IMG/VR virus record: IMGVR_UViG_2700989365_000011 | Reading direction: 5' to 3' (one strand) | Origin: a virus | Taxonomy: Duplodnaviria > Heunggongvirae > Uroviricota > Caudoviricetes | Length of the DNA stretch: 21,980 nt | Shown here: in pieces, positions 1-21,980 of the stretch | Layout: each line of letters starts with the position of its first letter | Numbering within the stretch: position 1 is the stretch's first letter | Notes under the pieces: generated by a model | What the model saw: only the letters and a program-made list of their open reading frames with translations | Database searches by the model: none | What the model was told of the DNA's origin: nothing | Position numbers and translations under genes: made by a program

Positions 1-1083
1 TCATTTTCTCTGGCTGATCTTTACCGGATAACCATCCCGAAGATCAATTAAGTGCTCCGGTTCAGAAGCAAACCATGCATAAGATCCCCACGCCAATTCT
101 GGTATTGCCTTTTTAAAAGGCAGAGCACTTCTGTCCATAAATGCCGTAAGGAATGCAAGATTTTTCTCGCTGAACCCAGCGTCAATAGCCAAATGAGTGA
201 GAGTAACTTTTCGTTCCCTGTTTATAGGCCCATCTGTCGCAACTACTTCAGTGAAAACTACAAGCATGTCCGAACCCGTTCGGTCCTCTCCCAAATCAAT
301 CAAAATAATATCTGGAAGTGCTTTTGAGGCATCAATATTCAGCCCCAATGCTTTTGCCAATACATCATCCTGAGCAACAACTTTATTCCCGGATTCAGAC
401 AACCAGAGCACAGTTGGATTCTTAAGAAAATTAGGAGCAAAAACTTCGATGACGGCCTTAGCTATTGTACTTGACGGGCCCGGAGCTAAAGTTCTCTTCT
501 CTCCATTTGGGAAAGTGACGACTACGGCATCAGCAGCAATCACTGCCCCTGATTTCAATAAACGCAACCTAGCAAGAGCGGCTTTGTTCAAATGATTTTC
601 TTGCCAGGAACTTATTGCACTCAGCAGCGAATCTCCTTCAAGCCCGGCATCAAAGAGTGCTGCAAAAGAGCGATTCAAACTGTAACGAGGACGAGAGGAT
701 GTGGTGGGTATACCTTTACGCTCAACAATTGCATTGCAAGGTATTAGGCCATTTTTTATAGTTTCATCACGTATTGGCTCACGCGTATTTTCCGCATACC
801 ATGCATCAGCAGGCCTTATCTTTTGTTTAGAGAAAGTCATCTTTACCCAGCTTTCTCTGGACGCATCATCAGTAAGAGCAGCCTGCGAATCTCCCATACT
901 TACAACCTGGCTGGGCCTTATCCATCGCCCCAGCCCCTCAACCGCACCAGCATAAAACATGACAAAAATTGTTTTTGCAGCTATTTCCCGAATTAAATAT
1001 CCACGATTCTCAGTCCCTTCAGGGAAAATTAATTGTAATCTTTCCCGGATAACATTCAATGGGGGAACAACAGGCAGATTCAT
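1..1083 (-). CDS. Putative type II restriction endonuclease, partner of the upstream methyltransferase (possibly BsuBI/PstI-like; family assignment uncertain)
   Basis: 360-aa ORF, complete (stop at 1-3). Its ATG overlaps the methyltransferase stop in an ATGA junction at 1080-1083, typical translational coupling of R-M pairs. No catalytic motif confidently identified by eye. Confidence 0.5.
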   Translation of the reverse strand: MNLPVVPPLNVIRERLQLIFPEGTENRGYLIREIAAKTIFVMFYAGAVEGLGRWIRPSQVVSMGDSQAALTDDASRESWVKMTFSKQKIRPADAWYAENTREPIRDETIKNGLIPCNAIVERKGIPTTSSRPRYSLNRSFAALFDAGLEGDSLLSAISSWQENHLNKAALARLRLLKSGAVIAADAVVVTFPNGEKRTLAPGPSSTIAKAVIEVFAPNFLKNPTVLWLSESGNKVVAQDDVLAKALGLNIDASKALPDIILIDLGEDRTGSDMLVVFTEVVATDGPINRERKVTLTHLAIDAGFSEKNLAFLTAFMDRSALPFKKAIPELAWGSYAWFASEPEHLIDLRDGYPVKISQRK

Positions 1084-2912
1084 GCAATCATCACTCCATA
1101 GAAACCAGCGATAGTTCTCTCAATAATCCGTCTGTGGACGCCAGCATCAATTAACGATTGAATCTCCATCACCTGCTCCAGAGAAGGCAACGGGATTGAA
1201 TTCAATTCATAGGCCGAAACAGCAACACTTCCGCTTATACACCTGAACGCCCGATCGACAACATGCGAATTAAGTAGCATATCAATAACATCAGGGCGAA
1301 CCGCAGAGAACAATCCGTTTGAATATACAATATTAATATGGTTTTCAACTACTACGCCACCAGTTTCATCTATAAATCCCTGAGGTAAAATTGCCGCTAA
1401 AATCCTTCTGTCCTGTTCCTTCGATGTTGTCCGCTGAACAAGCACACATTCAGATTTTGTCACAAGGAAACCCTGTTGTGGGGTTATATCGATATAGGGA
1501 ACATGATTTTTTCTGTCTGCACTAAAACGAAAACCAGCTGAAGTTATTGATTCCGCCCAGACTAATGGGTAGCTATTTTTTCCTTTCGTCGTACGCAACT
1601 GCGACTTAAATCGATTCCAGACTAACTGACCTGTAGAGACTGAGTATCCCAGATCAGCTAAACGCGTAGACATCTGTTTTAATACATTAAGAAAACAGGC
1701 ATCATCTTTAACGCGTGGCAAAAGCCACGTTGCTCCACCTTTTTCTATATCAACATTACCTATTTTCTCAATTTTTGCTTTGTTCAACCCCTTAGGGACA
1801 AGTGAGGATACCTGGGCCCGAACTTTATGTTCTCCCGCCTTGAATGCTGTCAACATTGTTTCCTGGAGAACATCGTCAAAGACCCCATCCCTGTCAGTGA
1901 CGAAATCAAGGGCATACGGAGTAGTTTTTTCGGTCAAAAGGGTTCGCAGCGCGGTGAAATACTGCCCACCAAGAAAAGAAGTTGGCGTAAGAAATGCAAT
2001 AACTCCTGTTTTCTCTTTAACCATGCGAACAGCTAAGTCGGTGAACAATCCATATAGATTTGCATGACCAAATAACGAACGAGAATATTTTTCTCTCGTT
2101 TTAATATCGAGAGTGACACGTCCGTAAGGCGGATTCCCTACCACAAGATCATAACCAGAAAATTTATCTTGCTGAAGCGCATCAGCAACAATAATTGTAT
2201 CTTCAGGCAATCTACGTTTTACCTTTACACATAGTGGCATTAGTACAGATTCGAGCAATACCAAACTCATCCAAGCCGCAAATGGATCGATCTCTATCCC
2301 CTTTAAACGACGACTGATTCTCCTCAACATCCATTCAGGGGAAGACCCCTTGTCTTTTTTTAACATTCGAATGGCTACTGGTGCCAAAAATGCACCGCCA
2401 CCACACGCAGGATCAATAACCGATGCATGAGAAAAATCAACACCAGACTTTTCAGCCAGGTCCAAGAGACGCGCTACCAAAGGTGGGGGGGTATAGTAAG
2501 CCCCCAATTCCGAACGGTAAGCGGATGGCAGCATTACCGTATAAATTGACCCAATCAGATATCCAGCGTCCTCCGCCGGAAATTGAGCAATAAGCTCACC
2601 TGTTCGTTCAGCGAGCTCGCGTGCATCACATGGAATGTCTTCTATGTAAACAGTGTGCGGTACTGCCCTCATTTTAATGCTGCTTTTTTGCTTTTTTGCA
2701 AGGGTATCCCAATATGCAGCTACGATGCTGAAGCAGTATGAGCGGGCATGCATCAACCTTGACTGCCCGGTTTTGTAATTGCCCGCATAACCTTTGGCCA
2801 TGGCTTTACAAGTTTGATATCTTTCCAGATTAGAAAACTCATTATCTGTAAAAAAATCAAAATGTTGCACATTCATAATGTAAAATCCTAATGTATCAAA
2901 CATGCGGGCCAT
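1080..2912 (-). CDS. N6-adenine DNA methyltransferase, gamma class
   Basis: 610-aa ORF with AdoMet-binding motif I (DPACGGGAFL) N-terminal to catalytic motif IV (VVGNPPYG). Motif order I then IV is the gamma-class arrangement; the long C-terminal region is consistent with a target-recognition domain. Confidence 0.85.
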   Translation of the reverse strand: MARMFDTLGFYIMNVQHFDFFTDNEFSNLERYQTCKAMAKGYAGNYKTGQSRLMHARSYCFSIVAAYWDTLAKKQKSSIKMRAVPHTVYIEDIPCDARELAERTGELIAQFPAEDAGYLIGSIYTVMLPSAYRSELGAYYTPPPLVARLLDLAEKSGVDFSHASVIDPACGGGAFLAPVAIRMLKKDKGSSPEWMLRRISRRLKGIEIDPFAAWMSLVLLESVLMPLCVKVKRRLPEDTIIVADALQQDKFSGYDLVVGNPPYGRVTLDIKTREKYSRSLFGHANLYGLFTDLAVRMVKEKTGVIAFLTPTSFLGGQYFTALRTLLTEKTTPYALDFVTDRDGVFDDVLQETMLTAFKAGEHKVRAQVSSLVPKGLNKAKIEKIGNVDIEKGGATWLLPRVKDDACFLNVLKQMSTRLADLGYSVSTGQLVWNRFKSQLRTTKGKNSYPLVWAESITSAGFRFSADRKNHVPYIDITPQQGFLVTKSECVLVQRTTSKEQDRRILAAILPQGFIDETGGVVVENHINIVYSNGLFSAVRPDVIDMLLNSHVVDRAFRCISGSVAVSAYELNSIPLPSLEQVMEIQSLIDAGVHRRIIERTIAGFYGVMIA

Positions 2913-3126
2913 AACATCTCATGGTGGCGCATAGCAAACTGGCCCGAAGAATATCACGCACCAAGTCGATCTCATAACCCGTTATGACAATAAATCTTTG
3001 TAGCTGAACTCACTTGGTGATTTGTCAATCATTCCTGGCCTCCAGTTCGTCCTGAATCTCTTTATCGAGTTCACCGTATTTGTTAGTCCTCATCACTCAC
3101 GACTTGACTTCCAGAAATAACCTTGA

Positions 3127-3483
3127 TTATTCGGGGCTATATTTTGTCACCCTGCGTATCCGCGCTTTCGCATTACGCTCAATCTGGATTAGCTTTTCTA
3201 TATTTTTTCGCCTTTCCCGCTCCTCCTGGCGCAAGAGCCTTACATCATCTGCCAGTCTGGTTTCTCTTTTCGCCACAGAGAGCATCCAGTCAAATGGCTC
3301 CACAACTGCACCGCAAATTTTACAGCGGACCTGACGCTCTTTTTCGTCAACCCGTACAGAGGCGTGATGGCAATATGGTCTTTCCGATGGCTCATAAAGA
3401 AAATTAACCTGATTACGAGGGTCATCCTCTTTTACCGGAAATAAAACGATATTGCTTAACTCATCTTCTGGTTTTATTTCCAT
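3127..3483 (-). CDS. Prophage protein of unknown function with Cys/His zinc-ribbon-like motif and basic coiled-coil C-terminus
   Basis: 118 aa from the ATG at 3483 (MEIKPEDEL...), with a GGAG-like Shine-Dalgarno upstream. The six-frame ORF extends to 3540 but that start abuts the upstream stop. Contains CHH...CKIC and an R/E/K-rich tail. No paralog in the Rac copy. Confidence 0.5.
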   Translation of the reverse strand: MEIKPEDELSNIVLFPVKEDDPRNQVNFLYEPSERPYCHHASVRVDEKERQVRCKICGAVVEPFDWMLSVAKRETRLADDVRLLRQEERERRKNIEKLIQIERNAKARIRRVTKYSPE

Positions 3484-3540
3484 GCTCCTCTCCTTTGATG
3501 CGAATGCCAGCGGTAATTGAAGCCTGATAGCTAATTTCAC

Positions 3541-3963
3541 TCACAGTACCGCCTCCTGAAAATCACCCTGATAGAAAGCCGGTACACGCTGCATAACTTC
3601 ACTCTTCCGGCACTCGCGACAGATTATGTTCTGATGTCTGTCGTAGCGGCGTATTTCTCCGTCCGGTAATGACCAGATAAGGTCCGGATCAACCACAGAT
3701 GGTTTCTTCAGCTTTGCCCTCGAGAGTTTTTTGCGGGCGTTTTGCCAGTCCTTACGCGCCTGTTCAGACGGGAATAACCCGTAGCCAGAGTTGTATACAT
3801 CCCCACTGGCAACCAGCTCTCTGGCGAGAACGCTTATTAAATATCTTGTCGCCCCGGTTTTAGCTTCCAGTTGTCGTAACGTCTCGCGCCCACTCTGGCG
3901 TACGAGTTCAACAACCTGCCCCTTAATTTTTTCCCGCTCTTCCTGTGTAAATACTTTTGCCAT
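3541..3963 (-). CDS. Conserved lambdoid prophage protein, unknown function
   Basis: 140 aa from the ATG at 3963 (MAKVFTQEE...), GGGGG Shine-Dalgarno upstream; the listed ORF start at 3978 is a TTG. Near-identical paralog at 10223-10639 except for the C-terminal ~12 residues. Confidence 0.6.
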   Translation of the reverse strand: MAKVFTQEEREKIKGQVVELVRQSGRETLRQLEAKTGATRYLISVLARELVASGDVYNSGYGLFPSEQARKDWQNARKKLSRAKLKKPSVVDPDLIWSLPDGEIRRYDRHQNIICRECRKSEVMQRVPAFYQGDFQEAVL

Positions 3964-3978
3964 AAGCGCCCCCGGCAA

Positions 3979-4704
3979 TCACTTTTCCGACACAATACGA
4001 CCGGAGGAATCGACAATCTGTCGAACAATATCCCGGTGCTTGTTCAGCTCCCGCAGCGCGGCGCAGACTCGCTCCCACTTCTGGACATGATTTTTCGCCC
4101 GACGCAGTTCGCGGTTTGCCATATGCAGCGATGGTAAAACCAGGTCATCCGCTTGCGTTTCGGTGAACGATGGCAACGACTGCACAATGTCCGCCACAGT
4201 TTCTGTTTTAATTTCTTCCTGTGTTGCAGCTTCCTGTACCGGTAACGCAACACCTGCTGGCTGAGGAAAGACTTTACCATCCGTTTCCGCTATGGATGCG
4301 GCTTTCGGCTCTGCCGGTAAATCAGCGCCCGGTATGCAGTACCGAAATTTACCGCCCTGATTCACGCGAATCAGACGCCCTTTGCTGATTGCCATGGCCA
4401 GCGATGAATTCGCCCGGCGGGAGGTAATCCCGAACATCAGTGCCAGCTCATCCGCCGTTTGTGGGCCATGTTGTTCAATCGCCTCAGTCAGCATTTGCGC
4501 TGTCACTTTCGGTACCGGTGACACTGGTTCACTTTCACCAGCCTGAATCAGCCACCACATCGAACCCTTGTTATCCGCTTCACCACGGCGCTTCAGTTTC
4601 CACAGTTCGTTGACCGCATCTTCACGGCTGATTCCAAGGCGGGACGCCACCACATGTGAAGAGGCTCTTTTCAGTGCTTTCAGTGCGTCAAATACAGTTT
4701 CCAT
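3979..4704 (-). CDS. Prophage protein with winged-helix-like N-terminal region, unknown function
   Basis: 241 aa from the ATG at 4704 (METVFDALK...), GGAGG Shine-Dalgarno upstream. The C-terminal ~115 aa are nearly identical to the paralog at 10655-11416; the N-terminal halves diverge. Confidence 0.6.
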
Positions 4705-4725
4705 TAAAACATCCTCCAACAAAAA

Positions 4726-5472
4726 TTACTTCACAACTCCCGGAAAGCTGACATTTGAACGCCAGCTATCCCAGTTAAACGTCACCCACCGACAACCGTT
4801 CATGGTCATGCGGTCCATAATCCTCTCACCAAGAAGCGTGCTCATTGCGGCATGATTCAGGTTTGTTAACATCCCGACACTGCACAGTGATGCTGTCCGG
4901 CGATCAATTATCTGGTGCAATACCACCTGCTCGTTTTTCGTCTCCCGCTGAATGCCTATTTCATCCAGGACCAGCAAATCAACCCCGCAAAGCTCCTGTA
5001 AAAATTTTTCACCGGATTTGCCGTTGTCGTAGCTGTCATGCAACACGCTCATGACATCAGACTCGGTGACGATAATCACGCTGCGCCCCTTCGCCATCAG
5101 CCGGTTACCCATCGCCGCTGCAAGGTGATTTTTCCCGGTGCCGGTTTTACCGCTGAACACAAAATTCGTGCACCCGGTCATCAGTTCGTCAGCTATGGAT
5201 TTGGCCTGGCTCAGCGCGTATTTTTGCCCGTCGTTCTGCACCTGATAATTCGCAAACGAGCATTTGCTGTGCAGAGGCTGGATGCCCGAACGATTCAGGA
5301 TTTTTTCCACCCGCAACTGGCGATTCTGGCGGTTAATCTCCTCGCTGCGTTTTCGTCCTTCAGCAAGTTGCCATTCCCGCCACTCCTCCACCGTCCGGTA
5401 CGGTGGAACCGCCCCCTGTGGTGCAAGTCTGTGAATACGTTCAAGAACCCCGGCTGCCGCAATGTTTTTCAT
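4726..5472 (-). CDS. DnaC/IstB-like AAA+ replicative helicase loader
   Basis: 248 aa with Walker A (GKTGTGKNHL) and Walker B (LLVLDEIG). Paralog of 11439-12185. Sits immediately downstream of the O-like gene, as lambda P does. Confidence 0.85.
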   Translation of the reverse strand: MKNIAAAGVLERIHRLAPQGAVPPYRTVEEWREWQLAEGRKRSEEINRQNRQLRVEKILNRSGIQPLHSKCSFANYQVQNDGQKYALSQAKSIADELMTGCTNFVFSGKTGTGKNHLAAAMGNRLMAKGRSVIIVTESDVMSVLHDSYDNGKSGEKFLQELCGVDLLVLDEIGIQRETKNEQVVLHQIIDRRTASLCSVGMLTNLNHAAMSTLLGERIMDRMTMNGCRWVTFNWDSWRSNVSFPGVVK

Positions 5473-5478
5473 GCCACA

Positions 5479-6549
5479 TCACCCCCTGAATCCCGGCGGA
5501 ATTTCGGTATCCGGTTCAGAAATATGATTCACACAACGCTGGTTGTTCGTGCCGCTTACCGGGAGCAACCAGGGGTTTTCAAAATTCCGGTCCGGCCCAA
5601 AAAACGTCGTCGCTCGCTGAACAAATTCCGTTCCCGCTTTCCCGGTCGCCGCCAGGTATCTCGCGTAACGCCTCACACCATCCAGCATGGTCTCTGGTGG
5701 CACCCCCTCGCGCAATCTGGCCTTCCAGGCACTGAATGCGGATTTCTTCGGGTTTGCCCCGGCACGCAACGGGTATTCCCGCCAGACCTGTTCGAACACA
5801 TCCGGATAATCCACTCGTCCCACAGGCTGCCCGGTGTTTTCCGGGGCTACCCGATCGGCTTCCCGCTGAATGGCGGAATCGGCTTCAGGCTGCTGCAGTT
5901 GGAGTGATTGCTCCGGCCTTGCGGTCATCACCTGCTGCACAGCGCCCGAATCGGCTTTCAGCGCATACGCTGAATCGGCTTCCGGTGTCGAGCCTGCTGG
6001 CTGACCAGGATTGACGGTCTGAACATCCCCTGCCTGGTTCGTGGCGTTTTTTACGCCATGGACCATAGTGTTTTGATCTTCTTTATCTGTATCTTTATCT
6101 GTATCTGTCGTGACTCGTCGTGACATGTGCGTGACATTTCGTGACGCGCCGTGACAATCGCCATTTTGTTCCCGCTTTCTTTCCCTCTCTCGCTGCGCCC
6201 TCTTGCGCTCTGCAGGAGATTTTGCGGTTTGCGAAATATTGCCGTTGTCCTCTTTAAGCACCTGGCGTTTTTCCCATCCAGTGATTAAATCACCATCAAG
6301 TACCCGCCCCTGCATCGTCTGCAAAATTGAATCAATTACCTCTTCTGTCACGTCGAGCGCACTTGCCAAATCTTCTGTCGTGACATCAATGTGACCTCGC
6401 GTGACATTTCGTGACGCGCTCACCAGGAGGTGGATATACACTGCCATCACTGTTGCAATTGGCTGCCCTGACACCCTGGCAATTGTTCGCCACTTAGGGT
6501 CATTTGGCATGTCATGCCATAATCTGAGCCAGGCGTTAGCCATACTCAC
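5479..6549 (-). CDS. Replication initiator, lambda O-like
   Basis: 356 aa, located between the YdaT-like gene and the DnaC-like loader. Contains internal iteron arrays. Shares only the C-terminal tail (AIPPGFRG) with the Rac YdaU at 12192-13049. Confidence 0.65.
   Translation of the reverse strand: MSMANAWLRLWHDMPNDPKWRTIARVSGQPIATVMAVYIHLLVSASRNVTRGHIDVTTEDLASALDVTEEVIDSILQTMQGRVLDGDLITGWEKRQVLKEDNGNISQTAKSPAERKRAQRERERKREQNGDCHGASRNVTHMSRRVTTDTDKDTDKEDQNTMVHGVKNATNQAGDVQTVNPGQPAGSTPEADSAYALKADSGAVQQVMTARPEQSLQLQQPEADSAIQREADRVAPENTGQPVGRVDYPDVFEQVWREYPLRAGANPKKSAFSAWKARLREGVPPETMLDGVRRYARYLAATGKAGTEFVQRATTFFGPDRNFENPWLLPVSGTNNQRCVNHISEPDTEIPPGFRG
6081..6155. repeat. Iteron array inside the O-like gene (putative replication origin), cluster 1
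   Basis: Tandem 12-bp CTTTATCTGTAT x2 (6081-6104) followed by five ~10-bp units each ending CGTGAC (6105-6155). Confidence 0.5.
6376..6419. repeat. Iteron array inside the O-like gene, cluster 2
   Basis: Four GTGAC-containing ~10-bp units. The 20-mer CGTGACATTTCGTGACGCGC at 6400-6419 is an exact copy of 6130-6149. Confidence 0.45.
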
Positions 6550-6614
6550 CTCTTCTGATACCGAATCTTTTTACTCACGAGTTGCCGGGAGCGATTCGAT
6601 ATGGCTATTGTCAG

Positions 6615-7040
6615 TCAATGTACTGCCACAGCATTTCCTGCCGGGCCACCACGGTTCATCTGATTGAAACCGGCGATTGCCACTGCGACAAAATCATCAG
6701 CGTCTCTCACCAGTCGTTCATGCGTCTCCACCAGTTCCCGAAAATAAGCTGAACTGTGGCTGCGCATTCGAGCCACCAGCGGAGGTGGCATTGCCCTTTC
6801 GATCGCAGGTAACAACGCCTGAATTTTTTCAACAGCGTCAGGGGTGTCTTTATCCAGCCAACGGAAAATCTTTTGGGTGTTGAGATAAAGCGTGTTGTGC
6901 TTGCTGTCGTTATGCAGAACCGGAAACGTCATTCCCAGTTCGAAATAAACCCTGGTTATTTCAGCTGCCGGAACTTTTTCACCGTCCGGATGCGCCCAGG
7001 CTTTCATCGCCATGCGGATGTGTTCATGCTTGATTTTCAT
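6615..7040 (-). CDS. YdaT-like protein (cII-position gene of Rac-type prophages)
   Basis: 141 aa starting MKIKHEHI..., the same N-terminus as the Rac-copy gene at 13062-13484. ATGA overlap with the upstream Cro-like gene. Confidence 0.7.
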   Translation of the reverse strand: MKIKHEHIRMAMKAWAHPDGEKVPAAEITRVYFELGMTFPVLHNDSKHNTLYLNTQKIFRWLDKDTPDAVEKIQALLPAIERAMPPPLVARMRSHSSAYFRELVETHERLVRDADDFVAVAIAGFNQMNRGGPAGNAVAVH

Positions 7041-7300
7041 GAATCAACCCCCGCCGATGGTTGTGTGTTAGCCTGAAACTCAGCAGGCAAGCCGTCAGTT
7101 GGGTTGGGGTAGGTTTTACTGTCAATCTCATGTGGGGTCACCACCCATCCCGTTGCTTCACACCAACGTAATATTTTTTCTCCTGTAAGTTTTGCACGCC
7201 CCGTTATAACGTGGCTGACCATCCCTTGGGATGCGCCAACAATCTCAGCAAATGAACTCTGGGTTATATGAAAATGATGCAAATATTCTCCAAGATTCAT
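7037..7300 (-). CDS. Cro/YdaS-like HTH regulator
   Basis: 87 aa from the ATG at 7300; the listed ORF start at 7327 is a TTG. Divergent from the cI-like repressor across an operator-containing intergenic region. Confidence 0.7.
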   Translation of the reverse strand: MNLGEYLHHFHITQSSFAEIVGASQGMVSHVITGRAKLTGEKILRWCEATGWVVTPHEIDSKTYPNPTDGLPAEFQANTQPSAGVDS

Positions 7301-7336
7301 AATCCGCCCTATGTGATGTGTTACCAATGCATAATT

Positions 7337-7376
7337 AATAGCACTGTTATTTTTAAAAGTAAATAGTGATACTATT
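7337..7376. promoter_or_regulatory. OR-like operator pair between Cro-like and cI-like genes
   Basis: Two 15-bp palindromes, AATAGCACTGTTATT (7337-7351) and AATAGTGATACTATT (7362-7376), centres 25 bp apart. Confidence 0.45.
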
Positions 7377-7411
7377 TCAAAGTGATTAGCAATCTTATTA
7401 GAATTGGATGT

Positions 7412-7912
7412 ATGAAAAGAAAATCATTGTCAGACACCGACCTCAACGCCGCCAGAAGACTGAAAGAAATCTGGATGGCAAAGAAATCTCAGTTGGGATT
7501 GACTCAGGAACGTGCGGCGGAAATTATGGGGTTTTCAACACAAGGGGCGGTAAGTCACTACCTAAATGGTCAAACCCCACTAAACCTTGAGGCTGTTCTA
7601 AAGTTTGCTGGCTTACTGAAAGTTCCCCCTGAGTCAATCAGGCCAGACATGGTAGATTTGCTGCAAATTGCAAGGATGTATTGTCGAGAACCACAGCAAG
7701 ATAACATAGTCGCATTACCAGCAGACACAGAACAAACAGAGGATGAACTACCGTTTGCCGTAGAGCCGATGGAACGAGATTTAATCCATACGTTCAGAGC
7801 TTTTCCGAAAGAAGATCAAGAACACATGCTTCAGGAGATGAAAGATAAAAAAGAATCAATGGATCGTACGGTTGCGCGGTGGTTAGCTGCACAAAAAGGC
7901 CGTCGCGCCTAA
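7412..7912 (+). CDS. cI-like XRE-family HTH repressor without a recognisable C-terminal S24 peptidase domain
   Basis: 166 aa from the ATG at 7412 (MKRKSLSDTDL...); a GTG at 7382 is an alternative start. HTH region LTQERAAEIMGFSTQGAVSHYLNG. Immediately upstream of the toxin-antitoxin pair, as in repressor-antitoxin-toxin operons. Confidence 0.75.
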   Translation: MKRKSLSDTDLNAARRLKEIWMAKKSQLGLTQERAAEIMGFSTQGAVSHYLNGQTPLNLEAVLKFAGLLKVPPESIRPDMVDLLQIARMYCREPQQDNIVALPADTEQTEDELPFAVEPMERDLIHTFRAFPKEDQEHMLQEMKDKKESMDRTVARWLAAQKGRRA

Positions 7913-7931
7913 ATCAGAGGAGATATGTAAA

Positions 7932-8126
7932 ATGAGTACAGTCCTTTCCCCAATGGTTTCAGAATTTGAGACAGTTGAGCAAGAAAATAGTTACAACGAA
8001 TGGCTGCGGGCCAAAGTAGCAGCAAGCCTCGCGGATCCCCGCCCGGCGATTCCGCATGATGAGGTAATGGCGGAAATGGAACAAATTATTGCCCAAATTG
8101 CTGCTGCAACTCACAGAGGTGAATAA
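7932..8126 (+). CDS. Antitoxin partnering the ParE-family toxin (PaaA/ParD-like)
   Basis: 64 aa, GAGGAG Shine-Dalgarno 8 nt upstream. Its stop overlaps the toxin ATG (TAATG at 8124-8128). Confidence 0.65.
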   Translation: MSTVLSPMVSEFETVEQENSYNEWLRAKVAASLADPRPAIPHDEVMAEMEQIIAQIAAATHRGE

Positions 8127-8416
8127 TGTTACCCGTTTTATGGCTACCATCTGCTCGTGATGATTTGCGCCAGATCGTAGCCTACATAGCTAAAGAAAAT
8201 CCCGCGGCAGCACGCAGAATGAAAATTCGAATTGAAACATCCGTTTTGCCGCTCACAGAGCATCCTTACCTGTATCCTCCAAGCGAGCGAGTTCTTGGTC
8301 TTCGTGAAATTGTAACTCATCCTAACTACATCATCCTTTACCGAGTAACAGCATCAAGCATAGAAGTAGTAAATATTGTGCATTCTCGAAGACAGTATCC
8401 AGGCAAAAACAGTTAA
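8126..8416 (+). CDS. parE: RelE/ParE-family type II toxin
   Basis: 96 aa with the characteristic C-terminal pattern ...IILYRV...IEVVNIVHSRRQ. Translationally coupled to the upstream antitoxin. Confidence 0.8.
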   Translation: MLPVLWLPSARDDLRQIVAYIAKENPAAARRMKIRIETSVLPLTEHPYLYPPSERVLGLREIVTHPNYIILYRVTASSIEVVNIVHSRRQYPGKNS

Positions 8417-8434
8417 TTATTCCCGCCGACAGAA

Positions 8435-8455
8435 CCACCTTAGGGTGGTTTTTTC
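8435..8455 (+). terminator. Rho-independent terminator after the toxin gene
   Basis: CCACC-TTAG-GGTGG hairpin followed by a T tract. Confidence 0.7.
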
Positions 8456-8472
8456 TTGCCCCAACAAAAAAC

Positions 8473-8515
8473 AATAGCGATGCTATTTACATCAAAAAAA
8501 AATAATGATGCTATT
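8473..8515. promoter_or_regulatory. OL-like operator pair upstream of the ydaF-like operon
   Basis: AATAGCGATGCTATT (8473-8487) and AATAATGATGCTATT (8501-8515), the same 15-bp motif family as the sites at 7337-7376. Confidence 0.45.
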
Positions 8516-8696
8516 GTTTCAGGCGTCAACCCACCCCGCCCCACAGAATGCAGGGCAATACTTCGAGTTACCAGACAGTGGTCAGGGGTTAAGTAGCCAG
8601 CCCGAGGCGTAAGAACATGACGGCAGGGTTCAATCTTTAACTATGCAGCAGGTTTTTTGTTCCGCCACCCCGGCGTTAAGGGGAAATGAGGTCAGC

Positions 8697-8849
8697 ATGG
8701 ATACTATCGATCTTGGCAACAACGAATCTCTGGTGTGCGGCGTGTTCCCTAACCAGGATGGAACGTTTACCGCCATGACGTATACCAAAAGCAAAACGTT
8801 TAAAACCGAATCTGGCGCGCGTTGCTGGTTAGCCAGAAACACTGACTGA
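8697..8849 (+). CDS. YdaF-like small protein (homolog of Rac ydaF at 14670-14825)
   Basis: 50 aa (MDTIDLGNNESLVCGVFPNQDGTFTAMTYTKSKTF...), about 85% identical to the Rac-copy YdaF. GAGG Shine-Dalgarno upstream. Confidence 0.7.
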   Translation: MDTIDLGNNESLVCGVFPNQDGTFTAMTYTKSKTFKTESGARCWLARNTD

Positions 8850-8860
8850 TGAGGCTGACG

Positions 8861-9226
8861 ATGGAATTTAAAGATTTACCGTCTGATGTACAGAAAACAG
8901 CAGCTCATACATTGCATTCTGTGCTGCGAGAAATCGGGAAAGATATTGCAAGCGAGCCAGCAAAAGATCTGGCCCGGAAAATCAAGACCGCTTTCGTTGA
9001 GCTTTATAATGTTGGCACTGACTCTGAAACTGTCGAGACCAAGACCGTAAGTTCACCAATATTCTCACTTGAGCCAAGCGTATTATCAGGTGAAATATGC
9101 ACCGAGATTTCCAGCGAACTGCTTCCGGTAATACGAGAAGCAATTCGCCGTCGCGGTTTGGATGGAAGTTATGATCATGACGTTCTGCAAGTTCTCAGGA
9201 CAATGGTGACTTCACTGGGGATTTGA
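8861..9226 (+). CDS. Unknown acidic, helix-rich 121-aa protein in the pL-like operon
   Basis: ORF from the ATG at 8861 with GAGG 6 nt upstream; the alternative ATG at 8849 overlaps the ydaF-like stop (TGATG). No counterpart in the Rac copy, and no family recognised by eye. Confidence 0.5.
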   Translation: MEFKDLPSDVQKTAAHTLHSVLREIGKDIASEPAKDLARKIKTAFVELYNVGTDSETVETKTVSSPIFSLEPSVLSGEICTEISSELLPVIREAIRRRGLDGSYDHDVLQVLRTMVTSLGI

Positions 9227-9373
9227 TCCCTGCGTCCTCTAAGCTTTTGATATAGCGGTCCTCCAAGAAGCGGTAAATTTTGTCGAAATCATCTTTTCCC
9301 TCTGGTTTATTCAGAGGATTACAGGACCCGTAAGTAGCGGCATACATTTCAACCGTTTGGTAATGACTCCAAC

Positions 9374-9877
9374 TTATTGATAGTGTTTTATGTTCAGATA
9401 ATGCCCGATGACTTTGTCATGCAGCTCCACCGATTTTGAGAACGACAGCGACTTCCGTCCCAGCCGTGCCAGGTGCTGCCTCAGATTCAGGTTATGCCGC
9501 TCAATTCGCTGCGTATATCGCTTGCTGATTACGTGCAGCTTTCCCTTCAGGCGGGATTCATACAGCGGCCAGCCATCCGTCATCCATATCACCACGTCAA
9601 AGGGTGACAGCAGGCTCATAAGACGCCCCAGCGTCGCCATAGTGCGTTCACCGAATACGTGCGCAACAACCGTCTTCCGGAGACTGTCATACGCGTAAAA
9701 CAGCCAGCGCTGGCGCGATTTAGCCCCGACATAGCCCCACTGTTCGTCCATTTCCGCGCAGACGATGACGTCACTGCCCGGCTGTATGCGCGAGGTTACC
9801 GACTGCGGCCTGAGTTTTTTAAGTGACGTAAAATCGTGTTGAGGCCAACGCCCATAATGCGTGCAGTTGCCCGGCAT
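9374..9877 (-). CDS. insB: IS1 InsB (transposase frame; InsAB' is made by frameshifting)
   Basis: 167-aa ORF overlapping the 3' end of insA in a different frame. Confidence 0.9.
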
Positions 9878-10071
9878 CCAACGCCATTCATGGCCATATC
9901 AATGATTTTCTGGTGCGTACCGGGTTGAGAAGCGGTGTAAGTGAACTGCAGTTGCCATGTTTTACGGCAGTGAGAGCAGAGATAGCGCTGATGTCCGGCA
10001 GTGCTTTTGCCGTTACGCACCACCCCGTCAGTAGCTGAACAGGAGGGACAGCTGATAGAAACAGAAGCCAC
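9796..10071 (-). CDS. insA: IS1 InsA
   Basis: 91 aa, [40 protein letters not shown]... Confidence 0.95.
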
Positions 10072-10126
10072 TGGAGCACCTCAAAAACACCATCATACAC
10101 TAAATCAGTAAGTTGGCAGCATCACC

Positions 10127-10137
10127 NNNNNNNNNNN
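10127..10137. other. Assembly gap (run of 11 N)
   Basis: N run directly abutting the IS1 terminus, the usual signature of a contig break at a repeat. Confidence 0.95.
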
Positions 10138-10222
10138 CAAAGCGGACAACCACGCTAGCTCTCCCCTGTGCCAGAAAAATGTCAATTTACATATGAACTA
10201 ATGCTCTTTGATCTAGTAACGT

Positions 10223-10639
10223 CTATAAATACCGAAGATTTCCTTGATAAAATGCCAGTACACGTTTCATAACTTCACTCTTCCGGCACTCGCGACAGAT
10301 TATGTTCTGACGCCTGTCATAGCGGCGTATTTCTCCGTCTGGTAATGACCAGATAAGGTCAGGATCAACCACAACCGTTTTTTTCACCTTTGCCCTGGAT
10401 AGTTTTTTGCGGGCGTTTTTCCAATCCTTACGAGCCTGTTCAGACGGGAATAACCCATAGCCAGAGTTGTATACATCGCCACTGGCAACCAACTCTCTGG
10501 CAAGAATGCTCATCAGATATCTTGTCGCACCTGTCTTGGCCTCCAGTTGCCTTAACGTCTCGCGCCCACTCTGGCGTACCAACTCAACAACCTGCTCCTT
10601 AATTTTTTCACGCTCTTCCTGTGTAAAAACTTTTGCCAT
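10223..10639 (-). CDS. Conserved lambdoid prophage protein, paralog of 3541-3963
   Basis: 138 aa from the ATG at 10639, GGAGG Shine-Dalgarno upstream. The C-terminus differs from the left-prophage copy. Confidence 0.6.
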   Translation of the reverse strand: MAKVFTQEEREKIKEQVVELVRQSGRETLRQLEAKTGATRYLMSILARELVASGDVYNSGYGLFPSEQARKDWKNARKKLSRAKVKKTVVVDPDLIWSLPDGEIRRYDRRQNIICRECRKSEVMKRVLAFYQGNLRYL

Positions 10640-10654
10640 AAGCGCCTCCGGCAA

Positions 10655-11416
10655 TCACTTTTCCGACACAATACGACTGGAGGAATCGACAATCTGTCGG
10701 ACAATATCCCGGTGCTTGTTCAGCTCCCGCAGCGCGGCGCAGACTCGCTCCCACTTCTGGACATGATTTTTCGCCCGACGCAGTTCGCGGTTTGCCATAT
10801 GCAGCGATGGTAAAACTAGGTCATCCGCTTGCGTTTCAGTAAACGATGGCAGCGACTGCACAATGTCCGCCACAGTTTCTGTTTTAATATCTTCCTGTGT
10901 TGCCGCTTCCTGTACTGGTAACGCAACACCGGCTGGCTGAGGAAAGGCTTTACCATCAGTTTCCGCTACCGATGCAGCTTTCGGCTCTGCTGGTAAATTA
11001 TCGCCCGGCATGCAGTAACGAAATTTACTGTTCTGGTTTACGCGAATCAGGCGTCCTTTGCTGATTGCCATTGCCAGCGTTGAAGCAACTTTGCGGGATG
11101 TTGTACCGAACAGCGTAGCCAGTTCATCCGCCGTTTGTGGTCCGCGTTGTTCAATCGTCGCGGTTAAATCGCACTCTGAGATTTTCACTACAGTTGCCGT
11201 GGTGGTTTCTTCCGGCAGTTCTGCCTGCATTGGCTGTTCCTGCTGAACGTTGTTATCAGCCACACGCCAGGTGTACGCGCTTTTATCAACGAAACCAGCT
11301 TTTTTCAGTTCCCATAGTTCGTTCAGCACTTCTTCACGACTGATATCAAGTCGCGCAGCAAGTTCTATGGATGTGGCTTTTCCCATTGCTTTCAGTGCGT
11401 CAAAAACAGTCTCCAT
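10655..11416 (-). CDS. Prophage protein with winged-helix-like N-terminus, paralog of 3979-4704 (ydaW position of Rac)
   Basis: 253 aa from the ATG at 11416 ([13 protein letters not shown]...), GGAGG Shine-Dalgarno upstream. Confidence 0.6.
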
Positions 11417-11438
11417 AAAAATTTCCTCCCGGTAAAAA

Positions 11439-12185
11439 TTACTTCTCAATTCCTGGCTGGACGACATTCGGACGCCAGCTCTCCCAGTTAAAATTCACCC
11501 ATCGCCCGCCGTTCATGGTCATGCGATCCATAATCCGCTCGCCGAGCAATGTTTTCATGGCCTCATAGTTCAGGTTTGTCAGCATCCCCACGCTGCGCAT
11601 CGACGCTGTCCGGCGATCAACAATCTGGTGCAGCACCACCTGCTCGTTTTTCGTCTCGCGCTGAATGCCAATTTCATCAAGAACCAGCAGATCCACTTCG
11701 CATAGTTCCCGCAAAAATTTTTCGCCTGACTGCCCATCGTCATAGCTGGCGTGCAGGGCACTCATAACATCAGCCACGGTAACCACAATCACTGTCTGAC
11801 CGTCTTTCAGCAGGCGATTCCCGATAGCTGCCGCTAAGTGATTCTTCCCGGTACCAGGTTTTCCGCTGAACGCAAAATTTGTACACCCGGTCATCAGTTC
11901 ATCAGCGATGGATTTCGCCTGACTCAACGCGTATCGCTGCGCTTCGTTCTGCACCTGGTAATTCGAAAACGAGCATTTGCGGTGCAATGGCTGGATGCCA
12001 GAGCGATTCAGAATTTTTTCCACCCGCAACTGACGATTCTGACGGTTGATCTCCTCACAACGTTTCTGGCCTTCGGAAAGTTGCCACTCGCGCCACTCCG
12101 CTACCGTCTTGAATGGCGCGGTTACATGTGACGGGGCCAGTCTGCGGATACGTTCAAGAACGTCGCCTGTCGCAATATTTTTCAT
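11439..12185 (-). CDS. ydaV: DnaC-like AAA+ helicase loader
   Basis: 248 aa with Walker A ([10 protein letters not shown]) and Walker B (LLVLDEIG). Symbol assigned from position and length in a Rac-type gene order. Confidence 0.75.
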
Positions 12186-12191
12186 GGTCAG

Positions 12192-13049
12192 TTACCCCCT
12201 GAAGCCTGGCGGGATCGCACTATCCGGTAACGAGACGGTGTTAACCTGTCGGAGTAACGTCTCAGGTCGAACACCTTTCGGCGCGAACAAGCCCTGGTAT
12301 TCATTGGCGATGCTGTGTCGAATCACCTGCTCAGGTGTAAAACCCTGCTGACGGAATTTTTCCAGTTCCCGTATCGCCCCGTTAGCGCCCTGCTCCGTTC
12401 GAATCGGTTTTCGCAATGCCTGGCGAAATTCAACCCACTCACGCCAAAGCGAGACAGAAATCCAGTTCGGCAAAGCAATATCCAGAGGGTCAAACTTTTT
12501 GACACCTCGATTCCCCCGGGGGGGATTTAGGGGGGGATCTGTTTTTAGATCTTTATCTGTATCTTTATTAGTTGCCTTTGTGTTGACATCATGTTCAAAC
12601 ACCACTTCAACATCTGTTTGAACACCTGTTAAATTTCTCTCTTGTTTTGTTTGAACATCTGCTTCCTTTCTGCTTCTTCTGGCCTGAACAGATGCTTTTC
12701 CTGCGGCTGATTTTTTGGTTAATTTTTCCCTGACTGATGCCAGATCTTCCTCAATCCGAAGATGCACCCATTCCTCGCCGTTATCGCAAAAAAACTCCTG
12801 CAAGGATGGTTCAACATCAGCCCATCGCTCGTTAGTCAGACGGGCAATTTTTGCCAGCCTGTTTTTAGGTATTGGCTTTCCTGTTTGCCAGTAATTGAAC
12901 ATCAGCAACAAATACGCACCATGCTCCTCTGCTGACAAATGCATGGTGTCAGCCAGGTAATCAGCTATGTACAGTTGCATGTATGGTAATGCGGCCATAA
13001 TTGCCCCGTATGATGCTGCCCGGTGGCTTAGAATAAGCACAAACAGCAT
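12192..13049 (-). CDS. ydaU: Replication initiator, O-like (DUF1376-type N-terminus)
   Basis: 285 aa, MAALPYMQLYIADYLADTMHLSAEEHGAYLLLMFNYWQTGK... Internal iterons present. Symbol assigned from position and length. Confidence 0.7.
   Translation of the reverse strand: MLFVLILSHRAASYGAIMAALPYMQLYIADYLADTMHLSAEEHGAYLLLMFNYWQTGKPIPKNRLAKIARLTNERWADVEPSLQEFFCDNGEEWVHLRIEEDLASVREKLTKKSAAGKASVQARRSRKEADVQTKQERNLTGVQTDVEVVFEHDVNTKATNKDTDKDLKTDPPLNPPRGNRGVKKFDPLDIALPNWISVSLWREWVEFRQALRKPIRTEQGANGAIRELEKFRQQGFTPEQVIRHSIANEYQGLFAPKGVRPETLLRQVNTVSLPDSAIPPGFRG
12513..12657. repeat. Iteron-like repeats inside ydaU (putative Rac origin)
   Basis: CCCCCGGGGGGG G-tract pair (12513-12537), a CTTTATCTGTATCTTTAT block like that of the left prophage, and three copies of a 10-mer in alternating orientation: TGTTCAAACA (12592-12601), TGTTTGAACA (12615-12624, 12648-12657). 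Confidence 0.45.
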
Positions 13050-13061
13050 GGAAACTTTTGC

Positions 13062-13484
13062 TTAATGAACAATGACAGAATCGTCGGAAGACCCGCCGCC
13101 GCTGAAATGCGCTTTCCGGTAAACGGCTTGGACTGCATCATCATGCGCATCAATTGCCGTACTTAACGCTTCCTGCGCCGCCAGTAATGCACGGCGTTCC
13201 AGGGTATCGAAGATGCAGAGTCGGTGACGCAGCTCGCGCGGAAGGATTGCCAGAATTGCTGGGATCAGCTTCTGAATTTTTTCTCTTTGCGTTTTCGTTT
13301 CACCTTTCAACCAACGGTGATAGATATTCTGCTGATTATTCCAGTCCTTGCCTGGTACCAGGGGCAATTCGCCGCCCCCCTGGCGCAGATATTCTTCAGT
13401 AATGGCATTGGCTACCCATGCCTGCCCTTTTTCGGCTGCCAGGGCTAACAACACTGACTCGATGTGCTCATGCTTGATTTTCAT
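13062..13484 (-). CDS. ydaT: YdaT-like protein
   Basis: 140 aa starting MKIKHEHI...; ATGA overlap with the upstream gene. Symbol assigned by synteny. Confidence 0.65.
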   Translation of the reverse strand: MKIKHEHIESVLLALAAEKGQAWVANAITEEYLRQGGGELPLVPGKDWNNQQNIYHRWLKGETKTQREKIQKLIPAILAILPRELRHRLCIFDTLERRALLAAQEALSTAIDAHDDAVQAVYRKAHFSGGGSSDDSVIVH

Positions 13485-13735
13485 GAATCAACTCCCATCA
13501 GCTTTTTCGTAGTAGTTTTATTTCTGCCAATAGTTAAAATTACATCAGCAGAAAATAATCCGTTTGATGCATGAGCGATTTTTTCAGCGTAATTTGTTTC
13601 GCCGGTATATTCTGTGCGAGGCAATTTTCCGTTATCCATCCATTTGTAGATTGCTCTTTGGCTGACACCACAAACGTCGGCCACAACAGAAACGCGAACA
13701 GTTTTGATTACATCTTCAAGTGTTTTCTGGTTCAT
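13481..13735 (-). CDS. ydaS: Cro/YdaS-like regulator
   Basis: 84 aa from the ATG at 13735 (MNQKTLEDV...). The longer listed ORF begins at 13807 and would overlap racR. Symbol assigned by synteny; start uncertain. Confidence 0.55.
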   Translation of the reverse strand: MNQKTLEDVIKTVRVSVVADVCGVSQRAIYKWMDNGKLPRTEYTGETNYAEKIAHASNGLFSADVILTIGRNKTTTKKLMGVDS

Positions 13736-13759
13736 ATCACCCTCACAATGTGAACTTTG

Positions 13760-13790
13760 AGTACATGCTATAACAGAACTGACAGTACAT
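13760..13790. promoter_or_regulatory. Candidate RacR operator half-sites in the ydaS-racR intergenic region
   Basis: AGTACAT at 13760-13766 and 13784-13790 (24-bp spacing); the same heptamer recurs downstream of racR. Confidence 0.35.
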
Positions 13791-13796
13791 TCAAGA

Positions 13797-14234
13797 GTGA
13801 ATATCATTGAACTTATGGTTCATGAAGATAAAGCGCGTAAAGAGTTCGCCAGTAGGCTTGCGCTAGCCTGTGAAAACGCTGGTTATGAACAACATGGAAG
13901 GCAGGCAGAAATTGCCCGTCGAATGAAATTAACACCAAAAGCGGTTAGCAAATGGTTTAATGGCGAAACAATTCCTCGCCGAGAGAAATTAAGGGAATTA
14001 GCAACACTCATTGGAACAACACCAACCTATCTTTTGGGAGAGGATACAGAAGAAAGTGGACAGGTACGTTTCTATCAGGAGTTAAATCCAAGACAAAAAA
14101 TCATCATTGACCTTCTGGACGAGCTCCCTGACAGTGAGACAGATGAACTTTTAAAAACTCTTGAGGAGAAAAAACAGAAGTACAATGCAATTTACGAAGA
14201 GCTAGCACGAAAGAAAAAACAAAAAGCCTCTTAA
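13797..14234 (+). CDS. racR: XRE-family HTH repressor (Rac repressor position)
   Basis: 145 aa from the GTG at 13797, or 139 aa from the ATG at 13815. HTH region GRQAEIARRMKLTPKAVSKWFNG. No S24 peptidase domain. Symbol assigned by synteny with ydaG/ydaF/sieB. Confidence 0.65.
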   Translation: MNIIELMVHEDKARKEFASRLALACENAGYEQHGRQAEIARRMKLTPKAVSKWFNGETIPRREKLRELATLIGTTPTYLLGEDTEESGQVRFYQELNPRQKIIIDLLDELPDSETDELLKTLEEKKQKYNAIYEELARKKKQKAS

Positions 14235-14309
14235 ACCAGCATAAATCCGGTAGCGTCCCCCTCCGGGTTTGTGCTTCACTTTATCCCATCTCATTTTTTT
14301 ACACACAAA

Positions 14310-14350
14310 ATGTACTTATAGTACTTTACATCAATGAACACAAAGTACAT
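14310..14350. promoter_or_regulatory. Candidate operator cluster downstream of racR, upstream of the ydaG leader
   Basis: ATGTACT (14310-14316, inverted), AGTACTT (14320-14326) and AGTACAT (14344-14350). Confidence 0.35.
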
Positions 14351-14524
14351 TATATACCTACCAACCCACCCCGCCCCACAGAACGCAGGGCAATACTTCG
14401 AGTTACCAGGCAGTGGTCAGGGGTTAAGTAGCCAGCCCGAGGCGTATGAACATGACGGCAGGGTTCAGATTTTGCAGTGCAGCAGGTTTCAGTTCCGCCA
14501 CCCGGCGTTAAGGGGAGAGATAAG

Positions 14525-14659
14525 ATGGTGCATTACGAAGTAGTTCAGTATTTGATGGATTGTTGCGGTATCACTTACAACCAGGCTGTGCAGGCTTTAC
14601 GCAGCAACGACTGGGATCTCTGGCAGGCAGAAGTCGCTATACACAGCAACAAGATGTGA
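14525..14659 (+). CDS. ydaG: Rac prophage small protein YdaG
   Basis: 44 aa, MVHYEVVQYLMDCCGITYNQAVQALRSNDWDLWQAEVAIHSNKM. Confidence 0.75.
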   Translation: MVHYEVVQYLMDCCGITYNQAVQALRSNDWDLWQAEVAIHSNKM

Positions 14660-14669
14660 GATTCGCAAA

Positions 14670-14825
14670 ATGCAAAAAATCGACCTCGGCAACAACGAAT
14701 CCCTGGTGTGCGGCGTGTTCCCCAACCAGGATGGAACGTTCACTGCCATGACGTATACCAAAAGCAAAACATTTAAAACCGAAACTGGTGCGCGCCGATG
14801 GTTGGAGAAGCACACAGTAAGCTAA
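14670..14825 (+). CDS. ydaF: Rac prophage small protein YdaF
   Basis: 51 aa, MQKIDLGNNESLVCGVFPNQDGTFTAMTYTKSKTFKTETGARRWLEKHTVS. Convergent 4-nt overlap with sieB. Confidence 0.75.
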   Translation: MQKIDLGNNESLVCGVFPNQDGTFTAMTYTKSKTFKTETGARRWLEKHTVS

Positions 14826-15310
14826 CGATTAAAACGTCTACTCCTGCTGTTCCAGAATAACTTCATAAAATGGGAGTATTTTTCGGTGACGAGATAATAA
14901 GAACAGTTTGCGCTATCACTCTGATGTTGAATGATGCCCTTCCGTTCTAATTTTTTCATAACCGGGTTACGGCAAGGAGAAGTGATAATAAGATTTCCTG
15001 TTTTAAGGAAATCTTTAAATACAGCGATTTCTTTCTCAGATAAACGAAGCAATACTCGTTGCTCTGGTAGTAATGAATAATGCTTTTGAATATGTGCTCG
15101 CAATCTTGAGAAGGAAATGGCGACCACGAAAGAAAAGGCAAAAACGATAATCTGAAAGAGCCAAGGTATTTCAGTATAAGCATTGAATGCGACAGTAAAC
15201 TCTTTCGGTATCAGCCAGAGAGTGAGACCAAAAATGATAATCGTATACATAAGTATTTCGAGTGGCTCGTTAGCAAAAAGTTTCAACAATGGAGTAAATA
15301 CATCCAACAT
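14822..15310 (-). CDS. sieB: Superinfection exclusion protein B
   Basis: 162 aa from the ATG at 15310 (MLDVFTPLLKLFANEPLEILMYTIIIFGLTLWLIPK...), with hydrophobic membrane segments. Confidence 0.85.
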   Translation of the reverse strand: MLDVFTPLLKLFANEPLEILMYTIIIFGLTLWLIPKEFTVAFNAYTEIPWLFQIIVFAFSFVVAISFSRLRAHIQKHYSLLPEQRVLLRLSEKEIAVFKDFLKTGNLIITSPCRNPVMKKLERKGIIQHQSDSANCSYYLVTEKYSHFMKLFWNSRSRRFNR

Positions 15311-15751
15311 ATCAATAACTCTCAACTGTAAGGGTATTGAAATGTTAACACAAGCTCTCGCTGTAGGGGTATAGCCGAGACCACCGAAGCCCGGAGGTGG
15401 TGAAATAAAACCGGGCACAACACGAAGGCGCATTTCCGATATCCATAAAGAGTCGGTCTTGTCTGTTAAATTTAAATGGTGGGAGTGCGCCTCCGGTTGT
15501 AAATAACGACATTGCTGTGTGTAGTCCTGGCGGCATCAGTTTTTTTCTTGAAGTTCGGCTGATGTCCGCCCTTTTTAAAGTGAATTTTGTGATGCGGTGA
15601 ATGCGGCTAAGCGCACGTGGCACAGTTAAAAGTCATGTTAGTCCTTATTGGTTTGGGTGGGAAAGCCGACTGTAATTGTTAACTGGTTGCAGTCACCTGG
15701 AGGCACCAGGCACCGCATCAACAAAGTTCATTTGTAAAAATGGAGATAATT

Positions 15752-15973
15752 ATGATTGCACATCACTTCGGAACTGATGAAATACCACGTCAGTGTGTGA
15801 CTCCTGGCGATTATGTTCTTCATGAAGGCCGGACATATATTGCCTCGGCAAACAATATTAAAAAGCGAAAACTATATATTCGTAACCTGACCACAAAAAC
15901 ATGCATTACTGACCGCATGATTAAAGTCTTCCTCGGTCGTGATGGTTTACCTGTAAAGGCGGAGTCATGGTGA
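15752..15973 (+). CDS. kilR: Rac prophage killing protein KilR
   Basis: 73 aa, [46 protein letters not shown]...; GGAG Shine-Dalgarno upstream. Confidence 0.85.
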
Positions 15974-16143
15974 TGACTAAGAAAATAAAATGTGCTTACC
16001 ACCTTTGCAAAAAAGACGTTGAAGAAAGCAAAGCTATTGAAAGAATGCTTCACTTCATGCACGGGATTTTATCAAAAGACGAACCGAGAAAATATTGCAG
16101 TGAAGCTTGTGCCGAAAAAGACCAGATGGCACATGAACTTTAA
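15973..16143 (+). CDS. ydaE: Rac prophage zinc-binding small protein YdaE
   Basis: 56 aa, [56 protein letters not shown]. Start overlaps the kilR stop (TGATG). Below the 60-aa ORF-track cutoff; found by reading the sequence. Confidence 0.8.
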   Translation: MTKKIKCAYHLCKKDVEESKAIERMLHFMHGILSKDEPRKYCSEACAEKDQMAHEL

Positions 16144-16217
16144 TTAATTGACTATTCGAAACTGAATTTATGCCAGAAATGGCAGGGATTCGCTCAACCT
16201 TAATTAAGGAGAAAAAC

Positions 16218-16493
16218 ATGATTACCAATTATGAAGCCACTGTTGTAACTACCGATGACATTGTTCACGAGGTGAATCTGGAAGGAAAGCGCATTGGCTA
16301 CGTAATTAAAACAGAAAATAAAGAAACCCCATTCACTGTGGTTGATATCGATGGTCCATCAGGCAACGTAAAAACACTTGATGAAGGTGTCAAAAAAATG
16401 TGCCTGGTGCATATCGGAAAGAATCTGCCCGCAGAAAAAAAAGCCGAATTTCTGGCAACTCTAATTGCAATGAAATTAAAAGGTGAAATCTGA
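16218..16493 (+). CDS. racC: Rac prophage protein RacC
   Basis: 91 aa, MITNYEATVVTTDDIVHEVNLEGKRIGYVIKTENKETPFTVVDIDG...; AAGGAG Shine-Dalgarno upstream. Confidence 0.85.
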   Translation: MITNYEATVVTTDDIVHEVNLEGKRIGYVIKTENKETPFTVVDIDGPSGNVKTLDEGVKKMCLVHIGKNLPAEKKAEFLATLIAMKLKGEI

Positions 16494-16594
16494 AAGAAAT
16501 AGCCTGCGTATGGCGCAGGCTATGAACAGTGTGTATCCGGCAAGATCATTCACTGAACAAAACGAATTTTAATCTGAGTTGAGGTTAAAAAACA

Positions 16595-19195
16595 ATGAGC
16601 ACAAAACCACTCTTCCTGTTACGGAAAGCGAAAAAATCATCCGGTGAACCTGACGTCGTCCTGTGGGCAAGCAACGATTTTGAATCGACCTGTGCCACTC
16701 TGGACTACCTGATCGTTAAGTCAGGTAAAAAACTGAGCAGCTATTTTAAAGCTGTTGCCACGAATTTTCCTGTCGTTAATGACCTGCCCGCTGAAGGTGA
16801 GATCGATTTTACCTGGAGTGAACGCTATCAACTCAGCAAAGACTCCATGACATGGGAACTAAAACCGGGAGCAGCACCAGACAACGCTCACTATCAAGGC
16901 AATACCAACGTCAACGGCGAAGACATGACTGAGATTGAGGAGAATATGCTACTCCCAATTTCTGGCCAGGAACTGCCCATTCGTTGGCTTGCTCAACACG
17001 GCAGCGAAAAACCGGTAACGCACGTTTCACGCGACGGACTCCAGGCATTACACATTGCTCGGGCTGAAGAACTACCGGCTGTTACTGCCCTGGCTGTTTC
17101 CCACAAAACCAGCCTGCTCGACCCGCTGGAAATTCGCGAACTCCACAAACTGGTTCGTGACACTGACAAAGTTTTCCCTAATCCTGGTAATTCAAACCTG
17201 GGACTGATAACTGCTTTTTTCGAAGCATACCTGAACGCTGACTACACCGATCGAGGACTGCTGACAAAAGAGTGGATGAAGGGTAATCGTGTTTCACACA
17301 TCACTCGCACGGCTTCCGGTGCTAATGCTGGCGGCGGAAACCTCACCGATCGCGGCGAAGGTTTCGTACACGATCTGACGTCACTGGCGCGGGACGTAGC
17401 CACTGGCGTACTGGCCCGTTCAATGGATCTGGACATCTATAACCTTCATCCGGCACACGCTAAACGCATTGAGGAAATTATCGCTGAAAATAAACCGCCC
17501 TTTTCTGTTTTCCGCGACAAATTCATCACCATGCCTGGCGGGCTGGATTATTCCCGCGCCATCGTGGTTGCGTCCGTAAAAGAAGCACCAATTGGGATCG
17601 AGGTCATCCCCGCGCACGTCACTGAATATCTGAACAAAGTACTGACTGAAACCGATCATGCCAACCCTGATCCGGAAATCGTGGATATTGCCTGCGGTCG
17701 CTCCTCTGCCCCGATGCCGCAGCGAGTAACAGAAGAAGGAAAACAGGATGATGAAGAAAAACCGCAACCATCTGGAACAACGGCAGTTGAACAGGGAGAG
17801 GCTGAAACAATGGAACCGGACGCAACTGAACATCATCAGGACACGCAGCCGCTGGATGCTCAGTCACAGGTAAATTCTGTTGATGCGAAATATCAGGAAC
17901 TGCGGGCAGAACTCCATGAAGCCCGGAAAAACATTCCATCAAAAAATCCTGTCGATGCCGATAAATTGCTTGCTGCATCACGTGGTGAATTTGTTGACGG
18001 AATTAGCGACCCGAACGATCCGAAATGGGTAAAGGGGATCCAGACTCGCGATTGTGTGTACCAGAACCAGCCAGAAACGGAAAAAACCAGCCCGGATATG
18101 AATCAACCTGAGCCAGTAGTGCAACAGGAACCGGAAATAGCCTGCAATGCCTGCGGCCAGACTGGCGGGGATAACTGCCCTGACTGTGGTGCGGTGATGG
18201 GCGACGCAACATACCAGGAAACATTCGATGAAGAGAGTCAGGTTGAAGCTAAGGAAAATGATCCGGAGGAAATGGAAGGCGCTGAACATCCGCACAATGA
18301 GAATGCTGGCAGCGATCCGCATCGCGATTGCAGTGATGAAACTGGCGAAGTCGCAGATCCCGTAATCGTAGAAGACATAGAGCCAGGTATTTATTACGGA
18401 ATTTCGAATGAGAATTACCACGCGGGTCCCGGTGTCAGTAAGTCTCAGCTCGATGACATTGCTGATACTCCGGCACTGTATTTGTGGCGTAAAAATGCCC
18501 CCGTGGACACCACAAAGACAAAAACGCTCGATTTAGGAACCGCTTTCCACTGCCGGGTACTTGAGCCGGAAGAATTCAGTAACCGCTTTATCGTAGCACC
18601 TGAATTTAACCGCCGGACAAACTCCGGAAAAGAAGAAGAGAAAGCGTTTCTGAGGGAATGCGCAAGCACAGGAAAAACGGTTATCACTGCCGAAGAAGGC
18701 CGGAAAATTGAACTCATGTATCAGAGCGTTATGGCTTTGCCGCTGGGGCAATGGCTTGTTGAAAGCGCCGGACACGCTGAATCATCAATTTACTGGGAAG
18801 ATCCTGAAACAGCAATTTTGTGTCGGTGCCGTCCGGACAAAATTATCCCTGAATTTCACTGGATCATGGACGTGAAAACTACGGCGGATATTCAACGATT
18901 CAAAACCGCTTATTACGACTACCGCTATCACGTTCAGGATGCATTCTACAGTGACGGTTATGAAGCACAGTTTGGAGTGCAGCCAACTTTCGTTTTTCTG
19001 GTTGCCAGCACAACTATTGAATGCGGACGTTATCCGGTTGAAATTTTCATGATGGGCGAAGAAGCAAAACTGGCAGGTCAGCTGGAATATCACCGCAATC
19101 TGCGAACCCTGGCTGACTGCCTCAATACCGATGAATGGCCAGCTATTAAGACGTTATCACTGCCCCGCTGGGCTAAGGAATATGCAAATGACTAA
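16595..19195 (+). CDS. recE: Exodeoxyribonuclease VIII (RecE)
   Basis: 866 aa, [46 protein letters not shown]... with the C-terminal exonuclease domain. Confidence 0.95.
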
Positions 19196-19997
19196 GCAAC
19201 CACCAATCGCAAAAGCCGATCTGCAAAAAACTCAGGGAAACCGTGCACCAGCAGCAATTAAAAATAACGACGTGATTAGTTTTATTAACCAGCCATCAAT
19301 GAAAGAGCAACTGGCAGCAGCTCTTCCACGCCATATGACGGCTGAACGTATGATCCGTATCGCCACCACAGAAATTCGTAAAGTTCCGGCGTTAGGAAAC
19401 TGTGACACTATGAGTTTTGTCAGTGCAATCGTACAGTGTTCACAGCTCGGACTTGAGCCCGGTAGCGCCCTCGGTCATGCATATTTACTGCCTTTTGGTA
19501 ATAAAAACGAAAAGAGCGGTAAAAAAAACGTTCAGCTAATCATTGGCTATCGCGGCATGATTGATCTGGCTCGCCGTTCAGGTCAAATCGCCAGCCTGTC
19601 AGCCCGTGTTGTCCGTGAAGGTGACGAGTTTAATTTCGAATTTGGCCTTGATGAAAAGTTAATACACCGCCCAGGAGAAAACGAAGATGCCCCTGTTACC
19701 CACGTCTATGCTGTCGCAAGACTGAAAGACGGAGGTACTCAGTTTGAAGTTATGACGCGCAAACAGATTGAGCTGGTGCGCAGCCAGAGTAAAGCTGGTA
19801 ATAACGGGCCGTGGGTAACTCACTGGGAAGAAATGGCAAAGAAAACGGCTATTCGTCGCCTGTTCAAATATCTGCCCGTATCAATTGAGATCCAGCGTGC
19901 AGTATCAATGGATGAAAAGGAACCACTGACAATCGATCCTGCAGATTCCTCTGTATTAACCGGGGAATACAGTGTAATCGATAATTCAGAGGAATAA
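19188..19997 (+). CDS. recT: Single-strand annealing recombinase RecT
   Basis: 269 aa from the ATG at 19188 ([16 protein letters not shown]...); overlaps the recE 3' end by 8 nt. Confidence 0.95.
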
Positions 19998-20052
19998 TTC
20001 AGCCTGGCGGTGTAATGCACCGCCAACTTGAAATATTTTTATGAGAAAAATT

Positions 20053-20247
20053 ATGAGATATGACAATGTTAAACCATGTCCATTTTGTGGTTGTCCATCA
20101 GTAACGGTGAAAGCCATTTCAGGATATTACCGAGCGAAGTGTAACGGATGCGAATCCCGAACCGGTTATGGTGGAAGTGAAAAAGAAGCACTCGAACGAT
20201 GAAATAAACGAACCACTGGAAATAATAATGGAGGTGTTCATGTATAA
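20053..20247 (+). pseudogene. ralR: ralR (restriction-alleviation protein / type I toxin) interrupted by an in-frame TGA at 20200-20202
   Basis: Reads MRYDNVKPCPFCGCPSVTVKAISGYYRAKCNGCESRTGYGGSEKEALER then TGA. The same frame continues NKRTTGNNNGGVHV to a TAA at 20245-20247 that overlaps the ydaC ATG, so a 64-aa ancestral ORF is evident. Confidence 0.6.
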
Positions 20248-20428
20248 AATTACCGCCACTATTGAAAAGGAAGGTGGCACTCCTACTAACTGGACAAGAT
20301 ATTCAAAATCTAAACTAACGAAATCAGAATGCGAAAAAATGCTCTCAGGTAAAAAAGAAGCAGGCGTTTCCAGAGAGCAGAAAGTAAAACTGATAAATTT
20401 TAATTGCGAGAAACTTCAGTCCTCGTGA
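20240..20428 (+). CDS. ydaC: Rac prophage small protein (ydaC position)
   Basis: 62 aa from the ATG at 20240 (MYKITATIEKEGGTPTNWTRYSK...), GGAGG Shine-Dalgarno 5 nt upstream. Symbol assigned by synteny. Confidence 0.6.
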   Translation: MYKITATIEKEGGTPTNWTRYSKSKLTKSECEKMLSGKKEAGVSREQKVKLINFNCEKLQSS

Positions 20429-20527
20429 ATTGCATTGTATTCAAATTAAAACTTCATAGCTGATTATTAATAATCAACATCGGGCGTCAATTTAAGTCTA
20501 ACATTGGCGCCTGCCAGAGGTGATGCG

Positions 20528-20743
20528 ATGGCACAAGTAATCTTTAATGAAGAGTGGATGGTTGAATACGGCCTGATGCTTCGCACTGGTCTGGGGGCCA
20601 GACAAATTGAAGCATACCGCCAGAACTGTTGGGTGGAAGGCTTCCACTTCAAACGAGTATCTCCTTTAGGGAAGCCAGACAGTAAGCGAGGGATTATCTG
20701 GTATAACTATCCAAAGATAAATCAGTTTATCAAAGACTCATGA
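20528..20743 (+). CDS. xisR: Excisionase-like protein
   Basis: 71 aa, [45 protein letters not shown]...; immediately upstream of the integrase. Confidence 0.8.
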
Positions 20744-20744
20744 T

Positions 20745-21980
20745 ATGTCTAAATTACCAACAGGTGTCGAGATTCGAGGTAAATACATTCGCATCTGGTT
20801 CATGTTTCGAGGAAAACGATGTCGGGAAACATTGAAAGGCTGGGAGGTTACTAACAGTAACATTAAAAAAGCCGGGAATTTAAGAGCGTTGATAGTTCAT
20901 GAAATCAATTCCGGTGAGTTTGAGTATTTAAGACGTTTTCCCCAGTCCAGCACTGGGGCAAAAATGGTGACAACGAGGGTCATAAAAACGTTCGGGGAGC
21001 TTTGTGATATCTGGACAAAAATTAAAGAAACAGAGTTAACAACAAACACAATGAAGAAAACGAAATCACAATTAAAAACACTCAGGATAATAATTTGTGA
21101 GAGTACTCCGATATCGCATATTCGTTATAGCGATATCTTAAACTACCGGAATGAACTGCTGCATGGAGAAACGCTTTACCTGGATAATCCAAGATCCAAC
21201 AAAAAAGGAAGAACCGTGCGCACAGTTGATAACTATATCGCCCTGCTCTGTTCGTTGTTACGTTTTGCGTATCAGTCGGGATTTATATCAACCAAACCAT
21301 TTGAAGGAGTAAAGAAATTACAGAGAAACAGAATAAAGCCTGACCCGTTATCTAAAACAGAATTCAATGCATTAATGGAAAGTGAAAAAGGACAGAGCCA
21401 GAACTTGTGGAAATTTGCCGTATACTCCGGGCTTCGTCACGGGGAACTGGCTGCTCTGGCGTGGGAGGATGTGGATTTCGAGAAGGGAGTTGTGAATGTC
21501 AGAAGAAACCTGACGATACTGGATATGTTCGGTCCCCCAAAAACAAATGCGGGGATCCGGACGGTAACACTACTGCAGCCTGCTCTTGAAGCACTGAAGG
21601 AGCAATACAAACTGACCGGGCATCATCGCAAAAGCGAAATCACTTTTTATCATCGGGAGTACGGCAGAACCGAAAAGCAAAAACTGCATTTTGTTTTCAT
21701 GCCCAGAGTGTGTAACGGAAAACAGAAACCTTATTACTCGGTAAGCAGTTTGGGTGCGAGATGGAATGCAGCAGTAAAACGTGCTGGTATTCGCCGCCGT
21801 AATCCGTACCATACGCGGCATACTTTTGCCTGCTGGCTGTTGACGGCAGGAGCGAACCCGGCGTTTATAGCCAGCCAGATGGGGCATGAAACTGCGCAGA
21901 TGGTGTATGAAATTTACGGTATGTGGATTGATGACATGAACGACGAACAGGTAGCCATGTTGAATGCGCGGTTATCGTAG
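20745..21980 (+). CDS. intR: Tyrosine site-specific integrase (Rac-type)
   Basis: 411 aa with the C-terminal catalytic region (...RHTFACWLL...HETAQMVYEIY). The stop codon is the last triplet of the window. Confidence 0.9.
   Translation: MSKLPTGVEIRGKYIRIWFMFRGKRCRETLKGWEVTNSNIKKAGNLRALIVHEINSGEFEYLRRFPQSSTGAKMVTTRVIKTFGELCDIWTKIKETELTTNTMKKTKSQLKTLRIIICESTPISHIRYSDILNYRNELLHGETLYLDNPRSNKKGRTVRTVDNYIALLCSLLRFAYQSGFISTKPFEGVKKLQRNRIKPDPLSKTEFNALMESEKGQSQNLWKFAVYSGLRHGELAALAWEDVDFEKGVVNVRRNLTILDMFGPPKTNAGIRTVTLLQPALEALKEQYKLTGHHRKSEITFYHREYGRTEKQKLHFVFMPRVCNGKQKPYYSVSSLGARWNAAVKRAGIRRRNPYHTRHTFACWLLTAGANPAFIASQMGHETAQMVYEIYGMWIDDMNDEQVAMLNARLS

Follow-up and report, generated by a model that had tools for sequence, protein, structure and literature searches.

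Two long, overlapping open reading frames lie downstream of the replication genes at one end of a lambdoid prophage, and they raise the question of whether they form a complete type II restriction-modification (R-M) system, and if so, to which family it belongs, which sequence it targets, and whether it is functional in its host. The stretch of DNA analyzed (the window) is a 21,980-nt IMG/VR record (IMGVR_UViG_2700989365_000011), and the host of the prophage is almost certainly Shigella sonnei. An initial annotation, which was made from the sequence alone, proposed that the two genes constitute a full R-M pair and left the identity of the second protein undecided. As detailed below, the pair is an additional member of a well-known R-M family, with no new mechanism.

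Organization of the gene pair

Both genes are encoded on the minus strand. The gamma-class N6-adenine methyltransferase gene (positions 1080 to 2912; longest ORF, 610 aa; probable start at ATG 2876) precedes the nuclease gene (positions 1 to 1083; 360 aa), whose stop codon occupies bases 1 to 3 of the window. The start codon of the nuclease and the stop codon of the methylase share the tetranucleotide ATGA (1083 to 1080), an overlap that reads in the sequence with exactly the coordinates initially assigned to it. Within the methylase coding sequence, 10 nt 5′ of the nuclease ATG, is a Shine-Dalgarno-like GGAG (1097 to 1094) that may serve the nuclease gene. The 4-bp overlap implies that translation of the nuclease would be coupled to that of the methylase, and the stop-to-start distance lies mostly between −4 and +2 in 76 homologous pairs.

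Judged by sequence, both ORFs are real genes rather than chance ORFs because each yields a full-length PADLOC match: MTase_II covers residues 7 to 608 of the methylase (E value of 1.8e-300), and REase_II matches the nuclease (E value of 2.8e-128). The two genes are separate, adjacent, and co-oriented, which is the layout of a type IIP system, and the proposal of a complete type II pair stands, with the partner protein recognizable as a BsuBI/PstI-family endonuclease by its Pfam and PADLOC assignments and by sequence and fold matches to SdaI. There is no gene for a C protein (a small helix-turn-helix controller) among the ORFs of the cassette. An upstream ORF encoding a 137-aa zinc-ribbon protein was considered as a third component and rejected, since it is part of the phage backbone and present in approximately 1,680 Escherichia coli genomes.

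The nuclease

The profile search that the initial annotation had called for on both proteins places the nuclease domains well above the Pfam thresholds. The winged-helix domain PF17728 (BsuBI_PstI_RE_N) extends over aa 10 to 172 (106.6 bits against a cutoff of 27; E value of 1.2e-30), and the catalytic domain PF06616 (BsuBI_PstI_RE) over aa 188 to 349 (152.2 bits against a cutoff of 27; E value of 9.3e-45), such that a winged-helix DNA-binding domain at the N terminus is followed by a PD-(D/E)XK-type nuclease domain at the C terminus. SdaI (PDB accession number 2ixs) is the only relative by sequence in the PDB (E value of 1.8e-16) and also the only significant PDB fold match to the AlphaFold model of the nuclease (pLDDT of 91; E value of 1.6e-17). 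The global TM-score between the model and SdaI is only 0.40 to 0.45, a low value that is compatible with the two domains being modeled in a different relative orientation.

Among 82 homologues, 78 positions show at least 95% conservation, and the nuclease retains every one of them. Its predicted recognition helix, TREPIRDET (760 to 786, minus strand; aa 100 to 108), falls within helix 98-113 of the model and aligns with SREDFRKKT of SdaI and TRETFRRQS of an enzyme from Stx phages; going by the SdaI literature, we take this segment to be the DNA-recognition helix of the winged-helix domain. R101 and R105 are present in all of 54 diverse relatives, and E102 and D106 in nearly all. The predicted active-site residues (within 211 to 315, minus strand) are P257-D258 (315 to 310), E279 (249 to 247), and R291 (213 to 211), of which P257, E279, and R291 never vary among 54 relatives and D258 hardly does. 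In the model, D258 is situated just ahead of strand 259-263 and R291 at the start of helix 289-301, with E279 inside strand 274-280. The PD…E…R pattern is conserved over 54 to 73 diverse relatives and is common to the CTGCAG-type enzyme of Stx phages; by sequence, the nuclease has kept a catalytic variant of PD-(D/E)XK consisting of PD, the E in strand 3, and a downstream Arg. The missing catalytic Lys (SdaI has EAVK) was considered as a sign of decay, an idea that we rejected, as this Lys is absent family-wide, including from the Stx-phage enzyme.

The methyltransferase

Pfam detects Eco57I (E value of 1.7e-13) and N6_Mtase (E value of 2.1e-9) domains in the methylase, and the closest solved structure is that of M.TaqI (E value of 3e-8). 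The initial assignment to the gamma class of N6-adenine methyltransferases, based on DPACGGG followed by NPPY, is borne out: motif I, DPACGGG (S-adenosylmethionine binding; 2394 to 2414; aa 167 to 173 in the 610-aa numbering), and the catalytic motif IV, NPPY (2124 to 2135; aa 260 to 263), are both present on the minus strand, with motif X, YYTPPP (2481 to 2498; aa 139 to 144), ahead of both. The X-I-IV motif order, together with a C-terminal recognition domain, marks the protein at the sequence level as gamma class, and 113 of 114 highly conserved positions are retained. The DNA encoding motif X contains a C7 homopolymer (2485 to 2491), and in one S. sonnei assembly (GCA_040189005.1), a 1-nt deletion in this run shifts the reading frame of the methylase next to an intact nuclease gene. 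Frameshifts of this type are typical long-read assembly errors; if this one is real, the nuclease in that assembly cannot be active.

Homologues begin at the position matching Met13 (MNVQHF, ATG 2876), which is preceded by a conserved TAGGA ribosome-binding site (2889 to 2885, minus strand) just within the 610-aa ORF, and a length of 598 aa is annotated in some database records. The true start is therefore probably ATG 2876, giving a protein of 598 aa. This start alters the description of the upstream region: the 214-bp intergenic gap initially noted (2913 to 3126) does exist, but the stretch that goes untranslated is probably about 250 bp. The methylase had also been credited with a long C-terminal extension, which turns out to be the normal target-recognition domain of the family. 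Residues 340 to 600 share homology with the recognition domains found in BsuBI-type methylases, residues 240 to 584 align to residues 119 to 465 of one such methylase (489 aa) encoded by Stx2a phages, and the 494-position PADLOC methylase model spans aa 131 to 602. The additional length amounts to approximately 100 to 120 residues and is located at the N terminus.

A cassette in a lambdoid prophage

The placement first suggested for the pair, on the same strand as and downstream of the replication genes at a position equivalent to the nin region, matches that in intact lambdoid relatives (E. coli FDAARGOS_943, VL7S7, and an IMG/VR lambdoid contig), in which the pair resides between the replication genes and DUF968-RusA-Q. 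The same nin slot is occupied by HokD and small ORFs in strain SK1144. The pair is thus cargo of the nin-equivalent slot in a Qin-like lambdoid prophage. The common prophage backbone, present in approximately 1,680 E. coli genomes, becomes recognizable by homology again only from around positions 3109 to 3123, and the GC content of the cassette is 43.6%, versus 51.7% in the replication genes. The pair and some 200 bp upstream constitute a low-GC add-on cassette, or “moron,” which has the position, the absence from homologous prophages, and the deviant base composition expected of nin-region morons. No terminal inverted repeats were found flanking the cassette in E. coli or S. sonnei.

The cassette-specific leader (2913 to 3110, minus strand) includes a 22-codon ORF (3092 to 3024) and is the candidate site of a promoter belonging to the pair. 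A consensus scan of the minus strand from 2877 to 3126 found no sigma-70 consensus, and no minus-strand terminator was found between the upstream operon and the pair; in other taxa, the leader is unconserved except for the ribosome-binding site. Because the DNA of the 214-bp gap belongs to the cassette, it is plausible that the gap carries the pair’s own promoter.

On the chromosome of S. sonnei, the nuclease gene is directly followed by IS1 and host genes, and IS1 is present at both ends of the prophage remnant, which still encodes a repressor. Unrelated lysogens of E. coli carry this cassette in intact form, and a 91%-identical version is present in another lambdoid phage. Thousands of S. 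sonnei assemblies have exact copies of the proteins (at least 1,000 contigs under that species name, with 4,192 index blocks), whereas of 5,426 complete E. coli genomes, just 2 do. Since S. sonnei is a young clone, this uniform intactness is not evidence of selection.

Among relatives, the methylase gene is immediately upstream of the nuclease gene and on the same strand at all 82 genome loci, as well as upstream in 31 of the 32 IMG/VR viral contigs that carry relatives, the exception beginning at a contig edge. Three loci combine this nuclease branch with a BsuBI-type methylase, and the phage database contains no DNA match to the pair. The initial view that complete pairs are comparatively unusual in prophages was overstated, given these 32 viral contigs, a related pair in a P2-like Serratia prophage, and a distant BsuBI/PstI pair (CTGCAG) published from Stx2a-converting phages (PMC3893438).

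Target specificity

By analogy, CTGCAG is the likely target of the pair because a related pair in Xanthomonas oryzae matches a published unit assigned to XorKII (CTGCAG). Over nearly their full lengths, the nucleases are 55% identical and the methylases 47% identical (for the nuclease, the sequence compared was that of Xanthomonas phaseoli, which clusters with the X. oryzae protein at 90% identity). Inverted repeats of 65 nt (92% complementary) flank the X. oryzae pair, as does an 8-bp direct repeat. By these sequence features, the pair matches the transposon-like unit of X. oryzae KACC10331, which is reported to have an 8-bp duplication and 65-bp repeats that agree at 60 of 65 positions; its site is given as CTGCAG, citing XorKII (Furuta et al. 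2010, PMC2853133). The short-branch EcoGIII/BsuBI type is also directed against CTGCAG (PMC3893438). The transfer of this site to the S. sonnei pair, which we regard as likely, draws on the 55% identity and on the citation chain to XorKII.

Palindrome counts are uninformative on this point. When all 64 six-base palindromes were compared over 1.34 Mb of flanking DNA from 80 carrier genomes, CTGCAG ranked 30th of 64 (observed/expected ratio of 0.86) and ATGCAT 32nd of 64; generic palindrome avoidance dominates in these flanks, with no signal of CTGCAG avoidance. The window contains 5 CTGCAG sites (5.2 expected), with none in the cassette, a count that is uninformative on specificity. Our search of the literature for an S. 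sonnei methylome or for this R-M system found nothing.

Proposed function and alternative explanations

We consider it highly probable that the pair is an ordinary two-gene type IIP R-M operon of the BsuBI/PstI family, situated on a long, XorKII-like branch, carried as a nin cassette, and likely directed against CTGCAG. The methylase would be translated first, and the ATGA overlap would couple translation of the nuclease to it. Most likely, the methylase converts the adenine in both strands of CTGCAG to m6A, and the nuclease would bind the same site via its N-terminal winged-helix domain and cut via its C-terminal PD…E…R domain, which in an active system would destroy incoming unmethylated phage or plasmid DNA. 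With IS1 and host genes directly following the nuclease gene in a decayed prophage, the R-M system is now effectively chromosomal in S. sonnei and almost species-wide.

Two alternatives accept the family assignment and differ as to activity or target. It is possible, if doubtful, that the pair is a silent or partly dead relic, either untranscribed in a repressed remnant or comprising an inactive nuclease with a persisting methylase, which looks intact because the clone is young. The pair closes the early-right operon, and the prophage retains its repressor gene; the leader lacks a sigma-70 consensus, S. sonnei genomes are rich in IS1 (which flanks both ends of the remnant) and show much gene decay, and in one assembly, the methylase gene is disrupted while the nuclease gene next to it is intact. 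That frameshift, however, falls in the C7 homopolymer; otherwise, there is no inactivating change, all conserved nuclease positions and all but one of those in the methylase being kept, and the cassette, which contributes a 200-bp leader and ribosome-binding sites of its own, is found unbroken in unrelated lysogens of E. coli and recurs at 91% identity in another lambdoid phage. A functional pair of the same family with a site other than CTGCAG, such as a TGCA-core sequence like ATGCAT or an extended, SdaI-like CCTGCAGG, is on the unlikely side. SdaI itself, which recognizes the 8-bp sequence CCTGCAGG, shows that specificity can change within the family, the identities to the X. oryzae and EcoGIII-type pairs are just 55%/47% and approximately 26%, respectively, and the recognition helix carries D106 in this branch alone, with R or K at that position in the enzymes for CTGCAG and CCTGCAGG. 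Conversely, R101, E102, and R105 of that helix are conserved throughout, the close (XorKII) and distant (EcoGIII/BsuBI) branches are both assigned to CTGCAG, and members of this nuclease branch are sometimes partnered with BsuBI-type methylases.

The remaining alternatives question the type II assignment. The methylase has weak matches to BREX PglX, MADS, and type IIG models and is labeled “HsdM family” in RefSeq, which could place it in a larger defense system (BREX/PglX-like, type IIG, or type I). This is very improbable, as the BREX, MADS, and type IIG matches are confined to the catalytic core and reach 16 to 79 bits against cutoffs of 353 to 900, the best full-length match is to a stand-alone type II methylase model, and no other defense genes are adjacent in the lambdoid, P2-like, chromosomal islet, or X. 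oryzae contexts. Least credible of all is an orphan methyltransferase with a non-nuclease partner, a reading that the initial annotation had allowed for and that the Pfam, SdaI, and active-site evidence refutes: the partner matches both BsuBI/PstI domains as well as the sequence and fold of SdaI, and it keeps PD…E…R.

With the type IIP operon as the preferred reading, the significance of the pair is modest. A larger role, in which we place only tentative belief, would be either that of an active pair serving S. sonnei, nearly throughout the species, as a barrier and addiction module or that of a new, non-CTGCAG specificity in the PstI family. If the former is true, post-segregational killing would explain why IS1-mediated prophage decay halted approximately 200 bp past the nuclease gene, and activity of the pair would help to explain phage and plasmid traffic in S. 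sonnei that is distinct from that in E. coli, which is hardly ever a carrier. A PstI-like system in essentially all S. sonnei and almost no E. coli would affect transformation and cloning efficiency, the host range of phages used in therapy, and the interpretation of m6A in long-read data. One R-M cassette is found in several vehicles (the lambdoid nin region, a P2-like prophage, the inverted-repeat unit of Xanthomonas, and chromosomal islets), and the S. sonnei example is one in which it outlives the prophage that delivered it.

Comparison with known systems

M.TaqI shares with the S. sonnei methylase the X-I-IV motif order, the NPPY catalytic loop, and a C-terminal recognition domain, but the similarity is limited to aa 241 to 337 of the latter, and M.TaqI is a 421-aa enzyme with the site TCGA. 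For the nuclease, the only solved relative, SdaI, has the same two-domain architecture of winged helix and nuclease, with approximately 20% identity; it has no counterpart to roughly the first 75 residues of the S. sonnei nuclease and carries EAVK where the S. sonnei branch has an invariant EVVA.

The EcoGIII/BsuBI/PstI systems have in common with the S. sonnei pair the Pfam nuclease family, the methylase-then-nuclease operon, carriage by lambdoid prophages in E. coli and Shigella, the PD…E…R pattern, and the recognition-helix residues. The EcoGIII-type proteins, however, are only about 26% identical and are shorter (489 and 317 aa). The Stx2a-phage pair has no DNA-level similarity to the S. 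sonnei pair and directly follows the cI repressor gene, whereas the S. sonnei pair is in the nin region.

The XorKII-type unit of X. oryzae pv. oryzae is on the same long branch, with a gamma methylase of approximately 600 aa followed by a nuclease of approximately 360 aa in the same orientation and with identical Pfam domains. The X. oryzae nuclease itself is 364 aa long. The unit is inserted between lipA and prc, spans 3.2 kb, and has 65-bp inverted repeats and an 8-bp duplication as its boundaries; no terminal inverted repeats were found around the X. phaseoli plasmid copy. Unlike the XorKII unit, the cassette of S. sonnei and E. coli is without terminal repeats and occupies the nin region of a prophage.

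A predicted restriction-modification pair of the PstI/BsuBI family

Judged from its sequence, the gene pair at the start of the window is an intact restriction-modification pair of type IIP; it belongs to the long, XorKII-like branch of the PstI/BsuBI family and is already automatically annotated. The gene layout given in the initial annotation is seen in the DNA: on the minus strand, a methylase ORF (2912..1080; 610 aa, the longest ORF) bearing the expected motifs and a nuclease ORF (1083..1; 360 aa, its stop codon being window bases 1 to 3) overlap at an ATGA (1083..1080), with GGAG 10 nt 5′ of the nuclease start codon. At least 1,000 contigs carry the exact protein sequences, whose clusters are named almost entirely Shigella sonnei, and 4,192 index blocks list the nuclease; the pair DNA is present in only 2 of 5,426 complete E. 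coli genomes and has no DNA-level match in the phage database.

The 360-aa partner, left unidentified in the initial annotation, matches PF17728 (HTH domain) at aa 10 to 172 (E = 1.2e-30) and PF06616 (catalytic domain) at aa 188 to 349 (E = 9.3e-45), the two Pfam domains defining BsuBI/PstI restriction endonucleases, which place it among those enzymes, and a PADLOC type II REase model matches it end to end (2.8e-128). Its sole solved relative, SdaI (PDB accession number 2ixs; sequence E = 1.8e-16), is also the only PDB match (E = 1.6e-17) for an AlphaFold model derived from 54 relatives (mean pLDDT of 91). The relatives (n = 54) show no variation at P257, E279, or R291 and almost none at D258, and all four residues occupy positions in the model that a PD-(D/E)XK fold requires. 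SdaI reads PD…EAVK, whereas the nuclease reads PD…EVVA, but we rejected loss of a catalytic lysine: the SdaI-type Lys is also absent from 73 diverse representatives (31 to 56% identity) and from the BsuBI-like enzyme of Stx2a phages, all of which have in common the PD, the third-strand Glu, and an Arg about 12 residues on. The partner is thus a nuclease and not some other protein, since it matches the family and keeps 78 of 78 positions conserved at ≥95% among 76 to 82 homologues (113 of 114 for the methylase).

The methylase carries YYTPPP (aa 139 to 144), DPACGGG (aa 167 to 173), and NPPY (aa 260 to 263), an X-I-IV order, as in gamma-class N6-adenine methyltransferases. Assignment to BREX or type I systems was rejected, the matches being weak, limited to the catalytic core, and far under cutoffs. 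The long C-terminal extension attributed to this protein does not hold up: residues 240 to 584 align to 119 to 465 of the 489-aa BsuBI-type methylase from Stx2a phages, and a 494-position type II methylase model spans residues 131 to 602, so that the additional length sits at the N terminus. Homologues in Serratia and Erwinia, like those on 20-odd viral contigs, have a start equivalent to Met13 (MNVQHF; ATG at 2876), with a conserved TAGGA just before it; because of this shared start, and because several records annotate 598 aa, the true methylase is probably of that length, leaving a noncoding gap upstream of about 250 bp.

Every relative with readable upstream DNA has a homologous methylase gene immediately upstream on the same strand, an arrangement found at 82 genome loci, from Proteobacteria to Chloroflexota and Acidobacteriota, and on 31 of 32 IMG/VR viral contigs, the remaining contig beginning at the nuclease gene. 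The spacing from stop to start is mostly −4 to +2, and neither a controller protein nor other defense genes were found beside the pair in any context examined. At five loci (L037, L039, L063, L128, and L129), long-branch nucleases (46 to 60% identical) are partnered by a short BsuBI/EcoGIII-type methylase; those of L037, L039, and L063 are 31 to 36% identical to the Stx-phage methylase and only 25 to 28% to that of S. sonnei. The methylase partner has evidently been exchanged between lineages.

Prophage setting

The pair is carried as a moron in the nin region of a Qin-like prophage that has since decayed. Its proposed placement in the nin region, after the replication genes, is borne out in E. 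coli FDAARGOS_943 and VL7S7, where it lies inside a complete lambdoid prophage (the whole prophage is shown for FDAARGOS_943) in the order replication genes, DUF977, 119-aa zinc-ribbon ORF, pair, ParDE pair, DUF968, RusA, and Q; this slot is the nin region. An IMG/VR lambdoid contig whose replication module is of another kind (DnaT-like protein plus lambda P) likewise has a 91%-identical pair before DUF968 and Q, at the equivalent position, and the corresponding slot of strain SK1144 carries DUF7167, small ORFs, and HokD in place of the pair. Because the common prophage-backbone homology, found in approximately 1,680 E. coli genomes, resumes only at about 3109 to 3123, the cassette comprises both genes plus a leader of about 200 bp; its GC content is 43.6%, versus 51.7% for the replication genes. 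The view that a complete pair is unusual as phage cargo is contradicted by the 32 viral contigs, a P2-like Serratia prophage with a 75%-identical pair between gpA and the portal gene, and the published Stx2a cassette.

On five large chromosomal contigs (4.8 to 5.0 Mb; protein clusters named S. sonnei), host genes follow within about 200 bp of the nuclease gene, with IS1 called between them in three of the five; the whole late region of the prophage is therefore deleted there. From their Pfam content, we read these genes as probably ydfI-ydfZ-ydfH-ydfG-dcp, the Qin prophage flank in K-12. In the intact prophages, a ParD/ParE toxin-antitoxin pair (L001, 19386 to 19960; L005, 7386 to 7960; L014, 11124 to 11698) lies about 40 bp past the nuclease stop on the opposite strand, so that one cargo slot holds two addiction-type modules back to back; in S. 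sonnei, ParDE is no longer called past the nuclease, and IS1 fills the space.

Elsewhere in the window, an IS1 at about 9374 to 10071 (transposase ORF 9374..9877; Pfam DDE_Tnp_IS1, 5.9e-78) fuses two prophage remnants in head-to-tail order. The left one is Qin-like and holds the immunity, replication, and restriction-modification genes; the right one is Rac-like, with int, recE, sieB, and ydaU/ydaV-type replication genes (by domain, DUF977, DUF1627, DnaC-like, DUF1376, SieB, RecE, and integrase), and is cut just past its DUF977 gene. Within the 137-aa zinc-ribbon ORF (3127..3540), positions 3355 to 3448 hold four substitutions in 94 bp relative to five other S. sonnei chromosomes, which are otherwise identical across the cassette; the cluster resembles a short tract converted from a paralogous prophage copy. 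The repressor gene (7382..7912, plus strand) adjoins a ParE-family toxin ORF (8126..8416, plus strand), which a PaaA2-type antitoxin gene precedes in matching S. sonnei loci; this region (7382 to 8416) gives the remnant a further toxin-antitoxin module.

Expression and integrity

Since the leader (about 2913 to 3110) belongs to the cassette, a promoter of its own is plausible; no sigma-70 consensus was found on its coding strand, and no terminator was found between the pair and the upstream operon. Of the leader, other taxa conserve only the ribosome-binding site. It also contains a 22-codon ORF (3024 to 3092, minus strand; MRTNKYGELDKEIQDELEARND), whose stop codon overlaps a TTGACA hexamer (3028..3023).

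The PPP codons of motif X form a C7 run (2485 to 2491). In one S. sonnei assembly (GCA_040189005.1; L012 around 8610 to 8720), a 1-nt deletion in this run splits the methylase gene in two, with the nuclease intact, most likely an assembly error of the long-read homopolymer type; were it real, either the nuclease would be inactive there or the run would be a slippage hotspot.

Predicted target site and comparison with known systems

XorI, XmaII, and XphI are old PstI isoschizomers from X. oryzae, X. malvacearum, and X. phaseoli, and proteins of X. oryzae, X. phaseoli, and X. citri pv. malvacearum fall in the long branch; clustering at 90% identity groups the X. phaseoli member with proteins of X. 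oryzae pv. oryzae, X. euvesicatoria, and X. campestris. In X. oryzae, the pair, made up of a 603-aa methylase and the nuclease, forms an insertion that separates lipA from prc and is bounded by 65-nt inverted repeats, 92% complementary, and the 8-bp direct repeat AGTGAGTG. These imperfect repeats (L096, 2855 to 2919 and 6031 to 6095) enclose a unit of about 3.2 kb with no transposase inside. It matches the transposon-like unit of X. oryzae KACC10331, with 65-bp repeats (60/65 matching) and an 8-bp target duplication, for which Furuta et al. 2010 give the site CTGCAG, citing biochemical characterization of XorKII (PMC2853133).

The S. sonnei proteins share 55% (nuclease) and 47% (methylase) identity with this Xanthomonas branch along nearly their whole length. 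Because of this identity, because the far more distant EcoGIII/BsuBI branch also has the site CTGCAG (PMC3893438), and because three loci join a long-branch nuclease with a BsuBI-type methylase, we consider CTGCAG the most likely target of the S. sonnei pair, with fairly good confidence. An analysis of whether carrier genomes avoid six-base palindromes yielded no signal. The pair matters in practice to those working on S. sonnei genetics and phages but will not surprise a specialist. A distant BsuBI/PstI cassette occurs in Stx2a prophages, and its carrier strain has 98.8% of CTGCAG sites methylated (PMC3893438); unlike the S. sonnei pair, to which it is only about 26% identical, it lies directly after cI.

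Follow-up and report, generated by a model that had tools for sequence, protein, structure and literature searches.

Two iteron arrays within a phage replisome organizer gene mark a probable origin of replication

RESULTS

The replisome organizer gene is part of a lambdoid early operon

The window analyzed here comprises 21,980 nucleotides of the caudoviral record IMGVR_UViG_2700989365_000011. On its minus strand, it carries a replication initiator gene (positions 5479 to 6543) coding for 354 amino acids from an ATG at 6543. This start codon is preceded by GAGGTG; the open reading frame tool had instead placed the start at a GTG at 6549. The encoded protein, which NCBI names "phage replisome organizer," matched phrog_3729 ("replication initiation protein") with an E value of 3e-250. 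A gene for a DnaC-like helicase loader (4726 to 5472, minus strand) is located immediately downstream and was identified by matches to phrog_50 ("DnaC-like helicase loader"; E value of 2e-79) and to PF01695 (IstB_IS21; E value of 3e-19). It is followed by DUF1627 and DUF977 genes of the same lambdoid early-right operon. Upstream of the initiator gene, the operon contains a cII/YdaT-like gene (6615 to 7040) and a cro-like helix-turn-helix gene (7037 to 7327), both on the minus strand, and a cI-like repressor gene (7382 to 7912, plus strand) is oriented divergently from it. Seven phage records, including those of the isolated phages Tritos and Evi, carry the initiator gene at 97% DNA identity, and one 90%-identity cluster of the initiator comprises 5,786 sequences from E. 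coli and Shigella. The element that hosts this segment is most likely a lambdoid E. coli prophage with a Rac-like layout.

A preliminary description of the window had termed the initiator gene O-like. This designation is adequate for its position and role but does not extend to homology, as no match to lambda O was found among all Pfam families at an E value of ≤10. No Pfam family was hit at all at an E value of ≤0.01, and the only hits at ≤10 (HTH_Crp_2, Phage_rep_org_N, and PhyR_sigma2) were all weak. Two profiles were matched from end to end below their thresholds, namely, TIGR01714 (15.4 bits versus a cutoff of 49.8; amino acids 5 to 125 on model positions 1 to 119) and PF09681 (Phage_rep_org_N; 12.8 bits versus a cutoff of 23.3). 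With the DnaT profile NF002770, only the last 24 residues of DnaT were matched (18 bits versus 201). Relatives with the same N-terminal domain carry the DnaT DNA-binding domain PF17948 in their C-terminal half; this applies to many proteins (E value of 1e-16 for L001).

AlphaFold models of the initiator showed a confident N-terminal domain (amino acids 1 to 95) with a DnaD-like winged-helix fold, a basic helix (110 to 126), a disordered linker (128 to 241), and a helical C-terminal domain (245 to 330). The protein ends in IPPGFRG, and the PPGFRG tail is conserved. Within the modeled N-domain, helices 2-14, 16-25, and 29-45 are followed by a loop (46 to 55), helices 56-63 and 67-77, and a beta wing. 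This predicted model matches the DnaD N-terminal domain structurally, a fold that is common to DnaD and RepA_N. At the sequence level, the N-domain was compared by hhalign with SPP1 G38P, Tuc2009 Rep, and a YdaU-like protein encoded in the window itself, and no homology was detected (probabilities of 0.1 to 1.5%). Solved structures searched by sequence with the profile of this domain yielded nothing relevant. The predicted recognition helix (amino acids 67 to 77, TEEVIDSILQT) is acidic, which is unusual for a helix that reads DNA. The N-terminal domain of DnaD itself is mainly an oligomerization scaffold.

The initiator gene contains two phased repeat arrays and an AT-rich stretch

The sequence GTGAC is present on the plus strand at 6110, 6120, 6131, 6141, and 6151 and again at 6380, 6391, 6401, and 6411, with a spacing of 10 to 11 bp within each cluster and an offset of 270 bp between the clusters. 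Nine copies per 320-bp span were never reached in 300 dinucleotide-preserving shuffles of the window, for which the mean maximum was 2.6 and the largest value was 6. Of the 11 CGTGAC sites in the window, 9 are located inside 6109 to 6415 (one of them inverted). Thus, the nine units in two distant clusters that had been noted before were confirmed, as was an exact 20-bp repeat (6130 to 6149 and 6400 to 6419), whose identity extends to 21 bp (6129 to 6149 and 6399 to 6419). Since the gene is encoded on the minus strand, the motif in gene orientation reads GTCAC(G).

Read in this orientation, the gene contains array A (6415 to 6379), an inverted core, array B (6155 to 6109), and an AT-rich stretch (6108 to 6060), in that order. 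Array A (6379 to 6415, minus strand) comprises four cores, three GTCACG and one GTCACA on the coding strand, with spacings of 10, 10, and 11 bp, and its codons specify a surface loop of the winged-helix domain (amino acids 43 to 56; SASRNVTRGHIDVT). The single inverted core between the arrays (6347 to 6352), a tenth copy, reads GTCACG on the plus strand and CGTGAC on the coding strand and encodes D-V-T (amino acids 64 to 66). Array B (6109 to 6155, minus strand) consists of five GTCACG cores spaced by 10, 10, 11, and 10 bp, and its codons belong to the disordered linker (amino acids about 130 to 145; CHGASRNVTHMSRRVT). Two units of array B are shared exactly with array A, and the array-A peptide reappears in the linker through array B. 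The minus strand codes for ASRNVT, which occurs twice, and for DTDKDTDK, the peptides that had been reported. The accompanying statement that the repeats stay in frame is correct only when one array is compared with the other (270-bp offset); inside each array, the spacing of 10 to 11 bp places successive cores in different reading frames. DnaA boxes (TTATNCACA, one mismatch allowed) were not enriched in the window, and none was found within 6040 to 6420.

The AT-rich stretch (6060 to 6108, minus strand; about 45 bp) is a candidate DNA-unwinding element and starts 2 nt past the last core of array B. With a GC content of 0.33 to 0.38 (0.325 to 0.375) compared to about 0.55 to 0.6 in its surroundings, it represents the GC minimum of the region from 5400 to 6700, and it is purine-rich on the coding strand. 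It includes a 12-bp tandem repeat (CTTTATCTGTAT, twice) at 6081 to 6092 and 6093 to 6104, which on the coding strand reads ATACAGATAAAG (twice) and encodes DTDKDTDK. The repeat itself is therefore present as described before, but it is a component of the AT-rich stretch rather than a separate iteron. Between prophages of 98% identity, its length changes by multiples of 6 bp, a behavior expected of an unwinding region that is prone to slippage. No AT-rich stretch adjoins array A, and the role of this array in initiation is therefore uncertain.

In the model, the array-A-encoded loop between helices 29-45 and 56-63 was assigned lower confidence (pLDDT of about 70), and array B together with the AT-rich stretch encodes the start of the disordered linker. 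Loop insertions in relatives correspond to extra iterons, which lengthen either the loop or the linker. Judged from these models, the cis elements appear to sit where the protein tolerates them, i.e., in a surface loop and a disordered linker, and their being written into such tolerant segments would explain the internal peptide repeats.

The repeat cores are conserved at the DNA level

A first scan of viral contigs yielded only prophages with approximately 98% identity; diverse homologues were obtained from a species-level genome scan. Among 80 near-identical E. coli prophages, which represent 29 distinct variants, the ten cores were almost always intact. The possibility that the repeats might be absent from otherwise identical homologues, which the preliminary description had raised, was thus not borne out, as they are kept in nearly all of the distinct variants. 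When the N-terminal 159 residues were used as a tblastn query, Aeromonas phage pAEv1818 and Pseudomonas phages were found to carry homologues with an identity of about 70%. These genes carry GTCAC at the same gene coordinates (+129, +139, +149, and +160) followed by the inverted copy, three to four GTCAC copies near +390, and then an AT-rich run coding for Lys, Asp, and Glu.

Selection on the cores was quantified for 22 species-level homologues from Aeromonas, Pseudomonas, Bordetella, Serratia, and other hosts, which share 59 to 74% protein identity and align without gaps over codons 1 to 100. The synonymous codon entropy of the array-A codons was 0.28 bits, compared to 1.53 bits for other conserved codons (Mann-Whitney P = 8.5e-6). 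All 22 homologues use GTC for Val47, ACG for Thr48, GGT for Gly50, CAC for His51, GTC for Val54, and ACG for Thr55, and Ser44 is encoded by TCA in 21 of them. At the inverted site, the codon of Val65 is GTG in 20 of the 20 homologues that have valine at this position. Synonymous positions in the cores are nearly invariant across hosts that differ widely in GC content, and rare codons such as TCA and CGA are kept in Pseudomonas. Array B was present in all 23 GTCACG-type homologues; its consensus is the bare 6-bp core GTCACG with weak flanks. Its cores are distributed over all three reading frames (31/29/24), and a peptide repeat therefore cannot account for the pattern. These sequence comparisons indicate that the cores are under purifying selection at the DNA level, beyond what the protein alone imposes.

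The two-array layout is conserved across a diverse protein family

The species-dereplicated genome scan provided 80 loci with 34 to 98% identity from gamma-, beta-, and alphaproteobacteria and a few other groups. Arrays were located without supervision by determining which hexamer has the largest number of successive copies 9 to 12 bp apart. At least three phased pairs of one hexamer were found in 57 of 81 gene 5′ halves. Control segments of the same length were taken upstream (79) and downstream (76), and none of these 155 segments reached this number. About 24 of the 81 homologues had fewer than three phased pairs in this simple hexamer scan, and some of these represent truncated loci or degenerate cores. 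In nearly every locus, the arrays were positioned at about +120 to +165 and +340 to +430 of the gene, and many homologues carry an inverted copy at the same gene position.

The core itself differs between groups of loci. GTCACG was found in Escherichia, Aeromonas, Pseudomonas, Bordetella, Serratia, and others; GTAACG occurs in the same two-array layout; CGAACG/GAACGC is present in many betaproteobacteria and in a Manatee Spring podovirus; GCAACG is used in Ralstonia phage Firinga, Cupriavidus, and Burkholderia; and GTGACG is found in Paraburkholderia and Caballeronia. In 53 of the 60 loci that could be scored, the two arrays of a genome use one core. With the array-encoded loop excluded, N-domain similarity was 0.667 within core classes and 0.532 between them, a difference reached in 0 of 1,000 permutations; phylogenetic inertia partly explains why iteron type follows N-domain similarity. 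A search for specificity-determining residues outside the loop revealed no convincing basic or polar candidates, and the best-scoring columns partly overlap the inverted site. One homologue (P0040) represents a natural domain swap. It has the same C-domain and an unrelated N-domain, and its gene is devoid of GTCAC. In its place, GAAGGGGCTT cores are present in two groups (two and three copies, 11-bp spacing) that are 256 bp apart and are followed by an AT-rich stretch.

The genes beside the initiator differ among the loci, coding for a DnaC-like loader, a DnaB helicase, or a "replication protein P," and several loci have no YdaT-like gene. The initiator is the only gene common to all of them, and because the neighboring genes vary, no partner of the repeats other than its N-domain is constant. 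Tritos has no annotated loader gene beside the organizer, and its complete 46-kb genome contains a single GTCAC cluster, which is located in the organizer gene (9 copies; the next best count is 3).

The AT-rich stretch is equally constant. In 60 of 60 scorable loci, the 45 nt past the last array-B core were AT-rich, with a mean GC content of 0.357 compared to 0.558 for the gene and a purine fraction of 0.73 on the coding strand. GAT-AAA/GAT-ACA hexamer repeats, of which the 12-bp tandem repeat of the window is one instance, occurred at 9.7 per kb in the AT-rich stretches and at 0.04 per kb in the flanks. We also considered GATAAAGA as a frame-independent conserved DNA motif of the stretch. This candidate was rejected because GAT-AAA was found in the Asp-Lys frame in 146 of 148 occurrences; with this bias, a DNA-level cause and a protein-level cause are inseparable for the exact motif.

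DISCUSSION

A probable in-gene origin and a proposed mechanism

Comparative sequence evidence strongly favors the interpretation that 6060 to 6415 constitutes a vegetative replication origin embedded in the 5′ half of its own initiator gene. The preliminary description had already proposed a likely origin at this site, and this proposal is supported by the selection on the cores, by the conserved architecture, by iteron types that change along with the N-domain, and by the AT-rich stretch present in each of the 60 scorable loci. The locus combines three features of an iteron theta origin, namely, at least three helically phased direct repeats, an adjacent AT-rich element, and a co-varying cis-encoded initiator.

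From this anatomy and from experimentally studied analogues, we infer how initiator binding, melting, and helicase loading might proceed and which role array A might have. Upon induction, the early rightward operon (cro, the cII/YdaT-like gene, the initiator gene, and the DnaC-like gene) would be transcribed, and its transcription would pass through the origin, as in lambda. The N-terminal DnaD-like winged-helix domain would bind the 6-bp GTCACG cores. Since the cores are one helical turn apart, we propose that four to five protomers per array are aligned on one face of the DNA. Array B is likely the core initiator-binding site of the predicted origin, and an initiator oligomer assembled there would melt the abutting strand-asymmetric AT-rich stretch. 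The C-terminal domain (DnaT-like in relatives and ending in the PPGFRG tail) may then recruit the DnaC-like loader, its likely partner, together with host DnaB to the bubble. Array A, which is located 270 bp upstream and is accompanied by the inverted core, most likely acts together with array B, with the DNA between them looped or wrapped. Across approximately 260 bp, the two arrays could form an O-some-like complex in which array A would act as an enhancer or regulator of firing.

Alternative explanations for the repeats

The arrays could instead be initiator-binding sites that serve mainly for control, with the true start of replication elsewhere. In one version, an autoregulatory roadblock, the bound protein would prevent the initiator gene and the loader gene downstream of it from being transcribed; in another, handcuffing of arrays A and B would limit firing. 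Both arrays are located inside a transcribed gene, array A has no AT-rich neighbor, and two arrays plus an inverted copy suit looping. Iterons of iteron plasmids are also known to serve control as well as initiation. However, array B abuts an AT-rich stretch in every scorable locus, which would be needless for a pure roadblock, and the complete Tritos genome offers no other motif cluster able to serve as an origin. Moreover, in all in-gene analogues that have been studied experimentally, the origin itself consists of the repeats and the AT-rich stretch (PMC7466680, PMC5737612, PMC5703833). We therefore regard an exclusive or predominant control function as improbable. Control and initiation are not mutually exclusive, and a control function is most plausible for array A alone.

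Considerably less probable is the binding of the repeats by a different factor, such as a host protein, the cII/YdaT-like protein, or the C-domain of the initiator. The acidic character of the predicted recognition helix is in line with such a factor, but the iteron type changes with the N-domain while C-domains and neighboring genes are shuffled. The five or more core types, found in a layout that is constant across alpha-, beta-, and gammaproteobacteria, would not be accounted for by one host factor, and the YdaT-like gene is missing from several loci. It is barely conceivable that the repeats are a by-product of a protein repeat or a low-complexity linker (ASRNVT, DTDK) without any role as DNA. 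The 270-bp offset is in frame and produces repeated peptides, and the strong Asp-Lys frame bias of GAT-AAA (146/148) would agree with such an origin of the pattern. A protein-level cause is, however, difficult to reconcile with a 10- to 11-bp period that places cores in all three frames, with nearly invariant synonymous positions in hosts of very different GC contents, and with the location of the encoded segments in a low-confidence loop and a disordered linker rather than in folded repeats.

Comparison with known in-gene origins

Interpreted as an origin embedded in its initiator gene, the locus belongs to a known kind, with four precedents that combine iterons and an AT-rich element within this gene. 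In lambda and Stx phages, iterons plus an AT-rich tract in the middle of the initiator gene form the origin, and Stx phage variants with six iterons have amino acids added to the protein by the extra iterons (PMC7466680). Our locus resembles lambda ori in this arrangement, including the AT-rich tract on the downstream side of the iterons, and in its position within the operon (cro, cII, O, P in lambda). It differs in that lambda uses one array of four 19-bp iterons, whereas here two arrays of 6-bp cores with a 10- to 11-bp spacing are placed 270 bp apart with an inverted copy; the downstream gene codes for an IstB/DnaC-like AAA+ protein instead of a P-type partner. For SPP1, in vitro reconstitution has been achieved for replication from oriL inside gene 38. 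The organizer gene contains AB boxes, to which the organizer G38P binds, and an AT-rich unwinding element, and the organizer recruits the helicase loader and the helicase (PMC5737612, PMC6316719). Our initiator shares with SPP1 the NCBI name "replisome organizer" and the placement of repeats and an AT-rich element inside the organizer gene. The N-domains, in contrast, showed no homology in hhalign (probability of 0.1), the form of the repeats differs, and SPP1 has a second origin (oriR) elsewhere in its genome, whereas Tritos has only one cluster.

In pSK41 and other RepA_N plasmids, a DnaD-like N-domain binds Rep boxes inside rep; the boxes lie in a dispensable ori-encoded linker, and the N-domain and ori are exchanged as a module (PMC5703833). 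The initiator of the window, however, does not match PF06970. The RepA_N plasmids are Gram-positive plasmids in which the four Rep boxes form one central group, and the part of rep that codes for the DNA-binding domain carries no array. The rep gene (orf16) of Tuc2009 is annotated as "contains origin of replication." Its central part carries CAACCA cores with an 11-bp spacing (7432 to 7475 in L168), followed by a purine-rich short-period repeat (7487 to 7538), a design equal to that of array B plus the AT-rich stretch. It differs from our locus in the 5′ part of the gene, where a second array was not detected, in its C-domain (PF06926), and in its N-domain, for which hhalign detected no homology to ours. 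A two-part origin acting through looping has a precedent in satellite phage P4, where the initiator binds two separate clusters of short repeats, ori and crr, each of which is required in cis. Some 4.5 kb separates the two clusters, the P4 initiator is an unrelated primase-helicase, and the clusters are not known to occupy codons of its DNA-binding domain.

Against this background, the distinctive features of the present family are the conserved two-array form with 6-bp cores at one-turn spacing and a first array that is written into the coding sequence of the predicted DNA-binding domain. A search of literature that included few subscription-journal papers retrieved no account of such a two-array form and no published origin description and no binding, melting, or replication data for this proteobacterial family, nor did it return a mapped position of Rac oriJ.

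Implications for phage replication

With array A placed in the loop codons of the putative iteron-reading domain, an iteron change would also change the reader protein. A far-reaching reading, which we consider unlikely, is that the two-array layout represents a functional unit without a described counterpart, in which the loop couples binding site and specificity and pairing of arrays A and B is required for firing or copy control. If the loop contacts DNA or sets the packing of protomers, a single stretch of DNA would physically link the binding site to its specificity. Such coupling, if true, would provide a built-in route to new, mutually compatible origin types, of which at least five core types have been observed.

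The initiator is very common, with relatives across Proteobacteria, and the location of the predicted origin would allow origin annotation in thousands of prophages. The specificity classes may further permit predictions of which co-resident prophages compete for, or ignore, each other's initiators, and compact origin-plus-initiator cassettes could become usable for vectors or for origin-titration defense. No new principle of replication emerges from this arrangement; rather, it would present a clean case in which a DNA element and a protein constrain each other in the same nucleotides.

Additional iterons and domain exchange among relatives of the organizer

The replisome organizer gene (5479-6543, minus strand) contains GTCACG iterons in array A (6379-6415) and array B (6109-6155). 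Additional iterons were found in the first or second array of three close relatives, namely L086 from Escherichia albertii and the homologous proteins P0005 and P0024, where they appear as insertions of 7 to 20 residues, such as VTTCHGVSRRGH, that extend the loop or linker. The O proteins of Stx phages behave alike in that additional iterons lengthen the protein, two extra iterons resulting in 13 extra residues (PMC7466680).

The N- and C-domains shuffle freely at the linker among the relatives (P0040, P0110, and P0054). The tail (E/A)IPPGFRG ends both initiators of the window (encoded at 5479-5500 and 12192-12215), despite their unrelated N-domains. The C-terminal 24 residues of the organizer, the first of these initiators, give a below-threshold match to the C-terminus of DnaT.

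The isolated phage Tritos (L169, 32105-33638) carries the same organizer gene; the next gene encodes a hypothetical protein of 140 amino acids, and an annotated DnaC-like loader is absent after the organizer gene in this locus. Thus, the initiator may be able to operate with the host loader alone. In the deposited genome of Pseudomonas phage phi1 (L002, about 2501-3400), no CDS is annotated for the organizer homologue, apart from a short "hypothetical protein" overlapping the start of the gene. Several related Pseudomonas phage records are alike in this respect.

A second replication module with repeats inside its initiator gene

Rac-like replication modules are present twice in the window, oriented in tandem (3541-7327 and 10223-13807, minus strand). 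The second comprises, all on the minus strand, genes for DUF977 (10223-10654), DUF1627 (10655-11467), a DnaC-like protein (11439-12185), a DUF1376/YdaU-like initiator (12192-13049), YdaT (13062-13484), and an HTH protein (13481-13807). Since this module is followed by SieB, RecE, RecT, and an integrase, it looks like Rac itself. An IS1 transposase gene (PF03400; 9374-10071, minus strand) lies between the two modules and may indicate where one prophage segment joins another. On the plus strand, genes for a PaaA2-type antitoxin (7932-8126) and for the toxin ParE (8126-8416) come just after that of the cI-like repressor (7382-7912). At its left end, the prophage segment carries two minus-strand genes: one for a BsuBI/PstI-type restriction endonuclease (1-1083, cut off by the edge of the window) and one for an Eco57I/N6-adenine methylase-like protein (1080-2912).

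The motif TTSAACAYC occurs five times inside the YdaU-like initiator gene (at 12606, 12618, 12651, 12810, and 12895), with an inverted copy at 12591-12601. Five of the six sites in the window fall within this gene, compared to a chance expectation of 1.3. The repeats adjoin an AT-rich AAAGATACAGATAAAGATCTAAAAACAGAT stretch (about 12540-12570), together spanning 12540-12906. This design is the same as that of the organizer gene, though the two initiators are unrelated by sequence. The repeat region of the YdaU-like gene may be oriJ of Rac.

Follow-up and report, generated by a model that had tools for sequence, protein, structure and literature searches.

Four 15-bp palindromes as probable operators of a lambdoid immunity switch around a repressor-antitoxin-toxin operon of the CP-933P type

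The four 15-bp palindromes described here, found in a viral DNA segment of 21,980 nucleotides (IMGVR_UViG_2700989365_000011, hereafter the window), are very probably the operators of a lambdoid immunity switch and would be bound by a 166-aa repressor that joins a lambda-CI-like N-terminal helix-turn-helix (HTH) to a PaaR-type C-terminal domain. The repressor gene (7412-7912, plus strand) is followed on the same strand, with gaps of 19 nt and -1 nt, by genes for a PaaA-type antitoxin (7932-8126; PF21217 PaaA2, 3e-23) and a ParE-type toxin (8126-8416; PF05016, 1.8e-17). The operon closes with an intrinsic terminator analogous to t_imm (8431-8458, plus strand), composed of the hairpin AGAACCACC/GGUGGUUUU and a U-run. 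This terminator was not flagged by a consensus terminator scan; folding gives a hairpin at 8431-8452 ahead of the U-run (-15.1 kcal/mol, z = -2.9), and the element is kept in all lineages. The toxin-antitoxin (TA) pair thus lies between repressor and terminator, inside the immunity region, as an earlier note on this DNA had proposed. Downstream, a ydfA/ydaF-like DUF1391 gene (8697-8849, plus strand; PF07151, 3e-28) is the first of the PL operon. The region is interrupted by an IS1 at ~9374, an 11-base N run begins at 10127, and the remainder of the window is Rac prophage.

On the minus strand, the repressor gene faces a gene for an 87-aa Cro-like HTH protein (7037-7300; a weak HTH_3 match at 20.5 bits, under the Pfam cut-off), the functional analogue of Cro/YdaS, and then a YdaT-family gene (6615-7040, minus strand; PF06254, 5e-9), which is the CII analogue and second gene of the PR operon. 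The junction of these two genes carries a YdaT box (TTGATTTTCATGAATCAA, 7030-7047) that exactly matches the published site TTGATT-N6-AATCAA (PMC9986795); an identical box is present in the Rac part of the window at 13474-13491.

All four palindromes are present where the earlier note had placed them. Sites 1 (OR1-like, 7337-7351, AATAGCACTGTTATT) and 2 (OR2-like, 7362-7376, AATAGTGATACTATT) occupy the repressor/cro-like intergenic region, and sites 3 (OL2-like, 8473-8487, AATAGCGATGCTATT) and 4 (OL1-like, 8501-8515, AATAATGATGCTATT) follow the toxin terminator, ahead of the ydaF-like gene. The pattern AATAGY-N3-RCTATT, under which the note had grouped them, is exact for sites 2 and 3 and misses by one base at sites 1 (T for C at position 11) and 4 (A for G at position 5). 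Exact matches number two in the window against 0.00 expected, and up to one mismatch the count is four against 0.12 expected over 21,980 bp, at least four such matches being reached in 0 of 100 dinucleotide shuffles. A scan for further copies at the same tolerance returned none beyond the four in the 22-kb window. With a weight matrix made from the sites of related loci, sites 1 to 4 score 21.7, 19.9, 23.2 and 19.2 bits, and the next best window position 10.4 bits; the maxima of shuffled windows have a mean of 10.4 bits and reach 18.1 bits at the highest overall. The consensus over the family is the perfect palindrome AATAGCA-N-TGCTATT, which is a better form than the earlier pattern. A fifth, weak site may exist at 7385-7399 (ATTAGCAATCTTATT, 9.8 bits, OR3-like), within the spacer of the predicted repressor promoter PRM and with its centre 23 bp from that of site 2. 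It ranks sixth among ~22,000 window positions and third in the intergenic region, and is notable within those 111 bp, yet at chance level against the whole window. The region shows two strong sites at OR and two at OL, with a weak candidate at OR only and none at OL.

These positions are strongly conserved. A repressor search of viral contigs gave 51 loci, 44 of which encode a repressor 77-100% identical to that of the window; the seven others (L048-L054) are considered below. Among 4-5.5 kb of sequence from each of the 44 loci, site 2 lies at -50 from the repressor ATG in every case, both OL sites are always present (site 3 at +1048 to +1061, site 4 at about +1075), and the motif occurs nowhere outside the four positions. 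Site 1 lies at -75 in 42 of the 44 with no more than one mismatch, the remaining two having a second change at position 5. Its GTTATT arm is unchanged in all 44 loci and the T at position 11 is kept in every lineage, a pattern more suggestive of a tuned departure from the consensus or of promoter constraint than of drift. The 39 distinct site variants all have AATA at positions 1-4 and TATT at positions 12-15, and they vary at positions 6-11. This invariance is partly built in for sites 3 and 4, which were collected with an arm-requiring pattern; for sites 1 and 2 fixed offsets were used, and a separate mismatch search found all four without arm bias. For site 2, the arms are fixed around ten variants of the central five bases in the 44 loci. 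In the OL alignment, the conserved blocks are the two sites together with TTTACA and TATTGT, and the flanks and the between-site spacer vary. The OR region is conserved nearly throughout from site 1 to the ATG, so that operators and promoter elements are not separable there by conservation.

The same sites overlap predicted promoters at both ends of the operon. In the 111-bp intergenic region, PR is predicted on the minus strand at 7335-7363 (-35 TTTACT at 7363-7358, 17-nt spacer, -10 TATTAA at 7340-7335) and PRM on the plus strand at 7376-7404 (TTCAAA, 17 nt, TAGAAT; 9/12 in the promoter scan). Behind the toxin gene, PL is predicted on the plus strand at 8486-8517 (-35 TTTACA at 8486-8491, -10 TATTGT at 8512-8517). 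A strict promoter scan called PRM and neither PR nor PL; PR was read from the minus strand, and PL was located from its sequence and its homology with PL933P, which is experimentally active and sits at the same position relative to a shared leader. Site 1 extends over the spacer of PR and 4 nt into its -10, and site 2 shares 2 nt with the PR -35 and directly adjoins the PRM -35. At PL, likewise, site 3 shares 2 nt with the -35, and site 4 extends over the spacer and 4 nt into the -10. Together with the gene content, these predicted overlaps bear out the lambda-like order of OR, repressor, accessory genes and OL-PL that the earlier note had read in the region. The PRM -10 ends 7 nt before the ATG and the predicted start, at ~7411/7412, falls on the ATG itself, so that a leaderless repressor mRNA is probable; all 20 distinct OR variants preserve the sequence from this -10 up to the ATG. 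Measured from the predicted PRM start, site 2 has its centre (7369) 42-43 bp upstream, and lambda OR2 occupies the same place, ~-42/-43, with respect to its PRM.

At the other end, the PL spacer measures 20 nt in the window and 16-19 nt in close relatives, a length set by the A-run at 8494-8502, and the distance between the OL sites is 28 bp instead of 25 bp. PL activity and OL cooperativity may therefore be impaired in this copy. The PL transcript would begin with a conserved leader (8527-8690, plus strand) that shows ~90% column identity over five immunity types, Rac included, and weak covariation. No match to it was found in Rfam, and its candidacy as an HK022 putL-like RNA was dropped since neither nhmmer nor short-word blastn gave any similarity.

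These overlaps invite the question of whether the similarity of the sites merely reflects related promoters, PR and PL being derived from one another and the dyads having no bound regulator. PR does parallel PL in sequence over an alignment of ~45 bp that includes the -35 and the spacer, and the site arms overlap the hexamers; as sites 1 and 4 run into the -10 hexamers with their right arms, part of the conservation of these arms could be promoter constraint. Against this, each site is dyad-symmetric, the arms that fall outside the hexamers (in sites 2-4, the left AATAG) are invariant around variable centres, and every heteroimmune relative has a different dyad in the same layout. We consider this explanation very unlikely.

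In the repressor, residues 2-81/90 match the N-terminal domain of lambda CI (PDB 1LMB, 1RIO and 3BDN; E 3e-9 to 1e-8, phmmer against PDB). In this alignment, the KKK of the lambda arm corresponds to KRK, and lambda E34/D38, which form the positive-control patch, correspond to E33/E37. The first residues of the recognition helix are QS in lambda and TQ here, as would suit an operator of another sequence. About 22% of repressor residues change from one lineage to another, yet hardly any of the change falls in the N-terminal arm or in the stretch 27-58 that contains the helix-turn-helix. The other end of the protein has a distinct affiliation: PaaR1 (Sakai ECs_1069) is matched at 56% identity by residues 103-166 (64 residues, E 6e-23), and PaaR2 (ECs_2279) at 52% by residues 123-166 (44 residues, E 5e-15). 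No S24 peptidase domain was found in the repressor, for which Pfam gives only HTH_3/HTH_31. With a C-terminal domain of PaaR type instead of an S24 peptidase, RecA-mediated cleavage is not expected. Nor was a PaaR2-type N-domain found: BLASTP with the PaaR2-type repressor aligns the C-domains only, and the PaaR2-type N-domain matches PDB 7NKV, whereas that of our repressor matches lambda CI.

Comparison with heteroimmune relatives shows with which part of the locus the motif travels. It is absent from L048-L054 and from Sakai Sp4 and Sp12, all of which have another repressor N-domain and another Cro-like gene in kept surroundings. The PaaR2-type locus L048 is instructive in this respect, with YdaT, PaaA and ParE 86%, 80% and 68% identical to the proteins of the window, no match for the Cro-like gene, and a repressor that aligns in its C-domain only. 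A second C-domain match in L048 had been taken for a recombination scar, a view dropped once the ORF listing showed a complete second PaaR-type repressor gene. In L050, the repressor and the Cro-like protein are 36% and 39% identical to those of the window. The Cro-like protein is 83-87% identical in motif-bearing loci, and YdaT is 75-87% identical across related loci, L048 included. Since the motif is missing where the N-domain and the Cro-like gene differ, it tracks the cassette of Cro-like gene and repressor N-domain; since it is lost despite kept neighbours, it does not track YdaT, the repressor C-domain or the TA pair. In the corresponding two places, these relatives have palindromes of another kind: GTTTAGTAA-type repeats in Sp12/CP-933P and L048, AAAACTGT...ACAGTTTT at OR and PL of Sp4/CP-933M, and ACACTT-type repeats in L050; no GTTTAGTAA-type repeat was found in the intergenic regions of the window. 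As read from these alignments, linkage of the motif to the cassette is the classical pattern of lambdoid heteroimmunity. The Rac part of the window agrees with the earlier note on both counts: it contains no match to the motif within one mismatch, and AGTACAT, which occurs five times in the window against 1.4 expected, is found four times in the two Rac intergenic regions (13760, 13784, 14310 on the minus strand, and 14344).

The cassette has two DNA-binding products, and the palindromes might be bound only by the Cro-like protein (7037-7300), the repressor having its target elsewhere. The motif goes with the Cro-like gene in exactly the same way as with the repressor N-domain, so that comparative data cannot separate the two proteins. 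This alternative is nonetheless highly improbable: the HTH region of the Cro-like protein is homologous to repressor residues 29-99 (34% identity, E 3e-7), repressor and Cro share their operators in lambda, 434, P22 and CP-933P (PMC8630535), and neither intergenic region contains any other repeated dyad. A third possibility takes its cue from classical type II TA operons, which autoregulate through promoter palindromes, and would make the sites autoregulatory operators of a PaaA-ParE complex. We hold it to be extremely improbable, given that PaaA2 is without a DNA-binding domain (PMC8630535), that L048 and L050 have similar PaaA (77-80%) and ParE (64-68%) proteins and no motif, and that two of the sites are downstream of the TA genes, on another promoter. 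Finally, although single matches are common in AT-rich viral contigs (96 of the 120 contigs retrieved with AATAG-N5-CTATTTACA have just one), a chance origin of the palindromes is ruled out by the match statistics (four against 0.12), the conservation of the locus, the weight matrix and the restriction of the paired 25-bp arrangement ~1.1 kb apart, in its 2+2 layout, to contigs of the repressor family already found. Nearly all matches of that scan were single chance matches in AT-rich DNA, and the 120 viral contigs yielded no new relatives; a search of one-genome-per-species contigs likewise found no repressor relatives.

Returning to the repressor as the ligand, the earlier note had proposed that the palindromes define its regulon, a proposal favoured by the way in which the motif follows the repressor DNA-binding domain over the loci and by the CP-933P precedent (PMC8630535). 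On the grounds of homology and geometry, repressor dimers would bind the four sites through the lambda-CI-type N-terminal helix-turn-helix. At sites 1 and 2, which lie over the -10/spacer and the -35 of PR, they would switch off the operon for the Cro-like protein, YdaT and replication, and at sites 3 and 4 they would turn off the ydfA-type early-left operon at PL. From site 2, ~42 bp upstream of its own promoter, the repressor probably stimulates PRM, as lambda CI does from OR2, and the weak third site inside PRM may allow the repressor, once abundant, to repress its own promoter. The same sites probably serve the Cro-like protein as well, with an order of preference opposite to that of the repressor. 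As to higher-order assembly, the PaaR-type C-domain, to which PaaR2 owes its octameric state, would permit cooperative binding of adjacent dimers and also an OR-OL loop of ~1.1 kb around the repressor-antitoxin-toxin operon, in which the TA pair, presumably co-transcribed with the repressor, would hold the place of lambda rexAB.

A more general reading can be put forward tentatively, and we regard it as possible though somewhat doubtful. The PaaR C-domain might be a portable oligomerisation module that replaces S24 on a lambda-CI-type domain and thus makes an SOS-blind CI. Immunity cassettes, each consisting of the Cro-like gene, the operators and the repressor N-domain, might then be swapped between constant flanks, namely YdaT on one side and the repressor C-domain, PaaA-ParE and the PL leader on the other. 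With its 2+2 sites, the repressor might close the loop, of only ~1.1 kb, round the addiction module, and the variable A-run, which sets a PL spacer of 16-20 nt, might tune or silence the early-left operon.

The architecture of this region is already published for CP-933P; what sets the window apart is the combination with a lambda-CI-type DNA-binding domain and a 15-bp operator specificity, by which the PaaR1/PaaR2 family would gain a fourth natural specificity. The immunity type for which the work supplies a testable operator, AATAGCA-N-TGCTATT, and a promoter map is common in Shigella sonnei and occurs in ~70 of 5,426 complete E. coli genomes, the best of which is 96% identical over the immunity region. 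Identical copies of the repressor and of the Cro-like protein are also common in S. sonnei, named only as HTH proteins; the sole label that databases give the repressor is "helix-turn-helix domain-containing protein". None of six site sequences was found in the literature searched, and the phage collection contains no isolated phage with this immunity region, its one partial match covering the TA part only. Because the DNA-binding domain is lambda-CI-like, the structure-function work on lambda (recognition helix, N-terminal arm, positive-control patch) becomes applicable to a switch of the CP-933P type.

Among known systems, lambda shares with the window a homologous repressor N-domain with its N-terminal arm and its acidic residues at the E34/D38 positions, adjacent sites ~24-25 bp apart, a promoter-distal site at ~-42 from the repressor promoter, accessory genes co-transcribed with the repressor, and a second operator on PL. 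Its operators are 17 bp long with three sites each, whereas those of the window are 15 bp long, of another sequence, with two strong sites each. Moreover, the lambda repressor ends in an S24 peptidase domain and ours in a PaaR-type domain, the TA pair replaces rexAB, YdaT replaces CII, and OR and OL are ~1.1 kb apart, a shorter distance than the ~2.3 kb of lambda. The Rac RacR/YdaS/YdaT region (13062-14234) resembles the window in its divergent repressor/Cro-like pair, its identical YdaT box, its downstream leader and its repeats in both flanking intergenic regions; it differs by its AGTACAT repeats and by having no TA pair after the repressor. We take the DicA/DicC-dicB operon of Qin to be a further parallel to the divergent repressor/Cro-like layout. 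Closer to the window, paaR1-paaA1-parE1 of CP-933M/Sakai Sp4 (ECs_1069-1067) has the same layout and leader and a repressor C-domain 56% identical to ours, with a different N-domain and different palindromes.

The closest counterpart is CP-933P/Sakai Sp12 (paaR2-paaA2-parE2 with divergent ydaS-ydaT; Hallez 2010; PMC8630535), in which gene order and orientation are those of the window. [quoted passage not shown] 2021, PMC8630535). Both proteins repress PR, PRM and a PL located after parE2, by ~100-fold in gfp fusions, and low PaaR2 activates PRM; PaaR2 is octameric and has no peptidase motif, the paaR2 mRNA is leaderless like that of lambda cI, and the locus is bistable and addictive (PMC8630535). 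Shared with the window are YdaT and its box, PaaA and ParE after the repressor, a terminator followed by PL, the same leader, dyads at OR and PL, a repressor without S24 and, for the window, a repressor mRNA that is probably leaderless as well. The differences are as follows: the N-domain of PaaR2 (PDB 7NKV) is unrelated to ours, the Cro-like proteins are unrelated by sequence, and the CP-933P operators are GTTTAGTAA-type 18-bp palindromes (four inverted repeats, with three 'operators' at OR and three at OL), where the window has AATAGCA-N-TGCTATT, with two sites and perhaps one more at OR and two at OL. With a layout like that of CP-933P and a DNA-binding domain and operator of its own, the window therefore represents a heteroimmune member of the CP-933P-type family.

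The sequence immediately 3' of the PL-type promoter forms a leader of ~150 nt that is ~90% conserved over five otherwise unrelated immunity types, Rac included, and is better conserved than the adjoining genes. It is found at 8527-8690 and 14362-14520 of the window and, in two other sequences, at 7175-7349 (minus strand) of L055 and 46645-46805 of L176. Folding with RNAalifold gave two domains with three compensatory pairs. The leader matched no Rfam family and no sequence in the literature searched, and showed no similarity to HK022 putL; roughly a dozen induced E. coli phages carry it without annotation. It may be an RNA that acts in cis within the ydfA-dicB/kil operon.

Upstream of the leader, an A-run at 8494-8502 separates OL sites 3 and 4, the proposed repressor operators over PL. 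It is 9 residues long in the window, against 5-8 in those loci whose repressor is identical or nearly so. Because of this variation in length, the spacer between the PL -35 and -10 elements measures 16-20 nt and the OL sites are 24-28 bp apart; the predicted PL of the window, with a spacer of 20, may be weak. Slippage could account for the variation, as could the decay of a cryptic prophage or a sequencing error in the homopolymer. Downstream, within 9374-10137, the PL operon is truncated by an IS1 transposase gene (PF03400), after which an 11-base run of N starts at 10127; the two prophage pieces may thus have come to lie side by side by IS-mediated rearrangement or through a join made in scaffolding.

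L048 and L049, two further related loci, carry (2321-3125) a tandem pair of complete PaaR-type repressor genes upstream of paaA-parE, the PaaR2-type gene first, then one of another type, its C-domain sharing 68% identity with that of the window repressor.

The Rac prophage antitoxin sRNA RalA lies at 20246-20424 on the minus strand (Rfam RF02694, 225 bits). The published operator of the CII analogue YdaT, TTGATTTTCATGAATCAA, occurs as exact, mutually identical copies at 7030-7047 and 13474-13491, at the cro-like/ydaT junction of each prophage immunity region. Finally, AGTACAT has 5 matches in the window for 1.4 expected: in the Rac copy, a pair 24 bp apart occupies the racR/ydaS intergenic region (13760-13766 and 13784-13790) and further repeats lie 3' of racR (14310-14316, minus strand, and 14344-14350). 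This layout follows the same OR/OL logic as the repressor-toxin-antitoxin operon of the window, with a different specificity.

Follow-up and report, generated by a model that had tools for sequence, protein, structure and literature searches.

The paaR-paaA-parE modules of Escherichia coli O157:H7 combine a toxin–antitoxin (TA) pair with a repressor gene, and in their original description, as given in a later review, PaaR appears as a plain transcriptional regulator of the three-gene operon (Hallez 2010 via PMC4803016). For the system of prophage CP-933P it was then shown experimentally that PaaR2 is the immunity repressor and has its operators in common with a Cro-like gene (Jurenas 2021, PMC8630535), and the paaA2-parE2 pair has been described as replacing rexA/rexB, with PaaR2 replacing CI (Prolic-Kalinsek 2023, PMC9986795). 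PaaR2 represses PR and PL, does not respond to mitomycin C and was described as being without sequence similarity to CI (PMC8630535). Binding, repression, bistability, leaderless start and addiction have all been shown experimentally for this homologue (PMC8630535, PMC9986795). In the O157 systems the toxicity of ParE is neutralised by PaaA, which ClpAP/ClpXP degrade, and the locus is addictive (PMC8630535; PMC4803016), and PaaA1 and PaaA2 are reported not to cross-protect (Hallez 2010 via review PMC4803016). For ParE2, toxin activity was not detected in either transcriptional state (PMC8630535). Here we describe a further member of this family.

Results and Discussion

The window analysed, which is the whole stretch of 21,980 nucleotides of virus record IMGVR_UViG_2700989365_000011, carries the remnant of a lambdoid prophage, almost certainly from Shigella sonnei. 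On its plus strand we found a gene for a predicted paaR-type immunity repressor (7412-7912, 166 aa from the ATG), followed by a paaA-family antitoxin gene (7932-8126, 64 aa) and a parE-family toxin gene (8126-8416, 96 aa). The 19 bp between paaR and paaA (7913-7931) include the Shine-Dalgarno sequence GAGGAG (plus strand, 7917-7922), read from the sequence 9 nt 5' of the paaA ATG. The junction of paaA and parE is TAATG (8124-8128), so that the A closing the paaA stop codon also opens the parE ATG. A GTG at 7382, proposed as paaR start by mechanical ORF calling, was ruled out as the homologues, RefSeq and the lambda CI alignment all start at the ATG at 7412.

An intrinsic terminator for the three genes is predicted on the plus strand at about 8425-8459, and its stem is kept in relatives. 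The stem core (8431-8452, GAACCACC/GGTGGTTT) is followed by a U-run, and direct folding gave -15.1 kcal/mol with z = -3.2 against shuffled sequences. This terminator is absent from the list of a simple terminator scan, probably because its stem draws in the U-run. According to the scans and the fold there is a single sigma-70-like promoter 5' of paaR and a single terminator 3' of parE, and the promoter scan gave no convincing internal promoter within paaR-paaA-parE. A promoter-like match on the minus strand (8529-8502; TTGACG, 16 bp, CATTAT) pointing antisense into parE was taken as a chance match because the promoter scan gave no more sites than shuffled sequence. When 6400-9400 was compared with Rfam at E ≤ 1, the result was a lone sub-threshold chance match (17 bits vs a gathering score of 40) and no known RNA in the operon or the PL leader. 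The first-pass annotation had already described these reading frames with the 19-bp gap, a strong Shine-Dalgarno sequence, a 64-aa antitoxin, a ParE-family toxin overlapping it by TAATG and a strong terminator, and all of this holds.

To take the repressor apart, PaaR consists of a lambda-CI-like N-domain (about residues 2-90), a linker (93-111) and a C-terminal helical hairpin (119-165). The N-domain matches the lambda CI N-domain (1lmb/1rio) over residues 2-81 with a phmmer E of 3e-9, and the top 10 Foldseek matches of the AlphaFold model are all lambda CI N-domains (TM 0.81-0.93, rmsd 1.1-2.0 Å, about 39% identity); a search of the PDB found no structure of PaaR itself. In the alignment with lambda CI, PaaR retains Q44, N52 (lambda numbering) and the basic arm at the N-terminus, and E33 and E37 of PaaR align with E34 and D38, the acidic positive-control residues of CI. 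Judged from these matches, the PaaR N-domain is a true homologue of the lambda CI N-domain and defines what we predict to be a third immunity type. After this domain just 76 residues follow, which are modelled as a disordered linker and two helices without beta structure, the model being helical throughout. The only Pfam matches of PaaR are HTH_3/HTH_31, and Peptidase_S24 gave no match at E ≤ 0.01. PaaR is predicted to act like CI and yet is not a repressor of the S24 family. Because the C-terminal hairpin stands in place of an S24 domain, the switch would not be directly RecA-inducible, which agrees with the earlier description of a cI-like HTH repressor lacking an autopeptidase and any other cleavable domain.

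The likeness of PaaR to its O157 counterparts is limited to the C-terminal ~44-64 residues, of which 64 aa align to PaaR1 at 56% identity (E 6e-23) and 44 aa to PaaR2 at 52% (E 5e-15). The N-terminal HTH belongs to another lineage and is not homologous in sequence to that of PaaR1 or PaaR2. The C-terminal region of DicA also bears a distant similarity to that of PaaR (51 aa aligned at 29% identity, E 2e-6; NCBIfam DicA 7e-8).

PaaA matches Pfam PF21217 PaaA2 (3e-23, above the curated cut-off) and PaaA2 in the PDB (3zbe, 1.4e-23), and ParE matches Pfam ParE_toxin (1.8e-17) and ParE2 in the PDB (5cw7, 6.7e-37). PaaA is 78% identical to O157 PaaA1 and 67% to PaaA2, and ParE 83% to ParE1 and 67% to ParE2; by these sequence identities the pair is nearer to PaaA1/ParE1 than to PaaA2/ParE2, and the resemblance to paaR-paaA-parE modules named in the first-pass annotation is one of true homology. 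Beyond PaaA2 and NCBIfam NF050103, each covering 33-45 residues, PaaA gave no match in Pfam or NCBIfam, and no DNA-binding domain was among its matches. Neither PaaR, PaaA, ParE and YdaT nor a 125-aa ORF matched a PADLOC defence model, and a defence role is therefore without homology support. Pfam, NCBIfam and PADLOC likewise revealed no homology of the three products to RexA or RexB. The rexAB slot named in the first-pass annotation is the placement published for paaA2-parE2 (PMC9986795), and paaA-parE is a positional analogue only of rexA-rexB.

The neighbouring genes fit an immunity region. Divergent from paaR lies a ydaS-like gene as Cro analogue (minus strand, 7037-7300, 87 aa; HTH_3; PHROG 35 transcriptional repressor, 8e-17), followed by a ydaT-like gene as CII analogue (minus strand, 6615-7040, 141 aa; Pfam YdaT_toxin, 5e-9; PHROG 163 'CII-like transcriptional activator', 3e-40). 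Compared with the two O157 systems, YdaT shows 77-81% identity and YdaS just 28-30%, a low value that agrees with a different type of immunity. On the other side, ydfA (plus strand, 8697-8849; Pfam DUF1391, 3e-28; named ydfA in relatives) is the first gene of the PL operon. No further repressor candidate is present among the ORFs between the replication genes and ydfA. The leftward operon is truncated by an IS1 (minus strand, 9374-10071; InsA/InsB-type ORFs; other S. sonnei genomes have IS1 Pfam domains in the corresponding place), which joins the prophage remnant to a Rac-like prophage whose genes lie beyond it. Elsewhere the window carries prophage defence cargo, namely a BsuBI/PstI-type restriction-modification pair (1-2912) and SieB (14822-15433).

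A 15-bp palindrome, AATAGN5CTATT, occurs in three copies between paaR and ydaS and in two copies just after the parE terminator. It was first spotted by eye and then searched as a pattern, as a generic repeat finder run on the intergenic regions did not detect these operators because the palindrome arms are short. With at most one mismatch there are 4 sites in the 22-kb window, all at the two expected places, compared to 0.45 expected by chance, and 4 were reached in 0 of 100 shuffles. The putative OR1-like operator (AATAGCACTGTTATT, 7337-7351), whose half-sites are kept in relatives, covers the -10 of PR. The OR2-like operator with perfect arms (AATAGTGATACTATT, 7362-7376) lies over the PR -35, abuts the PRM -35 and has its centre 42 bp 5' of the paaR ATG. 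Inside the PRM spacer a degenerate OR3-like site (ATTAGCAATCTTATT, 7385-7399) has 2 mismatches to the palindrome; it is the weakest of the five, and matches of equal level arise by chance elsewhere in the window. Of the distal pair, the perfect OL2-like site (AATAGCGATGCTATT, 8473-8487) overlaps the PL -35 and the OL1-like site (AATAATGATGCTATT, 8501-8515) the PL -10. In relatives with a PaaR 78-80% identical, the half-sites are conserved and the central bases vary. The occurrence of one palindrome at both OR and PL fits the earlier suggestion that this gene encodes the immunity repressor and shares its operators with the Cro-like gene.

The predicted PR (minus strand, 7335-7363) was read from the sequence and consists of a -35 TTTACT (7363-7358), a 17-bp spacer and TGc-TATTAA (-10 at 7340-7335), the same -35/extended -10 layout as that of PL. 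PRM was predicted by the promoter scan (plus strand, 7376-7404; TTCAAA, 17 bp, TAGAAT); just 7 nt separate its -10 from the paaR start codon, no Shine-Dalgarno sequence is present, and this geometry fits a leaderless paaR mRNA. The same type of geometry is found in CP-933P (GATAAT, 6 nt, ATG), where the paaR2 mRNA is leaderless by 5' RACE (PMC8630535), and at the paaR1 locus (TAAAAT, 6 nt, ATG). The predicted PL (plus strand, 8486-8517; TTTACA, 20-bp spacer, TGc-TATTGT) holds an A-tract in its spacer (8494-8502, A9). E. coli relatives have a spacer of 17 bp (A6) and S. sonnei genomes one of 18-20 bp (A7-A9), and given its 20 bp PL may be crippled in the window. For the conserved ~160-nt PL leader a consensus fold of six loci gave a covariation term of about zero, with one pair changing on both sides; we claim no RNA structure here because the variation is too small. 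Spanning the ydaS stop and the ydaT start we found an exact YdaT operator OM (TTGATTTTCATGAATCAA, 7030-7047), with zero mismatches to 5'-TTGATTN6AATCAA-3', the footprinted YdaT site (PMC9986795), and at the end of ydaS as in CP-933P. A second exact copy is located in the Rac-like region (13474-13491).

The five-gene block of ydaT-ydaS and paaR-paaA-parE recurs in many genomes of E. coli and Shigella, and the order O-like gene, ydaT, ydaS / paaR, paaA, parE, ydfA is common to CP-933P, CP-933M-type and other loci. Compared to the O145 and M1/5 alleles, paaR, paaA and parE show dN/dS of 0.05-0.09 and are thus under strong purifying selection. Because of this recurrence and these dN/dS values the block is not a chance arrangement, and paaR-paaA-parE is predicted to form a real three-gene operon within the immunity region of a decayed prophage. 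In the assembly collection, 6211 blocks list exactly this ParE protein. Eight S. sonnei genomes have a 1.4-kb core that, apart from A-tract length, departs from the window by no more than a single base change, and the DNA downstream of the core is rearranged by IS1. The phage genome collection contains no sequenced phage with the paaR-paaA-parE allele of the window, and the paaR2-type module was found there in phage Evi only.

In order to place the locus we compared it with two O157:H7 systems, the paaR2 system of CP-933P/Sp12 and a second O157 copy which, differing from the ParE2 sequence in the PDB, was taken as the paaR1 system; in the literature paaR1-paaA1-parE1 is assigned to CP-933M. 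With paaR2-paaA2-parE2 it has in common the three-gene order with tight spacing and terminator, the location in an immunity region, where the module diverges from ydaS-ydaT and lies upstream of an O-like gene for replication, several common operators at OR with a second set at PL, a PRM -10 right before the ATG, the lack of S24 and the YdaT operator at the ydaS/ydaT junction (PaaA 67%, ParE 67%, YdaT 77% and the C-terminal 44 aa of PaaR 52% identical). In contrast, the N-terminal DNA-binding domains are unrelated in sequence (166 aa, starting MKRKSLS, vs 123 aa, starting MQKKE, in PaaR2), the CP-933P operators are 18-bp palindromes with the half-site GTTTAGTAA and not 15-bp AATAGN5CTATT, and YdaS of CP-933P is just 28% identical. 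The closest characterised TA pair is that of paaR1-paaA1-parE1 (PaaA 78%, ParE 83%, C-terminal 64 aa of PaaR 56%), which is also followed by the ydfA-ydfB leftward operon, but PaaR1 carries yet another N-terminal HTH domain and its YdaS is 30% identical.

Compared to lambda cI-rexA-rexB, the repressor N-domain is homologous, PRM and PR diverge over three operators with a distal OL/PL, two cargo genes are co-transcribed with the repressor (in the window judged from gene layout) and the repressor mRNA is leaderless (in the window predicted). The differences are a short helical hairpin instead of the S24 autopeptidase C-domain, a ParE-type TA cargo unrelated to RexA/RexB, unrelated YdaS/YdaT replacing Cro/CII, and operators of 15 bp instead of 17 bp. 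DicA-DicC of Qin in E. coli K-12 has the same position and divergent layout, with the repressor followed by ydfA-ydfB-ydfC-dicB, but no TA pair lies between dicA and ydfA, which would fit an insertion of paaA-parE into an immunity region of this type. Canonical ParD-ParE also pairs a ParE-fold toxin with a small labile protein antitoxin encoded directly upstream. There, however, ParD binds DNA by a ribbon-helix-helix and autoregulates, whereas PaaA of the window has no DNA-binding domain and the module leaves transcriptional control to a separate repressor within a phage switch. The operon is thus a new allele of a known system, whose architecture and regulatory logic have already been worked out for the O157:H7 relatives.

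We consider it very likely that the window carries a third immunity type of the PaaR-PaaA-ParE module in a lambdoid remnant, with PaaR as CI analogue and an addictive TA pair. Gene identities, homology, operator repeats, promoter geometry and purifying selection were observed in the window, and functional statements on its allele are inferred. In the proposed circuit the PaaR N-domain would bind AATAGN5CTATT at the three OR and two OL sites and would repress PR (ydaS-ydaT-replication genes) and PL (ydfA onward). At the OR2-like site it would probably stimulate its own leaderless PRM transcript, and at high concentration it would shut off PRM via the OR3-like site. Oligomerisation and cooperativity would presumably depend on the C-terminal hairpin, which is common to PaaR1, PaaR2 and, more distantly, DicA. 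YdaS would compete with PaaR for the same operators, and YdaT would bind OM and drive a PRE-like promoter. Carried on the repressor transcript in the position of lambda rexA-rexB, paaA-parE would supply a labile antitoxin sequestering ParE, a toxin predicted to damage DNA or poison topoisomerase, and a cell that lost its immunity region or had it replaced would then die. The purifying selection on the genes (dN/dS 0.05-0.07) lends indirect support to a toxic ParE, neutralisation by PaaA and addiction. As PaaR2 has a different N-terminal DNA-binding domain and different operators, operator occupancy order, PRM activation and bistability are extrapolated from it. With the prophage truncated by IS1, there may be no viable phage left for this 'immunity' to control.

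Alternatively, paaA-parE might chiefly be anti-phage cargo for abortive infection or exclusion and a functional equivalent of RexAB, with a superinfecting phage causing loss of PaaA and release of ParE. The rexA-rexB slot on the lysogenic repressor transcript (PMC9986795 and synteny) and the restriction-modification pair and SieB of the same window speak for such a role, which is also compatible with addiction; as the three products match no PADLOC model and the sole phenotype reported for a homologue is plasmid stabilisation by post-segregational killing (PMC8630535), we regard it as rather unlikely to be the chief one. Still less probable is an inert relic in a dead prophage that is not expressed or not toxic. 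IS1 does truncate the prophage, which is now joined to a Rac-like element, its PL spacer has drifted to 20 bp and the activity of the homologous ParE2 was undetectable in steady state (PMC8630535), but all three genes are full length, their dN/dS is low (0.05-0.09), the exact ParE recurs in the 6211 assembly blocks and the core is near invariant in S. sonnei despite the adjacent IS1 rearrangement.

The first description of PaaR simply as an operon regulator (PMC4803016) would suit a dedicated TA regulator, or 'split antitoxin', with immunity coming from another gene. We find this very improbable: the palindrome recurs over a PL-like promoter after the terminator, where pure autoregulation would make it superfluous, paaR sits in the cI/dicA position divergent from the Cro-like gene, the PaaR N-domain shares homology with lambda CI, a second repressor candidate is missing between the replication genes and ydfA, and PaaR2 represses PR and PL as well (PMC8630535).

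Conclusion

In summary, reading the raw sequence recovered an architecture that several experimental papers had established, and it serves mainly as a positive control that opens no new question. With this allele the PaaR-PaaA-ParE family gains a third immunity specificity, and as the N-domain of its repressor is demonstrably homologous to lambda CI, the analogy of PaaR and CI becomes a partial homology. Three types of N-terminal module have been seen on the PaaR hairpin, namely the lambda-CI type of the window, the PaaR1 type and the PaaR2 type, and some PaaR relatives of 244 aa carry two HTH modules in tandem. We offer as a speculation with a small chance of being right that PaaR-type repressors arise by swapping unrelated N-terminal DNA-binding modules on a constant C-terminal hairpin, together with the PL A-tract as a slippage-prone knob. 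The constant hairpin would then be the part travelling with paaA-parE, and the A-tract (A6 to A9 across strains) could tune or silence the leftward kil/dicB operon in Shigella sonnei. The near invariance of the core in eight S. sonnei genomes amid IS1 scrambling, together with the thousands of assembly blocks that list its ParE, fits the published proposal that the TA pair stabilises the immunity region and could be used as a test of it. If the modular swap is true, the window allele would be a natural third immunity specificity with which to test how the TA pair polices replacement of the immunity region.

Results and Discussion

In the immunity region, the first-pass annotation had proposed a repressor–antitoxin–toxin operon, and ORF calling found all three genes at the claimed positions on the plus strand: paaR (7412-7912, 166 aa counted from the ATG), paaA (7932-8126, 64 aa) and parE (8126-8416, 96 aa). 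The expected strong Shine-Dalgarno is present as GAGGAG in the 19-bp gap (7913-7931), 9 nt ahead of the paaA ATG, paaA and parE share TAATG at 8124-8128, and the terminator behind the toxin gene folds as a GC-rich hairpin with a U-run (~8425-8459, -15.1 kcal/mol, z = -3.2). Divergent from paaR lies the Cro-like ydaS (7037-7300, minus strand), followed by a ydaT-like gene (6615-7040, minus strand). PaaA matches Pfam PaaA2 (3e-23) and the solved PaaA2 structure 3zbe (1.4e-23), and ParE matches Pfam ParE_toxin (1.8e-17) and the solved E. coli O157 ParE2 5cw7 (6.7e-37).

Hallez et al. 2010 (as cited in PMC4803016 and PMC8630535) described paaR-paaA-parE as a toxin-antitoxin system of three components, of which O157:H7 has two paralogues that do not cross-react. 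We compared our operon with both, the paaR1-type copy (L001) and the paaR2-type locus of prophage CP-933P/Sp12 (L003), the latter found via the primer published for this prophage. The suspected likeness to the O157 modules is borne out by homologous antitoxin and toxin, with identities to types 1 and 2 of 78% and 67% for PaaA and 83% and 67% for ParE; the values are 81% and 77% for YdaT and 30% and 28% for YdaS.

The repressor is a mosaic of a lambda-CI-type N-domain and a PaaR1/PaaR2-like C-terminus. Residues 2-90 are a true homologue of the lambda CI N-domain (sequence search, E 3e-9 to 1lmb/1rio), and in a Foldseek search with an AlphaFold model (mean pLDDT 79) lambda CI N-domains take all ten top places (TM 0.81-0.93, rmsd 1.1-2.0 Å, ~39% identity). 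The relation to PaaR2 that BLASTP was expected to reveal holds for the C-terminal 44 residues (52%, E 5e-15) but not for the rest of the protein, which does not align. Against PaaR1 only the C-terminal 64 residues align (56%, E 6e-23), and this region is also distantly similar to K-12 DicA (29%, E 2e-6). In the model, five helices make up the N-terminal part, residues 93-111 form a disordered linker and residues 119-165 a two-helix hairpin; beta structure, and with it an S24 fold, is absent, and Pfam detects only HTH_3/HTH_31 and no Peptidase_S24, as the first-pass annotation had stated. In a multiple alignment the N-terminal HTH modules that precede the hairpin are of at least three unrelated kinds, and in some 244-aa proteins two such modules stand in tandem before it. 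In the sequence alignment PaaR E33 and E37 match acidic residues of lambda CI that we take to be E34 and D38. Through these two residues lambda CI contacts sigma. Proteins of 240-255 aa from metagenome assemblies (P0013, P0018 and others) combine the lambda-CI-like N-domain of PaaR, a PaaR1-like HTH domain and the common C-terminal hairpin, in this order; this tandem two-HTH form suggests that domains are gained and lost as the family evolves.

Two clusters, of five sites in all, share the 15-bp palindrome AATAGN5CTATT: three sites lie between paaR and ydaS (OR-like; 7337-7351, 7362-7376 and the degenerate 7385-7399) and two just past the parE terminator (OL-like; 8473-8487 and 8501-8515). Allowing at most one mismatch, the 22-kb window holds four matches, all at these candidate operators, against a chance expectation of 0.45, and 100 shuffles never gave as many. 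In relatives with PaaR 78-80% identical the AATAG/CTATT arms are conserved and the centre is variable. For CP-933P, where PaaR2, YdaS and YdaT are the analogues of CI, Cro and CII, overlapping PaaR2 and YdaS operators have been footprinted between the divergent promoters, and both proteins also repress a PL promoter (PMC8630535). Our three intergenic palindromes match this layout and would be the operators predicted to be common to repressor and Cro-like gene.

The promoter geometry, as read from the sequence, resembles that of lambda. The -10 of the predicted PRM (TTCAAA, 17 bp, TAGAAT) ends 7 nt short of the A of the paaR ATG, and the paaR start region has no Shine-Dalgarno; the layout is equal in the paaR1-type locus (TAAAAT, 6 nt, ATG) and in paaR2 (GATAAT, 6 nt, ATG), which is leaderless by 5' RACE and N-terminal sequencing (PMC8630535). 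The OR2-like site, centred 42 bp 5' of the paaR ATG, abuts the predicted PRM -35. By our own reading, the OR1- and OR2-like sites overlie a predicted PR (minus strand; TTTACT, 17 bp, TGc-TATTAA) and both OL-like sites a predicted PL (TTTACA, spacer, TGc-TATTGT).

The PL spacer contains an A-tract (8494-8502, between the two OL operators) whose length differs across the genomes compared (the window, L002, L007-L014): E. coli FDAARGOS_944 has A6 and a 17-bp spacer, two S. sonnei genomes have A7, linked to an A-to-G change at position 7371 within the OR2-like operator, five genomes have A8, and the window shares A9 and a 20-bp spacer with one further genome. The variation may reflect true slippage that weakens PL, or in part homopolymer sequencing error. 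A minus-strand promoter-like match (8529-8502; TTGACG, 16 bp, CATTAT), oriented to read antisense into parE and overlapping the OL sites and the A-tract, is probably due to chance. The ~160 nt from PL to ydfA (8520-8690) are nearly invariant in heteroimmune prophages (this allele, CP-933P, paaR1-type, O145, M1/5) and better conserved than the flanking operators; the stretch has no Rfam match and varies too little for a fold test, and it may serve the leftward operon as a leader element, nut-like or of another sort.

The YdaT operator TTGATTN6AATCAA, footprinted for YdaT of CP-933P (PMC9986795), is present with zero mismatches at the end of ydaS (7030-7047), the same place as in CP-933P. A second, Rac-type immunity region (13062-14234) comprises ydaT (13062-13484, minus), ydaS (13481-13807, minus) and a racR-like HTH gene ending at 14234 (plus) that, as claimed for the Rac repressor, has no S24 domain. 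An identical operator, TTGATTTTCATGAATCAA, lies at its ydaS/ydaT junction (13474-13491), and because both regions carry the site, cross-talk of the two YdaT proteins could be possible.

The window is a chimera of two prophage segments. The paaR remnant comprises replication genes (3127-6549) and the immunity region with ydfA and a 125-aa ORF (6615-9226), and the Rac-like segment (10223-21980) carries replication genes, its own immunity region, sieB, recE, recT and an integrase. At the far end of the paaR remnant lies a restriction-modification cargo (1-2912, minus), in which an Eco57I/N6-type methyltransferase (1080-2912) is paired with a BsuBI/PstI-type endonuclease (1-1083) whose ORF continues beyond the edge of the window. 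IS1 (9374-10071) cuts the leftward operon past the 125-aa ORF (8849-9226, PHROG 33007) and links both segments; IS1 occupies this position in other S. sonnei genomes too, with differing DNA beyond. The remnant no longer has an integrase or the remaining genes of its leftward operon (dicB, exonuclease), all of which are intact in a near-identical prophage of E. coli FDAARGOS_944 adjoining a tRNA-Ser gene. Each segment has one block of DUF977, DUF1627 and a DnaC/IstB-like ATPase (3541-5472 and 10223-12185; same orientation, ~6.7 kb apart), a pair of paralogous blocks through which the two elements could undergo homologous recombination.

PaaR is 99-100% identical to proteins labelled Shigella sonnei by NCBI, and the exact ParE protein occurs in 6211 assembly-collection blocks. 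A paaA-parE homologue is found in 842 of 5426 complete E. coli genomes, this allele (at least 99% identity) in only two. No sequenced phage in the phage genome collection carries this allele; phage Evi has a module of the paaR2 type, which shows the architecture to be present in a phage isolate.

What the present analysis establishes is the identity of the genes, the repeats and the promoter geometry, whereas all activities proposed here trace back to the homologue in CP-933P. By analogy with it, PaaR oligomers would keep PR and PL closed and PRM active, and PaaA and ParE would be supplied by the same leaderless transcript as PaaR, with labile PaaA sequestering ParE. Were the region lost or replaced, PaaA synthesis would stop and ParE would be set free; the paaR2 locus is bistable and addictive, with a proposed role in guarding the immunity region from replacement (PMC8630535). 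The expectation that the repressor is not RecA-inducible agrees with the missing S24 domain and with PaaR2, which is without the peptidase motif and unresponsive to mitomycin C (PMC8630535). As PaaR has no autocleavage domain, any switching must be driven by growth phase or by YdaS and YdaT competing with it, as described for CP-933P.

The second cluster of operators, at PL, contradicts the view that the repressor only autoregulates its operon and, together with the CI-homologous N-domain, argues that the regulator doubles as the immunity repressor, as first suggested. For CP-933P, Prolic-Kalinsek et al. 2023 (PMC9986795) state that paaA2-parE2 stands in for rexA/rexB and PaaR2 for CI. The position in the rexAB slot makes a Rex-like anti-phage role of paaA-parE possible, but homology lends it no support. 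That the module is an inert relic is contradicted by strong purifying selection (dN/dS against the O145 and M1/5 alleles of 0.08 for paaR, 0.05-0.07 for paaA and 0.05-0.06 for parE; dS > 1) and by the invariance of the core: in the eight genomes read, 7285-8700 has no more than a single base change relative to the window, A-tract length apart, whereas the DNA right of the 121/125-aa ORF varies from genome to genome, mostly opening with IS1 at a fixed point.

Conclusion

Every interpretive element of the first-pass finding is right and already published for the homologue. The operon is a new allele, representing a third immunity type, within a class of systems that is known and has been characterised by experiment.

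Follow-up and report, generated by a model that had tools for sequence, protein, structure and literature searches.

Evidence for a structured leader RNA domain, apparently undescribed, at the start of the early-left transcript of lambdoid prophages

An independently folding RNA domain of ~104 nt very probably opens the early-left (PL) transcript, at its 5' end, in many lambdoid prophages, including the Rac-type and Qin/dicB-type prophages of E. coli. Judged from comparative sequence evidence, this domain appears to be a leader RNA of phage early operons that falls outside the put and nut families and is apparently undescribed. Two copies occur in the window, a 21,980-nucleotide stretch of DNA from a virus of the class Caudoviricetes (IMG/VR record IMGVR_UViG_2700989365_000011) that comprises two lambdoid immunity regions in tandem, with repeat families D1-D6 spaced 5.8-6.7 kb. 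The preliminary description of this DNA had treated the shared leader as one unit of ~165 nt; the conserved domain accounts for ~104 nt of it (8528-8630 in the left region and 14363-14465 in the Rac region), the other ~60 nt being a separate module that is missing in several lineages.

Organization of the two immunity regions

The left immunity region comprises an HTH repressor gene (7382-7912), a PaaA2/ParE toxin-antitoxin pair (7932-8416) followed by a terminator, a promoter-like region, the leader, and the first gene of the early-left operon (8697-8849, + strand), which encodes a member of the YdaF/YdfA family (Pfam DUF1391, E 1.3e-28). The PL-like promoter (8486-8514, + strand), read from the sequence and aligned to the Rac promoter, displays a -35 hexamer TTTACA (8486-8491) and a putative weak -10 element at ~8509-8514, with transcription predicted to start at ~8521-8523, and overlaps two repeats, AATAGCGATGCTATT and AATAATGATGCTATT, that read as operators. 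The Rac repressor gene (13797-14234) lies upstream of the corresponding PL region (14297-14360, + strand), which comprises the operators AAAATGTACTTATAGTACTTT...AAAGTACAT and, according to a promoter scan, a -35 hexamer TTTACA (14325-14330) and a -10 hexamer CATTAT (14348-14353); the predicted +1, A14360, was set by homology to the PL transcript of HK022, whose first bases have been reported (PMC9378689). The Rac leader is followed by ydaG (14525-14659, + strand; 44 aa with a weak UBA-like match in Pfam), ydaF (14670-14825, + strand; DUF1391 in Pfam, in agreement with the K-12 RefSeq annotation of the homologous region), sieB on the opposite strand, kilR, ydaE, racC, recE, and recT, with the RalA sRNA beyond.

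The two leaders are 97% identical over 106 nt without gaps (8527-8632 and 14362-14467; repeat finder, family D5), close to the ~95% over the first ~105 nt noticed at the outset, and the likeness does extend up to the Shine-Dalgarno sequence, 8633-8696 aligning to 14468-14524 with small indels. The downstream ydaF genes are just 88% identical between the copies (repeat finder, family D3). The upstream operators had been described as completely different, which holds for ~70 nt of near-random alignment but not for the -35 hexamer TTTACA, common to both. Also as described, the left copy has no ydaG, and its leader is followed directly by the DUF1391/YdaF gene.

Distribution of the domain

A match to window positions 14240-14700 is present in 3798 of 5426 complete E. 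coli genomes; many of these matches cover only 14359-14516 and have different flanks on both sides, which identifies the leader as a discrete mosaic module. Its conservation is no local accident. The domain in phage records always lies between the repressor gene and the early-left genes, and the carrier operons are of the Rac type (ydaG-ydaF-sieB-kil-recE) or of the Qin type (DicF-dicB; phage Tritos). Conservation starts at the predicted +1 behind at least 10 unrelated operator/promoter sets, with a CAU(C/A) start motif 4-8 nt ahead of the first helix across sequence types.

Homologues were collected in two scans: (i) a scan of viral contigs with the exact motif GAACATGACGGCAG, which retrieved 80 homologues, 57 of them distinct; and (ii) a scan of one genome per species with the exact motif AAGTAGCCAGCCNGAGGC, which added copies from Arsenophonus (many per genome), Phlomobacter, Serratia, Symbiopectobacterium, Pectobacterium, Winslowiella, Pantoea, Superficieibacter, E. 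ruysiae, and Shigella. Altogether, 138 copies, 98 distinct, were obtained from these genera and Escherichia. Exact-motif retrieval inflates the apparent invariance of the motif used, each scan fixing one motif by construction; the motif not used for retrieval and the apical loop are nevertheless still conserved, so the invariance is more than a retrieval artefact. Most E. coli copies are more than 90% identical, and copies from other genera are ~75% identical or less. Each immunity region carries one copy: searches with nhmmer and with a covariance model, R1, gave no second copy behind PR in either immunity region of the window, and no copy was found outside the PL leader context among the homologues examined.

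Architecture and covariation

The comparison of homologues predicts a long bent or stacked hairpin with a one-sided junction of 36 nt, built from four nested helices, P1 to P4. The domain begins 4-8 nt past the predicted PL start, where P1 pairs nucleotides +4 to +8 with about +102 to +106, and P2 stacks on P1; the two helices are contiguous on the 5' side, which gives the long stacked hairpin and leaves the 36 nt of the junction on one side. P3 and P4 bear an A-rich bulge of 4-5 nt and an apical loop of 15 nt, CAAUACnnnGAGUUA. The junction strand, between the 3' strands of P2 and P1, reads (U)AAGUAGCCAGCCYGAGGCrnanGAACAUGAMGGCR.

The left copy (8528-8630, + strand; nhmmer 95.9 bits; R1 89.7 bits, E ~2e-23) comprises, according to the structural alignment A4, P1 (8528-8532/8626-8630), P2 (8533-8537/8585-8589), P3 (8541-8544/8578-8581), and P4 (8550-8555/8571-8576), the last with a C.A mismatch, as well as the apical loop CAAUACUUCGAGUUA (8556-8570) and the invariant junction strand (8590-8625). 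The Rac copy (14363-14465, + strand; nhmmer 98.3 bits; R1 89.8 bits; pair counts on A4) comprises P1 (14363-14367/14461-14465), P2 (14368-14372/14420-14424), P3 (14376-14379/14413-14416), and P4 (14385-14390/14406-14411), which contains tandem A.G/G.A pairs in its middle, together with the 5-nt bulge AGAAC (14380-14384), the apical loop (14391-14405), and the junction strand (14425-14460).

Covariation was counted on 44 representative sequences of nine sequence types in A4, a hand-built block alignment that was fitted at the level of types, with N for gaps. In these 44 sequences 88.6% of cells are standard-paired, compared with 26-45% after a shift of the 3' partners by 1-3 columns, and both sides have changed in 25 of the 27 pairs. 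The covariation score is 0.486 versus at most 0.089 for the slid alignments, and none of 500 shuffles reaches any observed measure. Pairing is high in each helix (P1, 90%; P2, 86%; P3, 97%; P4, 82% of cells). An alignment-free swap test gives -16.1 kcal/mol for P2-P4 with their own partner strands versus -9.7 with foreign ones, the difference being weaker for P1 (-6.6 versus -4.6), and minimum free energy (MFE) folds of single divergent members recover the same architecture. Two types left out of the alignment, L151 and L185 (Superficieibacter and Pantoea), were found by R1 and display, by eye, new complementary strands in P1, P3, and P4.

The nine types diverge strongly in these four segments, and the divergence is complementary throughout. 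P1 occurs as AACCC/GGGUU, AACAAC/GUUGUU, CAGCAAC/GUUGCUG, UCACU/AGUGA, CCAACC/GGUUGG, and CACCCC/GGGGUG. P2 varies within E. coli (ACCCC/GGGGU, AUCCC/GGGGU, and AUCCC/GGGAU) and is ACCAC/GUGGU or GCAAC/GUUGC elsewhere. P3 is found as CCAC/GUGG, CGCAU/AUGCG, GGCAA/UUGCC, GGCAGAA/UUUUGCC, and CAAACUG/CAGUUUG, with GGUAA/UUACC in one Arsenophonus copy, and the variants of P4 include CGCUGAG/CUCAGUG and CACGAAG/CUUCGUG. The 37 invariant columns lie all outside the helices, in the first A of the 5' P3-P4 bulge, the apical loop, and the junction strand, and the invariant bases of the domain include AAGUAGCC, GAACAUGA, and GAGUUA.

Within the junction strand, a small GCC/GGC hairpin probably forms. 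Conceivable alternative pairings, of the 5' GCC with the invariant GGC and in a GGNU-AAGU-AGCC hairpin, are 69% and 82% paired but unsupported, with zero two-sided changes. A pseudoknot between loop and junction was sought by eye, and the variable triplet of the apical loop is uncorrelated with the variable 4 nt of the junction strand; comparison with sarcin-ricin, kink-turn, and tetraloop-receptor motifs gave incomplete matches only.

Automated procedures are less informative here. MAFFT followed by RNAalifold on 38 homologues recovers the invariant GCC/GGC stem only, because a sequence alignment misregisters the variable helices. The N-padded alignment yielded R1, which detects homologues well but whose own alignment deletes P3 in type A; the resulting alignment, A5, was not used for counts. 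The full ~170-nt leader is no more stable than shuffles (z +1.3 and +1.6), values that are uninformative because the MFE mixes two modules. Wobble pairs do not fix the folding strand (G.U in 34 cells versus A.C in 31), and the strand was assigned from the orientation of the promoter and the tandem G.A pairs in P4.

A reading without any RNA function would attribute the conservation to recent prophage recombination, to a DNA-level protein-binding site, or to a small ORF. Modules are freely exchanged among lambdoid prophages, most E. coli copies are nearly identical, and the strand is not fixed by the wobble statistics, all of which such a reading accommodates; the divergent copies of other genera, however, keep the helices by compensatory changes, covariation is foreign to DNA-binding sites, and no frame is open across all types on either strand, so that this explanation is very improbable. 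Conservation had been placed at the RNA or DNA level in the preliminary description, with recent recombination alone as the explanation that would undo a functional reading. Compensatory changes in four helices among homologues of at least 10 genera, with no frame kept, strongly support its placement at the RNA level, and the co-varying helices rule out recombination alone.

Coding potential and the embedded initiation signal

The absence of a conserved reading frame, already remarked for the two window copies, extends to the family: translation of the nine types meets a stop or a frameshift in each of the six frames, and segment lengths vary between types by 1, 2, and 4 nt, which are not multiples of three. 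A protein-coding small ORF on either strand was accordingly rejected, no frame being open in all nine types.

The junction strand contains the start of a short leader ORF that crosses the 3' strand of P1. The left copy displays an SD-like GAGG (8604-8607) and an AUG (8617-8619) that opens a 7-codon ORF, MTAGFNL, with its stop at 8638-8640 (whole element 8604-8640, + strand); in the Rac copy (14439-14511, + strand), GAGG (14439-14442) and AUG (14452-14454) precede a non-conserved ORF of 19 codons, whose UAA (14509-14511) falls in the loop of the hairpin ahead of the ydaG Shine-Dalgarno sequence. The arrangement GAGG-N9-AUG is found in 93 of the 98 distinct homologues.

This fixed spacing bears on the proposal that the domain is a riboregulator of an internal ribosome-binding site, be it a riboswitch, a thermosensor, or a protein-controlled switch, in which the fold of P1 and junction would hide GAGG-N9-AUG, and ribosome loading would set Rho-dependent polarity or the coupled translation of the first gene. 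An invariant junction amid co-varying helices has an aptamer-like look, and a conserved aptamer-like core with co-varying helices is what generically characterizes riboswitches. The AUG shares the frame of ydfA in most type-A copies from E. coli, a common 3-nt indel preserving the frame, and the leader ORF of Symbiopectobacterium ends 3 nt before the next start codon. Against these observations, the peptide and its length are not conserved, the range of 6-20 or more codons looking unselected; the AUG is missing in 5 copies, including the sole Pantoea sequence; no shared alternative pairing or expression platform was seen, the next element in Arsenophonus being nutL; and the full 36 nt are conserved, beyond SD and AUG. 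The domain thus resembles orphan riboswitch-like leaders in its co-varying helices, invariant junction and loops, position in the 5' leader, and SD-AUG overlap, and differs from them in showing no recognisable common expression platform, metabolic gene association, or candidate ligand. We consider the riboregulator reading unlikely.

The second leader module and the sequences that follow the domain

The second module of the left leader (8631-8696, + strand) comprises GCAGCAGG (8645-8652), GUUCCGCC (8659-8666), a hairpin of CCCC (8668-8671) and GGGG (8680-8683) with an 8-nt loop, GGCGUUAA, and the SD GAGG (8688-8691). Its Rac counterpart (14466-14524, + strand) comprises GCAGCAGG (14479-14486), GUUCCGCC (14492-14499), and a hairpin of CCC (14501-14503) and GGG (14512-14514), then the SD of ydaG. 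At the nucleotide level, and allowing for 1-nt indels, the module is conserved across E. coli, Serratia, Pectobacterium, Pantoea, Winslowiella, and Superficieibacter, and the stem of the pre-SD hairpin co-varies in relatives (CCG/CGG, GCCG/CGGC, GCCAG/CUGGC, and GCGU/ACGC). The earlier statement that no boxB-like hairpin was evident stands as far as a GNRA-like boxB in the window copies is concerned, but a co-varying hairpin does precede the SD (8668-8683). A possible pairing of GGCG..GAAC with the downstream GUUCCGCC has both sides invariant, so that no covariation signal is possible.

What follows the domain differs by lineage, being nutL, the second module, or an immediate SD. Many lineages without N share the second module, (AU)CAGCAGG...ACGUUCCGC with the co-varying hairpin. 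The module appears to resemble the first ~35 nt of the lambda PL transcript, AUCAGCAGGACG..., and lambda presumably starts its PL transcript directly with AUCAGCAGG..., the sequence that follows the domain in Serratia and E. coli. Given this likeness, the domain gives the impression of a cassette that entered between +1 and a more ancient leader.

Such optional, cassette-like behavior would also suit a trans-acting RNA that, as the first product of the strongest early promoter, could be released and then, as a decoy or sponge, bind or titrate an anti-phage system or a host factor, and the invariant loops fit a protein-binding surface. The reading is a rather remote one: no terminator or recognisable processing site follows P1, copies occur only in the PL leader context, and there is no known partner.

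Comparison with nut sites, and the downstream terminators

The preliminary description had named a nut-like antitermination site as one candidate. That identification is not borne out, since neither boxA nor an N-type gene accompanies the window copies and the domain is separate from nutL elsewhere. No boxA (CGCUCUUUA-like) was found within 120 nt downstream of either window copy, and a Pfam search of the window revealed no N gene downstream, the genes being those for DUF1391, the UBA-like protein, and kilR; nor did the operons examined from E. coli, Serratia, Pectobacterium, and Pantoea contain an N-type gene. Of 90 distinct downstream contexts, 26 contain a boxA; without exception these belong to Arsenophonus, Phlomobacter, or Symbiopectobacterium, and the boxA never lies inside the domain. 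In Arsenophonus L127, two immunity regions lie side by side, and each comprises a repressor, a promoter, the domain, boxA (CGCUCUUUAAC), a boxB-like hairpin, an N-leader-like sequence, and an N-like protein; the clear boxB of Arsenophonus is CGCU-GAAAA-AGCG, the leader resembles the lambda N leader, and the N-like protein carries an arginine-rich motif. In Symbiopectobacterium, a boxA-type sequence follows the domain, and further downstream lies an N-like gene whose product has an arginine-rich motif. The domain and lambda-type nutL with N thus share the transcript region between PL and the first early gene, and are adjacent in Arsenophonus and Symbiopectobacterium, whereas the window copies are without boxA, GNRA-like boxB, and N gene, the window hairpin having the 8-nt loop described above. 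Identity with a nut site was rejected: where a real nutL is present, the domain is a separate unit upstream of it.

In the path of the Rac PL transcript, between sieB and kilR, lies an intrinsic-terminator-like hairpin (15529-15577, + strand), formed by GGCGGCAUCAG...CUGAUGUCCGCC and followed by CUUUUUAAAG (fold dG -19.5 kcal/mol, z -2.8), which is homologous to the DicF terminator end in the Qin-type operon. A DicF-type terminator motif is found 0.25-1.6 kb downstream of 58 of 93 domain copies. The N-less operons of types A, C, D, and E and of Serratia L164 carry an intrinsic terminator about 0.75-1.5 kb downstream; the GGCGG...CCGCC-U5 hairpins are analogous in types C, D, and E, and the strong terminator of Serratia L164 is a different one.

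Comparison with put RNA and other known elements

The put RNAs bind the β' zinc-binding domain of RNA polymerase and suppress termination without protein factors, one copy lying just downstream of PL and a second downstream of PR. King et al. are said to have described putL of HK022 in 1996 as a polymerase-utilisation RNA. The EAR RNA of Bacillus eps operons is likewise a leader RNA for processive antitermination; the domain is comparable to it in concept only, as a structured leader RNA that opens a long operon with internal terminators, and differs in sequence, structure, and taxon, with no Rfam match.

The position just 3' of a PL-like promoter, one of the first observations on this leader, is supported by homology, the Rac promoter, operators, and repressor DNA-binding domain having counterparts in HK022. 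Rac PL is ~85% identical to HK022 PL from about -45 to about -6/-7, with divergence at the start site, and the Rac repressor DNA-binding domain is 47% identical to that of HK022 CI. Since the similarity ends at +1, where putL is encoded in HK022, the domain appears as the natural replacement of putL. Both would be cis-acting structured RNAs directly 3' of PL, as judged for the domain by analogy, and both belong to phages without an N gene in the early-left operon and with terminators downstream. The HK022 put RNA, however, comprises ~70 nt in two adjacent stem-loops, stem I and stem II, arranged in a V shape (PMC9378689), whereas the present domain comprises ~104 nt closed by P1, with nested helices instead of side-by-side stem-loops, a 36-nt junction strand, and no second copy behind PR. 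Comparison of putL and the cro-cII region with the window (blastn-short) gave 9-13-nt chance matches plus an operator match (14307-14324), and R1 has no match in the HK022 locus. Identity with put RNA was therefore rejected on the grounds of no sequence similarity, a different architecture, and a single copy.

Rfam 15 does not contain the domain. RalA is the only match in the window at gathering score; there is no match at E<=10 in 14300-14700, and six divergent loci gave no match for the domain at E<=1. Rfam has no match in the HK022 region either, and put was compared directly instead. No tRNA or tmRNA was found, the K-12 annotation has no entry between the repressor gene and the first early-left gene, and a full-text literature search with the invariant motifs and the ydaG/ydfA/dicB leader context retrieved no description. 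Two other prophage elements are different: the Pas sRNAs of prophages are encoded next to structural genes, end at terminators of their own, and are confined to Escherichia and Shigella, and the Rho-dependent terminator trac of Rac lies inside racR (PMC4150792).

Proposed function

The reading that we favor, as a tentative one, is control in cis of transcription elongation, put-like in function but not in family. The preference stems from the occupation of the putL slot behind a PL homologous to that of HK022 and from the downstream terminator in N-less operons. The domain would fold on the nascent PL transcript and act in cis on the transcribing complex, and would carry RNA polymerase past the intrinsic (DicF-type) terminator and the Rho sites ~1 kb downstream; such read-through would let N-less phages express kilR/dicB, recET, and xis/int. 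The invariant unpaired nucleotides may form the contact surface for a conserved host machine, either RNA polymerase or a Nus factor. A more specific and more doubtful version is that the domain forms, next to put and with no structural relation to it, a second class of processive antiterminators made of RNA alone, which would govern read-through of the DicF-type terminator and hence the expression of the division inhibitors kil/dicB, of recET, and of the excision genes.

Three observations weigh most against the elongation model: the domain can occur together with N and nutL, it has no copy behind PR, and an SD-AUG is embedded in it. An RNA antiterminator looks redundant in Arsenophonus and Symbiopectobacterium, because a canonical boxA and an N-like gene follow the domain there, and translation from the good SD-AUG of the junction would open P1, an argument for control at the level of translation and not of transcription.

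Sites of RNase III/RNase E processing are familiar from the leader of lambda N and from the early mRNAs of T7. The domain might similarly be a site of RNase III/RNase E processing, or a 5' stabiliser that guards the long PL mRNA against 5'-end-dependent decay by RNase E, with no effect on polymerase. P1 lies 4-8 nt from the predicted 5' end; any downstream content is tolerated, including a complete nutL with N, which suits a generic mRNA element; and P1-P4 would stack coaxially into an interrupted duplex of ~20-25 bp, comparable in size to RNase III substrates. A hairpin that serves to stabilise could have any sequence, however, whereas the 37 unpaired positions are invariant from Escherichia to Arsenophonus, which implies specific recognition. 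We judge a stabilising or processing role improbable, without dismissing it.

Biological significance

Few cryptic prophages have been studied as much as Rac and Qin, known for recET, kilR, dicB/DicF, and the RacR-YdaS/T module, and the domain bears on the step that decides the expression of their toxic early genes. It offers a testable element that ~70% of complete E. coli genomes carry, K-12 among them, and that is also found in prophages of insect symbionts and plant pathogens. Recent surveys have left open by what means lambdoid phages without N get past their early terminators (PMC12315714). If RNA polymerase is the target, the domain would explain this passage and would be only the second known phage RNA that acts on the polymerase without a dedicated protein; if it is a ligand- or protein-responsive switch, the prophage would sense the state of the host at its first transcript. 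Either way, the domain is a ready candidate for a new RNA family.

Sequence elements of the leader

The invariant junction strand, a 36-nt unpaired segment lying between the 3' strands of P2 and P1 in the co-varying RNA domain at the start of the PL transcript, contains a conserved GAGG-N9-AUG (window 8604-8640 and 14439-14511, + strand). The short ORF opened by this AUG is not conserved. In most E. coli copies the AUG shares the frame of ydfA, the DUF1391 gene downstream of the leader, and a frequent 3-nt indel leaves this frame intact; the annotation of phage Tritos likewise places the leader AUG in frame with ydfA, as CDS 2589-2825 of L003.

The domain is followed by a second conserved leader module (window 8631-8696 and 14466-14524), comprising CAGCAGG...ACGUUCCGC and a hairpin, which also occurs in L164 (Serratia), in the Superficieibacter/Pantoea types L151 and L185, and in L136, L128, L133 and L159. 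The hairpin stem co-varies, with a loop of either GGCGUUAA or GAAAGA, and the module resembles the opening nucleotides of the lambda PL transcript. A pairing may exist between GUUC..CGCC of the second module and GGCG..GAAC in the domain, both segments being invariant and hence offering no covariation signal to read.

Related immunity regions in other records

Arsenophonus genomes carry paired immunity regions with a spacing of 1.9-2.7 kb (L127 4748-7778, - strand; also L141, L175, L186 and L205), and many such copies are present per genome. Each member of the L127 pair, read in detail, comprises (i) a repressor, (ii) the domain, (iii) a boxA-boxB nutL, (iv) an N leader similar to that of lambda, UUUGGGGUGUGUG...CACACACCACC, and (v) an N-like protein that contains an arginine-rich motif.

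The record PP818812.1 (L002), 'Actinobacillus phage vB_Apl-pPE4', encodes the Rac-like genes ydaT, a DicA-type repressor, kil and exonuclease VIII, and its type-B copy of the domain is identical to that of E. coli-associated viral contigs; the host given, Actinobacillus, looks doubtful.

The left element and Rac

The left element (window 1-9300) is a truncated prophage directly abutting the right end of Rac (9370-21980), with replication genes 75-88% identical between the two and an early-left operon that ends after two genes, near 9230. A PaaA2/ParE toxin-antitoxin pair (7932-8416, + strand) is located between the left repressor gene and the left PL, followed by a hairpin and U-run (CCACCUUAGGGUGGUUUUUU, 8431-8458) that would block read-through into the leader.

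Rac shares with the Qin-type dicF-dicB region a hairpin resembling the DicF terminator, together with the ~50 nt 3' of it, UUUUUAAAGUGAAUUUUGUGAUGCGGUGAAUGCGGCUAAGCGCACG (15529-15625, + strand), and Rfam makes no DicF call at this position; what Rac retains upstream of kilR may therefore be just the 3'-terminal part of a gene resembling DicF. Full-length RalA antitoxin sRNA (20246-20424, - strand; RF02694, 225 bits) occupies its expected location, adjoining ralR.

The Rac operators and PL (14297-14353) are about 85% identical to the HK022 PL. The Rac repressor (gene at 13797-14234) shares 47% identity with HK022 CI in the N-terminal domain, and its C-terminal part is RacR-like, not a LexA-type peptidase. 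The operator region of K-12 Rac differs from that in the window, the match beginning only at 14359 and continuing onward. By these sequence comparisons, which take in L001 2310-2375 (- strand), the Rac variant in the window is HK022-like in immunity.

Follow-up and report, generated by a model that had tools for sequence, protein, structure and literature searches.

Which gene was cut when IS1 entered the early region of this prophage, to which operon did that gene belong, and what may it do together with its neighbour on the other strand? The DNA analysed here, hereafter the window, is a viral stretch of 21,980 nucleotides (IMGVR_UViG_2700989365_000011), and the locus in question occupies positions 8697-9358. 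A sequence-only reading had described this locus as the pL-like operon of the left prophage, composed of a ydaF-like gene, an uncharacterised 121-aa gene and a convergent open reading frame truncated by IS1. Here, we recovered the intact form of the truncated gene, orf66, assigned the region to a dicBF operon, and defined a convergent cassette to which a promiscuous head domain is fused in E. coli and Shigella; these three points are what the analysis adds. Judged by the gene content and order of its relatives, the region belongs to a degraded lambdoid prophage of Shigella sonnei and is the promoter-proximal stump of its dicBF operon, a pL-like operon of the Qin/mEp460 type.

The operon is preceded by two OL-like operator palindromes of the AATAGCNNNGCTATT type, located at 8473-8487 (AATAGCGATGCTATT) and 8501-8515 (AATAATGATGCTATT). 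Related operator-like palindromes are found at 7337-7351 and 7362-7376, between divergent cro-like and cI-like HTH genes, and Pfam recognizes HTH_3 proteins at 7382-7912 and 7037-7327. The window contains six palindromes of this type, where chance would give 1.03. A scan for consensus sigma-70 promoters gave none on the plus strand at the OL-like operators, and for this reason we infer the operon promoter rather than locate it. The first gene of the operon (8697-8849, plus strand) is a ydfA/ydaF-like gene with 90% DNA identity to ydfA of K-12. Its 50-aa product is a DUF1391 protein (Pfam PF07151; phrog_751), which matches positions 1-47 of the 48 in the profile with an E value of 1.3e-28 and 98.9 bits, the gathering cut-off being 27.3. 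The HTH repressor with its divergent cro-like gene, the shared operators and ydfA in first position together make the upstream half of a Qin-type dicBF operon. The operators before the first genes, the ydaF homologue and the pL-like character of the operon, all claimed in the sequence-only reading, are therefore confirmed, the last in that these genes are promoter-proximal in an early-left operon under repressor control. Between the repressor gene and the OL-like operators, segment 7932-8416 encodes a toxin-antitoxin module, with a 64-aa antitoxin of the PaaA2 type (Pfam E 3e-23) and a 96-aa ParE toxin (E 1.8e-17). A hairpin with a T-run at about 8433-8455, missing from the terminator scan list, resembles by eye a terminator of this module.

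The second gene, orf121 (8861-9226, plus strand, stop codon 9224-9226), encodes a 121-aa protein that is WP_001320327-like and has the UniRef name Ybl81. Its ATG is located 11 nt past the stop codon of the ydfA-like gene, with a GAGG 8 nt upstream of it. The protein is a full-length match to phrog_33007 (E 4e-80), and the exact protein of the window is recorded as Shigella sonnei in more than 1000 contigs. It had been called acidic and without counterpart in Rac, and this holds: its pI is 5.16, with 19 Asp and Glu residues against 14 Lys and Arg, and tblastn finds no second copy in the window, the Rac-like right prophage included. Alignments and profile searches describe orf121 as a fusion of two domains, a promiscuous head of about 52 residues and a C-terminal domain of about 45 residues (the C-domain), of which only the latter is tied to orf66. 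The head comprises residues 1-52 (8861-9016) and the C-domain residues 74-121 (9080-9223), both on the plus strand; the linker between them, residues 53-73, is of low confidence in the AlphaFold2 (AF2) model. This model consists of two helical hairpins, and its confidence is low, with a pLDDT of 58 for the whole and below 50 for the linker. In a profile search of 1.84 billion representatives, the head domain was found in 94 clusters at 50% identity, most of which match the N-terminal ~50 residues only. It often stands alone, in proteins of 50-66 residues, or is joined to unrelated tails, with examples in Stx phages. The C-domain is rare in the same search, and its pN/pS of 0.2-0.5 indicates that it is constrained. 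A relation of the head domain to archaeal histones was rejected, as its E value of 0.044 in PDB and NCBIfam is below any threshold.

The remnant of orf66 is located on the minus strand at 9195-9358 and overlaps orf121 by 32 nt (9195-9226). Its stop codon is at 9195-9197, codons T14 to S66 occupy 9198-9356, and 2 nt of codon K13 are left next to IS1. The earlier description of a 55-codon minus-strand frame was right about the frame, and the quoted peptide (TVEMYAATYGSCNPLNKPEGKDDFDKIYRFLEDRYIKSL...) is an exact match to the minus strand; its numbers are corrected here to 53 codons plus 2 nt, with the stop codon as given above rather than near 9192. The view that IS1 disrupted a convergent gene and left this frame as its 3' remnant was substantiated when a megablast search of complete E. 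coli genomes, along the line that the same reading had proposed, found the intact, IS1-free locus and with it intact 66-aa homologues. The intact gene encodes 66 residues (WP_000159335), is found at positions 5670-5870 of the relative L001 and also in BL21, and is a full-length match to phrog_34441 (E 1.5e-50). IS1 has removed only the first 13 codons of orf66, but its ribosome-binding site and leader went with them, and orf66 is therefore a pseudogene in the window. The sole in-frame start codon remaining, M17, has no evident ribosome-binding site. Two S. sonnei database entries (P0028 and P0029) are exactly the same IS1-fused remnant. A 17-nt inverted repeat (GCGAACTGCTTCCGGTA / TACGAGAAGCAATTCGC) is present at 9114-9148, within the coding sequence of the orf121 C-domain; by manual base-pairing, it pairs better in the minus-strand RNA, where G-U replaces a C-A mismatch. 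This repeat was considered as a stabiliser or terminator at the 3' end of orf66 and rejected, as it is not conserved in L004, L005 or L010.

The intact relatives reveal the operon to which these genes belong. The annotated genes of ETEC4090 and BL21 are, in order, DUF1391, the 121-aa WP_001320327, the convergent 66-aa WP_000159335, dicB, ydfD, an exonuclease, xis and int. The complete order is thus operators, ydfA, orf121, orf66 (convergent), a long leader with dicF, dicB, ydfD, a recE-like exonuclease, xis and int, and phage mEp460_ev081 has the same arrangement with 99.6% identity. The intact orf66/orf121 cassette is present in 399 of 5426 complete E. coli genomes, among them BL21(DE3), in which the loci are ECD_RS08095 and ECD_RS08100; it is also intact in E. 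coli C. Rfam places DicF at L001 6147-6198, between the 66-aa gene and dicB. In the window, where IS1 begins at 9359, Rfam found no DicF and matched only RalA (20246-20424). The window therefore holds a truncated member of the dicBF family, since the downstream half (DicF, dicB, ydfD) is missing from it while present in the intact relatives.

The dicBF operon of Qin in K-12 has the order ydfA-ydfB-ydfC-dicF-dicB-ydfD (Balasubramanian et al. 2016, PMC5069750; Faubladier et al. 1990, as cited in PMC5069750), and joint induction of dicF and dicB reduces the viability of E. coli more than 100-fold (PMC5069750). Like that operon, the one described here is a repressor-controlled early operon with ydfA first (at the 90% DNA identity given above), and from L001 position 5929 on the intact relatives match it at 97% identity through the leader, dicF, dicB and ydfD. 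However, the place of ydfB and ydfC is taken by orf121 and by a gene of opposite orientation. The immunity also differs, with a 176-aa HTH repressor that has its own operators, and with the PaaA2-ParE module; in the window itself, dicF, dicB and ydfD are missing due to IS1. Homology with K-12 covers ydfA, is interrupted after it and sets in again 58 bp before the start of orf66. The mosaic module that replaces ydfB-ydfC of K-12 is therefore about 610 bp long and consists of orf121, orf66 and a 58-bp leader.

The IS1 copy of the window (9359-10126, minus strand) is complete. It has the 768 bp, the inverted repeats and the insA/insB' genes of IS1, with insA at 9796-10071 and insB' at 9374-9877, both on the minus strand, and is 99.7-100% identical to other IS1 copies, of which the homologous ones match Zn_ribbon_InsA and DDE_Tnp_IS1 in Pfam. 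Its IRR (GGTAATGACTCC) begins at 9359 and abuts the orf66 remnant, and the reverse complement of IRL (GGCAGCATCACC) ends at 10126. Directly 3' of IS1, 11 N in a row (10127-10137) mark either a gap in the assembly or masked sequence. Over positions 1-10126, the window is 99.9% identical to closed chromosomes of about 4.8 Mb; past IS1, these carry a truncated ynfF (ynfF') or other DNA, and not the Rac-like prophage. Because these chromosomes continue differently after IS1, the juxtaposition of the left and right prophages across the N-run may be a scaffolding join. For the same reason, namely that closed chromosomes run from IS1 into ynfF' or other sequence, IS1 is read as associated with a deletion that took the 5' end of orf66, dicF and dicB as well as the remainder of the prophage. 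The IS1 junction of the window was in no complete E. coli genome searched. In the window, ydfA and orf121 are intact and still located behind the operators, and the cassette is inactive in this genome.

A second IS1 was observed at essentially the same site of orf66, in the opposite orientation, in L069 (IMGVR_UViG_2671181094_000004, positions 3972-4030, compared with 9345-9370 of the window). L069 keeps the 5' part of orf66, the leader and dicB, and its IS1 flank has a 10-nt stretch, AAACGGTTGA, in common with that of the window. The two junctions were considered as the two sides of one simple IS1 insertion, which cannot explain both, because both abut the same IS1 end (IRR). Either the AT-rich orf66 site is a hot spot for IS1, or it was once flanked by an inverted pair of IS1 copies. 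Two restriction-modification genes are located in segment 1-2912 of the window, at the other end of the left remnant; one encodes a 360-aa restriction endonuclease of the BsuBI/PstI type, the other a 610-aa Eco57I/N6-methylase protein. Just past them, closed genomes have a further IS1 copy (L070 237-934), so the left prophage remnant is bracketed by IS1 copies.

Is orf66, where it is intact, a real gene? It is short, has no domain match and partially overlaps another gene, as a chance open frame or an annotation artefact might. That reading is effectively refuted by the way the sequence has been kept. Across five lineages, the orf66 frame is the only one of the six without stop codons, and the length of its homologues is retained at 65-66 residues down to 54% identity. 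Its pN/pS of 0.37 is the lowest, while four of the five other frames are at about 1. The mirrored antisense frame has a pN/pS of 0.43, but it contains stop codons in every lineage. The Nei-Gojobori dN/dS of orf66 is 0.11-0.32, with dS saturated. In the relatives, orf66 is preceded by a ribosome-binding site, AAGGA or GGGAGG. The AF2 model of Orf66 is a helical hairpin, with helices at residues 3-22 and 31-54 and a pLDDT of 79. The protein is hydrophilic (GRAVY -0.68), with a maximum 19-residue hydropathy of 0.31 and no membrane-like segment. These patterns of conservation indicate that orf66 and the C-domain of orf121 are real genes under purifying selection.

In 65 of 65 loci that have a complete orf66, from about five lineages and three prophage contexts, the C-domain ORF is convergent with it and their 3' ends overlap. 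The first context is the early-left operon of E. coli and Shigella, where the C-domain follows ydfA. In the second (L004 and L012, with orf66 57% and 54% identical), the C-domain is carried on a different N-terminus and its gene is the first after an S24-type cI. In the third, which is found in Cedecea (L005 and L006, orf66 73% identical), the C-domain is a standalone ORF between cro and cII, with its own AGGAGA ribosome-binding site in L005. The identities of orf66 and the C-domain drop in parallel (91/88, 88/79, 73/62, 57/36 and 54/36%), and the N-terminal part is swapped or absent. Mosaic breakpoints are located in the linker of orf121 and just upstream of the orf66 leader, and never between the C-domain and orf66. 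These comparisons define the C-domain ORF and orf66 as a conserved cassette that has moved as a unit among the three contexts. Co-inheritance of overlapping genes is partly a trivial outcome of adjacency, and the independent cassette lineages are only about five, with no more divergent orf66 lineage found in the genome, viral and metagenome collections. One divergent protein with both head and C-domain (P0054, in L011) has no overlapping orf66 3' end up to the point where its contig stops. The idea that Orf66 and the C-domain are paralogues was rejected by hhalign.

In Cedecea L005 (3568-3897, minus strand), the C-domain ORF has no stop codon after ...SLG and continues antisense through the whole of orf66; this 109-aa extension, predicted as P0127, is not conserved elsewhere. 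The two proteins of the cassette are those recorded as phrog_33007 and phrog_34441, as WP_001320327 and WP_000159335, and under the name Ybl81, and are the same in BL21(DE3), ETEC4090 and mEp460_ev081. The PHROG, RefSeq and UniRef entries are without function, and they do not record the pairing, the domain structure or the selection analysis; in the papers searched, we found no mention of Ybl81 or of the two WP accessions.

A block, GGTGGTATCCTT, is conserved in all lineages 40-50 nt 5' of the start codon of orf66. One reading takes it as an extended -10 element (TGnTATCCT), another as an arm of the second of two predicted hairpins, which would sequester the Shine-Dalgarno sequence; within the leader, the promoter reading concerns TGGTATCCT and the hairpin reading the anti-SD arm. 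On the leader, RNAalifold gives 16 pairs, 4 of them with compensated changes, and a weak covariation term. Consensus scans found no promoter or terminator of orf66, the conserved block included. Some conservation of the form C.TTC.T..T...T..CCT was also observed 5' of the module boundary (L001 5929-5960 compared with L004 and L005; alignment A4, columns 59-85), in DNA that is also present in K-12 between ydfC and dicF. Because conservation runs into this shared DNA, part of the leader or promoter region of orf66 may have survived in K-12.

The position of orf66 invites comparison with sieB. The right Rac-like prophage of the window has a DUF1391 gene (14670-14825, plus strand) followed by a convergent SieB gene (14822-15433, minus strand; Pfam SieB, E 3e-31), the two overlapping by 4 nt, and the remnant does hold the position that sieB has in Rac, as the sequence-only reading had it. 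Orf66 thus shares with sieB of Rac, lambda and P22 (PF14163), a gene for superinfection exclusion that lies within the early-left region, the slot and the orientation, convergent and just 3' of the DUF1391 gene region. It is equally true that the remnant is unlike SieB. SieB has about 160-200 residues, whereas Orf66 is a hydrophilic helical hairpin of 66 residues with no Pfam match at E ≤0.1 apart from a sub-threshold zinc-ribbon, and there is no relation in sequence or fold. Furthermore, sieB lacks a dedicated convergent partner domain. The right prophage also contains the RalA antitoxin sRNA (minus strand; Rfam RF02694, 225 bits), a 77-aa ORF at the position of KilR and an 866-aa protein at that of RecE. 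Upstream of its ydaF, a 44-aa YdaG-like ORF (14525-14659, plus strand) matches the UBA-like family UBA_4 in Pfam (E 3.2e-5, above the gathering score).

In lambda, the cII mRNA and the oop antisense RNA form a convergent regulatory pair with overlapping 3' ends. The cassette resembles this pair in that an early gene close to the immunity region would have its 3' end covered by an antisense transcript, and in Cedecea the cassette is even located between cro and cII. It differs in that the antisense partner encodes a conserved protein and no terminator-defined short RNA is evident. An identification of the C-domain as lambda CIII was rejected (hhalign probability 0.15%, and no Pfam match).

Searches by family gave nothing usable on function from Pfam, NCBIfam, PADLOC or PHROGs, and with PADLOC-DB 2.0 defence models no family was matched at E ≤1 by the six proteins tested. 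Searches by structure, with PDB sequence profiles and with AF2 models compared by Foldseek to PDB and BFVD, gave nothing either. The profile search of 1.84 billion proteins found no function, and a profile of the C-domain only gave nothing significant. The 121-aa protein, for which such a structural check had been proposed, matches no known structural or housekeeping family and stays uncharacterised. What can be said about function must come from arrangement. The C-domain gene is always on a repressor-controlled early transcript, of pL or pR type, and orf66 is always antisense to it, in all three contexts. An exclusion or anti-defence role, as suggested by the sequence-only reading, may apply and would follow from position.

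We tentatively favour, as the best explanation of the whole, the anatomy described above combined with an antagonistic or partner relation between the two proteins; the mechanism taken by itself is held with less confidence. Because orf66 is always antisense to the early transcript and has its own ribosome-binding site and a conserved leader, it would be expected, also by analogy with sieB, to be expressed from the repressed prophage, as a moron-like gene in the sieB slot. The C-domain protein would be made from the early lytic transcript. On induction, convergent early transcription and antisense pairing at the 3' end would silence orf66, and the C-domain protein would counter, or partner with, the Orf66 product. 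Both are predicted to be short helical hairpins and could form a small bundle. The likeliest roles would be superinfection exclusion, or the buffering of leaky toxic early genes. In its boldest form, which we consider unlikely, the pair would be an undescribed two-protein prophage switch, with a hairpin protein of the lysogen and a tail-to-tail early-lytic protein; through mutual antisense transcription and protein-protein neutralisation, an activity in exclusion or host modulation would be tied to the lysis-lysogeny state, and the switch would be mobile between pL and pR operons.

The two genes might instead be unrelated accessory genes, orf66 an autonomous moron with an exclusion or host-modulating role (sieB-like in function, not in family) and orf121 an independent early host-takeover protein, their overlap reflecting tight packing and inheritance in small blocks. 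Early regions of lambdoid phages are indeed mosaics in which small genes are independent of one another, the orf121 head is freely joined to other tails by recombination, and the C-domain homologue of L011 is found without an overlapping orf66 end. The sieB and ydaF genes of the right prophage are likewise convergent, with their 4-nt overlap, and have no known functional coupling. Yet breakpoints never split the C-domain from orf66 in three unrelated contexts, down to identities of 36% and 54%, and we regard independence as somewhat unlikely. The constant antisense orientation of orf66 can also be read at the level of RNA: its promoter would fire against pL or pR, and transcriptional interference together with antisense pairing would hold down any leaky expression of the toxic distal genes dicF and dicB, the proteins being secondary. 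In E. coli, orf66 lies between the early promoter and these two genes, the induction of which costs the viability cited above (PMC5069750), and the conserved non-coding leader block would suit such a brake. A pure RNA device would not need the protein-level purifying selection seen on both ORFs, however; scans gave no terminator or promoter, the inverted repeat at 9114-9148 is not conserved, and this reading is distinctly improbable.

An addiction pair also comes to mind, since the two genes are very small, strictly linked and placed in an immunity region of a prophage, with genuine toxin-antitoxin modules nearby (PaaA2-ParE, and RalR/RalA in the right prophage). In such a pair, the toxicity of one small protein would be neutralised by the other one or by its antisense transcript, and the prophage would thereby be stabilised. 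The possible leader hairpin that sequesters the Shine-Dalgarno sequence is typical of type I toxin mRNAs. However, unlike in a type II system, the genes are convergent and not co-transcribed, and no toxin-antitoxin or defence model was matched in Pfam, NCBIfam or PADLOC. As for type I, an antisense overlap is present but no discrete RNA gene was found, and neither the C-domain nor Orf66 is hydrophobic, the GRAVY of the latter being unlike that of type I toxins. Moreover, orf66 has been lost in S. sonnei and interrupted in L069 while its partner was kept. We regard an addiction pair as very improbable. An antagonistic or partner pair, held as tentatively as stated above, is what we prefer to these alternatives.

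For Shigella sonnei, the locus provides a clean example of IS1 disarming a prophage. The toxic dicF and dicB functions and an accessory gene of the lysogen side were lost through IS1, while the immunity region, the ParE toxin-antitoxin module and the restriction-modification system were kept. For dicBF operons in general, the segment between ydfA and dicF can hold an antisense gene, which matters for studies of dicF and dicB expression outside K-12. For lambdoid phages, the work defines a small, conserved and mobile two-gene cassette beside immunity regions, where exclusion, anti-defence and host-takeover genes occur. As BL21(DE3), E. coli C and mEp460_ev081 all carry the cassette intact, the hypotheses on its function are cheaply testable.
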